From: Magnetococcales bacterium
Lineage (GTDB): Bacteria > Pseudomonadota > Magnetococcia > Magnetococcales > JADFWU01
Assembly (NCBI GenBank): GCA_015234045.1
Contig: JADFWU010000016.1
Coordinates: forward strand, 239-64,238
Length of the DNA: 64,000 bases
Direction of reading: 5' to 3'
This document shows, piece by piece, positions 1 to 64,000 of this stretch (position 1 is its first letter; every line of letters starts with the position of its first letter). Both the position numbers and the translations under genes were made by a program. The notes beneath the pieces are model-generated. The model saw only the letters and a program-made list of their open reading frames with translations, searched no databases and was not told the DNA's origin.

Positions 1-115
1 ACTGCCGAAATGTGTCGCCCATGAGAATCCACCATTACAGAGTTTTTTGCCGTCATGTAGTTGCCGTCATGTAGAGTTTAACATTTTCTGTCCGGAAAGT
101 CCGACAGTCTCCTAG

Positions 116-1684
116 CCCGAATATTTCATTAGAAAAGAGGTAGAGTCTCTGAAAATCCTGTATAATCAGGATACTAAAAAAGAAAGAAGGAGACTCTACC
201 CAATGACAGAATGTACACCACCAACGCTCAACTTTCCAGCGTGTAAACGGCGAGCAGTCCAGGCTGAATTTTCCGGCGATGATATCACCAGTGATGGCGG
301 TCTTCTTCTTATAAGACAGGCTGATCGCTTACATGGCTTATGCGAACGTGTCGCCGCTTCACTTCCTGATCAAAGAGATCAATCCCGAATAACCCACAAA
401 TTGATCGACCTCGTGCGCCAACGGATTTTCGGAATTGCGGCTGGATACGAGGATCTCAATGATCACGAAATGCTTCGCAAAGATCCTGCATTTCAAACGT
501 CAGTGAATCGAGATACGGATCTGGCCAGCAGTGCCACCTTATGCCGTTTGGAGAATAGTGCAACCAGCGAAATATTCTGGAAAATCCAGAATATCATGGT
601 GGACCATTTCATGGACTCTTTCACCAAGCCGCCCGATGAATTGATCCTTGATTTCGATGCGACAGATGATCCAGTTCACGGTCTCCAGGTTGGACGATTT
701 TTTCATGGATATTATGACGAGTACTGCTTTCTGCCATTATACGTGTTTTGTGGCGATCAGTTACTGGTCAGCTATCTGAGGACCAGTGGTCAGGATGGGG
801 CCAAACATGCTGGTGCTATCCTGAGGTGGCTGGTGAACCGTTTTCGCCAGAAATGGCCCAATGTCCGAATTATATTCCGTGCAGACAGTGGGTTCTGTAG
901 AGCCAGATATCTGTCATGGTGTGAAAGAAATAGAGTGGACTATGTCATAGGGCTGACAAAGAATCCGCGCTTGGAACGCTTGTCGGCTTTTCAGGAACGT
1001 ATTGCTGAAGCAGTTTTCAATGCCACTGGCCGTGACTACAGATTAATCGATGAAATTGAATATGGATCATGTAGTTGGAAACAAAGTCGGCGTGTAATCG
1101 TTCGTGCTCATCATTCGGCTAAAGGCAAAAATCCACGATTCGTGGTGACCAATTTGGAATATGATCCGACAGTTATCTATGACGACATCTATTGCCAGCG
1201 CGGAGAAGCGGAAAATCGCATAAAAGAACAACAACTCTGCCTCTTTGCGGATAGAACGAGCTGTCACGATTGGTGGCCCAATCAGCTCCGTCTATTTTTT
1301 TCGAGCATCGCTTATATTTTGCTCGAAACAATTCGTCGCACGGCCCTTTATGGAACCAATCTGGCTCACGCTCGCTGTGACACTATCAGACTGAAGCTGA
1401 TAAAAATCGGAGCTGTAATCCTTCGGAATACAAGAAGAGTCCGATTTCTCCTGTCCAGCGCCAATCCCAATAAGGAGCTGTTCTTTTTGGTGGCTCGGCG
1501 TCTTGCCAGCCGATAAGGGGCGAAGGTGCTGTCCCCGGCACCGGAAAATCATGGGGGAAATGGGGAAGTATGTCCAAAATCAGAAAAAAGCATCTGTTTC
1601 ATTGAACATGAGCAAGAAATTACAGCTATTCGCCCTCATCAGTGGACTTTTTGAGAGGTGAATCATGTTGATGAAATATGCGGG
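116..1684 (+). mobile_element. IS1380-family insertion sequence, apparently complete
   Basis: Left end CCCGAATATTTCATTA (116) and right end TGATGAAATATGCGGG (ends 1684) are imperfect inverted repeats. CTAG flanks both sides (112-115, 1685-1688). One transposase ORF lies inside. Confidence 0.9.
203..1516 (+). CDS. IS1380-family DDE transposase
   Basis: Motifs TSDGGLLL, GYEDLNDH, LDFDATDDPVHG, RADSGF, RGEAENRIKE are typical of IS1380 transposases. Confidence 0.95.
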   Translation: MTECTPPTLNFPACKRRAVQAEFSGDDITSDGGLLLIRQADRLHGLCERVAASLPDQRDQSRITHKLIDLVRQRIFGIAAGYEDLNDHEMLRKDPAFQTSVNRDTDLASSATLCRLENSATSEIFWKIQNIMVDHFMDSFTKPPDELILDFDATDDPVHGLQVGRFFHGYYDEYCFLPLYVFCGDQLLVSYLRTSGQDGAKHAGAILRWLVNRFRQKWPNVRIIFRADSGFCRARYLSWCERNRVDYVIGLTKNPRLERLSAFQERIAEAVFNATGRDYRLIDEIEYGSCSWKQSRRVIVRAHHSAKGKNPRFVVTNLEYDPTVIYDDIYCQRGEAENRIKEQQLCLFADRTSCHDWWPNQLRLFFSSIAYILLETIRRTALYGTNLAHARCDTIRLKLIKIGAVILRNTRRVRFLLSSANPNKELFFLVARRLASR

Positions 1685-1723
1685 CTAGCGGGATAGGCAA
1701 ATAGAACGGAGAGAGAATAGACT

Positions 1724-1793
1724 TAGGAGTTACGCAATTGCCGGTTGAAGCGAGAATGGCGGGTACAAAATTCATTCAACTGCGTAACCCCTG
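1724..1793. repeat. MITE-like element, family A (TAGGAGTTACGCA termini)
   Basis: TAGGAGTTACGCAATTG ... TTCAACTGCGTAACCCCTG inverted ends; the same motif recurs at 2982, 8367, 8561 and 30095. Confidence 0.7.
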
Positions 1794-1830
1794 ATACTTT
1801 GAGTGAAACGGATTTGAAACAATCGGTTCA

Positions 1831-2967
1831 CTATTTCTGTCCCCAAAGCAGGGTCTTAACGCTACTGATATGAACACCTTCTGGAAATTCAGTAGCATAG
1901 CGTACCAGAAAAGCCTTGCTGCGCTCTTCTTCATTCATGGCATTCATGACCATAGCCATCTGGAACAGCGCGGATTCATATTTGGGCGTGTCTTTGAAGT
2001 CTCTCATGATGCGTTGCAGATAGAGAAACGCGCTTTTAGGATCATTGCGGAAACGGGCGTGGATATTGGCCACATGTAAGAGGGTTTCACTCTTCACATT
2101 GTCCAAATAGCTGAGATTATGGGCAATTAGCAGAGCGGTTTCAGCATCTTCATAGCGTTTTTGGTCGGTTAACAGGCTGGCATAGCTGATATACCAGCGG
2201 CTTAGGATCTCCCGAAACGCCTCACGGGCCTTGATATCAGCAGGCACATCACTGTCGGTAAAGGTCTGAAGTTTGGTGCGAATCTCTTCAAGCCCAGGAT
2301 TCTCTTTCAGACTCACCGGCACCATGGGCATGCGTCCTCGGGTGTTGGCAGTCATCTCACCTGGACCAAGCAAAACCCCCTCACCGGATTGTTCACCTTC
2401 ATTAACGTGAACACCGCCTTCAATCTGAATGACCGTGGTGGTACCAAACACGGCATTGACCAAAAATTCAGTGCCGCGCACACCGATAATCGCCGTTGGT
2501 GTGCGTAACTGAAACGCCTGTTTATCCTTTTGAGCAGCAACAAACGCCCGCACAACGCCTTCAAACACATGGGCGGAAAAAGCCCTCTGAGACGCATCAT
2601 TTACCGCATCATCATTTACCGCAGCATTTTTGGCAGCATCCACCGCCAGATTCAAGCGCGTTGCCTCACCCAGCGCTAAAAGTGAGTGATCATAAAATTC
2701 CAGCGTTGCCTTACCATCATCCTTGGTCTCTACCCGACTACCCGCTTTCAGCACCATACCCACCGTCGCCTCTTGCCACTCCGGCTGATCCAGAGGACGC
2801 ACATGCACTTGCCCCATCACCTTGATGATGGTCGCTCCCTCTGGGATGCCTCCCTCTTTCAGTGCCTCTTCGGCATACGACCGCGTTACACCAAACAGGA
2901 TACCCAGACAGAGTACAGCGCGTATCACTTGCTTCCAGGGTGTGACTGTAGCCATCACGACGATCAC
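1831..2967 (-). CDS. Exported FecR-domain protein with C-terminal TPR-like helices
   Basis: Signal peptide; FecR motifs G..V.T.DDGKA.L.F.D.S.L.L and TPTAIIGVRGTEF; helical TPR-like C-terminus (ESALF...Y..EFPEG). Confidence 0.8.
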   Translation of the reverse strand: MIVVMATVTPWKQVIRAVLCLGILFGVTRSYAEEALKEGGIPEGATIIKVMGQVHVRPLDQPEWQEATVGMVLKAGSRVETKDDGKATLEFYDHSLLALGEATRLNLAVDAAKNAAVNDDAVNDASQRAFSAHVFEGVVRAFVAAQKDKQAFQLRTPTAIIGVRGTEFLVNAVFGTTTVIQIEGGVHVNEGEQSGEGVLLGPGEMTANTRGRMPMVPVSLKENPGLEEIRTKLQTFTDSDVPADIKAREAFREILSRWYISYASLLTDQKRYEDAETALLIAHNLSYLDNVKSETLLHVANIHARFRNDPKSAFLYLQRIMRDFKDTPKYESALFQMAMVMNAMNEEERSKAFLVRYATEFPEGVHISSVKTLLWGQK

Positions 2968-2981
2968 TTCTCCGAATTATT

Positions 2982-3053
2982 TAAGGTATTACGCAGTTGA
3001 GTGACGGGTACACGCTTTGACACCTGTTACAATCGACAATTGCATAACGCCTA
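2982..3053. repeat. Degenerate family A MITE-like copy
   Basis: TAAGGTATTACGCAGTTGA ... CAATTGCATAACGCCTA; the right end overlaps the LRR gene stop codon. Confidence 0.55.
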
Positions 3054-4037
3054 CTCCGAAATTTTATACTGTTTCAGTGCGTCAGGCAGATTTTCAACGC
3101 TATTCCAATCAAGATCCAATTTCTGAAGTGTTTTGGCAAGTGTTGCGAATTTTTCCGGTAAGTGAGTCATTGGGTTACGATCCAGTCGCAACTCGGTTAA
3201 ATGACTCAAATCTGCGAGCTCTACTGGTACTTCAGACAGTTTATTATCGTCCAAACGCAGTTCCGTCAAATGAACCAACTGGCCCAATGCGGCCGGCACA
3301 CTCTTGAGATTATTTTTTTGAACCCGAAGCGCAGCCAAATTGACCAATGAGCCAATCTGCTCAGGCAATGTCTCTAATTTATTTCCATAAAGACGCAACG
3401 AAACCAGCTGTGTGAGTTGGCCGATTTCCGCTGGCAAGGTTTCGATATCATTCTTAAACAGCGACAACTCACTGAGATGACTGAGCAAACCGATCTCTTT
3501 AGGCAGTTCTGTCAAGTCGTTATCAAACAACATCAAGCGCGATAACTGTGTCATACCGCCAATCTCAGCAGGCAGATATTCCAACTTATTATCATAGAGA
3601 TGCAATTCAACAAGCCGCGTAAGCCGGCCAATTTCCTTGGGTAGAAATTCCAGCTTGTTCTTAAAGCACCGAAAAGAAACCAGTTGCGTTAACTGACCAA
3701 TTGTAGCGGGCAGCATTTCGATTTTATTATCACTGAGATTCAAACGCTTAAGTGCCGTAAGCTGACCGATCTGCTCTGGAATTTCTTCGATACGGTTCCC
3801 ACCCAGATCAAGCTCTTTAAGCTTGGTGAGTTGACACACCCACTTTGGAATTTTTTTCAGCCGACAGCCGCGCAGGGACAAGCGCTCAAGATTGACAGCC
3901 TGCTCCATATCCGGCAGATCTTCCAGCTTTTTCCCTTCAAAAGAGACCGCGACCAACATACCCGGCGATTGAGAGGACTCTCCTTTACCTAACCGAAAAG
4001 CGAAGCTAAACGCTTCTTTCTTAATAAAATCAATCAC
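3051..4037 (-). CDS. Leucine-rich repeat protein (23-aa LRRs)
   Basis: About 11 repeats of LxxLxLxxNxLxxLPxEIGxL. Confidence 0.9.
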   Translation of the reverse strand: MIDFIKKEAFSFAFRLGKGESSQSPGMLVAVSFEGKKLEDLPDMEQAVNLERLSLRGCRLKKIPKWVCQLTKLKELDLGGNRIEEIPEQIGQLTALKRLNLSDNKIEMLPATIGQLTQLVSFRCFKNKLEFLPKEIGRLTRLVELHLYDNKLEYLPAEIGGMTQLSRLMLFDNDLTELPKEIGLLSHLSELSLFKNDIETLPAEIGQLTQLVSLRLYGNKLETLPEQIGSLVNLAALRVQKNNLKSVPAALGQLVHLTELRLDDNKLSEVPVELADLSHLTELRLDRNPMTHLPEKFATLAKTLQKLDLDWNSVENLPDALKQYKISE

Positions 4038-4071
4038 AGCTTCCCCCCTGAGTCCCGCACTAATTCTGCAT

Positions 4072-4629
4072 TCAACGCCGTTTTGAGAAAAGCCCTTTTA
4101 TGGAAAAACGGAAACCACGTGACTCTTGTTCTTCATCGTCCGCCTGATCCATAAAAAGCGCTTGGACAGCGGGTTGAACACGCTCAGCCAGGTCTTCCGT
4201 CATCTGCTGGTCTCTGGCATCAAAGCCAGTATCACCTTGTTTATTCAGTAGCTGAACAACGCCGGCCACGCCACGACCAGATGCCTTGATCGGCACACAC
4301 AAAATATTATGGGTCTGAAAACCAGTCATATCATCCACATCCCGATGCACGCCATCCCGCTCTCCGGCCTGCTCCAGGATACGCACCTGCCCTGTTACCA
4401 CCACCTCACCGACGATGGAACGACTGACTGGGATATCCAATCCATCCTGTTCCAGACCGGTGCCCGCGATCAGAGAGACCCGTTGCATCTGAGGATCGTG
4501 CAGAAAAATACTACACCGCTCAACATTTAACTGTTCGGGAGCCTGTTCGACAAAATCAGCCAGAAATGCCCTGTGATCTTCAGTGCGGTTATACGCTCCT
4601 TCCAATACATCCATCCAGGCCTGTGACAT
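4072..4629 (-). CDS. Stand-alone GAF domain protein
   Basis: ERCSIFLHD, SIVGEVV..G, VDDMTGFQTHNILCVPI, GVVQLLNK..FD..D (NKFDE-type GAF). Confidence 0.85.
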   Translation of the reverse strand: MSQAWMDVLEGAYNRTEDHRAFLADFVEQAPEQLNVERCSIFLHDPQMQRVSLIAGTGLEQDGLDIPVSRSIVGEVVVTGQVRILEQAGERDGVHRDVDDMTGFQTHNILCVPIKASGRGVAGVVQLLNKQGDTGFDARDQQMTEDLAERVQPAVQALFMDQADDEEQESRGFRFSIKGLFSKRR

Positions 4630-4966
4630 AACGATCCTTTCACGGTCATATCCTATTGATATTAATCTATAACCAAGCTAAAAATACATATAATAGCATG
4701 AAACAATACTACGTCATATTCTAAATCAGACTTATTTCCAAAGCCGTCTGTCAGGGTACAAAATTCATTCGACTGCATAACTTCCAAGGGTATAGTATTT
4801 TATTATTGGATTCAATTTCCTGAATTTTTTCTGAACAGCACCCCTTTTGATTCGATAAAATTGGGAATCAATGATGAAATTACCCGGATTTGGGGTTATT
4901 CAGCCCTGTCCATATATGGTATAAATTTGGAGTTTTACACTCACATCCGTTTCGGAGCCAGACAAT

Positions 4967-5356
4967 ATGGAGAACCTCCCCGACCTCGACCGTCTTAAAT
5001 TCAATCAAGATGGTCTGATTCCCGCGATTGCCCAACAACATGATACAGGCGACATTCTCATGATGGCCTGGATGAATCGGGATTCATTGGCAGAAACCCT
5101 GAAATCAGGCGTTGCCTGCTACTGGTCGCGCTCTCGGCAGAAATTTTGGAAAAAAGGCGAATCCTCCGGCCATACCCAACAAGTTAAATCACTCAGAACC
5201 GATTGCGATTGCGATACGATCCTGCTCTTGGTGGATCAAGTGGGCGGAATTGCCTGTCATACTGGTCGCGGAAACTGCTTTTTCCTGGAAGCGGCTGAAG
5301 GCGAATGGAAAGAGATCCATGCGCCCATCAAGGATCCCAAAGAGATTTATAAATGA
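4967..5356 (+). CDS. hisI: Phosphoribosyl-AMP cyclohydrolase
   Basis: [45 protein letters not shown]. Confidence 0.97.
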
Positions 5357-6093
5357 CTCAGAGAAATGGACCCGAGGTTCTGACAAAGTTATTTGCTTTG
5401 CTTCAAGAACGTCGCCAGGCTGATCCTAAGTCATCCTATACGGCAACCCTGCTCAACAAGGGCCTGAATGCCATATTGGATAAAGTTGCCGAAGAGTCTG
5501 AAGAGACTATTGAGGCGGCCCGATCCGGCCAATCCAACGAGATTGTTCATGAATCTGCTGACCTCATATACCATTTACTGGTAATGCTGGTTCAACAGGA
5601 TATTGCACTGGAGCGCGTCCTGGGCGAGTTGGGTCGTCGCCTGGGACGCTCCGGTCATTTGCGCCATGATGCGCCGGTGACACCCAGCAATCGATCCAAC
5701 ATGCGCCATCATCACTGCCACTATTTGACCCTGCATTTCAACAATGGTCAGATCGTTACCGGCACTACTCAGGATATCAGTCTCACTGGTTTAATGCTGT
5801 CCGTTAACGAGGACACGCCTTTGGATGACCTGTTGGGCGAAACCGGCACCTTTGACCTTACGCCTGCGCGCACGACAACACACGCCGCCGCCCGAAATAT
5901 CCAATACAATCCACTGCCAACGCTGCCGGAACTGGCTAACCTGCCAGATAATCCACTCAATCAGGCGGTAAACAGCTTCCGGTTCACTTTTGAGATTGTA
6001 CGTGTCACACCGGCTGGATTAGGCTTGCATATTATAGATGGTAGCGGGCTGTTTGGATTTACTTTTTCGACTGTTTTTAAAGAGATATTTTAA
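5353..6093 (+). CDS. hisE: Phosphoribosyl-ATP diphosphatase fused to a C-terminal PilZ-like domain
   Basis: N-terminal SSYTATLL..G...[11 protein letters not shown]...[11 protein letters not shown]; C-terminal RSNMR and DISLTG motifs; overlaps the hisI stop (ATGA). Confidence 0.88.
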
Positions 6094-6125
6094 ATATCCA
6101 CGCATCGTTCAGAGTGAGGTGACAC

Positions 6126-6476
6126 ATGTCTGACAACTGCCTGTTCTGCAAAATCATCAACGGCACCATTCCCGCCGACATCGTCTACCAAGATGATACC
6201 GTACTCGCTTTTAAAGATATTAATCCACAAGCCCCTGTCCATATCCTGGTGATTCCCAAACGCCATATTGCCACCCTGGATGATCTGACCGAAGCAGACC
6301 GAGCGGATATCGGCCACCTGATGGAACGCCTCGCCCATGTCGCCCGTGCAGCAGGCGTGGCTGAAAAAGGCTATCGCACCATCATCAATACCCGTGCCCA
6401 TGGCGGACAGGAAGTATTTCATATCCATGCCCATATTCTGGGCGGAAAACCCATCGGACCCATGGTGGCACGCTGA
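6126..6476 (+). CDS. hinT: Histidine triad nucleotide-binding protein (HinT-like)
   Basis: CLFCKII, AFKDINPQAPVHILVIPKRH, GGQEVFHIHAHILGG. Confidence 0.93.
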   Translation: MSDNCLFCKIINGTIPADIVYQDDTVLAFKDINPQAPVHILVIPKRHIATLDDLTEADRADIGHLMERLAHVARAAGVAEKGYRTIINTRAHGGQEVFHIHAHILGGKPIGPMVAR

Positions 6477-6878
6477 GCGATTCGATCCTGTCAAACAGCC
6501 AGCATGGCACCCTAAAACTGTCAATAACCAAACTTAATGATGGCGTTATTTGGGGCCTGAGATAACAGCCTCATCACCTTCCCGGTGGGCATTGCGGCGG
6601 CAACTGTTATGATGGGCATTCCGGCACATATTTTATCACTACATTGATTTCAAACGCATTAAATTGTTTAATAAGGCGTTGACTATTGCGGATGTAGTGA
6701 TGAGTCTACTGCTCGTTATGGCAGATAATTAATGACCGGACCACATTTTGCATGCTTCCTCATTGTTGGAACGACATCACTTTCCTTATGCTAAAGTGGC
6801 TTGGGACAGGGTGATATTGTCGCTCTATCTGGCACTTATATAGTGGGATCACCCCATCAACTAGGAATCGTCGTTATC

Positions 6879-8300
6879 ATGGCTAACACAGGTTTTGCAC
6901 AGCGGGAAGTCAACATCAAAGATGCCTTTAAAGTCGCTGCCCAACAACACATCAAAGGCGAACTTGATCTTGCAGAAACCAACTACAACGCCATTCTCAA
7001 AACCCAGCCAGACTACGCCCTAGCCATTCACAACCTCGGCCTGATCGCATACCAACGCGGTGATGTGGAAACGGCCATGGATAAATACCGTGAGTCCCTC
7101 AAGCTATTGCCAACCCATGCAGATGCCTACAACAATCTCGGCGTGGCCTACCAAAGTCTTGGTCAACTGGATGAGGCAATGGGCTGCTATCAAAAAGCGG
7201 TCAAACTGAAACCAACCTATGCCCAAGCCATTCGACATCTGGCTCTATATTGCAAACAATATCCGTTTGAAGATGGAGAGATTGACCGGATTAAAAAGCT
7301 GATCACCAATCGGGAAGTACCAGAACTCGATGCCATGCACCTGCATTTTGCCTTGGGCCATACGTTGGATTTTCGTGGTGACTATGACGATGCGTTCAAA
7401 CATTTCAAACAGGGCAATGATATCCACGGTCGCACCATGAAGTTTGACTTCAACCGCAGCCGGTATTATGTGGAACACATCAAGAAAACATTCACAAAAG
7501 AATACTTTGAAAAACGCGCTCACTGGGGTCTGAAGTCAGATCTGCCAGTATTTATCATTGGCATGCCGCGCTCTGGCACCTCTTTGGTAGAACAGATACT
7601 CGCCAGCCATGATGATGCCTATGGTGCCGGTGAATTACGTGATATCCGCCAGATGGTCGCTTCCCTGCGTGACAAGTTAGGCGGCAAGAATCAATATCCA
7701 CAAAATCTCCGCGATGCCGACATGACTGCATTGATGAGCATGGGCAGTCAATACCTTGAAAGAGTGGTGCAACTACCGGAGGAGAAGGTACTGCGAATCT
7801 CTGACAAAATGCCGTTCAATTTTATGCATCTTGGCCTTATTGCGGTCATGTTTCCCAACTGTAAGATCATCCGATGTGGTCGTCATCCGCTGGACACCTG
7901 TTTATCCAACTATTTTCAGTTCTTTCCAGAAGGAAACCAGTTCTCCTACGACCTGCACAACATCGGATTTTACCACCGCCAATACGAAGAATTGACTGAG
8001 CATTGGGCTGAAGTGCTACCTGTTGAAATTCTTGATGTTAATTACGAAGATGTCGTAGCCAATCCCAAGCAAGAAGTGAAGCGCATGCTCAAGCATGTTG
8101 ATCTGCCTTGGAGTGATGATTGTCTGGCGTTTCATAAGAAAAAACGCAGCGTGCGTACCGCCAGTGCGGTTCAGGTACGCCAACCGCTTTATAATCGTTC
8201 TGTGGCACGTTGGGAGAAGTACCGCAAGTATGTTGATCCTATTATTGATGGACTGGGATGGGACAAGAAAGATCTCAAGAAATATGGCTTGGAAGAGTAA
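6879..8300 (+). CDS. TPR-containing sulfotransferase
   Basis: N-terminal TPRs (AYNNLGVAYQSLGQLDEA); PVFIIGMPRSGTSLVEQILASH, DKMPFNF, RTASAVQVRQP. Start taken at ATG 6879. Confidence 0.92.
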   Translation: MANTGFAQREVNIKDAFKVAAQQHIKGELDLAETNYNAILKTQPDYALAIHNLGLIAYQRGDVETAMDKYRESLKLLPTHADAYNNLGVAYQSLGQLDEAMGCYQKAVKLKPTYAQAIRHLALYCKQYPFEDGEIDRIKKLITNREVPELDAMHLHFALGHTLDFRGDYDDAFKHFKQGNDIHGRTMKFDFNRSRYYVEHIKKTFTKEYFEKRAHWGLKSDLPVFIIGMPRSGTSLVEQILASHDDAYGAGELRDIRQMVASLRDKLGGKNQYPQNLRDADMTALMSMGSQYLERVVQLPEEKVLRISDKMPFNFMHLGLIAVMFPNCKIIRCGRHPLDTCLSNYFQFFPEGNQFSYDLHNIGFYHRQYEELTEHWAEVLPVEILDVNYEDVVANPKQEVKRMLKHVDLPWSDDCLAFHKKKRSVRTASAVQVRQPLYNRSVARWEKYRKYVDPIIDGLGWDKKDLKKYGLEE

Positions 8301-8366
8301 AATCGCACAAGCTATTGATGGCACAAACTTAATAGGAAAGCCGTCTGCGCCTGGCTGGGTACATTT

Positions 8367-8482
8367 TAGGAGTTACGCAGTTGAAATTGAGATCGTAGTG
8401 AATTCAATGAGTTGCATATTTACTCTGTTTTTCATGATCTATGCAAAATCAATCAGCTAGACTTTCAACTGCGTAACTCCTA
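8367..8482. repeat. Family A MITE (116 bp) with perfect 20-bp terminal inverted repeats
   Basis: TAGGAGTTACGCAGTTGAAA (8367-8386) and TTTCAACTGCGTAACTCCTA (8463-8482); an extra right end lies at 8561-8577. Confidence 0.8.
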
Positions 8483-8577
8483 TTGATATCAAAACCGGCA
8501 TCGTTCGAGAAGCTGTTCGCCTTTATTTGGCAAAGCCGTTTTGTGTCTTGCCGATAGAGGCAACTGCGTAACTCCTA

Positions 8578-8602
8578 CATGTTGATGAAATATGCGGGCT
8601 AG
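8578..8602 (+). mobile_element. Orphan IS1380 right end
   Basis: CATGTTGATGAAATATGCGGGCTAG is identical to 1664-1688. Confidence 0.8.
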
Positions 8603-8645
8603 ATGGCCATTTCATACTAAATTGAATTGAGGTGAATAATTTTCC

Positions 8646-9308
8646 ATGGCCCTTGAGCAGGAGATCAAGCTCACCCCCACAGATCCGGCTGTTTTAGATC
8701 AGTTGGCCGATGATCCGTTGATTCTGTCTCGACTATCCGACAAAAAATTAATCCCTGAACAAGTCACAACCACCTATCTGGACACACCAGATCATGCCCT
8801 ATTAAAAAACCGCTTGGCCTTTCGTGTGCGCCAGACAGGTAACCAATGGTCCGCAGGATTCAAGGGCAATGGTGCCATTGATGGCGGCGTTTTGCGTCTT
8901 GATGAATGGGAAACGCCGATTTCGCGGGAAATTACCTGTTTGAATGATCTGCCAGAAGGTCCGGTGCGGAAGCAGATTCCAGCGGGCATCAATCCAGTCA
9001 CGCCACTGGTTCCCTTAATGGTAACCGACATCCGCCGCCATCATGGGCTCTTGATACTTCCGGGAGAGACCACTCAACCGTCAACACAAGTGGAATTGGC
9101 ATTGGATCACGGTGAAATTCGTGCTAACAATGCGGTCAAAATGCTTGCAGAAGTTGAGTTGGAACTGCACTCTGGAGATTGGTCATCGCTTGTTGCTTTT
9201 GCGGACTTATTGACCAAACACTATCCTTTGACCGCTTCGGTGCATTCAAAGTTCGCCTGGGGGTTGACCCTGTTCGACCCGGAAGACACCTGTTTCAGTG
9301 CCTTATGA
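8646..9308 (+). CDS. CYTH domain protein (inorganic triphosphatase-like)
   Basis: EQEIKL, YLDTPD..L....LAFRVR, ELALDHG, EVELEL, SKF. Confidence 0.88.
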   Translation: MALEQEIKLTPTDPAVLDQLADDPLILSRLSDKKLIPEQVTTTYLDTPDHALLKNRLAFRVRQTGNQWSAGFKGNGAIDGGVLRLDEWETPISREITCLNDLPEGPVRKQIPAGINPVTPLVPLMVTDIRRHHGLLILPGETTQPSTQVELALDHGEIRANNAVKMLAEVELELHSGDWSSLVAFADLLTKHYPLTASVHSKFAWGLTLFDPEDTCFSAL

Positions 9309-9461
9309 AGTGAACCGTTTCATCATTTATGGTAAGATGGATGACAACATTCAAACAAACTCTTTGAGTAGAAAAATAGGCCTCTACCCACACATCGAGA
9401 GCGTACCCTGAGTGGTTATCTCGAACCAGCAGAGTGATATCTTCGCCTGAGGAATTTATTT

Positions 9462-10841
9462 ATGCGTTACATCAGCACCCGTGGTGGCGTGGAACCCATC
9501 ACTTTCTCTCAAGCCGTCATGATGGGATTGGCCACCGATGGTGGTCTGCTTCTGCCTGAAAAGATCCCCACCGTTGATCCAAAAGACCTGACTGCGTGGG
9601 CTAAACTGCCTTTCCAAGAACTGGCTCTTGAGGTGATGCGTCCCTTTGTTGAGCCAGATATTCCCGCTGAGGATCTCAAGGGATTGATTGATCGCTCCTA
9701 CGCCGCATTTGATCACCCAAAAGTAACGCCGGTGATCACACCCGGCAATGTGCAGATCATGGAGCTTTTTCACGGCCCAACGCTGGCATTCAAAGATGTC
9801 GCCCTGCAACTGTTGGGCAATCTGTTTGAGTACCTGCTTGAACGCGATGGCGGACAGCTGAATATCCTGGGAGCAACTTCCGGCGACACCGGCTCATCGG
9901 CCATCTACGGTGTACGCGGCAAAGCCCATATCAATATTTTTATCCTTCATCCACACAAACGGGTCTCGCCGATCCAAGAACGGCAGATGACTTCGGTACT
10001 GGATGACAATGTCCACAATATCGCCATCAAAGGCACTTTTGATGATGGTCAATCCATTGTTAAAGGATTGTTCAATGATCTGGATTTCAAAAACAAATAC
10101 AGCCTTGGTGCGGTAAACTCCATCAACTGGGCTCGGATTCTGGCCCAAGTAGTCTATTACTTCTACGCCTGGGGACAGGTCAGCAAAGGCGATTCCAAGG
10201 TAAAAATTCCCTTTTCAGTGCCTACGGGTAACTTTGGTGACATCTTTGCCGGTTATGTAGCCTATCGCATGGGCTTACCTATTTCGCGGCTGATTTTGGC
10301 TACTAATCGCAATGACATTTTGTCACGGTTTGCCAAAACCGGGACCTATGAAGCCGGTACGGTGCGTCCCACCATGAGTCCGTCCATGGATATTCAGGTT
10401 GCGTCCAATTTTGAACGCTATCTCTATTATCTATTGGATGAGGATAGCGCTCTGCTCAGTGAAAAAATGCAGGGATTCGCTGAAACCGGCACCCTGGAAG
10501 TGTCAGCTGAAAAGAAAGCCGAGGTAGACCAACTCATCACCGGTTGCGCGGTCAGCGAAGAAGAGACGCTAGAACAAATTCGCACCACCTTCACCGAAAC
10601 CGGCTATGTGCTGGATCCGCACACTGCGGTCGGTGTCCGCGCAGCACGCGATGAACCAACTGCTGTCTGTCTGGCCACAGCCCATCCCGCCAAATTCAGT
10701 GAAGCGGTCAAAAAAGCAACAGGAAAAGAGCCGGAACTGCCCGCTGCATTGGCAGATCTCATGGATCGTCCCACACGGGTAGCTCTTCTGGATGCACAAC
10801 AAGAAACAATCAAAGCCCATATGATCTCAACGCTGGACTAG
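9462..10841 (+). CDS. thrC: Threonine synthase
   Basis: MRYISTRG, GLATDGGL, ELFHGPTLAFKD, ATSGDTGS, NSINWARILAQ, VPTGNFGD, ATAHPAKF. Confidence 0.97.
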   Translation: MRYISTRGGVEPITFSQAVMMGLATDGGLLLPEKIPTVDPKDLTAWAKLPFQELALEVMRPFVEPDIPAEDLKGLIDRSYAAFDHPKVTPVITPGNVQIMELFHGPTLAFKDVALQLLGNLFEYLLERDGGQLNILGATSGDTGSSAIYGVRGKAHINIFILHPHKRVSPIQERQMTSVLDDNVHNIAIKGTFDDGQSIVKGLFNDLDFKNKYSLGAVNSINWARILAQVVYYFYAWGQVSKGDSKVKIPFSVPTGNFGDIFAGYVAYRMGLPISRLILATNRNDILSRFAKTGTYEAGTVRPTMSPSMDIQVASNFERYLYYLLDEDSALLSEKMQGFAETGTLEVSAEKKAEVDQLITGCAVSEEETLEQIRTTFTETGYVLDPHTAVGVRAARDEPTAVCLATAHPAKFSEAVKKATGKEPELPAALADLMDRPTRVALLDAQQETIKAHMISTLD

Positions 10842-10886
10842 GGCGTGTTGACATTCAACAGGGCCTAAGCCTCAAGAGGAACCAAC

Positions 10887-11882
10887 ATGAGCACCACACC
10901 TGCCACCGCAGCACAACAAAAAAACCAGCCAGGATTTTTGCGTGGAGTGGTGGTAGGTGCGGTGTGTGCTCTGCTTCTCTCCGGCATAGCAATGGCCAGC
11001 GGTTTTTTGGACCTTGATAACACGCCTTCCAAACAAAAGCCTGTTATTGCTGAAACAGAACCCGTATTCCAACTATCCAGCACAGTACAAAACATTGCCC
11101 AAACTTCCGAAGTACTGCTCCAAGCTTGGCAGGATGGCGGACAACTCCATGAAGCACGCCGCAAAGGCAGTGGCCTGTTGAGTCTAACGGGGCTTCCTGC
11201 CGGTGCATACACCCTGATGGTGCGTTTTGACCAGCAACCCGCCATGATCTATGCCGGTCAAAATCAATGGACCCGTACTTTGGATATTGCCTCCAAACTC
11301 TCACTTGAGGGCGACACGGATGACCTGCTTCTGACACCCACTCAAGACGATACTGTTAACACGCTGATTTCCGGATTATTAACCCATCAAGGCCACCCCA
11401 TCAGCGGACAGGTTGTCACCGTGCGTGATGGCAACGGTGCTGCCGTGGGCGTTACACTCTCCAAAGAGGATGGTAGCTTCTCCGTTGAAGGACTCCAACC
11501 CGGTACCTACACCCTTCAGGCAGACGGCGAAAACATCACCGGTTCCAAACCGGTAGCGCTCTCCGAGTCAACACAAACATCCCTACTGTTACCCATGGAG
11601 CCGAAAACCAAAAACGTTAAAGGACGGCTGGTTGGCTATGGTGCCGGCACACTTGTACGCATCATGGACAGTAACGGGACTTTGCTTGCCGCCACGATCA
11701 CCGGTGATAATGGCGAATATGATGTCCAAGGTATCCCGGCAAACACAACACCCGAGATCATGACCGTCCCGAACACCCCTACCACATCTTCGCCCTCTAC
11801 ATCCTCACCTCACACAAACGCGCCAACCCGAGAACAGTGGAAACAGAAACAGACCCGCACTCTCAGTGATCTCGGACCATAA
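10887..11882 (+). CDS. Exported protein with carboxypeptidase-regulatory-like (prealbumin-fold) repeats
   Basis: N-terminal hydrophobic segment; repeats such as DGSFSVEGLQPGTYTL, GLPAGAYTL, GEYDVQGIP. Confidence 0.7.
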   Translation: MSTTPATAAQQKNQPGFLRGVVVGAVCALLLSGIAMASGFLDLDNTPSKQKPVIAETEPVFQLSSTVQNIAQTSEVLLQAWQDGGQLHEARRKGSGLLSLTGLPAGAYTLMVRFDQQPAMIYAGQNQWTRTLDIASKLSLEGDTDDLLLTPTQDDTVNTLISGLLTHQGHPISGQVVTVRDGNGAAVGVTLSKEDGSFSVEGLQPGTYTLQADGENITGSKPVALSESTQTSLLLPMEPKTKNVKGRLVGYGAGTLVRIMDSNGTLLAATITGDNGEYDVQGIPANTTPEIMTVPNTPTTSSPSTSSPHTNAPTREQWKQKQTRTLSDLGP

Positions 11883-12170
11883 GAGAAAACGATGCACACA
11901 CTCCAAAACACTCTACACGCCTCTTATCCAGCCTACGATTGCCACACGTGTCTTACATGATCTGTATAGCGCCAGGCGTTCCGCAGATATCGCCATAAGA
12001 AACCATTTGTAACTGAAGCAAATGCGCTTTTTGTTAGCAATAATCGTCTAAGAACTGTATACATGGTAGTTACTTGTTTCAAAATTGTAACAATGACACC
12101 TCTGGGGTTCGAAGGTGTCATTATGTGTGCGTGCCGTCAGGTACGGTTATCGTGGTATAGGAGTTGACAC

Positions 12171-13077
12171 ATGTTTGGCAAAAAAACGCTATCTCAAGCA
12201 GCCCGACGACCTGGGGGAGGGTCTACCCTGTCCATGGTGGCAGCGACATTGTTGATGGGCTTCACCAGCATTGCCCATGCGGAATCCGTTGACATCATGA
12301 TTGATGGTGCAGGAGTCGGTATGGTCACCAGTGACCCAACGGGCATTGAATGCTCTAACGACACCGAAGGCACAGGCACGATCTGTTCCCTTGATGTCGA
12401 TTTGAACGGTGATATTGAACTGTTTGCCGATCCTGCTGACGGCTCCGTTTTTGATGGATGGAGTATTGCAGGCTGTACGACTGACGCATGCTCAATCCAT
12501 GTTGATGGTCCAATCAGCGTCACCGCTCGGTTTGAACCTGATATGGGTGCCCCCCCCCCCTTCGGAAGAGGAACTGAAAGCAGAAGCTGAACGCCGTGTT
12601 CCACCCGTACTGAATGCCCTTGAACTACCCGGACAACTGGTCGCAGGCGAAAGCTATACTCTCAGATGGTCCCTACTTGGCTACCATGACAGCTATATGT
12701 CCGCCGCTGTAACGTTTAATTGTGAAGAAGCCCCGGCAGGTGAGTGCGGTAAATATTATCGTGATCACCATGAAAGCTCTGGCAAAATCGATCCCATGCC
12801 TGACCCTGACACCGATGAAGTCGGCACAGAGACAGATTGGGACTACTCAGGCATAAAAGCACGGGAATTTCTCTACGAATTCAATTTTGTTGCGCCCGAT
12901 GTAGACGCTCCCACTGAGATGGTCATCCGTTTCTATCGCATCAGCGATATTGATGAAGGCGCAGGCAATACGGCAATCTCCCTGTTGGTGCCCGGCGGAC
13001 TGCCGAATGTTGGCTATTACGACACTGCCGGACGGCGGATCAGCGTCGAAGTGGTGCCCAACAATACGGACCAATAA
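12171..13077 (+). pseudogene. Secreted protein gene (InlB B-repeat-like domain plus unrecognised domain) split by a frameshift in a C11 tract
   Basis: ORF 12171-12590 has a signal peptide and G.V.S.P.GI.C...C...A.P..GSVF.GWS..C. ORF 12409-13077 continues in the +1 frame after C11 (12550-12560). Removing one C joins them into a 301-aa protein colinear with part of the neighbouring 872-aa protein. Confidence 0.8.
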
Positions 13078-13125
13078 GTCACTCCCGATCACTGTATCGA
13101 AAGATACGATCGACTGGAAATACAA

Positions 13126-13149
13126 AAGGGTAACCGTTAGTTACCCCTT
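13126..13149. other. Intergenic hairpin
   Basis: AAGGGTAAC-CGTTA-GTTACCCCTT imperfect inverted repeat between the two paralogous genes. Confidence 0.45.
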
Positions 13150-13166
13150 ATGATGGAGCTTCAACC

Positions 13167-15785
13167 ATGTTCAATATAAAACGGAAAGCGATTACGCTCT
13201 CCCCTTTGAGCCGAACTGGTCGGGTGTTTGGGATGTTTATGGCCCCGGTCATGATGACAGGGCTTCTGCTTCCCCAAACCTCACTGGCCGCTCCCGGCGA
13301 TCCTACAATAATTACAGCACAGATTCGTGGTGCTGCTGACACAGCACCACCTATGAATGATGTACGCATCATTCTGGAAGGCGATGATGGTGCCTTGGCT
13401 ACATATGAGTCAGGTACGGATCCGTCAGGCGTAATCAACTACGATGAAACCGATGGTTCCATTACCATTGAAGGCAGTGTTCTTGATCAGTGGGATGATG
13501 AATCTGACTGGGTGGTTCTCGTGGAACTGGGCGACAAAGAGTCCACAACCGATCCTCTGCACTCCACGGTCCTTTTTATTGATTCCGTCACACCGGAAGA
13601 GACAAACGACCTAACCGGCCCCGATGGCCCAGCCATGATGGCGGACCAACATCACCTGATGATTGATGTAGAGGGTCCAGGATTCGTTGTCAGTGATGGC
13701 CCTATTGACTGTATGGATAGCGACTCCGATCCTGGCGTTTGTGAAGCTGATTTTCCAGCCGGTGAGATGGTCCATTTGACCGCCACCCCGGACACTGACA
13801 TGTTCTTTGTTGGTTGGGAAGGTGTCTGTGCTGGTGAAGAGGAACAGTGTGAAATTGAGCTGCTCGTGCCGCTGGGTGTAAAAGCCATTTTTAGTGATGT
13901 TGAACCAAACACCGGCACAGGTACAACGGACACACGGCATCTGTCTGTCGATATCGATGGCATGGGTTCTGGCGTAGTCGAAAACCATCCAAATGCCGAC
14001 ATCATCAACTGCGGCACCAATTGTGACGCTGATATCCCGGTTGATGATGACATCGTTCTCACAGCCATGCCTGATGCGGGTTCGGTCTTTGGTGGTTGGA
14101 GTGATGCAGTTTGCGACATGGATCTCTCCTGTACCATACCCATGAACATGGATCAAAACGTCACGGCCTACTTCGATGTTGATGATGGTGGCGGTAACGG
14201 CGGTGGCGATGATCCACTGCTCAATGAAACAATCCGTGAACAAGCTGCCCGGCGCATGCCACCAATTCTGTTCGAATTGGGCATGGCACCCATGCTACCA
14301 GCAGGTCAGAACGCCTATTTCGAATGGGATATCCTCGGCTATCATGAGGGATATCGCTCTGTTGTCGCGGTCTTCGACTGCACAGGCATCACCGATGACA
14401 GCTGCGGGGCTGACTTCAACACCAATATCGCAACATCCGATAAGCTTGAGCCAAATGAAGTTAATCCAGGCCCATGGGCCTTTGAAGGCGAACAGGCTGA
14501 ACTGTTCAACTTCTCTGCGATGCTGCCCATGCCTGCTGTAACAGAAAATACTGAAGCCGTTGTTCGTTTTTATTGGGTATCAAAAATGGACCACATGGAC
14601 GACTTGCACACAGTCTCCCTTCTGCTTCCTGGCGGGCTGCCTGACGTGGGCTACTACGACACTTCCGGTCGTCGTTTGATGACCATGATGGGACCATCTG
14701 ACACGGCTGGCAATGGCATGATCGGCATGACCGGTGAATATACCGGTACCTTCATGCTTGCGGATGGCATCGAAGGCGAATGGTCTATTGAGGTAGATGA
14801 CGATGGTAACGTCATGGGCACCTTTACTGCCATGGAGAACGGTACCGTTATCGACTCCGGTGATATCATGGGCCCACCAGACCCTGACAATGGCGATATG
14901 CCCGAACCTCTCATGATTGATCAGGATGGCCATTTCAAATTCCAAATTGGTGATGAAGATGACGGCACCCTGGAGATCATCACCCTGAAAATGGATGCCG
15001 ACACCCGGGAAATCATTTGCGCTGATGATGGTTGCCCTTTGAACACCACCTTTGATGGCGGTCCCAAGCCGGATGATCAAACCGGTGGTGAACCAAACCA
15101 ATACGAAGGCACCTTTACTGCCACGACATTGGATATTGAGGGATCTTGGCATGTTGATGTTGATGCTGATGGCAACGTCACAGGCGCTTACGCGGTCTCC
15201 GAAAACGGCTCACTGTTAGACCCAAAAACACTCCTCGGACCTCCTGACGGCTCAGGTGACAATCAGCCCATCGCGATTGATGTTAACGGCCAATTCGTTA
15301 TTGAGGTAACTATTGGACCCGTTACTCAAGAGGTAACGCTCCAAGTCTCTTCAGACGGTACAGTCAGCTGTGCTACTGATGGCTGCCCTGCGGGTATTGA
15401 ATTCACCGGCATGCCAAAAATAGATGATGGCAGCGATCACTTTGCAGGCACTTTCTCCATACCCAATGATGACGGCAATGTGGATTCAGGTGTTTGGGAA
15501 ATGGACATTGATGGCGACGGCAATATTGTCGGCAACTACGAAGTCCATGATGCCGATGGCACCGTTATCGATTCTGGTTCAATGGAAGGCCCTGAAGGCA
15601 GCGATGGTAACCCGATACCACTCAAACTCGACGCAAACATGCGATTCATGATTGAGGGTAGCGACACTATTGGCGATATCATCATAGAAGTGACTGAACA
15701 AGGTGATGTATTCTGCCCAACAGATTCCTGCCCAGCAGGTGTCGTTTTCGAAGGCGGCATCCCTTCAAATATGGCTGGCATGTAA
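13167..15785 (+). CDS. Secreted, very acidic multidomain protein: two InlB B-repeat-like domains, one unrecognised domain, three ~110-aa C-terminal repeats
   Basis: Signal peptide ending TSLA; LTATPDTDMFFVGWEGVC and LTAMPDAGSVFGGWSDAVC; three repeats each ending CxxDxCP; strong Asp/Glu/Gly bias. Confidence 0.85.
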   Translation: MFNIKRKAITLSPLSRTGRVFGMFMAPVMMTGLLLPQTSLAAPGDPTIITAQIRGAADTAPPMNDVRIILEGDDGALATYESGTDPSGVINYDETDGSITIEGSVLDQWDDESDWVVLVELGDKESTTDPLHSTVLFIDSVTPEETNDLTGPDGPAMMADQHHLMIDVEGPGFVVSDGPIDCMDSDSDPGVCEADFPAGEMVHLTATPDTDMFFVGWEGVCAGEEEQCEIELLVPLGVKAIFSDVEPNTGTGTTDTRHLSVDIDGMGSGVVENHPNADIINCGTNCDADIPVDDDIVLTAMPDAGSVFGGWSDAVCDMDLSCTIPMNMDQNVTAYFDVDDGGGNGGGDDPLLNETIREQAARRMPPILFELGMAPMLPAGQNAYFEWDILGYHEGYRSVVAVFDCTGITDDSCGADFNTNIATSDKLEPNEVNPGPWAFEGEQAELFNFSAMLPMPAVTENTEAVVRFYWVSKMDHMDDLHTVSLLLPGGLPDVGYYDTSGRRLMTMMGPSDTAGNGMIGMTGEYTGTFMLADGIEGEWSIEVDDDGNVMGTFTAMENGTVIDSGDIMGPPDPDNGDMPEPLMIDQDGHFKFQIGDEDDGTLEIITLKMDADTREIICADDGCPLNTTFDGGPKPDDQTGGEPNQYEGTFTATTLDIEGSWHVDVDADGNVTGAYAVSENGSLLDPKTLLGPPDGSGDNQPIAIDVNGQFVIEVTIGPVTQEVTLQVSSDGTVSCATDGCPAGIEFTGMPKIDDGSDHFAGTFSIPNDDGNVDSGVWEMDIDGDGNIVGNYEVHDADGTVIDSGSMEGPEGSDGNPIPLKLDANMRFMIEGSDTIGDIIIEVTEQGDVFCPTDSCPAGVVFEGGIPSNMAGM

Positions 15786-15839
15786 TACGGTCTGTATTTT
15801 CAGCCAGCAAATGATCAGTGAAAATTGATCAATAAAAGT

Positions 15840-15868
15840 GAGGGGGCTTAATTGCCCCCTCTTTTTTT
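15840..15868 (+). terminator. Rho-independent terminator
   Basis: GAGGGGGC-TTAATT-GCCCCCTC followed by T7. Confidence 0.85.
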
Positions 15869-15890
15869 GGCTCAACAAGGATGACAATAG

Positions 15891-16343
15891 ATGGATGAAA
15901 AGGGCTTTAATGCGCTTTTGTCAGGTCGATTTGATGGCATGGTCCGGCTTCAGGATGTGGACCAACTCAAAGAAAAGATCACCGCGACAAATGGCTGGTA
16001 TGTGGTCGATCCCGGTGATTCCACGTCCAACAACACCCCTGTTGACGGTATTGAAGCACGTCAACAATTGGATACCATGGTAGAAGAGATCCTCACCGAG
16101 GAACGCGGCATCTGGACAACCATGATCTACGCAAACACCATTGAAGATCCCCTGTTGATCAAGGTATTCCATCCCCGCCGGGCGGGTTGTGGTTGTGGAC
16201 CGAGCATGGGCATCGTGCCTTGGCGGGTTTTTTCCCGCGTGGAGCCTGAATTGGTGCCTGAATGGCAACCCAAAGAGAGCTGTCGTTTGCCCGACAACAG
16301 CGATAAAACAGGAGAACAACCCTGGTGGAAGAAAATGTTTTAG
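15891..16343 (+). CDS. Hypothetical protein with GCGCG motif
   Basis: AAGGA RBS; first gene of a co-oriented run; IYA....P.LIKVFHP...GCGCG; C-terminal PWWKKMF. Confidence 0.7.
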   Translation: MDEKGFNALLSGRFDGMVRLQDVDQLKEKITATNGWYVVDPGDSTSNNTPVDGIEARQQLDTMVEEILTEERGIWTTMIYANTIEDPLLIKVFHPRRAGCGCGPSMGIVPWRVFSRVEPELVPEWQPKESCRLPDNSDKTGEQPWWKKMF

Positions 16344-16744
16344 CACAAAGGCCCGTAATTTTGGTGGTGGCGGCACTGATTCGCAACAGTGAAAGACAGG
16401 TCCTACTCACCCAACGCGCCCGACATTCCCATTTGGAAATGCACTGGGAGTTTCCCGGCGGCAAGGTTGAACCTGGAGAGACACCGGAACAAGCACTGAT
16501 TCGGGAAATAAAAGAAGAGGTTGGCTTAACGATTGACGACCTTAATCCATGGCGTTTCGTCTCGTATGGTTACACCAGTTTTCACCTCTTGATGCCAGTA
16601 TTCGAAGTAGGCAAATTCTCAGGCACACCACACCCTTGTGATCCAAAAGTACGTGATGCTGGTTGGTTTTCCCTGCAAAAAATGGCACAAATGGACTTCC
16701 CACCCGCAGACAGGCCGTTGTTGAGTGCCTTAGGCCTGCGTTAA
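16325..16744 (+). CDS. mutT: MutT-like NUDIX pyrophosphohydrolase
   Basis: WEFPGGKVEPGETPEQALIREIKEEVG Nudix box; HLLMP; FPPAD. Confidence 0.85.
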   Translation: MEENVLAQRPVILVVAALIRNSERQVLLTQRARHSHLEMHWEFPGGKVEPGETPEQALIREIKEEVGLTIDDLNPWRFVSYGYTSFHLLMPVFEVGKFSGTPHPCDPKVRDAGWFSLQKMAQMDFPPADRPLLSALGLR

Positions 16745-16811
16745 ACTGTCGGCGTAATCATACCGTAACCCACTCTCAGGCTCTGCCCTGGGCCTGCGAT
16801 ACCAAGGTGCC

Positions 16812-17081
16812 ATGAAGGCCTATTTACAACGTGTAAACCCGGAAAACCAGTCAGTCTGGTTCTACTCCATCCAGATTCAACAGGATCTTTTGGGTCATTG
16901 GCAGGTGGTACGCAACTGGGGAAGCTTTGGCGCTGGCGGCACCATGAAACAAACACCGTTTGATACCATGGACAAGGCCCTGACGTTTATGGAACGCCTT
17001 CGCAATGAACTGGTGCGTAAAGGGTATAAGGTCGTGATGCAAGAAGGCTTTTCTGCTCACCGAGCCAACCCATCATCTTGA
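16812..17081 (+). CDS. WGR domain protein
   Basis: L.RVNPE.Q..FY.I.IQQDLLG.W.VVR.WG..G..G......F...A.......KGY. Confidence 0.8.
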   Translation: MKAYLQRVNPENQSVWFYSIQIQQDLLGHWQVVRNWGSFGAGGTMKQTPFDTMDKALTFMERLRNELVRKGYKVVMQEGFSAHRANPSS

Positions 17082-17103
17082 TTGTTACCGAGGATTTCAG
17101 ATC

Positions 17104-17733
17104 ATGTCCATCATCCATCAATCCATGGAAACCGGCCCACTACAGGTGAATTGCCAAATTATCGGCAACACCGAAACCGGACAAGCGGTGTTGATTGATC
17201 CAGGTGGTCACGCTGATCAGATTCTGGCGACACTGGAACGTCTCTCCCTCAAACTGACCGATATTGTCAACACCCACGGCCACTTTGATCACCTCGGTGC
17301 CGTTGCGGCCCTACAGGAGAAAACCGGCTGCACCTTCTGGATTCATCCTGAAGATCAATTCCTGGTACAGAACGCTCCTCAACATGCGGCAACCTGGGGT
17401 ATTTCATTCGACAAAGTACCCAGCATGGATAAAGATCTCAGCCATGGTCAAACCCTGGAATTAGCGGGCATCACCCTGACCGTCATTCACACACCCGGCC
17501 ACACACCCGGCGGTGTCTGTCTGCGTTGGAACGACAATCTCGCGGTAGGCGATACGCTGTTTGCTGGCTCCATCGGCCGCACCGATCTCCCCGGCGGTAA
17601 TCATTCACAACTTCTGAGCAGCATCCGCGACCGACTTCTCACCCTTCCCCATACCATCAACTGCTTCCCTGGTCATGGCCCAGCCACTACCATTGGACAG
17701 GAACGCAATTTTAATCCGTTTTTGACTTCTTAA
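17104..17733 (+). CDS. MBL-fold metallo-hydrolase (glyoxalase II/YcbL-like)
   Basis: THGHFDHLG, HTPGHTPG, GDTLFAGSIGRTDLPGG, PGHG. Confidence 0.92.
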   Translation: MSIIHQSMETGPLQVNCQIIGNTETGQAVLIDPGGHADQILATLERLSLKLTDIVNTHGHFDHLGAVAALQEKTGCTFWIHPEDQFLVQNAPQHAATWGISFDKVPSMDKDLSHGQTLELAGITLTVIHTPGHTPGGVCLRWNDNLAVGDTLFAGSIGRTDLPGGNHSQLLSSIRDRLLTLPHTINCFPGHGPATTIGQERNFNPFLTS

Positions 17734-19565
17734 AAAGGCCAGAATAGAGGAATCAATAAAGTAGCCACCCCCCAATGAAGCAGATTGAGAGGAACACCTA
17801 CTTTAATGAAATCTTTAAAATCATACCCTCCAGAGCTGTAAACCAATAGGTTGGTCTTATACCCAAAAGGCGTGGAAAATGCGGCGTTCGCGCCAAAAAT
17901 GACGGCAATCAAAAACGGCAAACTGCTCACATCCATGGTATGTGCAATACTGATCCCCACCGGCGCAAACAGGATGGCTGTGGCATTGTTGGAGATGATG
18001 TTGGTGAACGTGGTCACCAACAATCCAAACAGCGCCAAAGCCAGAAGAGGACGTGTGGGATCGACGATACCCAAAAATCCTTGAGCCAGTAGCTGATCAG
18101 CTTGGCTCGCTTGCATGGCATCGCCCAGCGCAAGAGAAGCCGCGATAAGAAGGACCACCTTGGCCGGAACAGCACCATATCCCTGAGACGCGGTAATACA
18201 CCCGGTAGCAATGGTTAAAAATGCACCAACAATAGCCAAGATTGGCATGACGCTACTCTTAAAAGCCGCAATAGCTATGATTGACCCAAGAATGGTCAAT
18301 GCAAGTTTGGACTTTCGGGGATTGGTAACCCCTTTGCTCGCCTGCATATAGAGATGGTAATTGCTACTGCTTGTCAGGCGCTGGAGATTCTCTTTCTCTC
18401 CTTCAACGACAAGCAATGTACCCGCGCGCAACGGTTGCTCAAAAAGTCGCCCTGAAAAATCTTGAGAACGCCGATGAATGGCCGTCACAAAAACCCCGTT
18501 GAGTTGCTGAAAACGGGTATTGGACAACGCTCTGCCGATATAACGGGAATCGGGCGTGATAACAAGCTCTGCTGTGGACCAAATGCCCCTCTCATCCGCA
18601 CTTGGGGATCGTCGTCCAGGCACTTTTGGAATTAATGACAGCCCTACTTTCCTTTCAGCTTCTTTAAGCTTTTTCAAAGTGCCCATCATCATGAGGACAT
18701 CGCCTGTCTCTGAGATGGTTTGCCGTTTTTTTTCCGATGCCACCTCCTGCCCATCACGAATCAGACGGTGCAACTTTAACCCTTTCAGACTCTCTTCCAG
18801 TGTTTCTCCGTAAGGACGACCAACCAAAGAAGCATTTTCACTTACCTCAAGTTCCGCTGTAAACAGACGGGGCTTAAAGAGGCTCTTACCATCAGAATCT
18901 GATTGATCTGGTAGAAGTTTTGCTACCGCAAACGGAAGATAAAGAAAACCCATCACCATGAGTAGCAGTGCAACAGGTGTCAGGGTAAACATGCCGATCC
19001 CCTCAACACCCGCTCTATTGGCAAAATCTGCCACAAGGATGTTGGTGGAACTGCCAATCAGCGTGCATGACCCTCCCAAACTGGCGATAAAGGCAATAGG
19101 CATCAACATCCGCTTGGGTGGCGCGTCCATCTCCTCAGAAAGAGCGAGCAGAATCGGAATAAAAATGACAACGACTGGCGTGTTATTGACAAATGCACTC
19201 AAAAGCCCTGAGAGCGCCATAGCCAAAAACAACCCTTTAACCCAAGAACCCTGTGCAATTTGTCCGATCCATTGCGCCACTGGTTCCAAAGCACCCGTGC
19301 GAGACACGCCTTCCCCTACGATAAGCAATGCCACCACCGTGGCCAGTGCAGAATTCGCAAACCCCTTGAGAAGCGTTAACGGATTAAAGAAAGCGCCCTG
19401 CGAATTTGGAAGCGGCATGGGATAGAGGGTAAAAATCGCCAGCAAAAGCGCCAGAAGTCCGAATGAAATCAAATCAACCGAAATGCGCCCCATGGCAAAC
19501 ATGATCACCGCCAGGACCAACACGGAGAGAATAAGCCATGAATGGGGAAGTGTGGACAAGATCAT
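17730..19565 (-). CDS. SLC13/CitMHS-type permease with two TrkA-C domains
   Basis: SAFVNNTPVV, GGSCTLIGSSTN, TNIISNNATA, TPFGYKTNL..G.Y.F.DF.KVG. Confidence 0.9.
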   Translation of the reverse strand: MILSTLPHSWLILSVLVLAVIMFAMGRISVDLISFGLLALLLAIFTLYPMPLPNSQGAFFNPLTLLKGFANSALATVVALLIVGEGVSRTGALEPVAQWIGQIAQGSWVKGLFLAMALSGLLSAFVNNTPVVVIFIPILLALSEEMDAPPKRMLMPIAFIASLGGSCTLIGSSTNILVADFANRAGVEGIGMFTLTPVALLLMVMGFLYLPFAVAKLLPDQSDSDGKSLFKPRLFTAELEVSENASLVGRPYGETLEESLKGLKLHRLIRDGQEVASEKKRQTISETGDVLMMMGTLKKLKEAERKVGLSLIPKVPGRRSPSADERGIWSTAELVITPDSRYIGRALSNTRFQQLNGVFVTAIHRRSQDFSGRLFEQPLRAGTLLVVEGEKENLQRLTSSSNYHLYMQASKGVTNPRKSKLALTILGSIIAIAAFKSSVMPILAIVGAFLTIATGCITASQGYGAVPAKVVLLIAASLALGDAMQASQADQLLAQGFLGIVDPTRPLLALALFGLLVTTFTNIISNNATAILFAPVGISIAHTMDVSSLPFLIAVIFGANAAFSTPFGYKTNLLVYSSGGYDFKDFIKVGVPLNLLHWGVATLLIPLFWPF

Positions 19566-19753
19566 GATCTAAACCGCAGCACCTATCTCAGCATTGCAAT
19601 AGGCAGGCGGCCTCCTGTATGGCTGGTGGTCTATGGTTCATGATTCACCCTTGGCACCATGGAATGAATAGATTATTTCCCTCGATAGTCCATTCACTCC
19701 AAGGCCCTAATTCAACAGGGTATCGTCAATCCAAAACAATCGCCACACCTAAA

Positions 19754-22700
19754 TCAATTCCGGCTGATTGAATAGATCAGAACCGGCTCAATTGGATAGT
19801 TGGCCATAGGTGCTGCATTTGAGTCTTCCCCTGTTGTCTCAACCGCAGCAATCGTATCTACCACATCCAAGCCGTCCGTTACCTGACCAAAAACCGCATA
19901 ACCAGGCGTAACACCCAGTTGATAGTCCAAGAACAGATTATCTTTATGATTGATGAAAAATTGTGATGTTGCGGTATCCGCACCTGATTGACGCGCCATG
20001 GCAATGGTTCCGCGCAGGTTTGACAGCCCATTGGTCGCTGCTTCGTTCACAATAGACGCATTGGGCGTTTTATAAAACGGAACCAAATCACCGCCAGAGT
20101 ATTTAAGCTCGAACCCGCCGCCCTGTATCATGAAGTCCTGGATAACTCTGTGGAATATCATATAGCTATAATATCCACTATCTACATATTCCAAAAAGTT
20201 GGCTACAGTGATTGGCGATTTATCAGGGTAGAGTTCCAAAGTGATTGCACCCAGGCTGGTTGCAATCGTCACATCAACAGGCTCAACCGTAACCCCCAAT
20301 GAAAGAGGCACACCATTCGCCGACACATTGGCCTCGCTGACCTCCAGCACACTATAGTCACCGTCTGAATCCACATCCACACGATAGCTGGCCGCACTAT
20401 TCAATCCTGTCACGGCAAAGGCACCGTTTGAGTCCGCCACCACCGCATCAACAAAATCACCCACACTATCATGAATCAACACCAACGCACCCGCACCGTT
20501 CTCAATGGTGCCAACAATGCTACCCGCGCCAGACTCCAGCTCCAACAGCAAGCCGGTTTGATCCCCTGAAGCCAGTGACAATCCTTGTAACCCTGCAACA
20601 TCACGCCCCTTTCTGGCTTCCAGGTTATACGTCCCACTGGCGGACAGACCGGTTATTTCAAAAGAGCCATCCTGTGCTGTTACGGCACTACCCGCGATTT
20701 TCAGTGTGTCATCCCATGCCTGGACGGTTACACCCGGTGTGACAACACTATTGGTCCACACATCACCGGCAATTATCCGACCAGCACTCATGGCGATGGA
20801 CAGGTTGGCAATATTGGAAAGAATCGTCACCCGACCTGCGTTTTCATGAGACACCTGCCAGCTGGAACCACTGTAGTACAAATCCACCAGATCTGGCGCA
20901 GAAACTGAGAGAGAGTATGATCCTGACGGCACACCGGTTATTTGAAAATCACCATTGCCACTGCGTTTGGTCTGAGCATAACTGCCACTGTCGGAAATCG
21001 CTGTGATGGTGACCACCTGATCAGCCAAGGCATCGGGAATACCAGTCAAACTCCCGGAAATGGTCAGACTCTGACTGGTTGTCAGATTCATATCCAAACC
21101 GTTGAGCGTCTCTCCCTCATCCAATGAAAGCCGTGTTGCAGTAACCGGTGTACGCACCACACCTGCTTGACTGAAATAATAGCGCCCGGATTTTGTCTCA
21201 ACAGCTAAAATGAGATCATCAGCAGGCAGAATACCGCGCAAAGTGAAGTCATCCGAACCATATCCCGAACCATATATTGTATCGGTTATCTGCTGATCAT
21301 TGGTGCTGCTCCATGCTTCAATCTGAGCCTGTTCATTACTGGTCAGGCCATAAATAACACCGTCAAGACGACCACCCTCAAGCAAACTGAAATTGATATT
21401 GCTGCGACTACCACCGGTGAGATCCACCAGCTGCGGTGCCACTCCACGTTCTGGCACCTCAACGGAGACACGATAATCCTCTACGCTATGCAATCCTGAG
21501 AACACATAGCCACCCTCATTTTCAATAGGCACGGAAACAAAGTGATTCTGCACGTTCGACCAGGCGTTAACGCGACCGGTAACAGCGTCTGGCAAGTTAC
21601 TGACAGTGCCGCTCACTGAACGCCCACTACTCAGGAAAACATCAACATCACTTTGTGATTCCGACTCCAGATTGAAGCGCATCGCATCAATAAAGGTCGT
21701 CAACCCGCTCGCACTATAGTATCCACCAGGCTGATAATCGCTTTCGACAAACAACCGGTAATCTGAAGCGGGAGGCAGGCCTTTGATGGCAAAGCTACCG
21801 CTGGAATTCAGCATCACACGACCACCTCGACTCAACCGAGAGGACCACGCTTCCACAACAACCGGTCCTTGACTGACACCCGAAACGGTACCGGAAATGG
21901 ACATACCATCAGACAACGCCACATGCACATCTCTGGACGTGGTCAGATCAATCTGTGCTGCCCGTTGCTCACCCGCTGGAGACAACCCGTCACCTGCATA
22001 GAATCCACCAACCTGATCTCCGTTTTGCGGCGTGATCATCACCTGATAGTCATCCGCTGAGATCAAACCAGTCAGCATTGCGCTAACCGAAGTGTTGAGC
22101 GCGGTCACCGTAGTCCAAACAAAACTGCCAGAGTGGTCCGAATAGGCCATGACATCGAACATATCACCCGGCTGTGTACCAGTCAGATTGACCGTTAACG
22201 AGATCCCCTCTTCCACTTGGATATTGATACCGCTGATATCATGCTCTGACAGATCCAACAGTGTGGCCTGATCCCACGCTCTCAAAGGTGTGGGTAAGCC
22301 ATCGACCACACCCTGCCAATAGCCATCTGCATAACGTTCGGCAGTGACAAAAAGACGGTAGTCGCTGGCCGGTTGCATATTCTCGATAGTAAACGGTGCG
22401 AACGCACTTTCCGCCGTCAGGGTGAGGGTACGCGCAATGGATTTACTCTCTGACAACGCAGAGATAATCAGCTGATCTCCCGTACTCAACCCACTGACCA
22501 TGCCAGAAATCGCATAACGCGCTTCCGCCACGTCCACGGTAAAGCTTTGTTGCAGGGTATTGCCATCCGACCCGGTCACTGTGAGCGTTACAGTCTGCGA
22601 ACCGGGTTGCTTAAACGTATATATGACCTGTGAACCACTGCGGGTATTGCCATCTTCAAAGAGCCAAAGATAATCGGTCACTTCACCGCCTGCTTGCAGG

Positions 22701-25700
22701 GCATTGGCTTGGAAGATCTGAGCCTTAGACGCACGTGCCTCGGTTGGCAATACCATATCTTTGATGACAATTGTGCCTGGAGGACCAATATCACCATCAT
22801 CTCTTTCCAGGGCATACAACTTGGTAAGTGTTGCACCGGAACTCATGGTAAACGTATCGGAAACATCCAGATATCCACTGACATCAGTGGTCAGTGTTCG
22901 GCTACCACTTGCCAAGGCCAGTGAAAAGCGACCACTGGTATCGGTTTGGATGGTCTCACCCCCAACAGTGACCGTGACATCCGCCATACGGTGCAGATCA
23001 AGGCTGTTAAACAGCACGCCATTGACTACACCCTCTCCAACACCCACCACGATATCGTCTTGCGCTGGACTGCCCAACGCAAAGAGTCGCATATCACTAT
23101 CACTGTTACCCGCCGCATCAATCGCACGCGCTTTAATGGTGTAGAAATCGGAAGGCAAAGATCCACCCCCCGTCACCACGGCGGATGAAAGGTTCAGCGA
23201 CCAACCATAAACACCATTGCTACCAGAGAGGGAATCCACATCAATCCAGGCGGATTCCTGTGTCCATTGATAGCGGCTACTACTGTCATGCCTGAGTTGA
23301 AATTGTCCGTTGGATATCTGCACGTGAACAGTTGGCATCGCGCCACCAACGTCAGACACCGCACCGGAAATCAAAGGAAAAGCACTGCTTGATGACAGTA
23401 TTTCCTGATCAACAGGCGTGGTAATGGAAACCACTGGATCAGTGTCATCCACTGTAAACACAGCACTTTTGACACCCTGACTATACCCGCCGCCATCAAT
23501 GGCGAAATAACGCAACGTGGTCGTTTGAGAGAGCACAAACGGCGCACTGTATTTGGGACTGGATGTGGTAGGTGACGTACCATTTGTGGTGTAGTGAATA
23601 GCCGTACACCCCAAAGCAGAAGCGTATTCACAGTCAAAGGAGACAGTAACAGGCTCTGCAAAGACACCCGGCGTTGGTGAAATAACTGCCGCCGGACCAG
23701 ACAGTGAGAGCACTGTAATGGAAAAAGGATCAAGAATGGCTGTTGCCGTACCATCGGAAACCGTGATGGTCACATCATAAGTGGTTCCGGCTGTCTGAGG
23801 TGTACCGGTAATTTTTCCGGTACTGGTATTGAATGATGCCCAAGCTGGCAGGTTTTCGACTGTAAATGTCAGGCCCTGTCCATCCACATCCAGCACATCC
23901 GGCTGAAAACTGTAGTCTCGACTCGCCTTGATTGTCGTAACCGGCGAACCGCTGATTATCGGTACATCGTTAACAGGCTCTATGATAATTTCATAGCTGT
24001 GATTTTCAGCATCCGACGTGTTGGCTTTGTAGGTAATGGTATCCACGCCATTGGCATTGGCGAACGGCGTATAAGTAAACGCGCCCGTACTGGTATTGAG
24101 GTCTGAGATAATCCCTTTTTCCGGCTGTCCTGTAATGGCATAGGCATACGGCTTGGTGGCACCATCCGGTGGTGGCAATACGCCGCTTCCGCCGTTATCT
24201 TCGATCAAATAAAGCTGTGTGTCATTCTGAACCAGATCCAGATCCTGTCCACCTGAAGTGGTTGTAATTACGATGGGACGATAGTGATCCCCGGAAATAC
24301 CGAGACCAAGTTGGCTGACATCATTGCGGCCCCATCCCAGTACATGGCCATCACTACGCAGTACCAGGGTATGATCCCAGGCATCCAGAATGATACCGCT
24401 GATCAAACCGGGAATCTGAGCAGGAAAAAACGTGGAATCCTGGTTGTCCGTACCCAGTTGACCATATCGATTATCACCCCAACCATAGCCCGTACCATCG
24501 GTCAGTAAAGCCACAGAGTGGTTGCGTCCACCAGCCATGACATGGACATCGTACAGACCCGGCACCAAGGTTGGTGCGGTCCGGTCCATATAATCTCCCA
24601 GTCCCAACTGGCCATAGTGATTGGCACCCCATGCGCGAATGCGCGCGCTGTCGGTCTTCACCATCGTATGGCGCTCACCCGCTGCAATGGCGGTAATGTT
24701 ACCCAGACTTGGCACCGCTGTTGGTTGGTCGGCGATTACCGTATGCCCTAACCCCAACTCACCCCGACTGTTCTCGCCCCAACTGTACACCACACCATCG
24801 GAAGTCAACGCCACACTGTGCAAACTGCCTGTAGCAATCTCCACAACCCTGGAAAGACCACTCACCTCCGCTGGCGTTGAGGTAGATATCCGGCTACTGT
24901 TACCCAACTGTCCGTTACCGTTATAACCCCAACTCCACACCACACCACTGGATTGCAGAACCATTACATGTCCGGCACCCGCTTCAATCTCTATCAGATC
25001 AGTGGGCAGTCCGGTAATCTTGACCGGTATACTCAGATCCTGTGTACCACTGGCGGTTAAATAACCAAAAGCGTCCCAACCCTGAATCCATACCGTGCCA
25101 TCTCTTTTCAAAATCGCCGAAAAGCCTTCATCCGGATCCAAACCACCGACACTGACTTGACTGACATTCTGAAATTGGGTGCTCTTTTCCGGTCTGCCAA
25201 TCTCATCAATACCGGTTACACCCGTCTGACTCTGTGCATTAAACCCCCACCCCCACAGATCACCGTCATCGGAAACCGCCAGACTGTGTGGACCGGCGGA
25301 AAGCGTGGCTGTGGTTGTCACCGGGATGCTACTGCCAGGCACCACGGCGGTAGTAAGCGAAAAAATCTCTTCGGTATCAATAGGATTAACTACTGGTGCA
25401 GGCTCACTGAGATTGGTGGTGGTCGTGTTACCCAACTGACCGGAATTGTTACCACCCCAGGAGTACAGTTCACCTTGATTTGTCTGCGCGATAAAATGGT
25501 AACCACCGGCACTGATTTTACTGATACCCGTCAACGTACTGATCTGGGCAGGCGTATTGGTTTTGGTCTTATGACCTAGCCCCAACTGACCATAGTTGTT
25601 CTGTCCCCAGCTCCAGAGAGTGCCATCCTGACGCAATACTACTGAAGAGCCCGTACTTGCCGAAATCGCCACCACTTGTGAAAGCGTTGATACGGTTATC

Positions 25701-26530
25701 GGTATAAATGTATCGGTATTGTTGCCAATACCAAGCTGTCCATTGTAGTTATCACCCCACACCCACAACGCACCACTGGATGTCATGGCCATGGCGTGGT
25801 TATTACCAGCACTGATTGCCACTACCGTATCGGGCAATCCGGCAATCTGCACAGGCGCTCTGATAATCGATGAAATACCCGGATCTTGACCAAGCTGTCC
25901 TTGATCATTCCTGCCCCACCCCCAAACCGTTCCATCCTGTTTGAGGGCAAGCATATAGTTTGAGCCTACTGAAATCGCCTGCACACCACTTAATGTAGAG
26001 ATTTTCGAAGGTGTCAATTTTTTGCTGACATCACTTCCCAAACCTAATTGACCATACTGATTATGACCCCATGACCAAACGTAGCCCGCGCTATCCAGAG
26101 CGGCACTGAAATAGTCACCCGCATCAATGGCGGCAATATCTGACAAACTCCACAACCGGGTTGGTTGATAAATATTTTCATCACTCCCGAGACCCAGCTG
26201 GCCAATACCATTATTACCCCACACCCACACGGAGCCATCTTCTTTCAACAACAGACTATGGAGCAACCCCGCTGCACTGGCCTTTGCCTGTGAAACATTG
26301 GGCACTTGGGTGGGAATGGAAATGGGCGTGTCCGAGGTCGTATTATTACCAAACTGACCGTCTGAATTACGCCCCCACACCCAGAGCGTGCCGTCGGCAT
26401 GGACACCCAGCGTATGGTTCACACCTGCGGATATATAAGGTTCCACCGCGTCAACAGATGGTGTCATCACCATCTGAATGAGTAGCGTAAGAACAAAGGC
26501 AAAGCCCATGATGGCGGCGTTGCGCTTCAT
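19754..26530 (-). CDS. Giant secreted protein: two RCC1 propellers, Ig-like/He_PIG/chitobiase-like/PKD/carboxypeptidase-regulatory-like domains, C-terminal cyclophilin
   Basis: Signal peptide; about 14 WG.N..GQLG RCC1 repeats; LPAWASFNTSTGKITGTP; IHYTTNGTSPTTSS; C-terminal FHRVIQDFMIQGGG...GTIAMAR...ATSQFFIN...YAVFGQV. Confidence 0.9.
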   Translation of the reverse strand: MKRNAAIMGFAFVLTLLIQMVMTPSVDAVEPYISAGVNHTLGVHADGTLWVWGRNSDGQFGNNTTSDTPISIPTQVPNVSQAKASAAGLLHSLLLKEDGSVWVWGNNGIGQLGLGSDENIYQPTRLWSLSDIAAIDAGDYFSAALDSAGYVWSWGHNQYGQLGLGSDVSKKLTPSKISTLSGVQAISVGSNYMLALKQDGTVWGWGRNDQGQLGQDPGISSIIRAPVQIAGLPDTVVAISAGNNHAMAMTSSGALWVWGDNYNGQLGIGNNTDTFIPITVSTLSQVVAISASTGSSVVLRQDGTLWSWGQNNYGQLGLGHKTKTNTPAQISTLTGISKISAGGYHFIAQTNQGELYSWGGNNSGQLGNTTTTNLSEPAPVVNPIDTEEIFSLTTAVVPGSSIPVTTTATLSAGPHSLAVSDDGDLWGWGFNAQSQTGVTGIDEIGRPEKSTQFQNVSQVSVGGLDPDEGFSAILKRDGTVWIQGWDAFGYLTASGTQDLSIPVKITGLPTDLIEIEAGAGHVMVLQSSGVVWSWGYNGNGQLGNSSRISTSTPAEVSGLSRVVEIATGSLHSVALTSDGVVYSWGENSRGELGLGHTVIADQPTAVPSLGNITAIAAGERHTMVKTDSARIRAWGANHYGQLGLGDYMDRTAPTLVPGLYDVHVMAGGRNHSVALLTDGTGYGWGDNRYGQLGTDNQDSTFFPAQIPGLISGIILDAWDHTLVLRSDGHVLGWGRNDVSQLGLGISGDHYRPIVITTTSGGQDLDLVQNDTQLYLIEDNGGSGVLPPPDGATKPYAYAITGQPEKGIISDLNTSTGAFTYTPFANANGVDTITYKANTSDAENHSYEIIIEPVNDVPIISGSPVTTIKASRDYSFQPDVLDVDGQGLTFTVENLPAWASFNTSTGKITGTPQTAGTTYDVTITVSDGTATAILDPFSITVLSLSGPAAVISPTPGVFAEPVTVSFDCEYASALGCTAIHYTTNGTSPTTSSPKYSAPFVLSQTTTLRYFAIDGGGYSQGVKSAVFTVDDTDPVVSITTPVDQEILSSSSAFPLISGAVSDVGGAMPTVHVQISNGQFQLRHDSSSRYQWTQESAWIDVDSLSGSNGVYGWSLNLSSAVVTGGGSLPSDFYTIKARAIDAAGNSDSDMRLFALGSPAQDDIVVGVGEGVVNGVLFNSLDLHRMADVTVTVGGETIQTDTSGRFSLALASGSRTLTTDVSGYLDVSDTFTMSSGATLTKLYALERDDGDIGPPGTIVIKDMVLPTEARASKAQIFQANALQAGGEVTDYLWLFEDGNTRSGSQVIYTFKQPGSQTVTLTVTGSDGNTLQQSFTVDVAEARYAISGMVSGLSTGDQLIISALSESKSIARTLTLTAESAFAPFTIENMQPASDYRLFVTAERYADGYWQGVVDGLPTPLRAWDQATLLDLSEHDISGINIQVEEGISLTVNLTGTQPGDMFDVMAYSDHSGSFVWTTVTALNTSVSAMLTGLISADDYQVMITPQNGDQVGGFYAGDGLSPAGEQRAAQIDLTTSRDVHVALSDGMSISGTVSGVSQGPVVVEAWSSRLSRGGRVMLNSSGSFAIKGLPPASDYRLFVESDYQPGGYYSASGLTTFIDAMRFNLESESQSDVDVFLSSGRSVSGTVSNLPDAVTGRVNAWSNVQNHFVSVPIENEGGYVFSGLHSVEDYRVSVEVPERGVAPQLVDLTGGSRSNINFSLLEGGRLDGVIYGLTSNEQAQIEAWSSTNDQQITDTIYGSGYGSDDFTLRGILPADDLILAVETKSGRYYFSQAGVVRTPVTATRLSLDEGETLNGLDMNLTTSQSLTISGSLTGIPDALADQVVTITAISDSGSYAQTKRSGNGDFQITGVPSGSYSLSVSAPDLVDLYYSGSSWQVSHENAGRVTILSNIANLSIAMSAGRIIAGDVWTNSVVTPGVTVQAWDDTLKIAGSAVTAQDGSFEITGLSASGTYNLEARKGRDVAGLQGLSLASGDQTGLLLELESGAGSIVGTIENGAGALVLIHDSVGDFVDAVVADSNGAFAVTGLNSAASYRVDVDSDGDYSVLEVSEANVSANGVPLSLGVTVEPVDVTIATSLGAITLELYPDKSPITVANFLEYVDSGYYSYMIFHRVIQDFMIQGGGFELKYSGGDLVPFYKTPNASIVNEAATNGLSNLRGTIAMARQSGADTATSQFFINHKDNLFLDYQLGVTPGYAVFGQVTDGLDVVDTIAAVETTGEDSNAAPMANYPIEPVLIYSISRN

Positions 26531-26795
26531 TGATGGATCTCCTTGAGGTCGTCTTGCCTGTTAATTCAAAGTCGCCATTCTGCAACAGTACAGAATGCAT
26601 CCTTATGTTAATTGCATTTTTTATACCATTGAGGCAAAAGAGGTGTAGACTCGTGCATACTGTTCGATGCGGATGAGGGTTGTGCAGGACACTATGAAAT
26701 CGACTATTCAGGATTAATGATCTGATTGATTCTTATTCAAATTTTCGACAAAACCGCTATATTAAACAGTTATCTAAACAAAGGAAGCGCACCCC

Positions 26796-29700
26796 TTACT
26801 GAGGACCAACGATGCCTTCCTTGTTATCTCCCCAGATACCAGACCAAACCTGCCCACCATGGATATAGTGAACACTGTCATTTAACAACAACGCCCGATC
26901 CTGTGCAAAGTACCAATAACCGCCGTCAGTATCACCATTGTCCCGACTCGAAATGGTGATCTGCCCAATGGGATCAATACGCTCTTGCAGAGAAGATGCG
27001 CCATCAGAGTAAATATCGAACAAGTGCAAACCGGTATCAGTCCAATCATACCAAGTCCAAGGTTGACCCAGATCGGCCCATGCATGGGTTGGCTCGGTAT
27101 CATGGCGTTTAACGGGAATGGCCAACCTTCCGGGCTTACCGTCCATAGGCGGCAACCAAGCCATGGCATGATGATCACTGAGGATGCCGGAATCCGTACC
27201 ACGTTGACCAATCACATGGGATTCAAGTTCTGATGGATTATCAGGGTCCGCGACATCAAACAGAGTCAGTTTGAGTCCCTGATACCACGCGCCACGCCCA
27301 CCCATATCTGACGCGTCTGTATCCGCCACAGCTGTTTTTCCTATACCCAACAACAGGGTTTCACCAATGGGATGCAGATAGTCGGAATACCCTTCAATAT
27401 GCAGCGCACCACGTTGAACCGGGTTGAACGGATCGGCCAGATCAAACACATATAGAGGATCGGTCACCTTAAAGGTCACCAGATAAGCCCGTGAGCCGAC
27501 ATAGCGTACCGAGTACAAACGTTCACCCAACGCGCCAATACCATCAACATGAGCGGTCTCTTCCAAGCTTGGCAGAACAGTGGACAGATCACTCGTTTTT
27601 TCCTGCAACAAGGTCAAGCGCGTGGTTGCGGTGTCGTTCCAAGTCTGTCCCAAAGAAGTTGCAATACGCAGGGTGTTGTCATACTCACTCATGCGAAACG
27701 GTTTTTTATCCTGCTCCCAGCCCAGAGTACCTCGAACAGTACCAGAACCCCGATAGAGCGGCCCCTCTTCCGTGAGTGAAAATTTATGTATGGCTGTCGT
27801 TTCCACCATTTCAACAGGTTCCATCAGGGCATCAAACCGCCCTATTGGTCGGATTCGCGGTGCTGCGTAATTCACACGGGTTGTGGCCAGATAGAGACTC
27901 TCGGTAGAAACATAGATCGTCTCGGTAGGCCCAACAACACAGTGCGCCAACCACTGATCAGGCTGTGCCAGGTCAATGGTCACCAGTGTGATCAGATCAG
28001 GCGTTATGGCCCGTTTTTCTGAAAAAGAGGGCACAAAGCAGTTTTCCGGCTCCACCAGATCACCGTGATCAATACCGTTGATTGAGATATCAGGCAACAA
28101 ATCAGAAACCGTTATCTGTTCTGTAAGAGTCTGATTATCCTGTTTTTCGGAATCCGTGACCGGATAGTAGTTGAAATCGCGTGGTGACGGTGTATAGCGG
28201 GTGACCAGGTAGAGTTTCTCACCGATGCGCCGACTGGAAATCAACTGACCATTGATCTTGATATGGGTGTTGCGTTCGATAGCCGTTGGGTCAGAGACAT
28301 CATAAAAACCGATTTCAGTATCACCGGAGCGCCAATACCAAGGACTCAACCACATTGCCCACATGTTACTGTTGCGACCGCCTACGGTAACAAGCATATC
28401 TGCCGCATCTTCGGGACGGTTGTTGGCCAGATAGAGTCCATCAACCTGCTCGTCCGATTCAAAGGCAATTTCATCCACCTCAGTAACGGATGCAGGATCA
28501 TCACGCACACGCAATACCCGCAGATGTTTTTTCGTATAATGGAAAGGTGCCACAAAACTGCTCACGGCAACATCCGATTCTACACTGTTATCGGTTATTG
28601 ATTGGTCTGAGATGAGATAAAGATAGTGACCATCGCTTTTGATCCGATCCGCCTCATCCACGCCAACCTCTTGGAGATTGGTACTGGAAACAGTGGCACC
28701 ACTACCGGCATCACTGCTGGCATCCGCCTCCATGGCAGTAGCCATATATAAACGATCATACATTTGGGGCGTGGCACTATCCAACAGCCCTTGAGTCAGG
28801 AAATCCTTGAGCGCCTCACCACTGGCCACCTGAGCCAGAGCAAAGCCCGGCCCACTCTGTCCTTGAGGTCTCATGGCAAGATGAATCATGCCAGGCTTTT
28901 GTTGGGTGTCAGTCGCTGTTGTTACAGGCAGCGTGATTCGATTCCAGGCTTTGTGTTCCATACCGGTTGTCAGATCGTCCCGCACTTCATACCAACCCGC
29001 ACCATCACGAGCGCTGAGACTCAGTACCAACTCATCCGATGGATCATCATCCATATTGGCGCACGCAGGCATGACAGCCCCAGAACGTTGGTTATAACCA
29101 CGCCATCCCAACCGCAACCAACCCCGTCTCAATCCAGTAGCACTTTTGGTATGAAGAGCATCAGCACTATCAAACACCCTCAACCAGCCACCACCACCCT
29201 GCCCCATGCCCAACAGCAACTCAGAAGCGCCGTCACCATCCAGATCACAGATAGCTGGCCAAATACCCTCATCATTTCTCTGATATTTTAAATGACCAGG
29301 ACGCTTCCAATCCAGATGTGCAAAAGATGCCTGAGCGTCATCAAACACCTCTACCCAACCTTTACCGCCTGGACCCGAGGCAATGACGATTTCGTCAGCA
29401 CTGTCCTGATCCAAATTACCTACCGCTGGTCTCACACCACCGCCGGAACGGTTATATTTTTTACCGGAATACCGTTTCCAACCATTTGTGTGGCTCGTAC
29501 CTGCGATTTTTTTATACCCATGCAGGGCATCATCCAGCAACAGAAACCAACCCCGACTACCATCACCCAAACCGATCACCAACTCATCCAGACCATCGTC
29601 ATCCAGATCACCACAGGCGGGCATGGTTTCGCCGTTGGCATCGTTATATTTTTTCCAGGGAATCCGCAACCAGCGCAGATGCGCATGACTGTGACTCTCA

Positions 29701-30011
29701 TCATCAAGAATCTCAATCCAACCACCACTGCCCGGCCCAAGCCCAACCACCAACTCATCCGCCCCATCACCATCAACATCACACCAAGCAGGCCGTGTAT
29801 CACCGTCATGCTGGTGATTATCGTCCCCACTCACCCGAACACGCCCTTCTGAACTGGCCGGATCAAAAGGATCAAGCAACGCCACGGCACCCGCACCGCC
29901 CACACCATGACTCATGGCCATCGCACCAGGCAGCCCTGCATTGGCATTGAAAGAAAAGAGGCAAAAAAGGAAAGCGCCGAGAATAGAACCAAGCATGGTG
30001 TGACGAATCAT
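26796..30011 (-). CDS. Secreted protein with FG-GAP-like repeats and a C-terminal Beta_propel-type domain
   Basis: Signal peptide; repeats PAxxDxDGDGxDELVxG; STNLQEVGVDEADRIKSDG, GE.LYSVRY, DPLYVFDLADP, GYSDYLHP. Confidence 0.88.
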   Translation of the reverse strand: MIRHTMLGSILGAFLFCLFSFNANAGLPGAMAMSHGVGGAGAVALLDPFDPASSEGRVRVSGDDNHQHDGDTRPAWCDVDGDGADELVVGLGPGSGGWIEILDDESHSHAHLRWLRIPWKKYNDANGETMPACGDLDDDGLDELVIGLGDGSRGWFLLLDDALHGYKKIAGTSHTNGWKRYSGKKYNRSGGGVRPAVGNLDQDSADEIVIASGPGGKGWVEVFDDAQASFAHLDWKRPGHLKYQRNDEGIWPAICDLDGDGASELLLGMGQGGGGWLRVFDSADALHTKSATGLRRGWLRLGWRGYNQRSGAVMPACANMDDDPSDELVLSLSARDGAGWYEVRDDLTTGMEHKAWNRITLPVTTATDTQQKPGMIHLAMRPQGQSGPGFALAQVASGEALKDFLTQGLLDSATPQMYDRLYMATAMEADASSDAGSGATVSSTNLQEVGVDEADRIKSDGHYLYLISDQSITDNSVESDVAVSSFVAPFHYTKKHLRVLRVRDDPASVTEVDEIAFESDEQVDGLYLANNRPEDAADMLVTVGGRNSNMWAMWLSPWYWRSGDTEIGFYDVSDPTAIERNTHIKINGQLISSRRIGEKLYLVTRYTPSPRDFNYYPVTDSEKQDNQTLTEQITVSDLLPDISINGIDHGDLVEPENCFVPSFSEKRAITPDLITLVTIDLAQPDQWLAHCVVGPTETIYVSTESLYLATTRVNYAAPRIRPIGRFDALMEPVEMVETTAIHKFSLTEEGPLYRGSGTVRGTLGWEQDKKPFRMSEYDNTLRIATSLGQTWNDTATTRLTLLQEKTSDLSTVLPSLEETAHVDGIGALGERLYSVRYVGSRAYLVTFKVTDPLYVFDLADPFNPVQRGALHIEGYSDYLHPIGETLLLGIGKTAVADTDASDMGGRGAWYQGLKLTLFDVADPDNPSELESHVIGQRGTDSGILSDHHAMAWLPPMDGKPGRLAIPVKRHDTEPTHAWADLGQPWTWYDWTDTGLHLFDIYSDGASSLQERIDPIGQITISSRDNGDTDGGYWYFAQDRALLLNDSVHYIHGGQVWSGIWGDNKEGIVGPQ

Positions 30012-30127
30012 GAGTACACTTCCATTTGGTTAAGGCTGTTTTTTGAGAGTGTAGAGCCTTTTCAATGTACTATTTATTCAAATTTTTTTCAATATTCAAC
30101 TGCGTAACTCTATAATCTTGCGCGAGA

Positions 30128-30154
30128 GGGATAATTTATTTTTTCCGCGACCCT
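30128..30154. repeat. 27-bp IS-end-like repeat (family C)
   Basis: GGGATAATTTATTTTTTCCGCGACCCT, identical at 49325-49351. Confidence 0.75.
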
Positions 30155-30161
30155 TAACCTA

Positions 30162-30818
30162 TCAATGCGTTTTAAGAAGGTAAAAATAGCGCTGCATCAG
30201 AATCCGAACACCATCGGCATAACGCCAGGGATTCTCTTCAACATCATCCTTCAAAGCGCGCAATGTCATAGCCCGATGATCCACGGCCTCACCGTCCAAA
30301 AACTGAAACGGACCATCAAACACACCCGCGTACACCACAACATTGGACCGCTTGAGCCAAGGTTCGCCATTGCGTACCCGAACCAGAGAGCCGTGCCAGG
30401 GATCATGATCAATCATGCGGATCAAAGCGCGTTGCCCGGGTTGATGACTGTCGGATTTTAGCAGAGTGTGGTAGTGCAGATCATCATCAGCTATGGTGAC
30501 ATGCCCGACACCAACCTCCTCCATCATCTCCTTACGCGCATTCTCATCAAAGGCCGCACGTGACAAAGAGCGATCCTCCGTGACAACATGACCACCGACC
30601 GATTTATCCCACATGAAGGGGTTCTCAGGTCGGTCGCCTCGTTTGACCAATCGGATCTCTCCATTACTGTGCATGAGGATGACATTGATCACGGGCAGAG
30701 CCAGGTGGGCATCACCGTGTTTTCGCGAATATTTTCTAATCTCTTCAAATAGTTTTGGCCGTGCATCGGTCTTAACATAGTGGCCGTGACGATTGGTGGC
30801 ATGAAGGCGTTCAGCCAT
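30162..30818 (-). CDS. NUDIX-fold hydrolase (IPP isomerase-like)
   Basis: KR...ENP..WDKSVGGHV...A.KEMMEEVG; F.F.DGEA. Confidence 0.75.
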   Translation of the reverse strand: MAERLHATNRHGHYVKTDARPKLFEEIRKYSRKHGDAHLALPVINVILMHSNGEIRLVKRGDRPENPFMWDKSVGGHVVTEDRSLSRAAFDENARKEMMEEVGVGHVTIADDDLHYHTLLKSDSHQPGQRALIRMIDHDPWHGSLVRVRNGEPWLKRSNVVVYAGVFDGPFQFLDGEAVDHRAMTLRALKDDVEENPWRYADGVRILMQRYFYLLKTH

Positions 30819-30857
30819 TATTTATTCCTTATTATTTGCCGTCTGTCCCGATCATTT

Positions 30858-31022
30858 CTACAGACCTATTCGACGCAGTAACAGTCGCACCGCCTGCACC
30901 AAGACGTTAAAGAGTACCGACTTTCCTGTCGGTGACAGGCCGACCTTGATGCCGCGTCTATGTAAAATATAGGAGACGATCAGAAAGAGAATAAACAGAA
31001 AGATAGCAATGCGAATAATCAT
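30858..31022 (-). CDS. Small membrane protein (54 aa), not in the ORF track
   Basis: Translated by hand: MIIRIAIFLFILFLIVSYILHRRGIKVGLSPTGKSVLFNVLVQAVRLLLRRIGL. AAGGGGG RBS; fills the gap between co-oriented genes. Confidence 0.65.
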   Translation of the reverse strand: MIIRIAIFLFILFLIVSYILHRRGIKVGLSPTGKSVLFNVLVQAVRLLLRRIGL

Positions 31023-31032
31023 GCAACCCCCT

Positions 31033-31410
31033 TCACATCACCATATGTTTTTCATAGAACGCTCTTGCACTGATGGTATTTGAACAGGTTTGGCAGATAA
31101 AATTCTTTAAATTTTCCGCATCGCCAAAAATGCCATCCTCTTTATTGATATCAAAGTAGCCTGCACACACTCTGCACGCCTTGATATCATTTTTTCTCCG
31201 CTTAAGATCACTGATCACCTCAAGGGCCAACTCTCTGAACGGAATGAAATCCGGGTGTGAGATCTGCGTTCTATCCGAATTGAGACTGATCTCCTGATAA
31301 TTCATATTTTCGACAATGAGAAACCAGTAGTTGGCATCAAAATCGGAATCAGTCAGACTGTTTGCTTCTGCTATGGAGAGAACAGTGAACGGTTGATCTG
31401 ACATGATCAT
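31033..31410 (-). CDS. Hypothetical protein with CxxC...CxxC putative zinc site
   Basis: CRVC and CQTC; GGAG RBS; co-oriented with the response regulator. Confidence 0.7.
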   Translation of the reverse strand: MIMSDQPFTVLSIAEANSLTDSDFDANYWFLIVENMNYQEISLNSDRTQISHPDFIPFRELALEVISDLKRRKNDIKACRVCAGYFDINKEDGIFGDAENLKNFICQTCSNTISARAFYEKHMVM

Positions 31411-31437
31411 TACTCCATTGAGAAAGGGTCACAGCGT

Positions 31438-32433
31438 CTACTTCTGCGCCACCGACGCAGTAAGCTGGGATAGCGTCTGATCAAAGCGCTCCAGAACATC
31501 ATCGGAAACAGAGGACTCCAGTTGAGTTCGCAGAGTCGTCAATGATTCGACTTCTCGCATCACCGCCGAACGCACACCACCCAACGCATGACGGGCGACA
31601 TCTTGTTCGCGTTTGCGCTGCATCATATCACGGAGTTTTTTCTCCATGCCGATGTCCCGACCAAGACAGATTACACCACTTCGGACATCGTTATCATCTT
31701 TAAGGACACCCATGGTCCACAAAACCGGAAAGGCTTTACCATCCGCAGCACGACAGGCCACTTCACCGGAAAAACTGCCCCGTGATTCCACCAGCACATC
31801 TATCTGATCCGCTTTATTCGGATCAATAAATAGTGATGCCGGTGATTGACCATACACATCTTCCGCTTTGCGTCCAAACGCCTTTTGCGCGGCTGCATTG
31901 AATTCAACAATTTTAAATTTTGCATCCATTGAGATAATGATATCCATGGATTGATCAATCAACGAACGGATATAACGCTCGCGATCCAGAAGATCTCTAT
32001 TGCGACTCTCCAATGCTCTGCGAATATTGAGCAAAGAGAGGTGATTGCTCACCCGCGCCTGAACAATGGGCTCACTAACCGGCTTGGTAATATAGTCAAC
32101 AGCACCCAATTCAAAGCCCCGGATTTCATCCTCAACCCGTGTCTTTGCGGTAACAAAAATAACCGGGATATCGCGTGTTGCCGGATCTGATTTCATGCGC
32201 CGACACACTTCATATCCATCCATGCCCGGCATCATGATATCCAGCAACACCAAATCCGGAGGATTGTCTGATTCCACCACTTTGAGCACCTGCTCACCGT
32301 TGAGCGCAATTCTTCGGTCATAGTCAGACAGAATATCCTTGAGAATATCAATATTGGTTTTCTGATCATCGACAATCAGAATCCGTGCCGGTTGACTGGA
32401 TGCTTCCACACTGGACTTATTCATTGATATCAA
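31438..32433 (-). CDS. Response regulator (REC-PAS, no recognisable output domain)
   Basis: ILIVDD, DLVLLDIMMPGMDG, GAVDYITKP; PAS (FNAAAQKAFG). Confidence 0.9.
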   Translation of the reverse strand: MISMNKSSVEASSQPARILIVDDQKTNIDILKDILSDYDRRIALNGEQVLKVVESDNPPDLVLLDIMMPGMDGYEVCRRMKSDPATRDIPVIFVTAKTRVEDEIRGFELGAVDYITKPVSEPIVQARVSNHLSLLNIRRALESRNRDLLDRERYIRSLIDQSMDIIISMDAKFKIVEFNAAAQKAFGRKAEDVYGQSPASLFIDPNKADQIDVLVESRGSFSGEVACRAADGKAFPVLWTMGVLKDDNDVRSGVICLGRDIGMEKKLRDMMQRKREQDVARHALGGVRSAVMREVESLTTLRTQLESSVSDDVLERFDQTLSQLTASVAQK

Positions 32434-35400
32434 TATCCATACTTTCGGCCATGCGTTTCAAGATGGCAATTGCCTGATCAAAATCATATTGTTCGATCCG
32501 GTCTTGCAGACGTGCCACCAAGCGTTGTGCAGCTCTATCTTGCAACAATGCAGATAGTTTATCCATTGTCGAATCGGTTTCAACACTATTCTCTTCCAAC
32601 AAGGTGACTAACGCTTGGAGTAATGGTGCCACCTGTTGCTTGTCCACCTGGATGGGCTCTCGACGCTCTTCGACAACGTTATCCGCCTCACTCTGTGTGG
32701 TCTCAAGAGATTTCAGAGCGTTCAACAAAACGGTTAAAGCGGTCTCAAACGCTGACAGTGTTGAATTGAGGCGTTCACGTTCTTGAGGATGGTCACTACG
32801 CAGTATCTCTTCAAGTGCCTCCGCATGCTGTTGCAACACAACAGCACCGATGCCGGAAGCGACACCCTTGATCGCATGGAGCAAACCACCGGCCTGTTCG
32901 ATATCGCCTTGATTCAATGCGTTTTGCAGTGTTGCCATGGTATCAATATTTTCTTGACCAAAGCGCAGCAAAAGACGGCGATAAAGCGTGTGATTACCAC
33001 GCACCTGAGCCAGACCAGCCACCTGATCCAATCCCTCTATTTCTGCCATCACCATAGGCGCGGCTGTATCTTGGGTCAGGTCATTTTTTACACTATTCAG
33101 CTGAATACAGCGTGAAAGCAGACCATATAATCTTTTTGGTCGCAACGGCTTGGCCAAATGTTCGGTCATACCAACATCCAGACAGCGTTTACGGTCCTCT
33201 TTCAGAGCGTGAGCAGTCATGGCAATGATGGGAAGATCAACAAAGCGCGGCACTTTTCGAATCTGTCGTGCTGCTTCAAAACCATCCATGACGGGCATTT
33301 GAATATCCATCAACACCGCTTGGAATTCAGACAAAGCCACTTTCTGTACCGCTTCCTGCCCGTTGGCCGCCTCCTCCACTTCCAGACCAGCCCGCTCCAA
33401 CAGTTCACGACCAATTTCACGGTTGATGGCGTTATCATCCACCAATAGAACACGGGCTCCACCGATCTTCTCAGTCGTGTCTTCTTCATCCGCCAACACA
33501 CGGTTGTCATGGCTCCGCTGTCCAGAATCTTCACCAAACGATTCCAGAACCACATCGCGCAGTCGGGATCGGGTTGGTGGACGACTGAGACACGCATCCA
33601 CCATCTGTTCGATAATATCCTGTTCCGTATCAAAACTGGTGAGCAAAACGATTTTTGGACAAAACGCAGGATCAGGAAACGCATCACCCGCTACCAAAGC
33701 GGTTTCAAAATCGCTCATAATCGGCTGATCCAGATCAACCAGCAACAGATCACATGCCTGCGCGCCTATTGCAATTGCGTTAAGATGTGCCAACGCCTGT
33801 TCATCAGCTGCCAGAGATGTCACGTCCAGTGAGAGAGCGGATAAAATCTCTGCTGTCAATAACCGACTCAACGGACGCGAATCAATCACCGTCACCGCCA
33901 TATTGAGCAACGCATCAGGCAACCAACAGGGCGCGATTTCACGCTGCTCAGACCGACTGGCAAACGATATCGAAAATGAAAAAGTACTGCCATCTCCAGG
34001 CGTACTGGCGGCCCAAATATCCCCTTTCATCAACCCGACAAGGCGCTTACATATGGTCAAACCAAGACCTGTTCCACCATATTTTCGTGTGGTGGAACCA
34101 TCCGCCTGAATGAAAGGATCAAATAGACTGGGCAGTCGATCCTGTTCGATACCAATACCGGAATCCTTTACCGCAAAAACAATCTCGATCGTTTGCGCGT
34201 CTTTGACTTTCGGTGTAGCACTGACCTCAATGGAACCGGTGTCAGTAAACTTGATGGCGTTACGGATCAGGTTGATCAACACCTGCTCCAAACGCTGATC
34301 ATCACCAATCAACATGGTATCGAACTCTGGTGGTATACGATAAACCAGATCAACACCCTTCTGTTCCGATTGGATGCTGAACAGATCCGCCAAACGATCA
34401 AACACATCGTGGATTCGAAATGAAACCGGATCAAGCTCTAACCGACCCGCCTCAATTTTGGAGAAGTCCAACACATCGTCCAGCAATCCCATCAAAGTAT
34501 GCGAAGAATTTTTCACCTTACGCAGATAGTCGCGCATGCGGGCGGTGATATCCATCTTCAGGGCCAGCTCAGTAAAACCCATAATGGCGTTCATGGGTGT
34601 GCGTATTTCATGGCTGGTATTGGCGATAAATTCACTCTTGGCCTTGCTGGACTCCTCGGCCACTGACAACGTCTCTTCCAGCGATTTCAACAACTGCTTT
34701 CGCTGGGTTATGTCTTGTAGAAAAGCGGTGAACTGGCGATTCTGACGATGATGGATTGTGGTGAGCGACACTTCCAGATCTATAGGCTTACCACTGCTAT
34801 GGCGGCCTCTTACCTCCAACCGTTTTTGAAGCTCTCCACTCTGTTTAAGATTTTTGAGACACCCATCAAGCCCTTTACGATTGATATCACAGTTGTTGGT
34901 TGGCACGACGGTATTGAAACGATGACCAAGCACATCCTCTTTGGTCTTGCCAAACAGCGTTTCCGCCGCTGGATTGAAATCCATCATACGTCCATGATCA
35001 TCAGCCACCACAATGGCATCCAGAGCATTATCCAAAATCGCCTGCTGACGGGTCAGCAGACTTTTCATATCTTGATGGCGCTCGAGATTTTCGATGGTTT
35101 GCGAAACCAGACAGGAGAGCTCTTCTTTACGGAAAGGCTTAGGCAGATAGTAGTTGGCACCGCTTTTAATAAAACGTACCGCCAAATCACGATCCCCAAC
35201 GCTGGACAGACCAATCACCGCCATATCATCACGGGAAAAGTGAGCGCGTATTTTGTGCGTCAGTTCCAGACCATCCATGCCCGGCATCTGGAAATCAGTA
35301 ATGACCAGGTGGATCTGTTGTTGTTGAATAATTTTCAGCGCTTGGGCACCATCACTGGCTTCAACAAGACCAAAACCGTGCCGCTCAAGATGCTGGCCAA

Positions 35401-35857
35401 CCATCCGCCGTGCCGCACGCGAATCATCCACCACCAGAACTTTAAAACGCCCATTGCGGCGCAATCTGCTGATAAAGTGGATGACCGAATCAATAACGCC
35501 GATATTATCTTTAATGAAATAGTCCAATATGCCCTTTTCGAGCATACTGGCTTGCACATCCTTACTATACTTTCCGCTCAAAACAGCAGAGCGTATCCCT
35601 TTGGCAAGACAGGTAGTGACGATTTCACCATCCGCCGCATCCGGCAGAACCAAATCCAGTATCCCCACCAAAAACGGATGCTGCGCCGACTCAATAAGCG
35701 CCACAGCCTCCGCATGGCTCTTTGCCCACAGCACATTCAAATCCAGCTTTTGCTGAATTCTCTGTGTCATCAAAGAGGCAAAACTTTTCGAATCTTCAAC
35801 AAACAGGATGGATTCCATCCCAACCATACCCCCCTGAACCAACACCCTCCCACTCAA
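32417..35857 (-). CDS. Hybrid histidine kinase REC-REC-PAS-HisKA-HATPase-REC(degenerate)-REC-Hpt
   Basis: SHEIRTPMN, NLIRNAIKFT, DSGIGI, GGTGLGL, MDIQMPVMDG, LHAIKGVA. True start is probably 35827 or 35818. Confidence 0.93.
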   Translation of the reverse strand: MSGRVLVQGGMVGMESILFVEDSKSFASLMTQRIQQKLDLNVLWAKSHAEAVALIESAQHPFLVGILDLVLPDAADGEIVTTCLAKGIRSAVLSGKYSKDVQASMLEKGILDYFIKDNIGVIDSVIHFISRLRRNGRFKVLVVDDSRAARRMVGQHLERHGFGLVEASDGAQALKIIQQQQIHLVITDFQMPGMDGLELTHKIRAHFSRDDMAVIGLSSVGDRDLAVRFIKSGANYYLPKPFRKEELSCLVSQTIENLERHQDMKSLLTRQQAILDNALDAIVVADDHGRMMDFNPAAETLFGKTKEDVLGHRFNTVVPTNNCDINRKGLDGCLKNLKQSGELQKRLEVRGRHSSGKPIDLEVSLTTIHHRQNRQFTAFLQDITQRKQLLKSLEETLSVAEESSKAKSEFIANTSHEIRTPMNAIMGFTELALKMDITARMRDYLRKVKNSSHTLMGLLDDVLDFSKIEAGRLELDPVSFRIHDVFDRLADLFSIQSEQKGVDLVYRIPPEFDTMLIGDDQRLEQVLINLIRNAIKFTDTGSIEVSATPKVKDAQTIEIVFAVKDSGIGIEQDRLPSLFDPFIQADGSTTRKYGGTGLGLTICKRLVGLMKGDIWAASTPGDGSTFSFSISFASRSEQREIAPCWLPDALLNMAVTVIDSRPLSRLLTAEILSALSLDVTSLAADEQALAHLNAIAIGAQACDLLLVDLDQPIMSDFETALVAGDAFPDPAFCPKIVLLTSFDTEQDIIEQMVDACLSRPPTRSRLRDVVLESFGEDSGQRSHDNRVLADEEDTTEKIGGARVLLVDDNAINREIGRELLERAGLEVEEAANGQEAVQKVALSEFQAVLMDIQMPVMDGFEAARQIRKVPRFVDLPIIAMTAHALKEDRKRCLDVGMTEHLAKPLRPKRLYGLLSRCIQLNSVKNDLTQDTAAPMVMAEIEGLDQVAGLAQVRGNHTLYRRLLLRFGQENIDTMATLQNALNQGDIEQAGGLLHAIKGVASGIGAVVLQQHAEALEEILRSDHPQERERLNSTLSAFETALTVLLNALKSLETTQSEADNVVEERREPIQVDKQQVAPLLQALVTLLEENSVETDSTMDKLSALLQDRAAQRLVARLQDRIEQYDFDQAIAILKRMAESMDIDINE

Positions 35858-36173
35858 AAGAGGCTGGTTTATGAATTGTGCTATTCATAGATTATTCTCA
35901 ATTTTTCTATTCTGTACAATCCGCATGGCACCAGCAAGCATAATCGACTCGGTATCATCTCATAGTAATCCAACATTCCTGTTGACCTTGATTTTTTATT
36001 TATTGAGTTACAGAGAGGATGATTATCTATAATTAATTATTATAGAAAGGGCCGTATTTAGAATTATTAATTGCTTAATACGATCACTTTTTATAAAACA
36101 ACAAGAACATGAAGAGCGTATTACATACAGAATGTAATACTGTAATTTCGATTCAAATTCACACAACAAATCC

Positions 36174-36296
36174 CAACCTGAGTGGAGCCCCTGGTGATAT
36201 TTTTACGCCGCTTTTGATAGGCAAAGCAGATCATCAGAACAAAAACAGCACCAGGGCCGAAACGGCTGACCGTTCAAATTTTAGACGAAACCGCTA
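36174..36296. repeat. Structured ~120-bp dispersed repeat (family B)
   Basis: Colinear with 57081-57198; internal stem CCCTGGTG...CACCAGGG. Confidence 0.8.
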
Positions 36297-36340
36297 TAAA
36301 CGTCAGCGCCAGACGCTTATTGATTCATTACATGAACACC

Positions 36341-37780
36341 CTACAATGAAACGACAAGCGCCCGTTTTTTCTTCTTTTTGACCTTTTTCTTTGCCTTATA
36401 CATCATTTCATCAGCGGCTTTGAGGATATGTTTGCCATCTTCACCGTGATCCGGGTAAGTGGCAATGCCAATGCTTAACTTGATTTTCAATTTATGACCG
36501 TTGAAATCAAGATCAACATCTGTGCCATCCACCACACGATTGGCCAGCACCTCGGCCATATCCCGATTGGTTTCCGGCAATAACGCCACAAACTCATCTC
36601 CACCTAGACGGCAACAGCTGTCACTGTCCCGGGCTACTTCATTGAGAATACGGGAAAACTCCACCAAAATATGATCACCCGCATCGTGACCAATCTCATC
36701 ATTGACCTTTTTAAAATCATTCAGGTCAATGTAAAGAATGGAAAACTTTTTATCATAACGCCGGGAATCATTTTCAATCTCTTTAATTCGCTCTTCGAAA
36801 AAGGCACGATTAGGCAGCCCCGTCAACGCATCATAGACCGACTTTCTCTTGTAGTGGTCGGCGCGCTCTTTGAGCATGGACTCAAGCGTCTTGATCTCAA
36901 TGATACCTGACAGGGTGTTGGCAACGGTTCGAAGGAAAGAGACATCCTCTGGGCTGGCTTTCTGATGGGCGGTGTTATAGAGGTTTAGAATGCCAACAAG
37001 CGTTTGATCTTTCTTGATTTTAAAAATCAGATGACCGTGATCCTCCATGCCATCAAAGACGAAATCATGGTCATGATCCAGGCAGGAAGCCAGCCATTCA
37101 TCTTTGTCGGACGCGGCCAGCCGTCCGCACAGACAATACCCATAAGCAATGTTATCACAATTGGTTAAAACTGCCGTGCCATCAAGACCATGCTGAGCAA
37201 TAACTTGCAATCGGCGCGTGTCGGGATTGGCCAAAAACACCATGCCACGATGATGAATATCCAACCAGTCCAGCTCAAAAATGATCTGGAGCGCTTTTTC
37301 CATCAATTTACCAAGCGGCTTATTATCCATCAGCAATTTGGTAATTCTATTAATCGCGTGCGACCGCTGCGCCTGTTTTCGTCCCTCTTTATCCGCTTGG
37401 GTGACGTTGGTAATATCCAACACCGTGCCCTTCATATGATGCCCATCTTGTTGATCAAAATGCTGGGCACGTTGCAGAATCATCCTCTCTTGCCCATCTG
37501 GGCGCACAATTCGATGAACAATCTGATAAAAAGATCTGAACTCTATACTCTCCGTCACCGCCGCTTTCACATCGGCTCGATCGTCTGGATGAACAAAGTC
37601 CAGAAACGACTCATACCTCTCTTTAAACTGTTGTTGAGAAGTACCGAATATGGAAAACACTTTGTCTGACCAGAAGAGCTGATTCTTCGAGATATTCCAA
37701 TCCCAAGTCCCTAACAACGCAATATCATAGAACTCCTGATGGTGGCTGGTAAGCAAATCCCCACTTAAGCGTTCAACCAT
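36341..37780 (-). CDS. PAS-GAF-GGDEF diguanylate cyclase
   Basis: GTWDWN..VHPDD PAS_3; GAF with CLCG; DALTGLPNR, DLNDFKKVND..GH..GD, RDSD I-site, GGDEF. Start set at ATG 37780 (AGAGGA RBS). Confidence 0.92.
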   Translation of the reverse strand: MVERLSGDLLTSHHQEFYDIALLGTWDWNISKNQLFWSDKVFSIFGTSQQQFKERYESFLDFVHPDDRADVKAAVTESIEFRSFYQIVHRIVRPDGQERMILQRAQHFDQQDGHHMKGTVLDITNVTQADKEGRKQAQRSHAINRITKLLMDNKPLGKLMEKALQIIFELDWLDIHHRGMVFLANPDTRRLQVIAQHGLDGTAVLTNCDNIAYGYCLCGRLAASDKDEWLASCLDHDHDFVFDGMEDHGHLIFKIKKDQTLVGILNLYNTAHQKASPEDVSFLRTVANTLSGIIEIKTLESMLKERADHYKRKSVYDALTGLPNRAFFEERIKEIENDSRRYDKKFSILYIDLNDFKKVNDEIGHDAGDHILVEFSRILNEVARDSDSCCRLGGDEFVALLPETNRDMAEVLANRVVDGTDVDLDFNGHKLKIKLSIGIATYPDHGEDGKHILKAADEMMYKAKKKVKKKKKRALVVSL

Positions 37781-38249
37781 AACGGTTCCTCTGTAGTCGT
37801 CATATCCCCCCAAAAAATTATTTAATAGAATGCATTTTTCTGTATTGCGACAGAGTAAGCCCGAACATTTCACAAATTCCTGCTGCTCTCGCTTACCATT
37901 TGATTCATCAGTAAATTTTCCCTCCTTTGGTCGCATCTAAACAAGCACGACACATAATCGAAAAATTTACTGACAAATCATATCGCTGAACCATAATTGA
38001 AGGGACTCTTGAAATTTTCATGCTAGACAGAGTCTGCCTATTCAACCTTGCCCTAAAACTGTCACTTTCGGCTCATCATGCCATAATTGTCAACCTAACC
38101 TTCTTAATTAATTTAAATATATGACATTATTATGCGGATTGGTAATACATTTTATTGATTGATAAAAATTTCAGATACCAACAGCAAGTGAGGGATTGAC
38201 TATATGTATGGGATTCCATATATTCATCAAAACAGATATGGATGAGGCC

Positions 38250-38597
38250 ATGATTGAACCAACAACACTTTTCAAAGCACTGGCGGATGAAACACGCCTG
38301 CGTTGTCTGATTCTATTAATCCACGAGCAGGAGCTCTGCGTGTGCGAATTGTGCCACGCTCTGGATATCACGCAACCCAAGATCTCACGCCACTTGGCCA
38401 CACTACGCAACAATGGTGTTGTGCAGGATCGCCGGTCTGGGCAATGGATCTACTATAGTTTGCATCCCGAATTGGCGACATGGGCAACTCAAATTATGCA
38501 AAATGCCGCTCAAGGTGCACGCAGTTTAGAGCCATTTACCAGAGATCAACAGCGACTTACTTCAATGCCGGATCGACCAACGCGCTGCTGTAGCTGA
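38250..38597 (+). CDS. arsR: ArsR-family arsenic-responsive repressor
   Basis: FKALADETRL, ELCVCEL, QPKISRHLA.LR, C-terminal CC. Confidence 0.92.
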   Translation: MIEPTTLFKALADETRLRCLILLIHEQELCVCELCHALDITQPKISRHLATLRNNGVVQDRRSGQWIYYSLHPELATWATQIMQNAAQGARSLEPFTRDQQRLTSMPDRPTRCCS

Positions 38598-38633
38598 TGG
38601 AAGCACGCTCAATTCTACAGAAAGAGGAATACT

Positions 38634-39650
38634 ATGACCATTCGTGTAGGCATCAATGGATTTGGCCGTATGGGCCGTTTAGGACTCCGGGCCGCTTGGG
38701 GTCAATTTGACACATTGGAATTTGTCCATATTAACGAAATCGCCGGTGATGCAGTCTGCTCGGCGCACCTGCTTAAATATGACTCGGTTCATGGCAAATG
38801 GGATCATGATGTCTCATCGGATGGCAACAACATCATTATTGATGGCCACTCCATGAGCTACTCCAGCGCCAAAACACCCGCAGAAGTAGATTGGCAAGGC
38901 ATGGGCATCGATATGGTGATCGAATGCTCCGGCAAATTCAAAACCATGGACGCACTCAAACCCTATTTTGACCAAGGTGTTAAAAAAGTGCTGGTGTCCG
39001 CACCGGTAAAAGATCCTGACGCAGCCAACATCGTCTATGGCATCAATGATGATATTTACGATGCCGCGCGTCACGATGTCATAACAGCGGCATCATGCAC
39101 CACCAACTGCATGGCACCGGTCGTAAAAGTGATGTTGGAAAAACTGGGGATTCGCCATGTCTGCATGACCACCATTCACGATATCACCAACACGCAAACC
39201 ATCATCGACAAAGGTCATAAGGACCTACGCCGCGCCCGTGCCTGTTCCATGTCGCTGATCCCAACCACCAGCGGTTCTGCCACTGCGATTATTCAGATAT
39301 TCCCGGAATTGGCGGGCAAAATGAACGGCCTTGCCGTGCGTGTCCCACTGCTCAACGCTTCATTGACCGATATGGTTTTCGAAGTGGAACGCCCAACCAC
39401 GGTTGAAGAGGTAAACGGCTTCATGAAAGAAGCGGCGGACGGCCCATTAAAAGGCATATTGGGCTATGAGGATCTGCCACTGGTCTCCATCGACTACAAC
39501 AACGATACCCGCTCCTCTATCGTTGATGGACCATCCACCATGGTAACGGATGGCACACAGGTCAAAATGCTGCTCTGGTATGACAATGAGGTGGGTTACG
39601 CCTGTCGCATGATGGAACTGGCTGACAAAATCGCCACCTCTATCCGTTAA
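38634..39650 (+). CDS. ArsJ-associated glyceraldehyde-3-phosphate dehydrogenase
   Basis: [26 protein letters not shown]...[14 protein letters not shown]; lies between arsR and arsJ. Confidence 0.93.
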
Positions 39651-39700
39651 CTATTTGATGCCACCTTAACACCGGCACAGCGTTGATCTGGAGAAAAACC

Positions 39701-40930
39701 ATGGCCAGCACCGATAAACAGAGCATGGGCTTGAAGGTCTACCTGATCATCACGCTGGCCTATTGGGCCTTTACCCTGACCGATGGTGCCATTCGGATGT
39801 TGGTGGTACTGCACTTTCACAACTTGGGCTTTGCACCGCTTAAGATCGCCTTTCTGTTTCTGTTCTATGAAATTTTCGGTGTAATCACCAATGGCGTTGG
39901 CGGTTGGATCGCGGCACGTATCGGCCTGAATCGCACCATGATCACCGGCGGTTTTCTGCAAGTTGCCGCCCTGGCCATGCTGGCGGCTGATCCCACTTGG
40001 TTGACGGTTAGCTATATCATGGCATCCATGGCACTGTCTGGCATTGCCAAAGATCTTAATAAGATGAGCGCAAAATCCAGCGTCAAGCTGGTGGTACCCA
40101 AAGGCGCAGAAGCGGAAACCCGGCTGTTTAAGTGGGTTGCCATTCTCACCGGATCAAAGAACACTCTGAAGGGCGCTGGATTTTTTCTAGGTGGTTTTCT
40201 GCTGTTTAGCATCGGGTTTCGCGGATCCATGGCAGGCATGGCGGCAGCGCTGTTTCTGGTCTATCTGCTCACATGGTGGTTTCTGCCCTCGGATATGGGC
40301 ATTGCCAAAGCCAAATTCAGTCAGATTTTTTCCAAATCCCGTGAAATTAACATACTTTCTGCGGCCCGTTTCTTTCTGTTCGGCTCTCGGGATGTCTGGT
40401 TTGTCGTGGGTTTGCCGGTTTTCCTCGCCTCGGTAACCGGCTGGAGCCATCTGGAAGTAGGTGGCTTTCTGGCACTCTGGGTGGTGTGCTACGGCTTTGT
40501 TCAGGCCGCTGCGCCCACCATGTTGAAAAAGAGCAACCATGGACGCGGTCCGCAAGGTGCCAGCGCACGTAACTGGGCCTTTCTGCTGGCACTCTTTCCT
40601 GTGGGGCTCGCACTGGCACTGATGCAACAAACTGATCCCGCGTTAGCCCTCATCATCGGGCTATTTTTATTCGGTGCAGTATTCGCCATCAACTCTGCGG
40701 TTCACTCCTATCTGATTCTAGCCTATTCAGACCATGACAAAGTCGCCATGAACGTTGGCTTTTATTACATGGCTAATGCAGCCGGACGTCTGACCGGTAC
40801 GGTACTCTCCGGTTGGGCCTATCAAACACAGGGTCTAATCGGCTGTTTATGGTGGTCTACCGGGTTTGTGTTAATGGCGGGACTCATCTCGGTATTGTTA
40901 CCTCCTGTTCGACAAACACAGCAAGAATAA
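39701..40930 (+). CDS. arsJ: Organoarsenical efflux MFS transporter
   Basis: YWAFTLTDGAIRMLV, FLFYEIFG, SGIAKDLNKMSAKS, LTGSKN.LKG.GFF, NSAVHSYLI, VGFYYMANA.GRL. Confidence 0.93.
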   Translation: MASTDKQSMGLKVYLIITLAYWAFTLTDGAIRMLVVLHFHNLGFAPLKIAFLFLFYEIFGVITNGVGGWIAARIGLNRTMITGGFLQVAALAMLAADPTWLTVSYIMASMALSGIAKDLNKMSAKSSVKLVVPKGAEAETRLFKWVAILTGSKNTLKGAGFFLGGFLLFSIGFRGSMAGMAAALFLVYLLTWWFLPSDMGIAKAKFSQIFSKSREINILSAARFFLFGSRDVWFVVGLPVFLASVTGWSHLEVGGFLALWVVCYGFVQAAAPTMLKKSNHGRGPQGASARNWAFLLALFPVGLALALMQQTDPALALIIGLFLFGAVFAINSAVHSYLILAYSDHDKVAMNVGFYYMANAAGRLTGTVLSGWAYQTQGLIGCLWWSTGFVLMAGLISVLLPPVRQTQQE

Positions 40931-41104
40931 TTTCACCACGTCGCCAAATAGACATTAATTATGGTAAAATGATGTGGTTCATGTTTTCAGTCACTTCTAC
41001 CATGATGAAGCCTGACTATACACATGAGGTGCCCCCTAGCTTGGTATATTGACACTGCATTACTGCGCTTTGCTGTATGCATAATTTGAGATGGACCAAG
41101 ATCA

Positions 41105-42901
41105 ATGCCTCATCAACCGGCGATTTTATCGCACAAGACGCGACTTAACCAAAGTCAGCGCATTGTCCCATGGTTTCTCATGGCTTTGCTGACAATTGCA
41201 CTTTTGGTTACCAACACCGCACGCGCCACCGACAACACGACACACCATTCTGATGCGCGTCCACTGATCATTGCCTCTGCCAACTACCCGCTGTTCACTT
41301 TCCCTGATCAGAATGGAGAACCCGTCGGCATTACCGTTGACTTCTGGAAACTCTGGTCTGAAAAAAAAGCCCTGGATGCCATGAAAGCTGATGGCACTTT
41401 TGACCGACTACTTACCGAATGGGTGCCAGGCATCCTCAAAGTTGCTGGACGCTTGGATGAAATACCGTATGACCTGGCCATGGCAGTCCGCTCTGATTGG
41501 CCTCAACCTGTGGAGACACTTAATCAGGGCATAGCCAATCTCTCTCAGGAAGGCATTGCCGATCTGGTAAGAAAAGGGGAGGTAGTCCGCCATGAACCAA
41601 CCGTAAATCCAGCACAGTTGTGGAAACCTGCCCTTGCCATTCTACTCCCCATTTTGATTGTTCTCGTACTGTTCATCTATTGGAACCGACATCTGCGACG
41701 TGAAGTGGAAGAGCGCCGCCAAGCAGAAAAGGCGCTTCGCACTGCCAAAGAGAGCGCCAATGAAGCAAACCGCGCTAAAACCGAATTCCTTGCCGTAATG
41801 AGCCATGAAATCCGCACGCCAATGAACGTCCTGCTCGGCATGGTAGAACTGGTTCTGGAGGCGGAAGATGACCCGGATAAACGCCATTATCTCGGCATTG
41901 CACAAAGCTCTGGTCAAGCATTAATGACCTTGATCAATGATATGCTCGACTTGTCCCGGATTGAGTCTGGTAAAATTGAGTTGGAATCCACTCCGTTTCA
42001 TATTGGCAAACTCATCGAAGATGTCGCACATATCTTTTCCATCTCCGCATCGGATAAAGGCGTTGAACTCACCGCTCACTGTGCGGATGACGTGCCAGAA
42101 TGGGTAACCGGAGACACACCACGCATCCGCCAACTACTGATCAACCTATCCGGCAATGCACTGAAATTTACCGATTCAGGCACTATTTTGATCTCTGCCG
42201 AAAACGCAGGAACACATAAAATACACTTCTCTGTGCGTGATAGCGGCATAGGCATTCCGCAAGACAAGCTGGATATGATTTTTAAGCCTTTCAGCCAAGC
42301 CGATGCTGGCATGTCGCGTCATTTTGGCGGCGTGGGTTTGGGACTCTATATCTGTTCCCGGATCGTAGACAAAATGCAGGGTCGAATATGGGCTGACAGC
42401 ACCCAAGGTGAGGGTAGTACATTCCATTTGGAGCTTCCTCTACCTGCTACTGAAGCCGTGATAGATGAACAAACCGACTCTACAAAAAACAGCCTGTTAA
42501 CCACTCAAAACAGGGTTGGAAAAAAAATTCTTCTAGTCGAGGATAGCGAAGACAACCGCTTGCTCATTCAAGCGTTTCTTAGAAAAACACCACACCATCT
42601 CATCATGGCAGTCAATGGCGCAGAAGCAGTAGATCTATTCAAACAGGATCATTTTGATCTGGTGCTGATGGATGTCCAAATGCCTATCAAGGATGGCTAC
42701 GCCGCAACCCGAGAAATCCGCCAGTGGGAAAAGCAACACTGTAAAGAACCAACCCCGATTCACGCCCTCTCCGCCCATGCGTTTTTGGATGCCCAACGCC
42801 ACAGCCTTGAAGCCGGTTGTGATGGGCATATTACCAAGCCGATTGCCAAAGCCAAACTATTGAAGTTTCTTGAAACCATAGCAATTTCCACGCAAAATTA
42901 G
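41105..42901 (+). CDS. Hybrid histidine kinase with a truncated solute-binding-type sensor region
   Basis: MSHEIRTPMN, NLSGNALKFT, GGVGLGL, REC MDVQMP; periplasmic part shows only fragments of SBP_bac_3-like sequence. Confidence 0.88.
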   Translation: MPHQPAILSHKTRLNQSQRIVPWFLMALLTIALLVTNTARATDNTTHHSDARPLIIASANYPLFTFPDQNGEPVGITVDFWKLWSEKKALDAMKADGTFDRLLTEWVPGILKVAGRLDEIPYDLAMAVRSDWPQPVETLNQGIANLSQEGIADLVRKGEVVRHEPTVNPAQLWKPALAILLPILIVLVLFIYWNRHLRREVEERRQAEKALRTAKESANEANRAKTEFLAVMSHEIRTPMNVLLGMVELVLEAEDDPDKRHYLGIAQSSGQALMTLINDMLDLSRIESGKIELESTPFHIGKLIEDVAHIFSISASDKGVELTAHCADDVPEWVTGDTPRIRQLLINLSGNALKFTDSGTILISAENAGTHKIHFSVRDSGIGIPQDKLDMIFKPFSQADAGMSRHFGGVGLGLYICSRIVDKMQGRIWADSTQGEGSTFHLELPLPATEAVIDEQTDSTKNSLLTTQNRVGKKILLVEDSEDNRLLIQAFLRKTPHHLIMAVNGAEAVDLFKQDHFDLVLMDVQMPIKDGYAATREIRQWEKQHCKEPTPIHALSAHAFLDAQRHSLEAGCDGHITKPIAKAKLLKFLETIAISTQN

Positions 42902-43181
42902 ACAGAAAATCCCGACCAGGACTGGAACGACTGACTGTTCAAATTTCAGACGAAATCCCCGTATTGCCCGAATAGACGTATAAATTTACGCATCAAGACA
43001 ACTTTAATAGTTTAAATATATATATATATAGGATATAAATACCTACGACCAGTAAATTGGGTTGTAAAAATCTTTGACAATAAAATAATATTAACCATTT
43101 ACTGTATTCACATTTCCCAGATTATTAAATCTGCTTAAAGAATCCATATTTTCAATGAACTGCTGATAGGGGGAGTGCGCA

Positions 43182-43964
43182 GTGCATGACTTTATTTCGG
43201 TAACTGAAATGGCAGGCGATCATGTCAGTACAGAACAGGTTGATCGCCTTTATCAACGCTATGGTTGGGCTATGCCCTATTGTCGTGATCGGGATGTGCT
43301 TGAAGTCGCTTGTGGTACTGGTGCGGGACTTGGTTTCCTCAAGTCACACGCACGCTCGCTGATCGGCGCTGATCTATGTGACAACGTGCTCTCAACACCT
43401 CGACTTCATTACGGAGACCGTATTGATATCCGAACGTTTGACGCACAAGACATCCCACTGCCCGCCAGTAGTCTGGATGTCGTCATCCTATTTGAAGCAC
43501 TCTACTACCTACCTGAACCATTACGCTTTTTTCAATCCTGCCAACGGGTATTGCGTCCTGGCGGTCATCTCTTGATTGCAACTGCCAACAAAGATCTGTC
43601 TGATTTCAATCCCAGTCCGTTAAGCACAACATATTTTGGCTCAGTAGAGTTGGCCCAAACGCTCAACCAACACGGTTTTGAGGTGTCGCTGTATGGCAAT
43701 ACGCCCTATGAAAATACGGGCCTGCGACAACGCACGCTCCGCCCTTTGAAACAGGCTGCCGTATCGCTGGGCCTACTCCCTAAATCCAAGGCGGGCAAGA
43801 TGCTATTGAAGCGGTTTGTTTTTGGCAAGCCGACACATTTTCCTTGGGAAATCAAACAATCATCGATTCAACACGCAGCACCTGAGCCAATTTCAAACAC
43901 TGAGCCTGACCAATCCTTCAAAGTGATCTTTTGCGAGGCAACGTTGAAACATGCCACACAGTAA
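43182..43964 (+). CDS. Class I SAM-dependent methyltransferase
   Basis: VLEVACGTGAG, DAQDIP, RVLRPGG. Confidence 0.88.
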   Translation: MHDFISVTEMAGDHVSTEQVDRLYQRYGWAMPYCRDRDVLEVACGTGAGLGFLKSHARSLIGADLCDNVLSTPRLHYGDRIDIRTFDAQDIPLPASSLDVVILFEALYYLPEPLRFFQSCQRVLRPGGHLLIATANKDLSDFNPSPLSTTYFGSVELAQTLNQHGFEVSLYGNTPYENTGLRQRTLRPLKQAAVSLGLLPKSKAGKMLLKRFVFGKPTHFPWEIKQSSIQHAAPEPISNTEPDQSFKVIFCEATLKHATQ

Positions 43965-43978
43965 GCGTTGACACAGCC

Positions 43979-45091
43979 ATGCACTCTGTTCCCTTTTTCG
44001 ATTATCAGGCACTGTTTCGACAGCATGGTAACGCAATGATGGCCATCATTGCGGATTGTGCCGAGCGTGGCGCATTAATCATGCAGCAGGAACTGCTCGA
44101 TTTTGAAACAAAGCTGGCCAAATTCATAGGCGTAGACCATGCCATCGGCGTTGGAAACTGCACGGATGGGCTCTATCTGGCATTAAGTCAATCCGGCATC
44201 GGTGCTGGCGATGAAGTCATTTTTCCGGCTCATACATTTGTTGCCACCGCCGGTGCCATTAAACAGGCCAATGCCATACCCGTTCCCGTAGAGTGTGGTA
44301 CGGACCATTTGATTGATCCCAACGCAATAGAGCAAGCCATCACCCGCAATACACGCGCACTATTGCCGGTCCAACTCAACGGGCGTGTGGCACAAATGGA
44401 CCACATTCTCGCTATTGCCAAGCAGCATGATCTATTGGTGATTGAAGATGCAGCCCAAGCGCTGGGCGCGACGTTTCAGGGTAAAAAAGCGGGCAGTTTC
44501 GGTCTTGCCAGTGCATTCAGCTTCTATCCTGCCAAACTCGTTGGCGGATTGGGCGATGGCGGTGCTGTGGTGACCAATGATGCGGTATTGGCGAACAAAA
44601 TCCGCGCCGCCCGAGATCATGGACGAGATCCAGAGCAGGGTACTATCCAATTTTGGGGGATGAACAGCCGATTGGACACGATCCAAGCGGCGGTACTCTC
44701 CTATCTGTTGGATCATTTTGATGAGGTGATCATCAAACGCCGTCACCTGGCCAATCTCTACAATGAACAGTTACACGATCTTGATGATCTGACTCTACCA
44801 CCAGCGCCGTCTGATCAGGGGGCCAACTGGGATGTATTTCAAAATTACGAGATTGAAACCAGTCACAGAGATCAATTGAAAGCGTATTTGAACCAACAGG
44901 GGATCGGCACCGCGCTTCCTTGGGGCGGTCAAGCGGTTCATCAATGGGCCAATCTTGGCTTTTCCTGTGCACTTCCGGTCACTGAACGCATCTTGTCACG
45001 GTCGTTGATGTTGCCGTTGAACATGGCGATAAAGGATGCCGATGTGCGCTCTGTCTGTCAGACCATTCGAGGCTTTTATGAACAGGTCTGA
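43979..45091 (+). CDS. DegT/DnrJ/EryC1/StrS sugar aminotransferase
   Basis: GDEVI.PAHTFVAT, IEDAAQALGA, SFYPAK..GGLGDGG, NSRLDTIQAA. Confidence 0.93.
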   Translation: MHSVPFFDYQALFRQHGNAMMAIIADCAERGALIMQQELLDFETKLAKFIGVDHAIGVGNCTDGLYLALSQSGIGAGDEVIFPAHTFVATAGAIKQANAIPVPVECGTDHLIDPNAIEQAITRNTRALLPVQLNGRVAQMDHILAIAKQHDLLVIEDAAQALGATFQGKKAGSFGLASAFSFYPAKLVGGLGDGGAVVTNDAVLANKIRAARDHGRDPEQGTIQFWGMNSRLDTIQAAVLSYLLDHFDEVIIKRRHLANLYNEQLHDLDDLTLPPAPSDQGANWDVFQNYEIETSHRDQLKAYLNQQGIGTALPWGGQAVHQWANLGFSCALPVTERILSRSLMLPLNMAIKDADVRSVCQTIRGFYEQV

Positions 45092-45932
45092 AGCGTGCCA
45101 TAAAGCCTGGCAAAACGACACGCCAATGCTTGCAAAACATATCCGTAAACATGCTTTAATGATGACCAATCGAGGCAATACCGCCCATATCGGCTCTATT
45201 CTTTCCATGACAGATATCATTGCCGTGCTTTATGGCGCGGTGATGCGTTTTGATGCGGCCAAACCGGATTGGATCGGACGAGATCGCTTTATTCTCAGTA
45301 AAGGTCATGCAGCCGCTGGTGTTTATGCGGCTTTGGCAGAGTGTGGGTTCTTCTCTACAGATATCTTAAAAAGTCATTGCCAATCCAATTCACCTCTGTG
45401 TGGCCATCTCACTCATAAGCCCCTTCCGGGGATTGAGCACTCTACCGGCTCTTTGGGCCACGGCTTATCTGTGGCATGTGGTCGGGCATACAGCTTGAAA
45501 AAATCCGGTTCGGACAGTCGCGTTTTCGTTGTAATGGGCGATGGCGAATGCGATGAGGGTGCCATATGGGAAGCGGCACTGTTTGCCGCACACCATCAGT
45601 TGGATAACCTGGTAGTGATCATTGATCGCAATCACTTACAAAGCATGACCACCACGGAGAATACCGTAAAGTTGGAGCCATTCGCTGATAAATGGCGGGC
45701 ATTTGGCTGGGCTGTGGATCAACTGGATGGTCATGATCATACCGCTCTGAATACACGCTTGACCACCCTGCCCTTTCGTTCGAATCAACCCAACTGCCTG
45801 ATTGCCAATACGGTAAAAGGGTGTGGTGTTGGCTTTATGGAAAACCAGGTACTTTGGCACTATCGGTCACCGCAAGGCAGTGAATTCATTGCAGCCTGTC
45901 ACGCACTTGAGCATGGAGACAATAGTGCGTAA
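45078..45932 (+). CDS. Transketolase-like N-terminal (TPP-binding) subunit
   Basis: HIGS.LS, RDRFILSKGH, STGSLGHG, GDGECDEG.IWEA. Confidence 0.92.
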   Translation: MNRSEACHKAWQNDTPMLAKHIRKHALMMTNRGNTAHIGSILSMTDIIAVLYGAVMRFDAAKPDWIGRDRFILSKGHAAAGVYAALAECGFFSTDILKSHCQSNSPLCGHLTHKPLPGIEHSTGSLGHGLSVACGRAYSLKKSGSDSRVFVVMGDGECDEGAIWEAALFAAHHQLDNLVVIIDRNHLQSMTTTENTVKLEPFADKWRAFGWAVDQLDGHDHTALNTRLTTLPFRSNQPNCLIANTVKGCGVGFMENQVLWHYRSPQGSEFIAACHALEHGDNSA

Positions 45933-46866
45933 TGCGTTTATTGAAACACTCATCACCCTGGCTGAGAAAAATCCTCGCCTGATGTTGATAACCGCTGATT
46001 TGGGATTTCGGATTTTTGATGATTTCATAGAGCGCTTCCCAGAACAGTTTCTCAATGTGGGTGTAGCGGAACAAAATATGATCGGTGTGGGCACCGGTCT
46101 GGCTCAGGAAGGATGGACTGTATTTGCCTATTCCATTGGCAACTTTTCCACACTGCGCTGCCTGGAACAGATTCGCAATGATGCTGCCTACCATAATGTC
46201 AATCTGACCGTTGTGGCATCCGGTGGCGGGATGGCTTATGGCACGTTGGGCATGTCACACCACGCCACCGAAGATTTGGCTATCTTGCGTGCTTTGCCTG
46301 GCATCACCGTGACTGCGCCCTGTGACGTATTGGAAACAGTGCAACTGACACAGGCGTTAGCAGATCGACCGGGTGTCGGCTATCTGCGTCTTGAGCGCAG
46401 CAGTAGTCTGAAGTCTGATCAACCTGTGCATTTAGGTCAACCACGGCGATTACGCGAAGGAAACGACCTGACGTTGATGGCCACTGGCGGCATTGTTTCC
46501 GAAGTAATGGCCGCCGCAGAGATGATGGTCAACCATGGAATCGAAGCCCGTGTATTGAGCATTCACACGGTGAAACCACTCAACCCTTCTGAAATCCATG
46601 CAGCCATCATTGAAACGGGCGGCATTGTCACAGTTGAAGAGCATACTGTAATGGGCGGGTTGGGCAGTACGGTGATGGAATGCTTTGTTGAACAGGGTAT
46701 GACACCGGGCTTTTTCATGCGTCTGGGATTACCGGATCGTGCGGTGGACCAAGTGGGCGATCAAGCCTGGTTGCGTACGCATTATGGATTGGATGCAGTG
46801 GCCATTGTCCAGCGTACACGCCAACTGTTTGCGACAAAAAAAACGCAACACTGTGGTATCCAATGA
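45925..46866 (+). CDS. Transketolase-like C-terminal subunit
   Basis: TADLG, NVGVAEQNMIG, CLEQIRND, SHHATED, TVEEH...GGLGS. Confidence 0.92.
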   Translation: MRNAFIETLITLAEKNPRLMLITADLGFRIFDDFIERFPEQFLNVGVAEQNMIGVGTGLAQEGWTVFAYSIGNFSTLRCLEQIRNDAAYHNVNLTVVASGGGMAYGTLGMSHHATEDLAILRALPGITVTAPCDVLETVQLTQALADRPGVGYLRLERSSSLKSDQPVHLGQPRRLREGNDLTLMATGGIVSEVMAAAEMMVNHGIEARVLSIHTVKPLNPSEIHAAIIETGGIVTVEEHTVMGGLGSTVMECFVEQGMTPGFFMRLGLPDRAVDQVGDQAWLRTHYGLDAVAIVQRTRQLFATKKTQHCGIQ

Positions 46867-47600
46867 AACGTCTGATGGACATCCTGTTGGCACTGATCGG
46901 GCTTTTACTCTCAGCCCCTGTTGTGCTGGTTTTCATGCTGCTTGTCTGGCGACAAGATGGTCATAGCCCATTTTATCGCGGAGAGCGCATTGGGTTACAG
47001 GGTCGTGTGTTTCGCATGACCAAACTACGCACCATGATACACAACGCCCATCAAAGTGGTGTCGATTCCACATCCACATCGGACAGACGCATCACGCCGG
47101 TTGGTGAACGGATTCGCCGTTTCAAACTGGATGAGCTAACCCAGCTTTGGCATGTATTGATTGGTGAGATGTCTCTGGTGGGGCCGCGTCCGAATGTTGC
47201 TGCGGATGTCGCACTGTATACCAACCGCGAACGGGACCTGCTTTCGGTATTACCGGGTATCACGGATCTGGCCTCTATCGTATTTGCCGATGAGGGCGAC
47301 ATCCTACGCCACAGCCAAGACCCGGACCTGGATTACAATCGCCTGATCCGACCTTGGAAAAGCCGCCTGGGCCTACTCTATGTTCAAAATCGCTCGACAT
47401 GGCTGGATATACAGATTATCTGGTTGACGATCCGTGCGCTGATCAATCGCCCTTCCGCTTTGAATCGTCTGGCACGCTGTGTGAGGCGGCTGGGCGGTTC
47501 AGAATCGCTCTGCCAGGTGGTGTGCCGGGTTGATCCACTCACACCACATCCACCACCGGGCAGTGACGTGATTGTCACGTCACGCAGGATCAATGACTGA
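46863..47600 (+). CDS. Bacterial sugar (phosphoglycosyl) transferase
   Basis: KRLMDI, KLRTM, DRRITPVG..IRR.KLDEL.QL..VL.GEMSLVGPRP, PGITD.AS. Confidence 0.93.
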   Translation: MKRLMDILLALIGLLLSAPVVLVFMLLVWRQDGHSPFYRGERIGLQGRVFRMTKLRTMIHNAHQSGVDSTSTSDRRITPVGERIRRFKLDELTQLWHVLIGEMSLVGPRPNVAADVALYTNRERDLLSVLPGITDLASIVFADEGDILRHSQDPDLDYNRLIRPWKSRLGLLYVQNRSTWLDIQIIWLTIRALINRPSALNRLARCVRRLGGSESLCQVVCRVDPLTPHPPPGSDVIVTSRRIND

Positions 47601-48790
47601 TGCCTGAGTCAAACAGATCCACACATCATAAAGGCATCAACCTCCATATCTATCCCTCCCGGTTTGCCCATCGGACACGGATATTGAAGCAAATGCGAGC
47701 AATCTGGGATTGGCACTGTTTTGATGAGATCCATGTGGTCGCGATCCATGATGGTGTACTGCCACAAGAAGAACAGATTGGACCAGATCAGAGGGTTTTT
47801 CGGCTTACTATTCCCGCCATATTACAGTCAGGTGGTCGATTGCGTCGGGTACTGGCACATCTATTTTGGATGGTTAAGATCCATCGGACCTATGCCAAAC
47901 AGACCATACGCTGTATCAACTGCCATAATCTGGGCACGCTTGGATTGGGTGTCTGGTTCAAAATACGCTACGGTTCACTACTGATCTACGATGCCCATGA
48001 GTTGGAGACTCAGCGCAATGGTTGGCCGACATGGCTCTGTTGGGCTACGGGCGTGATTGAGCGCCTGCTCATTCGATGGGTGGATCAGCTGATTGTGGTA
48101 GGTCCAGCCATTGCAGCATGGTATCAGAATCACTATGGACTGCCGGACAATCGGGTTCATGTGGTCCGCAATGTGCCACAAAAACAGCCGATTATTAGTG
48201 AGTCCATCGACTTGAAACGGCGGATGGGTATTCCTGCGCATCACATACTGTGCATCTATGTCGGATTGCTGGATAGCGGACGCAATATCACCATGATGTT
48301 GGAAAGCTTTTCACGCTGTCATCGGTCAGATATTCACCTGTTGATGCTGGGTTACGGTCCATTGAGCAATACCTGTCAAAGCATGGCACACGCACATGAC
48401 ACGATCCATTATCATCCAGCTGTTGCACCAGATCAGGTGGTCAATTATATCACCGCTGCGGATGTCGGGTTGGTCCTGATTGAACAGAGCTGTTTGAGTT
48501 ACTACTACTGCCTGCCCAACAAACTGTTTGAGTGCCTGATGGCCGGCGTTCCTGTGTTAACAAGCGACTTCCCAGAGATGAGTCAGATTGTTCACACCCA
48601 TGCGTGCGGCTGGTGCATTCCACCCGCTGATGAAGCGCTTGTTAATTTTTTACAAGAGCTTCACATATCCGCCATCGAACAGAAACATCACGGTGCCAAA
48701 CAGGCCGCTTCTCTACTGGATTGGCATCATGAAGCCAACACGATGAAACAAGCTTATCAAGAAATTATCGACAATACACAAAAATACTAA
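47600..48790 (+). CDS. GT4-family glycosyltransferase
   Basis: IYDAHELE, YVG.L..GR, ADVG, LPNKLFE.LMAGVPV..SDFP. Confidence 0.9.
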   Translation: MPESNRSTHHKGINLHIYPSRFAHRTRILKQMRAIWDWHCFDEIHVVAIHDGVLPQEEQIGPDQRVFRLTIPAILQSGGRLRRVLAHLFWMVKIHRTYAKQTIRCINCHNLGTLGLGVWFKIRYGSLLIYDAHELETQRNGWPTWLCWATGVIERLLIRWVDQLIVVGPAIAAWYQNHYGLPDNRVHVVRNVPQKQPIISESIDLKRRMGIPAHHILCIYVGLLDSGRNITMMLESFSRCHRSDIHLLMLGYGPLSNTCQSMAHAHDTIHYHPAVAPDQVVNYITAADVGLVLIEQSCLSYYYCLPNKLFECLMAGVPVLTSDFPEMSQIVHTHACGWCIPPADEALVNFLQELHISAIEQKHHGAKQAASLLDWHHEANTMKQAYQEIIDNTQKY

Positions 48791-48944
48791 CAAAAATATC
48801 AATATGTTACGATATGCATTAGGAAAACTTTGGTGTAATACAATTTTCTAATTGAGATTATTATAATGTTCTGATATTCTAATAATCAGTTGAAGGGGTA
48901 AACACAACCTAACCTAATGATTATTATGGGGATATAGTCAAATC

Positions 48945-49088
48945 ATGGATCGATACGAAATAGAAATTTCCGAAGTGGGTTACACCGTGCAGGACAAGCA
49001 GAACCAGACACCTGTCATTGAAGGCATCCGCGAGTGGGAAACAGCGTGTGAAGTGCATGAAATGATTGTCGGAGAGGACGAAGAGTGA
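48945..49088 (+). CDS. Possible small acidic protein (47 aa)
   Basis: Translated by hand: MDRYEIEISEVGYTVQDKQNQTPVIEGIREWETACEVHEMIVGEDEE. Protein-like composition but weak RBS. Confidence 0.4.
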   Translation: MDRYEIEISEVGYTVQDKQNQTPVIEGIREWETACEVHEMIVGEDEE

Positions 49089-49324
49089 GCCGCATGACTG
49101 ATTCATCAGACCAAACCAGATGCGGTCGTCTCTGTTTCGGATCAATATTGACCGGTATCATACTGTTGCTGTTGATTGTCATCAGCTATCTGCCGACAGT
49201 AATCAACACAGCGCTTTCAGAACGCATTCCGCTTTACTAAGCTGCCGCGTTCCGGCAAGAGTCATATACAATGAGTATGCTCCTCTTGCCGCGCCTTGCA
49301 GACGAACCAATATCCTGCGCGATT

Positions 49325-49351
49325 GGGATAATTTATTTTTTCCGCGACCCT
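49325..49351. repeat. Family C repeat, second copy
   Basis: Identical 27-mer to 30128-30154; preceded by a GC-rich hairpin (CGGCAAGAG...CTCTTGCCG). Confidence 0.75.
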
Positions 49352-49434
49352 AAACTGATCAATCATTCGATGCACAAATGATTGATCAGCCGTTTTCCCA
49401 GATTATCCGCAACTCTATCTCTCTGAGGCAATCG

Positions 49435-49728
49435 TCAGGCAAGCCCGATTCGTGCGGTTTTCTTGCGCAACTGCTTCACCATATCTTCGATCACTCTTTT
49501 TACCATCAATACTTTTTCTGGCGGTTGTTTGCCGGCTTGTTCCATAAAGTAGAGATAGCCGATAAAACCAACCAATCCAATCAGAATGGTTTGAATCACC
49601 ATTTCGATGATTCCGAGAAACAACCAGATCGCTGTCAGGCTGATGGCAGCCAGATAGAGCGGATTTTTGACGATGGTGCGAATCAAAGTGCGTAATTGAA
49701 CAAGCATGGCATCCATTTCTCTGCACAT
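49435..49728 (-). CDS. Small membrane protein
   Basis: Two hydrophobic segments and a basic C-terminus; lies downstream of argJ. Confidence 0.6.
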   Translation of the reverse strand: MCREMDAMLVQLRTLIRTIVKNPLYLAAISLTAIWLFLGIIEMVIQTILIGLVGFIGYLYFMEQAGKQPPEKVLMVKRVIEDMVKQLRKKTARIGLA

Positions 49729-49794
49729 GTAACGTTGGCGAAAGAGTACAGATTAATGAATGCAAGCTACGGACCTATCATCACACCAGAGCCG

Positions 49795-51012
49795 CTACGT
49801 TCGATAATCCGCATTAATTGAGACATAGCCCTGTGAAAGATCACTGGTCCAAACAGTATGGTGTGCATCACCGAGGTTCAGATTGATATGAATGGCAATC
49901 TCTTCCTTTTGCATAACGGCTTTTCCAGCTTGTTCGGTATAGCGCCCTGCCCGCCCGCCTTTTGAGACGATCTGCACATCCCCAAGAAAGATATCCACTG
50001 CATCCACATCCAACGGCACTTCCGCATAGCCTACCGCAGCGAGGATACGTCCCCAGTTTGGATCATTGCCATAGCATGCGGTTTTGACCAACGGGCTTTT
50101 TGCCACAGTCATTGCAATCTGTTTGGCATCACTGACACTCCGCGCACCAGATACAGTGACCGATATGAACTTGGTCGCCCCTTCCGCATCTTTAATGATC
50201 CAATGAGCCAAAGCCTGACAGATTTCATTGATCGCATCAGCCACCGGTTTAGCGGAAGGATGATCAGCATCGGTGATTTCAGGCAAACCAGCGGCACCAG
50301 ACGCAAACAGCAGGACAGTGTCGTTGGTGGATGTATCGCCATCCACAGTGATACTGTTAAAGCTGTTGGTCATGGCGCGTTTGAGCATTGTTTGCAGTGC
50401 GGGCGCGGCCACTGTAGCATCGGTAAACAGATAGACCAGCAGTGTTGCCATATTGGGATGAATCATCCCCGCCCCTTTGGCAATACCAACAATATTGGCA
50501 TCACCTTCTGGCGTGGCAATGATACGGCTTTCCACCTTTGGAAAAGTATCGGTGGTCATGATGGCTTTAGCCGCCTGATCCCAACTGGCAGATTTAGCCT
50601 TTATTGCCATCTCTTTGATCACTGCCAAAGGCTTTTCAACGGGCAGCGCTTCACCAATCACACCGGTTGAGCTGACAAACACATGATCATCCGGTGCATT
50701 CAGAGCATCGGAAACGGCATGAGAGAGCGCCAAGGCATCCAGCATACCTTGCGGACCATTACAGGCATTTGCATTCCCAGAATTGACCAGCAAACCACGT
50801 GCTGTCTGTTCAGACAAACGATCCCGACAGAGTTGAACTGGCGCAGCAACCACTTGATTTCGTGTAAAAACACCAGCCACCGATGCAGCTGGTTCCATAC
50901 GAACCAGCAATAAATCCTGCTTACCATTGGCTTTAATGCCACAGGCCGCAGTAGAGAGTTTAAAACCAGCGACTTCTGGCGCTTCCAAAGAAGGCGGGAT
51001 GCCCACTGCCAT
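49795..51012 (-). CDS. argJ: Glutamate N-acetyltransferase (ornithine acetyltransferase)
   Basis: NSGNANA, STGVIG, IMTTDT, KGAGMIHPNMAT, DGDTSTND, DAEGATK, DPNWGRI, INADYRT. Confidence 0.97.
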   Translation of the reverse strand: MAVGIPPSLEAPEVAGFKLSTAACGIKANGKQDLLLVRMEPAASVAGVFTRNQVVAAPVQLCRDRLSEQTARGLLVNSGNANACNGPQGMLDALALSHAVSDALNAPDDHVFVSSTGVIGEALPVEKPLAVIKEMAIKAKSASWDQAAKAIMTTDTFPKVESRIIATPEGDANIVGIAKGAGMIHPNMATLLVYLFTDATVAAPALQTMLKRAMTNSFNSITVDGDTSTNDTVLLFASGAAGLPEITDADHPSAKPVADAINEICQALAHWIIKDAEGATKFISVTVSGARSVSDAKQIAMTVAKSPLVKTACYGNDPNWGRILAAVGYAEVPLDVDAVDIFLGDVQIVSKGGRAGRYTEQAGKAVMQKEEIAIHINLNLGDAHHTVWTSDLSQGYVSINADYRT

Positions 51013-51112
51013 GTTTTACGCTCCTCAAAGGTTCTTTTTTTTGTTGGAATAGTTCATCATTGCACCTGTCTATTGTATTCGGACCACTAACAACAATGAA
51101 AGAGGAAAACCC

Positions 51113-51754
51113 ATGCGTGGTCGTAGTGTTCGTTTCAACCTGTTGATGATCGTATTGGCAGTGCTGGTTTCCGGCTGTCATTTGGTCACTTTTGAAATTC
51201 CTGAGGAAGCCTTACCAGCCCCACTTGAGATGGATCGTCTGGTCGGACAGTGGAAAGGTTCCGGCGGTTCACCCATTCAATCCATGACCATTTCCAAGGG
51301 TGAAAATGGATGGATGTTGGCTGATGTCATTGAAGAAGAGCAACAGAAGCTCACCTTTCGTTTCCGCATTGCGCAAATGACCCAATGGACGGTTTGGCTT
51401 CAGGACATGTCCTCTCACGAGCGCACACTGAAAGACGGCAAGAAACAGAAGCCGTTCCCTTTCTCCGCCTATCTTACCTATGGGCTTGAAGAGAGAGATG
51501 GCATGGTCGCGTTATACCCTTTGGACAATTCTGGAGTGATGCGTGATATTGGCTTAGGTCGTATTGGCGGCACATTGATCAATCGGTGCGATCCTGAGAT
51601 TCCTGGTTTTGGCTCCAGCGAGACATGTGTAAACCCTGATGCACCGTTGATTTACAAAACGACTGGTGTGGATTTGGGTGCCTATTTGAAGATGGCAGCA
51701 GCGTGGGCATTTCAGAAGAGACCGGCGTTGATTTTATCGCCAATGGAAAAGTAG
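51113..51754 (+). CDS. Lipoprotein of unknown function
   Basis: Lipobox LVSG-C after a basic/hydrophobic leader; LVGQW motif. Confidence 0.75.
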   Translation: MRGRSVRFNLLMIVLAVLVSGCHLVTFEIPEEALPAPLEMDRLVGQWKGSGGSPIQSMTISKGENGWMLADVIEEEQQKLTFRFRIAQMTQWTVWLQDMSSHERTLKDGKKQKPFPFSAYLTYGLEERDGMVALYPLDNSGVMRDIGLGRIGGTLINRCDPEIPGFGSSETCVNPDAPLIYKTTGVDLGAYLKMAAAWAFQKRPALILSPMEK

Positions 51755-51805
51755 CCGCAGGAAGCTGGGGACCGTCACGGTCCCCAGCGGATCTTGCAAA
51801 CAGGA

Positions 51806-52096
51806 TCACCCTTCACCCATAAAAACATCATCCAATGACTGGGCATCAAGCACGCGATCTCCCCAAAGCTCCAGAACAGATTGATCAGCGACTGTCACTT
51901 TCTCAACGATCCAGTTTGGTAACGCACCAAATCTCCGCCCTAGCAGTCTAAGAAGGAGCTTGACCTCCCCCTTTTGTTCACCTTCCTGCCGGCCTTCCTG
52001 CCGGCCTTTTGCGATCATCTCTTTGGCAAATCGAGAAGCATACTGTTTTGAATCGCCTGGGAAAGCCTCTTCTGTAAAGGCTTGAATACTACTCAT
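51806..52096 (-). CDS. Stand-alone Rpn-type C-terminal (DUF4351-like) protein or 5'-truncated Rpn remnant
   Basis: KGRQEGRQEGEQKG repeats, LLRLLGRRFG.LP, LELWGDRVLDAQSLDDVF. Confidence 0.75.
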   Translation of the reverse strand: MSSIQAFTEEAFPGDSKQYASRFAKEMIAKGRQEGRQEGEQKGEVKLLLRLLGRRFGALPNWIVEKVTVADQSVLELWGDRVLDAQSLDDVFMGEG

Positions 52097-52204
52097 ATCG
52101 AAATCCTCACTCGCTTGAACCAGATACAGTAAAGCGCGTTGAGCAAGCTCTGCATCATTATGAAGCGCCCGACCAATTGAAGCGAGTCTCTTTCATCAAA
52201 CGCT

Positions 52205-54478
52205 CTATTTTCCCTTACTCTGTGCCTCTACAACCGCCAAGGCAGCCATATTAACAATACCTCTGGCATTTACTGCTGGAACCAACACATGAGCAGGCAG
52301 GGCCGCGCCGAGCAAAATCGGCCCAACCGACACACTATCATTCAACTCAGCCAACAGGTTAAACGATGCGTTAGCCGCCTCAAGCGTTGGCATAACCAGA
52401 AGATTTGCCCGCCCGATCAATCGGGAGTTCGGGAAGATTTTCTCACGCAAAACGGGATCTAATGCAGCATTGGCACGCATTTCACCTTCGACTTCCAAGT
52501 CAGGGGCTTCTTTGTTGAGAAGACGCACCGCCTCACGCATCTTCACAGCGGAGCCGTCATCAGACGCACCGAAGTTAGAATGAGAAATCAACGCCACTTT
52601 GGGTGGAATACCGAACCGCCGGACAACTTCAGCCGCCTGAAGCGTCAAATCAGTCAGGGCTTCGGGATCAGGATCAGGTTGAACATGGGTATCCGTGATA
52701 AAGAACGTACCTTTGGGTGTCACAGTCACCACCAAGGCCGCTGGACGCTTCACATCGTCACGCAGACCGATCACATCCTGGACATGACGCAAATGCCATT
52801 CATAACGACCGAATGTGCCACAGATCATTGCGTCAGCATCTTTGCGCTTAACCATCAACGCAGCAATAACCGTATTGTTGGTACGTGCAATCATCTGCGC
52901 TTCTTTTACTGAGACACCACGCCGTTCCATCAGACCATGGTACGCTTCCCAATAGTCACGATAGCGGGGATCAGACTCAGGATTGCACACTTCGAAATCC
53001 CGATTCGGACGGATACGCAAGCCCAGTTTATCGATTCGGCTCTGCATCACCTCTGGACGACCAACAAGGATTGGTATTGCAATCCCTTCATCCAAAAGCA
53101 CCTGTGTCGCACGTAGTACACGGGTCTCTTCACCTTCGGCGAACACCAATCGGCGTGGATCACTTCGGGCTTTATCGACTACCGGTTTCATCAACATCGA
53201 ACAACGACAGATAAAGCGATTCAATCGCTCTTTATATTGCTCAAAATCATCAATGGGCCGTGTAGCCACACCGGATTCCATAGCCGCTTTGGCAACTGCC
53301 GGTGCAATTTTCAAAATCAAACGCGGGTCAAATGGTTTGGGAATGAGATATTCAGGACCAAAGGTTAAATCCTCATTGGCATAGGCATCGGCAACATCTT
53401 CAGAGGATTCCACCAAGGCAAGATCAGCAATGGCATCCACACAGGCCAACTTCATCTCTTCATTGATACAGGTGGCACCGACATCCAATGCGCCTCTGAA
53501 CAGAAACGGAAAACAGAGGACATTGTTTACCTGGTTGGGATAATCCGAGCGACCGGTTGCGATGAGTGCATGAGGTCGCACCTTGCGGGCCTCTTCGGGA
53601 CGGATCTCCGGCTCTGGATTGGCCAAAGCCAGGATAAGCGGCTTTTCAGCCATTTTATCGACCAATTCCGGCTTCAAAAGACCACCGGATGAGACACCGA
53701 GGAAAATATCCGCGCCTTCCATCACCTCATCCAAAGTGCGCAAATCCGTATCCTGGGCAAATTCGGCCTTTTGCGCGGACATATTTTCCGTACGCCCTTT
53801 GAAGATCACACCAGCGCGATCCACCAGATATATGTTTTTGCGTGGCAAGCCCATACCCATCAACAAATTCAAGCATGCGATACCCGCTGCGCCACCGCCG
53901 ATGGAGACAAGCTTCATCTCTTCGAGAGGTTTATCCATCAGACGCATGGCATTGCGTACCGCAGCACCGGCGATTATGGCAGTGCCGTGCTGATCATCAT
54001 GAAAAACCGGAATATTGAGCCGCTCTTTCAACTCTTTTTCAACCCGAAAACATTCGGGCGCTTTGATATCTTCAAGGTTGATACCACCGAAAGTCGGCTC
54101 CAAGGCGGCGACGATATCAATGAGTTTATCTGGATCGCTTTCGTTGACCTCGATATCAAACACATCAATACCAGCGAAGGCTTTAAACAAAACCGCCTTA
54201 CCCTCCATAACCGGCTTGGCAGCTAACGGACCAATATTGCCCAAACCAAGCACAGCCGTACCGTTGGAAATTACGGCAACCAGATTGCCACGGGCGGTCA
54301 AATTGGCAACTTCATGTGGATCTTCCACAATAGCATCGCACGCAGCCGCAACGCCTGGCGAGTAAGCCAAGGCCAGATCACGTTGATTTGAAAGCGGTTT
54401 AGTGGCGACTATCGCCAATTTGCCGGGTTTGGGTTGGCGGTGATAACGAAGGGCGGTTTCTTTGAGATCAGAAATCAT
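52205..54478 (-). CDS. maeB: NADP-dependent malic enzyme with PTA-like domain
   Basis: [57 protein letters not shown]; C-terminal FAEGEE PTA domain. Confidence 0.97.
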
Positions 54479-54852
54479 GAAAAGTCCATCAAGTGGCTAA
54501 ACATTCTAAAAGGTTTCAACACGCTTTAAATCAACCACATTGCCCGGTTAGAAGCAAGCATCTCATTCACTGATACGGGGTATTGATATAGTGTCGTAAA
54601 CCACTCAGACATACAGCATTAACTTAATAATTATTTATTGACAATTATTAGCTGTATTTTTAACTGAAACATGTTAATTACATTAAGCTATCACAAAAAA
54701 TATACAATTTAACTTGATATGATATTCATTGCTGCTATTATAGATATGAGTTGTTTTAGAATCATTGATAAAAATTAAGATCTTTCGAGATTAATGTTGT
54801 GATTTTGTCACAATTAAGACGTTTTATAACCTAACATTCTGAGAGGTGGGTT

Positions 54853-55374
54853 ATGGGAGAACCATATATCGGCGAGGTTCGCATTGTCGGCTTTGACTAT
54901 GCACCAGTTGGCTGGGCCAAATGTGATGGTCAGACGTTATCAATAAACCAAAATCAAACACTGTTTGCACAACTCGGTGTAACATATGGTGGCAATGGGA
55001 TAACCGATTTCAAATTGCCAGATTTGCGTGGGCGCGTACCCATTCATTTTGGCGATAGTTTCGGCGGGGTCTATTTGCGAGGCCAACTCGGTGGCGTACC
55101 ATCGACCAATTTACACGAAGAACAGATGGCCACCCATAGTCATTACATCAGAGGATGCCCAGACACAGCTGACACAGCTTTACCGGATCAGGCACTGTTC
55201 GCAAGCACTGACGACAAAAATGTCTATGAAAATATTGACACAGGTTCTTTGGTTCAGCTTCCAGCAGACACGGTAAATTCAACTGGTCAAGGTGCAGGAC
55301 ATCCGAACACGCAACCGACCCTGGTTTTGAACTTCATCATTGCTCTGCGTGGTCTTTGGCCACCACGGGATTAG
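54853..55374 (+). CDS. Phage tail-collar domain protein 1 (microcystin-dependent protein-like)
   Basis: PYIGEVR...FDYAPVGWAKCDGQ...LG.TYGG.G...F.LPDLRGR...H.H...QP.LVLNFIIAL.G.WP. Confidence 0.92.
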   Translation: MGEPYIGEVRIVGFDYAPVGWAKCDGQTLSINQNQTLFAQLGVTYGGNGITDFKLPDLRGRVPIHFGDSFGGVYLRGQLGGVPSTNLHEEQMATHSHYIRGCPDTADTALPDQALFASTDDKNVYENIDTGSLVQLPADTVNSTGQGAGHPNTQPTLVLNFIIALRGLWPPRD

Positions 55375-55387
55375 CAGGAGATAAAAA

Positions 55388-55918
55388 ATGGATCCATTTA
55401 TTGGTGAAATCAGAATGTTTACTGGCAATTTTGCACCAAGATTGTGGGCATTTTGCGATGGACAATATGTGACACCTCAGCAACACAGTTCACTTTTTGC
55501 TCTTATTGGTGCCACTTATGGTGGAGATGGGTACACAAAGAGTGCACTACCTGACCTACGTGGACGCCTCCCTGCACACTACGGCCAAGGCCCAGGTACA
55601 GACTACTACATTCAAGGCATGACTCCTGGTTACGAGAGAATTCCCCTTTCAATCAGTCAATTGCCTAGCCATCGCCACTCAGTCTCTGCCTCTGGAGATC
55701 CTGCAAACGAATCAGCAATTACAGCAAACTCAAATGAGTCTGTTGCTCTAACAGATAGTCGGACGCTGATCTATACAGAAGACAAATCGTCCATGAAAAC
55801 CATGGACAGCGACACAGTGCAGGTAACCGGGAACTCATTACCACATAACAACATGATGCCATACACTGTTGTTAATTTTATTATTGCCCTTGAAGGTGAG
55901 TGGCCGAGCAGAACTTGA
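55388..55918 (+). CDS. Phage tail-collar domain protein 2
   Basis: MDPFIGEIRMFTGNFAP..WAFCDGQ...LPDLRGR...LPSHRH...HNNMMPY..VNFIIALEG. Confidence 0.92.
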   Translation: MDPFIGEIRMFTGNFAPRLWAFCDGQYVTPQQHSSLFALIGATYGGDGYTKSALPDLRGRLPAHYGQGPGTDYYIQGMTPGYERIPLSISQLPSHRHSVSASGDPANESAITANSNESVALTDSRTLIYTEDKSSMKTMDSDTVQVTGNSLPHNNMMPYTVVNFIIALEGEWPSRT

Positions 55919-55933
55919 TAAAGGAGACGTAAA

Positions 55934-56488
55934 ATGGCAGACCCATTTATCGGTCAAATCACTATCATGGCAGGCAGCTATGCACCCAAAGGCCATGCTT
56001 TCTGTGATGGTCAGATACTTAGTATTCAGCAAAACCCCGAACTCTACAGTATTATTGGTATAGGTTATGGCGGTGATGGCCGCTCCACTTTTGGAGTACC
56101 TGACATGAGGGGCCGTGCACCACTAGGTGCAGGCTTTGGGACTGGACTGACTCCACACCCATTTAATGGAAATAAATATGGCGGTGAACCCCTCCATACG
56201 CTTTCAGTGGAAGAAATTCCGTCCCACACCCATACAATCAACACATCTCAAGCTAAAGCTGACTTAAACACACCATCTGCTGACACGTATGTTGGCAGAC
56301 CTCAAGCAATGAAACGCAGAACGTTTTCTGACTTTTTTATGTACAGTCAGGATTTCATTCAAGAAGTTCAAATGAGCAACGCAGCCATGGGCGCAGCAGG
56401 CGCAAGTCAGCCACATGAAAACAGGCAGCCCTTTTCTGTGTTGTCATTTGTCATTGCATTGGCAGGAACCTATCCCCAACACAGTTAA
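55934..56488 (+). CDS. Phage tail-collar domain protein 3
   Basis: MADPFIGQI...YAP.G.AFCDGQ...YGGDGRSTFG.PDMRGR...IPSHTH...HENRQPF..L.F.IAL.G.YP. Confidence 0.92.
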   Translation: MADPFIGQITIMAGSYAPKGHAFCDGQILSIQQNPELYSIIGIGYGGDGRSTFGVPDMRGRAPLGAGFGTGLTPHPFNGNKYGGEPLHTLSVEEIPSHTHTINTSQAKADLNTPSADTYVGRPQAMKRRTFSDFFMYSQDFIQEVQMSNAAMGAAGASQPHENRQPFSVLSFVIALAGTYPQHS

Positions 56489-56517
56489 TCCAAAACAGGG
56501 ACCTCGGAAAAGTCTGA

Positions 56518-57051
56518 ATGACCATGTGCGTAGAAAACATAAAAATAGTACTGCGCCCTTTGGAAGAGGAAAAGGACTTGCTCTTCCTTCAGTATCTTTA
56601 CGATACCACACGCCATTGGGAAATGGTCCAGATCCAGCAGGCAGAAAACTGGACAACTGGAGAGATCATTGCTTTTTTGATCAACCAGTTTACGCTTCAA
56701 CATCGGCAGTATATGGACAATTACCCCAAGGCCGAACACCACATAATAGAGTGTAACAGCCTCCCGATTGGGAGGCTTTATGTGGAAACTCAAAAGCATG
56801 AGATCAGAATCATTGATATCGCTCTGGTGCCAGAATATCAACAACAAGGTATCGGAGGGAGACTGATTCAAAGGGCGCTAAAACGAGGCGAAAATCTGGG
56901 GTTGCCGGTTTCCATTCATGTGGAAAACAATAATCCGGCTATGACACTGTATCAGCGTCTTGGTTTCAAAAAAATTGACGAAGTCGGCATCTATCATCTG
57001 ATGCGTTGGCATCCTGATGACAGAGAGTCAGATTCATTTGATGCGGCCTAG
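56518..57051 (+). CDS. GNAT N-acetyltransferase
   Basis: QF..QH..Y...YP.A, GRLYV, IIDIALVPEYQQQGIGG.L, IHVE.NNPA..LY.RLGF. Confidence 0.9.
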   Translation: MTMCVENIKIVLRPLEEEKDLLFLQYLYDTTRHWEMVQIQQAENWTTGEIIAFLINQFTLQHRQYMDNYPKAEHHIIECNSLPIGRLYVETQKHEIRIIDIALVPEYQQQGIGGRLIQRALKRGENLGLPVSIHVENNNPAMTLYQRLGFKKIDEVGIYHLMRWHPDDRESDSFDAA

Positions 57052-57080
57052 AGCATATTATAAAATTAGACAATGAATCA

Positions 57081-57198
57081 CAACCTGAGTGGAAGCCCTG
57101 GTGATGTTTTTGCGCCGCTTTTGATATGCGAAGCAGATCATCAGAGCAAAAACATCACCAGGGCTAGAACACTGTTCAAATTTTAGACAAAAACACTA
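57081..57198. repeat. Family B repeat with a perfect 20-bp stem, between convergent genes
   Basis: AGCCCTGGTGATGTTTTTGC (57094-57113) pairs with GCAAAAACATCACCAGGGCT (57146-57165); homologous to 36174-36296. Confidence 0.8.
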
Positions 57199-57258
57199 TG
57201 ACATCGGTGGACAGCAAAGGATGATGTAACAACTTCACCCTTTGCTGTCCATTTAGCA

Positions 57259-57654
57259 TCAACTAAAAATAGCCTGGAAATTGACACCTTCAACATAATT
57301 GTCGTCACTTTGGGCCAAGCTTTTCTGTTGTTCGACCGATTTTTCGACTGTTGCGGGCAACACAGGCACCATAAGGATCTGCATTGTGCCAATTTTGTCA
57401 TTGGACACGTCATAGCATCCCTGCTGTACCGGTGCCTTTCCTTTGGTTTCAAACATCAGGGAAAAGGGCAGACGACCGACAACACGCAAACGCTCTTTAT
57501 CAGACTCTTTGGAGGTCATTTTGGCTTCAATCAGTTCAGCCTCAATAACTTTTTCATCAATGGTAATGTTAAACATTTCGCCCACTAAAGGCTCAAATGT
57601 CGCACACCTTAACTGTTGAAGATCTGGCGATTTTAGAGTGGATTCTTCAGCCAT
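57259..57654 (-). CDS. DUF6916-like small protein
   Basis: F.PLVGE.F, L.E, R.PFSL.F, QG.Y, G...I.MVPV, C-terminal FQAIFS. Confidence 0.7.
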   Translation of the reverse strand: MAEESTLKSPDLQQLRCATFEPLVGEMFNITIDEKVIEAELIEAKMTSKESDKERLRVVGRLPFSLMFETKGKAPVQQGCYDVSNDKIGTMQILMVPVLPATVEKSVEQQKSLAQSDDNYVEGVNFQAIFS

Positions 57655-58100
57655 GGACTTTGCCTCACGAAACATTAAGTTAGATTACTTTAATGAAAGA
57701 ATGCATCACACATAATTAATTGTCAACCCAATATTTTACAATTACAGCGATATTATATTAAAATTAAACAGCTATAGGATTATTTGTTGTCCTTTTTTTA
57801 CCAGCATACAATCATTGCCTGACATATAGTGGTTCATCTATTCTCTGGATGCAGAATCATAATATGCGACACCATAATATCACTAATTATCTCATCCACT
57901 TCTTATTCTTGAAATATTGATTAAAATTATATATTATTGAGTATAGTTTGAAAGTTTAAACTTTATTGATAAGTTATTACTGTATCTTCATAAAGAAAAG
58001 CATCCTCAACCGTCTCTCAAAAATTGAGTTTAGATCGGGGTTCTGTGCCCCTGGAAGAGCCCCTAAGCTATTAACCTCACAACAAACCAAGACTATATCT

Positions 58101-58994
58101 ATGAGTCATAAAATTCACTTCATCTCTGGTCTTCCTCGTTCTGGCTCAACGTTGCTTGGCGCAATTCTTCGTCAGAATCCGCGATTCCAGGCAGGAATGA
58201 GCAGTCCTGTTTTTAATTTGTGTAGCGGATTAATCGCCATGATGAGTGCTGGTGGTGAGATGAACTTGATGATTCAAGACTCTCAAAAGCCAAACCTGGT
58301 CAGGAATCTCTTTACCAGCTACTACTCTGACCCTATTTTCCCAAAAAATATTGAAGTGATATTTGACACCAACAGAGGCTGGTGCGGGAAGCTACACACA
58401 GCCCTCGACCTCTTCCCCAATGCCAAAGTGATCTGTACGGTTCGTAACTTGGCTTGGATAATGGATAGCTTGGAACGCGTATTTCGAAAAAACCCCTACG
58501 AAAACACGAGACTGTTCGGGCCGACCCCCCATACAGGCAGTGTCTATGGCCGAGTTAATACTCTCTCTCAACCAAACAGCTTGGTTGGAAGCGCCTATCT
58601 TGCTCTACGTGAAGCGTTCTATAGCGAAAATTCCCAGGCCCTGTTGGTTGTGGATTATGAACTGCTCACGCGCCGTCCACACGAAGTCATGCCTTTGATT
58701 TATGAATTTATAGATGAACCCTGGTTTGAACACGATTTTGACAACGTTGAGTATGACGCACCTGATTTCGACCAGGCAGTTGGCGCACGTGGGCTGCATC
58801 ATGTGGCTAGAAAAGTCGAGTTCAAACCGCGCAAAAGTCTTCTGCCACCAGATCTATTTCAGCAATACAGTGATCAGGCTTTCTGGACTGACTTACGCGG
58901 CAGCGCAGCTAAAGTGATCGCACCTGAACAAAAAACCAAAAAAAATGAGATGACGGACATCTCACCCATGCTCCCAAAAGCAGGCGTTTTTTAA
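58101..58994 (+). CDS. Sulfotransferase-family protein
   Basis: HFISGLPRSGSTLLGAILRQNP (5'-PSB motif), FDTNRGW, KVICTVR...IMDS.E, HDFDNVEYD..FD....GLH. Start ATG 58101. Confidence 0.88.
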   Translation: MSHKIHFISGLPRSGSTLLGAILRQNPRFQAGMSSPVFNLCSGLIAMMSAGGEMNLMIQDSQKPNLVRNLFTSYYSDPIFPKNIEVIFDTNRGWCGKLHTALDLFPNAKVICTVRNLAWIMDSLERVFRKNPYENTRLFGPTPHTGSVYGRVNTLSQPNSLVGSAYLALREAFYSENSQALLVVDYELLTRRPHEVMPLIYEFIDEPWFEHDFDNVEYDAPDFDQAVGARGLHHVARKVEFKPRKSLLPPDLFQQYSDQAFWTDLRGSAAKVIAPEQKTKKNEMTDISPMLPKAGVF

Positions 58995-59030
58995 TCCCCC
59001 CTTCATGATTTGCTTGTTAGGAAAACAGCC

Positions 59031-62000
59031 ATGTCTCGTTTTTGTTCAATACTGGATTTTGTAAATCATAAGAAAAACATCTCTGGTCTTCAAAAACAGA
59101 AATCCACAATTTCTGCATTCAATCATGCCCCAGCCCCAGTCAACACAAATCATGCTTTCACTCTTGAACCACGCATTCTGTTTGATGCAGCTGGCGCTCT
59201 GACCATGATCAGTGAGGGTGAGATTAATGAAACCGACATGGACAACTGCGCTTGTGACAACGCCTTACCCATAACCCCGGACAATGGCAGTGATACTGCG
59301 GCAGAACTACTGAACTCGGCACTGCTAACACTTTCTGGAACAGAGAGTTCTACTGACGCGTTAGATTCCGAAGAACATATAGCCGACACGCCTCTCTCTT
59401 TGAACGCGAGACGAGAGATTGTTTTTATTGATCAAGCTATCGAAAATTATGGTGATTTACTCACCGGCGTATCATCCTCTGCTGAAATCGTGCTGATTGA
59501 CGGCGATGGAATCCATCAAATTACCGAATATTTAAAGAGTCAACAGGGGATTGACGCTATTCATATTCTTTCCCATGGTGGTATGGGATTTATTGAGCTA
59601 GGTGATGACCACCTCTCACTGGAAACATTAAATCAGGACCAATCAGCCATCCAGTCCTGGGGAAATGCACTCACTGAAAATGGAGATATTTTGCTCTATG
59701 GATGTAATGTAAGTGGAAATAGTGAGGGACAAGATTTTATTAGACAACTCTCTGAACTAACCGGTGCTGATGTTGCTGCCTCTGATGATATTACTGGACA
59801 TGCAACACTAAGCGGTAACTGGAATCTCGAATCTCAGACAGGTATTATTGAACCAAACTTTTCTATCACTGATAATATGAGCGATTCTTTTCTTCAGTCG
59901 CTTGCTGTTGTCAGTGGCACAGAGCTTTTGGAAGATATGGGGGCGGACACCACTGACGGAATCAACACTTCTGGATGGTCAACAAACAATACTTATTACT
60001 ACCTTACCGGCACTACTCATGATGCAACGGCCGTTGCCTATGTAGAAGTGGACACAAACTATATTAGCAAGTTTGATATTACTGAAATATATTTTGCTTG
60101 TACCGGGGATCAACCACTAGATGCTGGCGGATTTGTTTTAACTGGTTATAAAACTGATTCAACAACCGTAAGCTGGACTTCCAGTTATGAAACATATTCC
60201 CAGTTTTCCGCGAGCATTGTCTGGACTAATCTGACAAAGATTAAATTTTTTGCAGACTCCTCAAAAAATCAAGAAGCTAGCGCTTCTCCCTCTTGGATGG
60301 GCGTTGGTTCCATCACTTTTGGAACGGTAACAGAAGGAGGTGGCGACACCACGTCACCAACGGTTACCAGCGTTTCAGCCACCACAGCTGACGGCACATA
60401 TGGAATCAGTGACACCATTGACATAACAGTCACTTTCGATGAATCCGTCACCGTCACCGGCACGCCACAAATCACCCTGGAAACCGGCACTTCTGATGCC
60501 GTTGTGGACTACAGCAGCGGATCAGGCAGTGCAACACTGACTTTTCAATATACAATCAGTGCCGGTGAAAGCAGTTCGGATCTTGCCTACTTGAGCACCA
60601 GCGCTCTGGACCTTAATGGCGGCACCATTGCCGATTCCTCTGCCAATACCGCAACATTGACCTTGTCTACACCCGGTGCAGCCAACTCTTTGAGCAATAG
60701 CAAAGCCCTAGTGGTAGATGGCGTTGCACCAACGGTTTCCAGTGTTTCAGCCACCACAGCCGATGGCACATATGGAATCAGCGACACCATTGATATAACA
60801 GTCACCTTTGATGAATCCGTCACCGTCACCGGCACGCCACAAATCACCCTGGAAACCGGCACTTCTGATGCGATTGTTGACTACAGCAGCGGCTCTGGTA
60901 GCGCCACATTAACTTTCCAATATACCGTTAGCGCAGGCGAAACCAGCTCTGATCTGGACTACATAAGCACCAGTGCTCTGGCACTCAACAGCGGCACCAT
61001 CCTTGATTCCGCAGGCAATGCAGCCACGCTGACTCTGGCCTCTCCTGGCGCAGCCAACTCCCTTGGCAATAATAAAGCCCTGGCCTTGGATACAACAGCG
61101 CCTACGGTTACCGATGGTAATGTCTCCATCAGCGGCAGCAGTGGCACCTCTGGTGCGTACATAGTTGGTGATACAATCACCGCCACTTGGGACAACACCG
61201 GCTCCGGTGATAACAACAGCGACATCAATACCGTTACCGTTGATTTTAGCAGTTTCGGCGGCGGTGCAGCAGTATCAGCGACTAACAGTTCAGAAACCTG
61301 GACAGCCACCTATACCCTTGTCTCTGGTTCCATTGATGGTACCAGTCTGAACGTCAGTGTCACTGCCACTGATGATGCCAGCAACGCCACCACCACATCG
61401 GACAGCACCAATGCCACTGTTGACAACCAGGTAGCCACCGTTACCGATGGCAACCTCTCCATCACCAGCAGTGGCAGCGGCACGTCTGGAGCCTATATCA
61501 TCGGCGACACGATCACCGCCCAATGGGATAACACCGGCAGCGGCGACAACAATGGTGACATCTCTACAGTTACCATGGATTTCAGCAGTTTTGGCGGCGG
61601 TTCAGCGGTCTCTGCCACCAACAGTTCAGACACCTGGTCAGCATCATACACCGTTGTTTCAGGCTCCATTGACAGCAGCAGCCTGAATGTCTCAGCATCC
61701 GCCTCTGATGACGCTGGCAATAGCGCTACAACCACGAGTGACACATCCAATCTCACTTTGGATAATCAAGTACCCGTTGTCACAGATGGCAACATCTCTA
61801 TCACCAGTTCCGGCAGTGGCACCAGCGGCGCGTATATCGTTGGAGATACCGTCACCGTCCAGTGGGATAACACCGGCAGTGGCGACAATAACGGTGATAT
61901 TGCCTCCGTTACCGTGGATTTCTCCGCCTTTGGCGGCGGTGCTTCCGTCTCCGCAACCAACAGTTCAGACACATGGACCGCCTCTTACACCATCGTCTCC

Positions 62001-64000
62001 GGCACCATTGACAGCAGTAGTCTGAATGCCTCCGTCTCGGCCACAGATGACGCTGCCAACACCGCCACCACCACCGCTGATAGCAGTAATTTAACCCTGG
62101 ATAATCAAGAACCCTCAGTCAACTCGGTGAGCGTGCCCAGCGATGGCACATATGTTGCCGATGACACCCTGGATTTTACCGTAAACTTTGACGAAGCAGT
62201 CACGGTTGATACAGGTAGCGGCACGCCAACCATCAGCTTTGATCTTGGCGGCTCTACAAAATCAGCCGCCTATCTCAGCGGTTCCACTACCACGGCATTG
62301 GTATTCCGCTACACCGTAATCAGTGACGATATTGACTTGGATGGTATTACTGCACCCACAGCGATCACGTTGAATTCCGGCACCATTCAGGACGACAAAG
62401 GCAATGATGCCAGCACCAGCCTGACCAGCGTGGGCAGTACCACCAACGTCCTGGTGGACGCAGTCGCGCCAACATTCAACAGCGCTGGTTCCACGCCCAA
62501 TGATGGTGATTCAGGGGTCGCCATTGCCGATGATATTATCGTTGATTTCAGCGAAGACATCGCCGCTGGCACTGGAAACATCACCCTCTATAACGTGACC
62601 GACAGCACCACTACCGAAACCTATGACATCTCCGGCGCAGGCTCCGGCACATCACCCACAGCGGGCACCATCTCGATAAGTAGCGATAAACTCTATATTG
62701 ATCCCACCAGCACTCTGAGTGCCGGCAAGCAGTACAGCATCCAAGTAGCCACCACCGCCATCGAGGATACCGCAGGCAACAGCTTTGCCGGAATTACCGA
62801 CACCACCACCTTAAATTTCTATACCATCCCACTGGTCACCCTCTCTGCATCACCGACAAGCACCAGTGAGAACGGCGGCACGTCCACCATCACCGCCACC
62901 TTGAACCAAACATCCAGCAGCACTGTCACCATCAATCTATCCACAAGCGGCACAGCCACAGACAGCGGCACCGATTATTCGCTCTCATCCAACAGCATCA
63001 CCATCACCGCAGGCAACACCACCGGCACCACCACCCTGACCGGCGTTGATGATGCTGCCTCCGAGGGCGATGAAACCGCTATCATTGATATCAATACGGT
63101 GACCAATGGTGCAGAAAGCGGCACCCAATCCGTCACCATCACCCTGACCGATGATGACAATACAGCCCCTGAAGTTGATCTGGATACCAGCAGTGGCGGT
63201 GTGGATTATTCAGTCACCTTCACCGAAGGCGGCGGCAACATCGATATCGCCAACAGCAGTAATTTGGACGTCACTGACGCGGATACCGACACCATCGCCA
63301 CCGTCATCATCTCCCTGACCAATGATCAGGATGGTGCCAGCGAATATCTGACCTCCACAGTCAACAATGGTAATGTCACTGTGTCCAATAACGACAGTGA
63401 TACCATCACCCTCACTGATGCCGGAAGCGCCTCCTATGCCGACTTTGAAGCGGTATTGGATGGTATTCAGTATGTCAACAGCACCACCACACCGGACACC
63501 ACGACCCGCACAGTAACCGTGGTCGCCAACGATGGTACCACCGATGGCAGTGCAGCTACCGCATCAATTACCGTGGATGCCCTGCCCGTAGTCAGTTCCG
63601 TGTCCGTACCCTCTGACGCAACCTACAAATCTGGTGACACACTTGATTTTACTGTAACATTCAGCGAATCCGTCATCGTTGACACCAGCAGCGGCACACC
63701 CTATTTTGAACTCACAGTTGGTTCGTCCACCGTCAATGCCAGCTATAATGGCAGCGATGACGACAACAGCACCACACATGCCTTCCGCTATACCGTCACA
63801 TCCACCGACCTGGATAGCGATGGCATCGCCGTAGGCAGTGCCATTAACGTTAATAGCGGCACCATCCAGGATGCCAACAGCAACAGCCTGACCACCACAT
63901 TGAACAGCGTAGCCAGCACCACCAGTGTTCTTGTAGACGGTGTAGCACCAACAATAAGCGACATTACATCATCGAAAACCGATGGCAGCTATAAAGCTGG
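59031..64000 (+). CDS. Giant LEPRxLL / DUF4347 repetitive surface protein, 3'-incomplete (over 1650 aa in window), missing from the ORF track
   Basis: ATG 59031 after AGGA; spot-checked in one frame at the start, within the repeats and at the window end. [17 protein letters not shown]...IHILSHG...DILLYGC...[11 protein letters not shown].TG...GNW.LE; then Thr/Ser/Asp-rich Ig-like tandem repeats and a Calx-beta-like unit. Confidence 0.92.
   Translation, partial: [1656 protein letters not shown]
60350..62100 (+). repeat. Intragenic tandem repeats of the giant adhesin
   Basis: Two ~370-bp near-identical units (PTV.[40 protein letters not shown]) followed by three ~335-bp units (VTDGN.[24 protein letters not shown]). 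Boundaries approximate. Confidence 0.85.

Follow-up and report, generated by a model that had tools for sequence, protein, structure and literature searches.

A Conserved Bacterial Cassette of Three Collar-Domain Paralogues, a GNAT Acetyltransferase and a DUF6916 Protein, Frequently Located Beside Genes for Giant Repeat Proteins

Introduction

Thousands of collar proteins that do not belong to phages bear the annotation "tail fiber protein," and such proteins are frequently taken for prophage debris. Three collar genes stand in tandem in a 64,000-nt stretch of a Magnetococcales bacterium contig (JADFWU010000016.1; this whole stretch is referred to as the window), where they are accompanied by genes for a GNAT-type acetyltransferase, a DUF6916 protein, a sulfotransferase, and a giant repeat protein. 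This locus raises the question whether such collar genes are phage remnants or parts of a cellular system, and which of the neighboring genes belong with them. Phage collar fibers are homotrimers, and in the homotrimer gp12 of phage T4 an HxH-type motif binds zinc on the threefold axis. A first-pass annotation of the window had proposed that the collars are not part of a phage and that they act together with all of these neighbors in the assembly and modification of a surface fiber. In the literature, as far as its text was available, COG4675 ("microcystin-dependent protein") is named just in omics lists. No description of the collar-triplet cassette was found in print, and the cassette seems to have been unstudied so far.

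This paper describes the gene content of the locus, its recurrence across genomes, and the paralogue structure of its collar genes. The data revealed that positions 54853-57675 of the window are one copy of a widespread, conserved, non-phage cellular cassette. New here is the recognition of a fixed cassette of five genes, whose collar subunits fall into three classes and which is encountered in many phyla and, far above chance, beside genes encoding giant surface proteins.

Results

Gene Content of the Window Cassette

The three collar genes are located on the forward strand at 54853..55374 (class 1; 173 aa), 55388..55918 (class 2; 176 aa), and 55934..56488 (class 3; 184 aa), and their products match the Pfam Collar domain (PF07484) with E-values of 3.7e-26, 3e-24, and 2.3e-24, respectively (91.3, 85.2, and 85.5 bits over profile positions 1-57; gathering score 24). 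In the first collar the domain spans residues 7-63 and is followed by an HxH motif at residues 95 and 97 and by a conserved C-terminal strand. The second and third collars are 40% and 38% identical to the first, and all three contain the HxH and the C-terminal (I/V)IALxGxxP motif; since each begins directly at the collar domain (residues 6-7), none has a signal peptide. A profile of the three collars matched the tip of T4 gp12 (PDB 1ocy; E 5.3e-6) over residues 6-85, where the alignment ends, and PHROG tail-fiber families matched the collars over their full length. The solved collar fibers found by profile search were all phage fibers, and the NCBI pipeline names the cassette collars "tail fiber protein."

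The GNAT gene (56518..57051, forward strand; 177 aa) starts 29 nt past the third collar gene, and its product matches Acetyltransf_1 (E 8.5e-12; 45.8 bits, cut-off 20.7) as well as Acetyltransf_7 and Acetyltransf_10. Among solved structures, N-terminal acetyltransferases come closest to it (6wqb, E 3.8e-8). Assignment as RimI, the S18 N-terminal acetyltransferase, was rejected; rimI was the best NCBIfam match with 43.7 bits, which is below the cut-off of 86.4 and makes it the nearest named family only. The DUF6916 gene is convergent to the GNAT gene (57259..57675, reverse strand) and encodes a small beta-barrel protein of 138 aa without a signal peptide (PF21880, E 4.6e-15; 55.9 bits, gathering score 27). 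Its AF2 model has a pLDDT of 83.7, and comparison of the fold with solved structures gave nothing above noise (best Z 7.5).

Further downstream, the sulfotransferase gene (57966..58994, forward strand) may start at TTG 57966, ATG 58101 being the likelier start. The encoded protein matches the PAPS-type profiles Sulfotransfer_3 (E 1.6e-15; 58.4 bits, cut-off 27) and Sulfotransfer_1 (37.1 bits, cut-off 22), and it weakly resembles protein-tyrosine sulfotransferase 1 (TPST1; E 2.5e-4) in the N-terminal nucleotide-binding part only. The giant gene follows on the same strand (59010..64000, from TTG 59010 or ATG 59031), and encodes at least 2082 aa, as its frame is open to the contig end, 1255 nt past the window. 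Its product has the motif LEPRILFDA at the N-terminus, a DUF4347 domain (residues 137-294; 174.7 bits), Big_5 and Calx-beta matches, and tandem Ig-like repeats; the contig ends in tandem repeats of roughly 333 nt. Both the C-terminal end of the giant and whatever transporter genes may adjoin it fall outside the contig.

The cassette is flanked by a malic enzyme gene and argJ, and a genome search detected just these three collars and one DUF6916 gene in the own genome. None of the 45 open reading frames (ORFs) scanned in the window belonged to the phage structural families (capsid, terminase, sheath, tube, baseplate). In the 374-nt AT-rich spacer 5' of the first collar gene, a candidate sigma-70-like promoter (54714..54741, forward strand) agrees with 10 of 12 consensus positions and has a TG extension; it is a weak lead only, because the scan gave 12 sites where 10.1 were expected. 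The layout described in the first-pass annotation was thereby confirmed throughout, including the signal-less collars with their two motifs, the DUF6916-like identity of the small convergent protein, the giant of more than 1650 aa with LEPRxLL and DUF4347, and the lack of phage structural genes in the window.

Conservation of the Cassette Across Genomes

The survey sample consisted of the best 80 of 592 confirmed relatives of one window collar and covered 12 named phyla; because these loci are the nearest relatives of a single collar, more distant collar genes may behave otherwise. Exactly three collar frames were present in 73 loci, six in 5, seven in 1, and two in 1 locus that was cut by a contig end. 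A homologous GNAT was found in 72/80 loci and DUF6916 in 64/80, and when the sample was restricted to the 50 loci whose two flanks each extended 3.5 kb or more, these numbers were 46 and 43, with both genes in 42. Across the 80 loci, GNAT and DUF6916 were present irrespective of giant type, and also at loci lacking an adjacent giant. The gene order of the window was the commonest one (13 of the 80 loci), and some form of the arrangement recurs in all 80 related loci, so that the arrangement in the window is far from chance. Besides giants, no further gene family was present in more than 9 of the 80 loci, which also contained no recurring phage gene family, in agreement with the non-phage nature proposed earlier, and no conserved lysis or export gene. 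The co-occurrence that the first-pass annotation had anticipated was therefore recovered for the collar triplet, GNAT, and DUF6916; it failed for the sulfotransferase (1/80), and DUF4347 proved to be one of many giant types. As a correction to the earlier interpretation, GNAT and DUF6916 belong with the collars and not with the giant.

Annotated copies of the cassette are present on replicons of Ruegeria, Rhizobium, and Paenibacillus, and the culturable carriers Ruegeria sp. TM1040, Rhizobium bangladeshense, and Paenibacillus sp. 37 are known, which opens the role of the cassette to direct testing. Within the same order as the window, its distribution is patchy (16/41 genomes).

DUF6916 proteins form a large family (10173 cluster representatives at E up to 0.001) and 35 of the 301 genomes in a sample of the phylum encode them. 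When 30 DUF6916-centered loci were fetched, a collar was found within 1.5 kb in 25, a GNAT in 21, and either of these in 28; single long collars paired with DUF6916 also exist. A twin-arginine signal is present on a DUF6916 paralogue in 12 of the 64 loci having DUF6916, with TIGR01409 over its cut-off in one of these 12, and in an Atlas cluster of DUF6916 proteins TAT_signal is found on 11% of the members. No RR motif was found in the window proteins (DUF6916 and collars) or in those of same-order relatives. The twin-arginine paralogues suggest, at the level of sequence, that Tat hitchhiking may occur. The lack of a signal peptide on the collars, the GNAT, and the window DUF6916, as opposed to Sec export of most neighboring giants, is an observation that counts against the reading favored below, as the partners would have no evident place to meet wherever a Tat signal is absent, the window and its order included.

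Three Distinct Classes of Collar Paralogues

One collar of each class was present in 79/82 triplets, or in 80/82 under 10-fold hold-out with HMMs, and the class order 1-2-3 was kept in 73/82; among the tandem collar runs, 83 were three genes long, one had two genes, and one had six. Position labels mapped on the collar tree required 20 changes, compared with a mean of 116 after shuffling. In a maximum-likelihood tree of 25 triplets, class 1 and class 2 formed clades with support of 99.7 and 98, respectively, and class 3 as one group was not rejected (p-AU 0.85). Of the window collars, the first is placed within the class-1 clade (SH-aLRT 99) and has a held-out class margin of 27.5 bits. The second lies within the class-2 clade (SH-aLRT 98) with the weakest assignment of the three, as its held-out HMM margin over class 3 is just 0.2 bits, and the third has a held-out margin of 9.5 bits and a long branch of 1.9. 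The divergence of the window triplet counts against the best explanation given below.

Conservation of HxH, G145, HxN, and the C-terminal strand reaches 100% in each of the three classes (246/246 sequences), while residues 98-144 (first-collar numbering) are variable across these sequences. The positions with class-specific residues (7, 12-14, and 158-166) map to the N- and C-terminal strands. The collars are three distinct, old paralogue classes, as a heterotrimer predicts, and the fixed classes together with the invariant HxH favor a putative 1:1:1 gp12-like knob. The collar monomer model is poor (pLDDT 56.7), and too poor for placing HxH; this would fit an obligate oligomer, without proving it.

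Giant Neighbors and the Sulfotransferase

A frame of at least 1000 aa was located within 500 nt of the cassette in 40/80 loci and in 31/50 well-flanked loci (62%; counted as stop-to-stop frames, including a sensor kinase at L015 and unverified frames on the minus strand at L040 and L049; 30/50 when L049 is left out), as compared to 4.6% at random sites in the own genome, the single genome used for this control. No giant was adjacent in 19/50 well-flanked loci. According to Pfam, the neighboring giants have Ig-like, cadherin-like, beta-helix, or DUF4347 architectures, with no single common family; Sec signals are found at their N-termini, and they lie upstream, downstream, or divergent of the cassette. 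In 26 loci, giant and collars share a strand and the giant gene ends just 5' of the first collar, with a gap of approximately 0-260 nt where measured. The association of collars with a giant that had been proposed earlier is thus retained as a strong enrichment next to giant secreted repeat proteins in general, of which the DUF4347 type is just one.

A DUF4347 giant is the cassette neighbor in 4/11 loci of the same taxonomic order as the window, and also in Oceanospirillum maris and Pseudaeromonas. The own genome has at least five DUF4347 genes, the window giant among them. Homology placed a sulfotransferase in 1/80 cassette loci, in addition to one fused sulfotransferase domain (L081). Directly beside a DUF4347 giant, a sulfotransferase gene is found in the window, in genome G004, and in O. 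maris; the one directly upstream of the giant in G004 is 72% identical to that of the window, for which the own genome contains no further homologue. The sulfotransferase accompanies the DUF4347 giant and not the cassette, and the earlier idea that it is part of the collar system was abandoned.

Discussion

The best explanation, which we favor with moderate confidence, is that the three collar classes form a 1:1:1 knob that works with the neighboring giant secreted repeat protein. It builds on the cassette with its three classes and invariant motifs, on the enrichment beside giants, and on the Tat signals in a subset, all of which are observed. Each collar protein, with its collar domain and HxH head, would represent the receptor-binding tip of a T4 gp12-type fiber that lacks the shaft, and the three would most likely combine 1:1:1 in the cytoplasm to give a single intertwined knob, clamped by a metal that all six HxH histidines bind. 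Hypervariable residues 98-144 (first collar) may then form an asymmetric ligand-binding face, and the cassette would act with the adjoining giant, here the DUF4347 protein, as a separately encoded binding tip, cap, or docking partner of a surface fiber. DUF6916 is proposed to be the escort or assembly partner of the knob; as the DUF6916 paralogue bears a twin-arginine signal in some lineages, Tat hitchhiking could take a folded knob that has no signal of its own out of the cytoplasm, a route proposed for lineages other than that of the window, whose own DUF6916 is without such a signal. The GNAT probably acetylates a cassette protein, perhaps at the conserved free N-termini of the collars, and any sulfation would belong with the DUF4347 giant. 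The heterotrimeric assembly, its metal site, its role in binding, and all physical contacts and modifications are inferred.

Alternatively, each collar could form a homotrimeric knob of its own, with a specificity that differs among the three, so that the triplet would serve as a repertoire of binders; this is conceivable in view of the homotrimeric state of phage collar fibers, the only solved ones found, and the retention of the full HxH and all core motifs in every paralogue; the hypervariable stretch, moreover, differs among the paralogues. We nevertheless consider this unlikely, because a repertoire should vary in copy number or class content, whereas 80/82 triplets hold one collar per class, 73/82 keep the order 1-2-3, duplications concern whole triplets, and class-specific residues extend to the N- and C-terminal strands and are not confined to the variable stretch. 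There is a similarly small chance that the cassette has a function of its own, cytoplasmic or secreted, and merely shares variable genomic islands with giant adhesin genes. The 19/50 well-flanked loci without an adjacent giant would be explained in this way, as would the many unrelated giant architectures and orientations, the lack of signal peptides on the collars, the GNAT, and most DUF6916 proteins, and the at least four other DUF4347 genes of the own genome that have no cassette. Shared islands account less well for an adjacency of 62% where random sites give 4.6%, for the 26 same-strand giants that end just before the first collar, and for recurrence of the association across phyla and on annotated replicons of Alphaproteobacteria and Bacillota.

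Acetyltransferase immunity exists against some peptide-nucleotide antibiotics, and the collars could be a secreted bacteriocin-like or lectin-like toxin with the GNAT as immunity enzyme. A phage receptor-binding fold next to an acetyltransferase and the patchy, accessory-like distribution (16/41 genomes of the order) would suit this, and so would the positive selection on Solibacter paralogues reported in the available part of PMC3174227. It is nonetheless improbable, as collar and head fill the 173-184 aa and leave no toxic domain, no PADLOC family was matched, and the loci share no conserved lysis or export gene. A remnant of a prophage, tailocin, or other contractile system is barely credible: the collars do match phage tail-fiber families and carry the corresponding NCBI name, but the proteins are shaftless, the 45 window ORFs include no phage structural family, the flanks are a malic enzyme gene and argJ, no phage family recurs in the 80 loci, and the own genome has no other collar.

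If both the heterotrimer and the tie to the giant proposed in the favored reading are true, the knob would be an asymmetric relative of the trimeric receptor-binding tips of phages, the first of its kind, and the cassette a new accessory system for giant adhesins. DUF6916 would acquire a function, possibly together with a solution to the old rhi/COG4675 puzzle, and prophage predictions that count such genes as a phage signal would be corrected. A bolder version, about which we are doubtful, is that a phage fiber tip was domesticated in at least 12 phyla into an obligate heterotrimeric, metal-clamped knob of three fixed paralogues, which its own acetyltransferase matures and a DUF6916 escort exports in folded form (via Tat where a signal is present), to be mounted on or recognized by a giant Ig-repeat surface protein. 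This would amount to a modular "cellular tail fiber" whose shaft is monomeric and whose asymmetric tip has genes of its own, and thereby to a bacterial organelle of a new class, for adhesion or recognition.

Several known systems share features with the cassette. In Tat hitchhiker export, signal-less subunits leave the cell with a signal-bearing partner, as is the case for hydrogenase subunits. The cassette is similar in that its candidate passengers are signal-less and presumably metal-bound and oligomeric, and are encoded beside a small twin-arginine protein in 12/64 loci; it differs in that most cassettes, that of the window included, are without a Tat signal on DUF6916, and partner binding is putative. 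Giant repeat adhesins of the RTX/Bap type, such as LapA with LapG and LapD, are likewise encoded with accessory genes, and the window giant resembles them as an Ig-like repeat protein with DUF4347. The accessory sets of these adhesins, however, consist of a transporter, a protease, and a c-di-GMP receptor, unlike the collar proteins of the window. Azospirillum DUF4347 proteins also have VCBS and RTX repeats, and the accessible text of PMC13723633 proposes them in silico as biofilm proteins.

A collar domain in a cellular, non-phage operon is also known from rhiABC of Rhizobium leguminosarum, in which, according to the available portion of PMC13133039, RhiB has the Pfam Collar domain, RhiA and RhiC are without a reported Pfam domain, the function is unknown, and the quorum-sensing genes rhiI and rhiR flank the operon. 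In contrast to these flanks, no LuxI (autoinducer synthase) or LuxR family member was found among the 45 window ORFs, and the one rhizobial plasmid copy examined is a canonical giant-triplet-GNAT-DUF6916 cassette and not rhi.

Phage fiber chaperones of the Tfa/gp38 type and tailocin fibers offer another parallel, as there, too, the gene for a receptor-binding trimer adjoins a small accessory gene, and DUF6916 pairs even with a single collar. Unlike these chaperones, DUF6916 has no PHROG match and no viral or solved fold match above noise, and some of its paralogues bear Tat signals, which phage chaperones do not need. A further counterpart is the tip of the gp12 short tail fiber (PDB 1ocy, 1pdi, 5iv5), in which a homologous collar domain is followed by HxH. 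The window collars, however, are free-standing proteins of 173-184 aa without shaft, baseplate, or phage, and they belong to three fixed paralogue classes that share an operon with GNAT and DUF6916.

Gene content of the collar region

The three tail-collar genes were located in tandem on the forward strand at 54853-55374 (collar 1; Pfam Collar, E 3.7e-26), 55388-55918 (collar 2; Collar, E 3e-24), and 55934-56488 (collar 3; Collar, E 2.3e-24), and were separated by gaps of 13 and 15 nt. They were followed after 29 nt by a GNAT gene on the same strand (56518-57051; Acetyltransf_1, E 8.5e-12) and by a DUF6916 gene on the reverse strand (57259-57675; PF21880, E 4.6e-15), and these five genes are here called the cassette. 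Further downstream, both on the forward strand, were a sulfotransferase gene (57966-58994; Sulfotransfer_3, E 1.6e-15) and, from 59010, the gene of a giant protein with DUF4347, Big_5, and Calx-beta domains. ORF listing, translation, and Pfam and NCBIfam scans thereby recovered every gene named in the first-pass annotation. Collars 2 and 3 were 38-40% identical to collar 1, and all three shared an HxH motif, a later HxN motif, and a C-terminal IALxGxxP strand. The collar domain forms the very start of each protein, so that the window collars carry no signal peptide.

Upstream of the cassette, Pfam identified a malic enzyme gene and argJ. None of the 34 other ORFs of the window matched a phage structural family; those identified had metabolic or regulatory roles, or encoded transposases and other repeat proteins. 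Promoter and terminator scans gave matches not above shuffled expectation, and PADLOC, which was used to look for a known defence system, returned zero families for six cassette-region proteins and thus gave no support. Elsewhere in the window, a DDE transposase was encoded at the contig start (203-1516; DDE_Tnp_1_4, E 2.3e-158), a second, unrelated sulfotransferase fused to TPR repeats at 6801-8300 (Sulfotransfer_3, E 4.3e-45), and a sugar-modification cluster at 43182-48790, consisting of a methyltransferase, a DegT-type aminotransferase, a split transketolase, an initiating sugar transferase, and a GT4 glycosyltransferase. Another giant of 2258 aa was encoded on the reverse strand at 19754-26530, with RCC1 repeats, He_PIG, PKD, and a C-terminal cyclophilin-type isomerase, and it was adjoined on the same strand by a beta-propeller protein of 1071 aa (26796-30011).

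The window corresponds to G000:C25:239-64238 of its own genome (3.65 Mb, 117 contigs, 47.6% GC), and the contig stops 1255 nt past the window. The giant, initially described as exceeding 1650 aa, proved longer still, since its frame remained open for 2082 aa up to the contig end. The contig tail (window 63756-64000 onward) consists of tandem repeats of approximately 333 nt that are approximately 85% identical and lie inside the giant gene, which accounts for the assembly break at this position. No contig carrying on the giant gene past the break was identified; contig C83 encodes a paralogous DUF4347 giant with repeats that are approximately 74% identical. The genome contains only these three collars, one DUF6916 gene, and at least five DUF4347 genes.

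Distribution and composition of the cassette

When one genome per species was scanned, at least 592 confirmed relatives were obtained, and the best 80 loci were analysed by translating all stop-to-stop frames and searching these with the window proteins and iterated profiles. These loci belonged to 12 named phyla, including 35 loci in Pseudomonadota, 21 in Acidobacteriota, and 7 in Chloroflexota. Exactly three collar frames were present in 73 loci, six in 5, seven in 1, and two in 1 locus that was cut by a contig end. Homologues of the window GNAT were found in 72 of the 80 loci and DUF6916 in 64 after iteration (26 by single-sequence search), whereas a sulfotransferase of the window type was encountered in 1. 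The survey thus bore out the neighbourhood proposed initially for the GNAT and DUF6916 and did not bear it out for the sulfotransferase. When only the 50 loci flanked by 3.5 kb or more on each side were counted, the GNAT was present in 46, DUF6916 in 43, and both in 42.

The gene order of the window, with three collars, GNAT, and convergent DUF6916, was the commonest (13 of the best 80 loci), and the 65 neighbouring GNAT-DUF6916 pairs were convergent in 35 cases, co-directional in 29, and divergent in 1. A variant encountered mainly in Alphaproteobacteria carries an extra gene of approximately 410 aa, without a Pfam family, between collar 3 and GNAT (loci L029, L032, L038, L044, L057, L061, L071, L073, and L078; Ruegeria NC_008043 294016-295233). 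PGAP-annotated copies with the same gene set, in which each collar bears the name 'tail fiber protein', were found on a megaplasmid of Ruegeria sp. TM1040, a plasmid of Rhizobium bangladeshense BLR175, and a plasmid of Paenibacillus sp. 37, the last with an incomplete table in which the small neighbouring gene is not listed.

The same association was obtained when the search was started from either the collars or DUF6916. Of 301 genomes sampled across the phylum of the window, 35 contained DUF6916, and 30 DUF6916-centred loci contained a collar in 25 cases, a GNAT in 21, and either of these in 28, all within 1.5 kb. At E up to 0.001, a profile built from 53 DUF6916 proteins matched 10173 cluster representatives; 6606 remained when the threshold was tightened to 1e-10. 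Within the order of the window the distribution was patchy, with collars in 16 of 41 genomes, mostly in three or six copies. The window collars were at most 45% identical to same-order relatives and, among the matches listed, 49% identical to those of Acidobacteria, and are thus no closer to their own order. In five genomes of the order (G008, G014, G023, G027, and G032) a single longer collar gene, with frames of 247-322 aa, takes the place of the triplet. DUF6916 accompanied the collars even in three of these (G014, G023, and G027), its gene lying within approximately 1 kb.

All-against-all clustering of the 80 loci revealed a family of giant proteins; besides this, no further family exceeded 9 loci, and neither phage nor transporter nor lysis families were conserved. 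The three collars form a genuine unit that is not phage-borne, as had been proposed from the sequence, in view of the lack of phage families both among the other 34 ORFs of the window and as a recurring element of the 80 loci. The GNAT and DUF6916 go with the collars.

Three ancient collar classes and their probable assembly

Of the tandem collar runs, 83 comprised three genes, one comprised two, and one comprised six. In a FastTree phylogeny of 246 collar proteins, the position labels first, second, and third required 20 changes, compared to a mean of 116 after shuffling. One member per class was present in 79 of 82 complete triplets (73 of these in the order 1-2-3), a count that is partly circular, as the class profiles were seeded by position and reassigned once. 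For this reason the assignment was repeated as a 10-fold hold-out, which recovered one of each class in 80 of the 82 triplets; the median margin was 37 bits. IQ-TREE analysis of the window and 24 triplets recovered classes 1 and 2 as clades (SH-aLRT 99.7 and 98) with two label changes, which is the minimum, and class 3 as a clade was not rejected by the AU test (p 0.85); since these triplets were drawn at random from those already classed 1-2-3, the tree tests the coherence of the classes and not the count. Window collars 1, 2, and 3 were assigned to classes 1, 2, and 3, respectively, with a margin of only 0.2 bits over class 3 for collar 2 when held out, and a very long branch for collar 3 in the tree.

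The HxH motif, G145, the HxN motif, P155, and the C-terminal strand were 100% conserved in all classes, while class-specific residues were located in the N-terminal strand (7 and 12-14) and the C-terminal strand (158-166), and residues 98-144 formed a hypervariable stretch. The M-S-E-P-F N-terminus was kept in all classes, the window copies being less typical.

By sequence, the solved relatives of the collars were phage fibres only, the best match being the receptor-binding tip of T4 gp12 (1ocy, E 5.3e-6, residues 6-85), and PHROG fibre families spanned the full collar length. The gp12 protein is an intertwined homotrimer in which zinc is bound via one HxH pair per chain. A monomer model of collar 1 based on 61 aligned sequences (pLDDT 56.7, pTM 0.27) was too poor for a fold search; such a poor model would be expected of an obligate intertwined oligomer but proves nothing. 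The best reading of the collar sequences is that the three proteins probably assemble as a 1:1:1 heterotrimer, because one gene per class is strictly kept, duplication occurs only as whole triplets, and the class-specific residues lie in the terminal strands.

Association with giant surface proteins

The family of very large frames was present in 40 of the 80 best loci by clustering. Stop-to-stop frames (not gene calls) of at least 1000 aa lay within 500 nt of the cassette in 40 of the 80 best loci and in 31 of the 50 well-flanked ones, compared to 4.6% of random 2.8-kb sites in a control that was confined to the window's own genome and excluded sites inside such frames. These counts include a hybrid sensor kinase (L015) and two putative minus-strand frames (L040 and L049); without L049, the adjacency was 30 of 50. 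Pfam architectures of 23 giant-sized frames adjoining cassettes contained Big_9 and cadherin-like repeats, He_PIG, DUF11, Calx-beta, Big_1 with invasin D3, DUF7933 with HYDIN-type Ig, GEVED, and beta-helix families, as well as an outer-membrane barrel in one frame; the exceptions were two frames without a family, the L015 sensor kinase, and a phosphodiesterase-TPR-sulfotransferase fusion (L081). A TPR-sulfotransferase fusion is also encoded at 6801-8300 of the window.

Giants ending just 5' of collar 1 (e.g., L028:3535-9915, L042:3409-9912, and L012:4690-9867) displayed clear Sec signal peptides, and those of 13 loci shared an N-terminal domain in which a TGC motif is conserved. According to a manual count made without a control, 23 of 26 such giants have a cysteine 2-7 residues before the C-terminus, often in CPxP. 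No Pfam family matched their N- or C-terminal regions, and no more than 4 close relatives were retrieved with an HMM of the C-terminal region. In loci L028 (12651-17585) and L062 (12678-17447), and only in these two, a second large protein is encoded downstream of the cassette; that of L028 has a C-terminal, gingipain-like Peptidase_C25 domain, which could process the adjoining giant, and the C-terminus of that of L062 is near-identical.

The window's giant is of a different type. The region after Big_9 of the canonical giants was not found in it, and other giants of its genome matched only the Big_9 part of the canonical conserved region. In 4 of 11 same-order loci (G036, G022, G038, and G004), a DUF4347 giant was encoded no further than 1.5 kb from the cassette, and such giants also lay by the cassettes of Oceanospirillum maris (L022) and Pseudaeromonas sharmana (L079); the latter two were found by Pfam, and the zero of 80 loci returned by phmmer with the DUF4347 segment was a miss. 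The DUF4347 domain of the window's giant (59419-59892) and nine homologues share conserved sHG ... yGC ... AS.D.TG motifs reminiscent of a His/Cys dyad, the histidine being replaced in one of the ten aligned sequences. DUF4347 proteins of Azospirillum carry VCBS and RTX repeats and were proposed in silico as biofilm proteins (PMC13723633).

Through its genomic neighbourhood the collar triplet is therefore linked to giant surface proteins (31 of 50 loci versus 4.6% of control sites), which agrees with the association drawn in the first-pass annotation, except that the DUF4347 giant is one type among several. The sulfotransferase, which had been grouped with the collars, is missing from 79 of the 80 cassettes and without a paralogue in its own genome. 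In G004, a gene 72% identical to it lies immediately upstream of the DUF4347 giant, and a homologue adjoins the DUF4347 giant in O. maris. Among solved structures, the sulfotransferase is closest to protein-tyrosine sulfotransferase 1, in the nucleotide-binding part only (E 2.5e-4). As judged from these sequence comparisons, it goes with the DUF4347 giant and not with the cassette.

Possible export and modification

Many loci contain a second, longer DUF6916 paralogue (about 125-160 aa), which carries a twin-arginine signal (RRxFL, a hydrophobic stretch, and AxA) in 12 of the 64 DUF6916 loci (L010, L013, L018, L046, L048, L049, L050, L058, L063, L064, L068, and L075). The short Pfam TAT_signal model scored below threshold in 3 of these 12, and NCBIfam TIGR01409 exceeded its cut-off in one and came close in two. 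TAT_signal was assigned to 11% of the members of an Atlas cluster of 239 DUF6916 proteins, and two further twin-arginine DUF6916 proteins were detected in the phylum sample. The signal was absent from the short form of approximately 100 aa and from the window's copy, and none was found on DUF6916 of its order.

The adjacency of a Tat-exported DUF6916 to signal-less, probably metal-bound oligomeric collars suggests that in such loci the collars are exported by Tat hitchhiking. The signalled DUF6916 would carry the collar trimer along, and hitchhiking would bring this knob into the compartment that the giant reaches by Sec export. The window's giant has a LEPR-type N-terminus and no obvious Sec signal, and may leave directly from the cytoplasm.

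DUF6916 was modelled as a small beta-barrel (pLDDT 83.7), for which neither Foldseek against the PDB nor a search of the viral folds of BFVD returned a match at E up to 0.001; its Atlas matches were DUF6916 clusters only. A PilZ-like barrel (MrkH, YcgR-N) was considered and dropped as weak, as its best Z of 7.5 (VIA-align) is under the tool's stated noise level of approximately 8.

The nearest solved relatives of the GNAT were N-terminal acetyltransferases (6wqb at E 3.8e-8, archaeal NATs, and RimI), and its top NCBIfam match was rimI, under its cut-off. Because of these relatives and the conserved free collar N-termini, N-terminal acetylation of the knob by the GNAT can be imagined, although this is speculation and rather doubtful.

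Comparison with known systems

Searches with COG4675/microcystin-dependent and tail collar terms found no description of the cassette, although supplements may hold omics rows, and no paper on DUF6916 was found; neither the collars nor DUF6916 have a model in NCBIfam or PADLOC. In Solibacter, positive selection among collar paralogues is reported (PMC3174227). The cassette can be classed as a domesticated phage receptor-binding module, and the closest known item for the collar fold is the T4 gp12 tip. The likeness to rhiABC/COG4675 resides in the collar domain of RhiB, a protein whose function is given as unknown (PMC13133039). Phage fibre-plus-chaperone gene pairs, Tat hitchhiker complexes, and the accessory sets of giant adhesins are also among the closest known items, but the combination of three fixed collar classes with a GNAT and DUF6916 occurs in none of these five.
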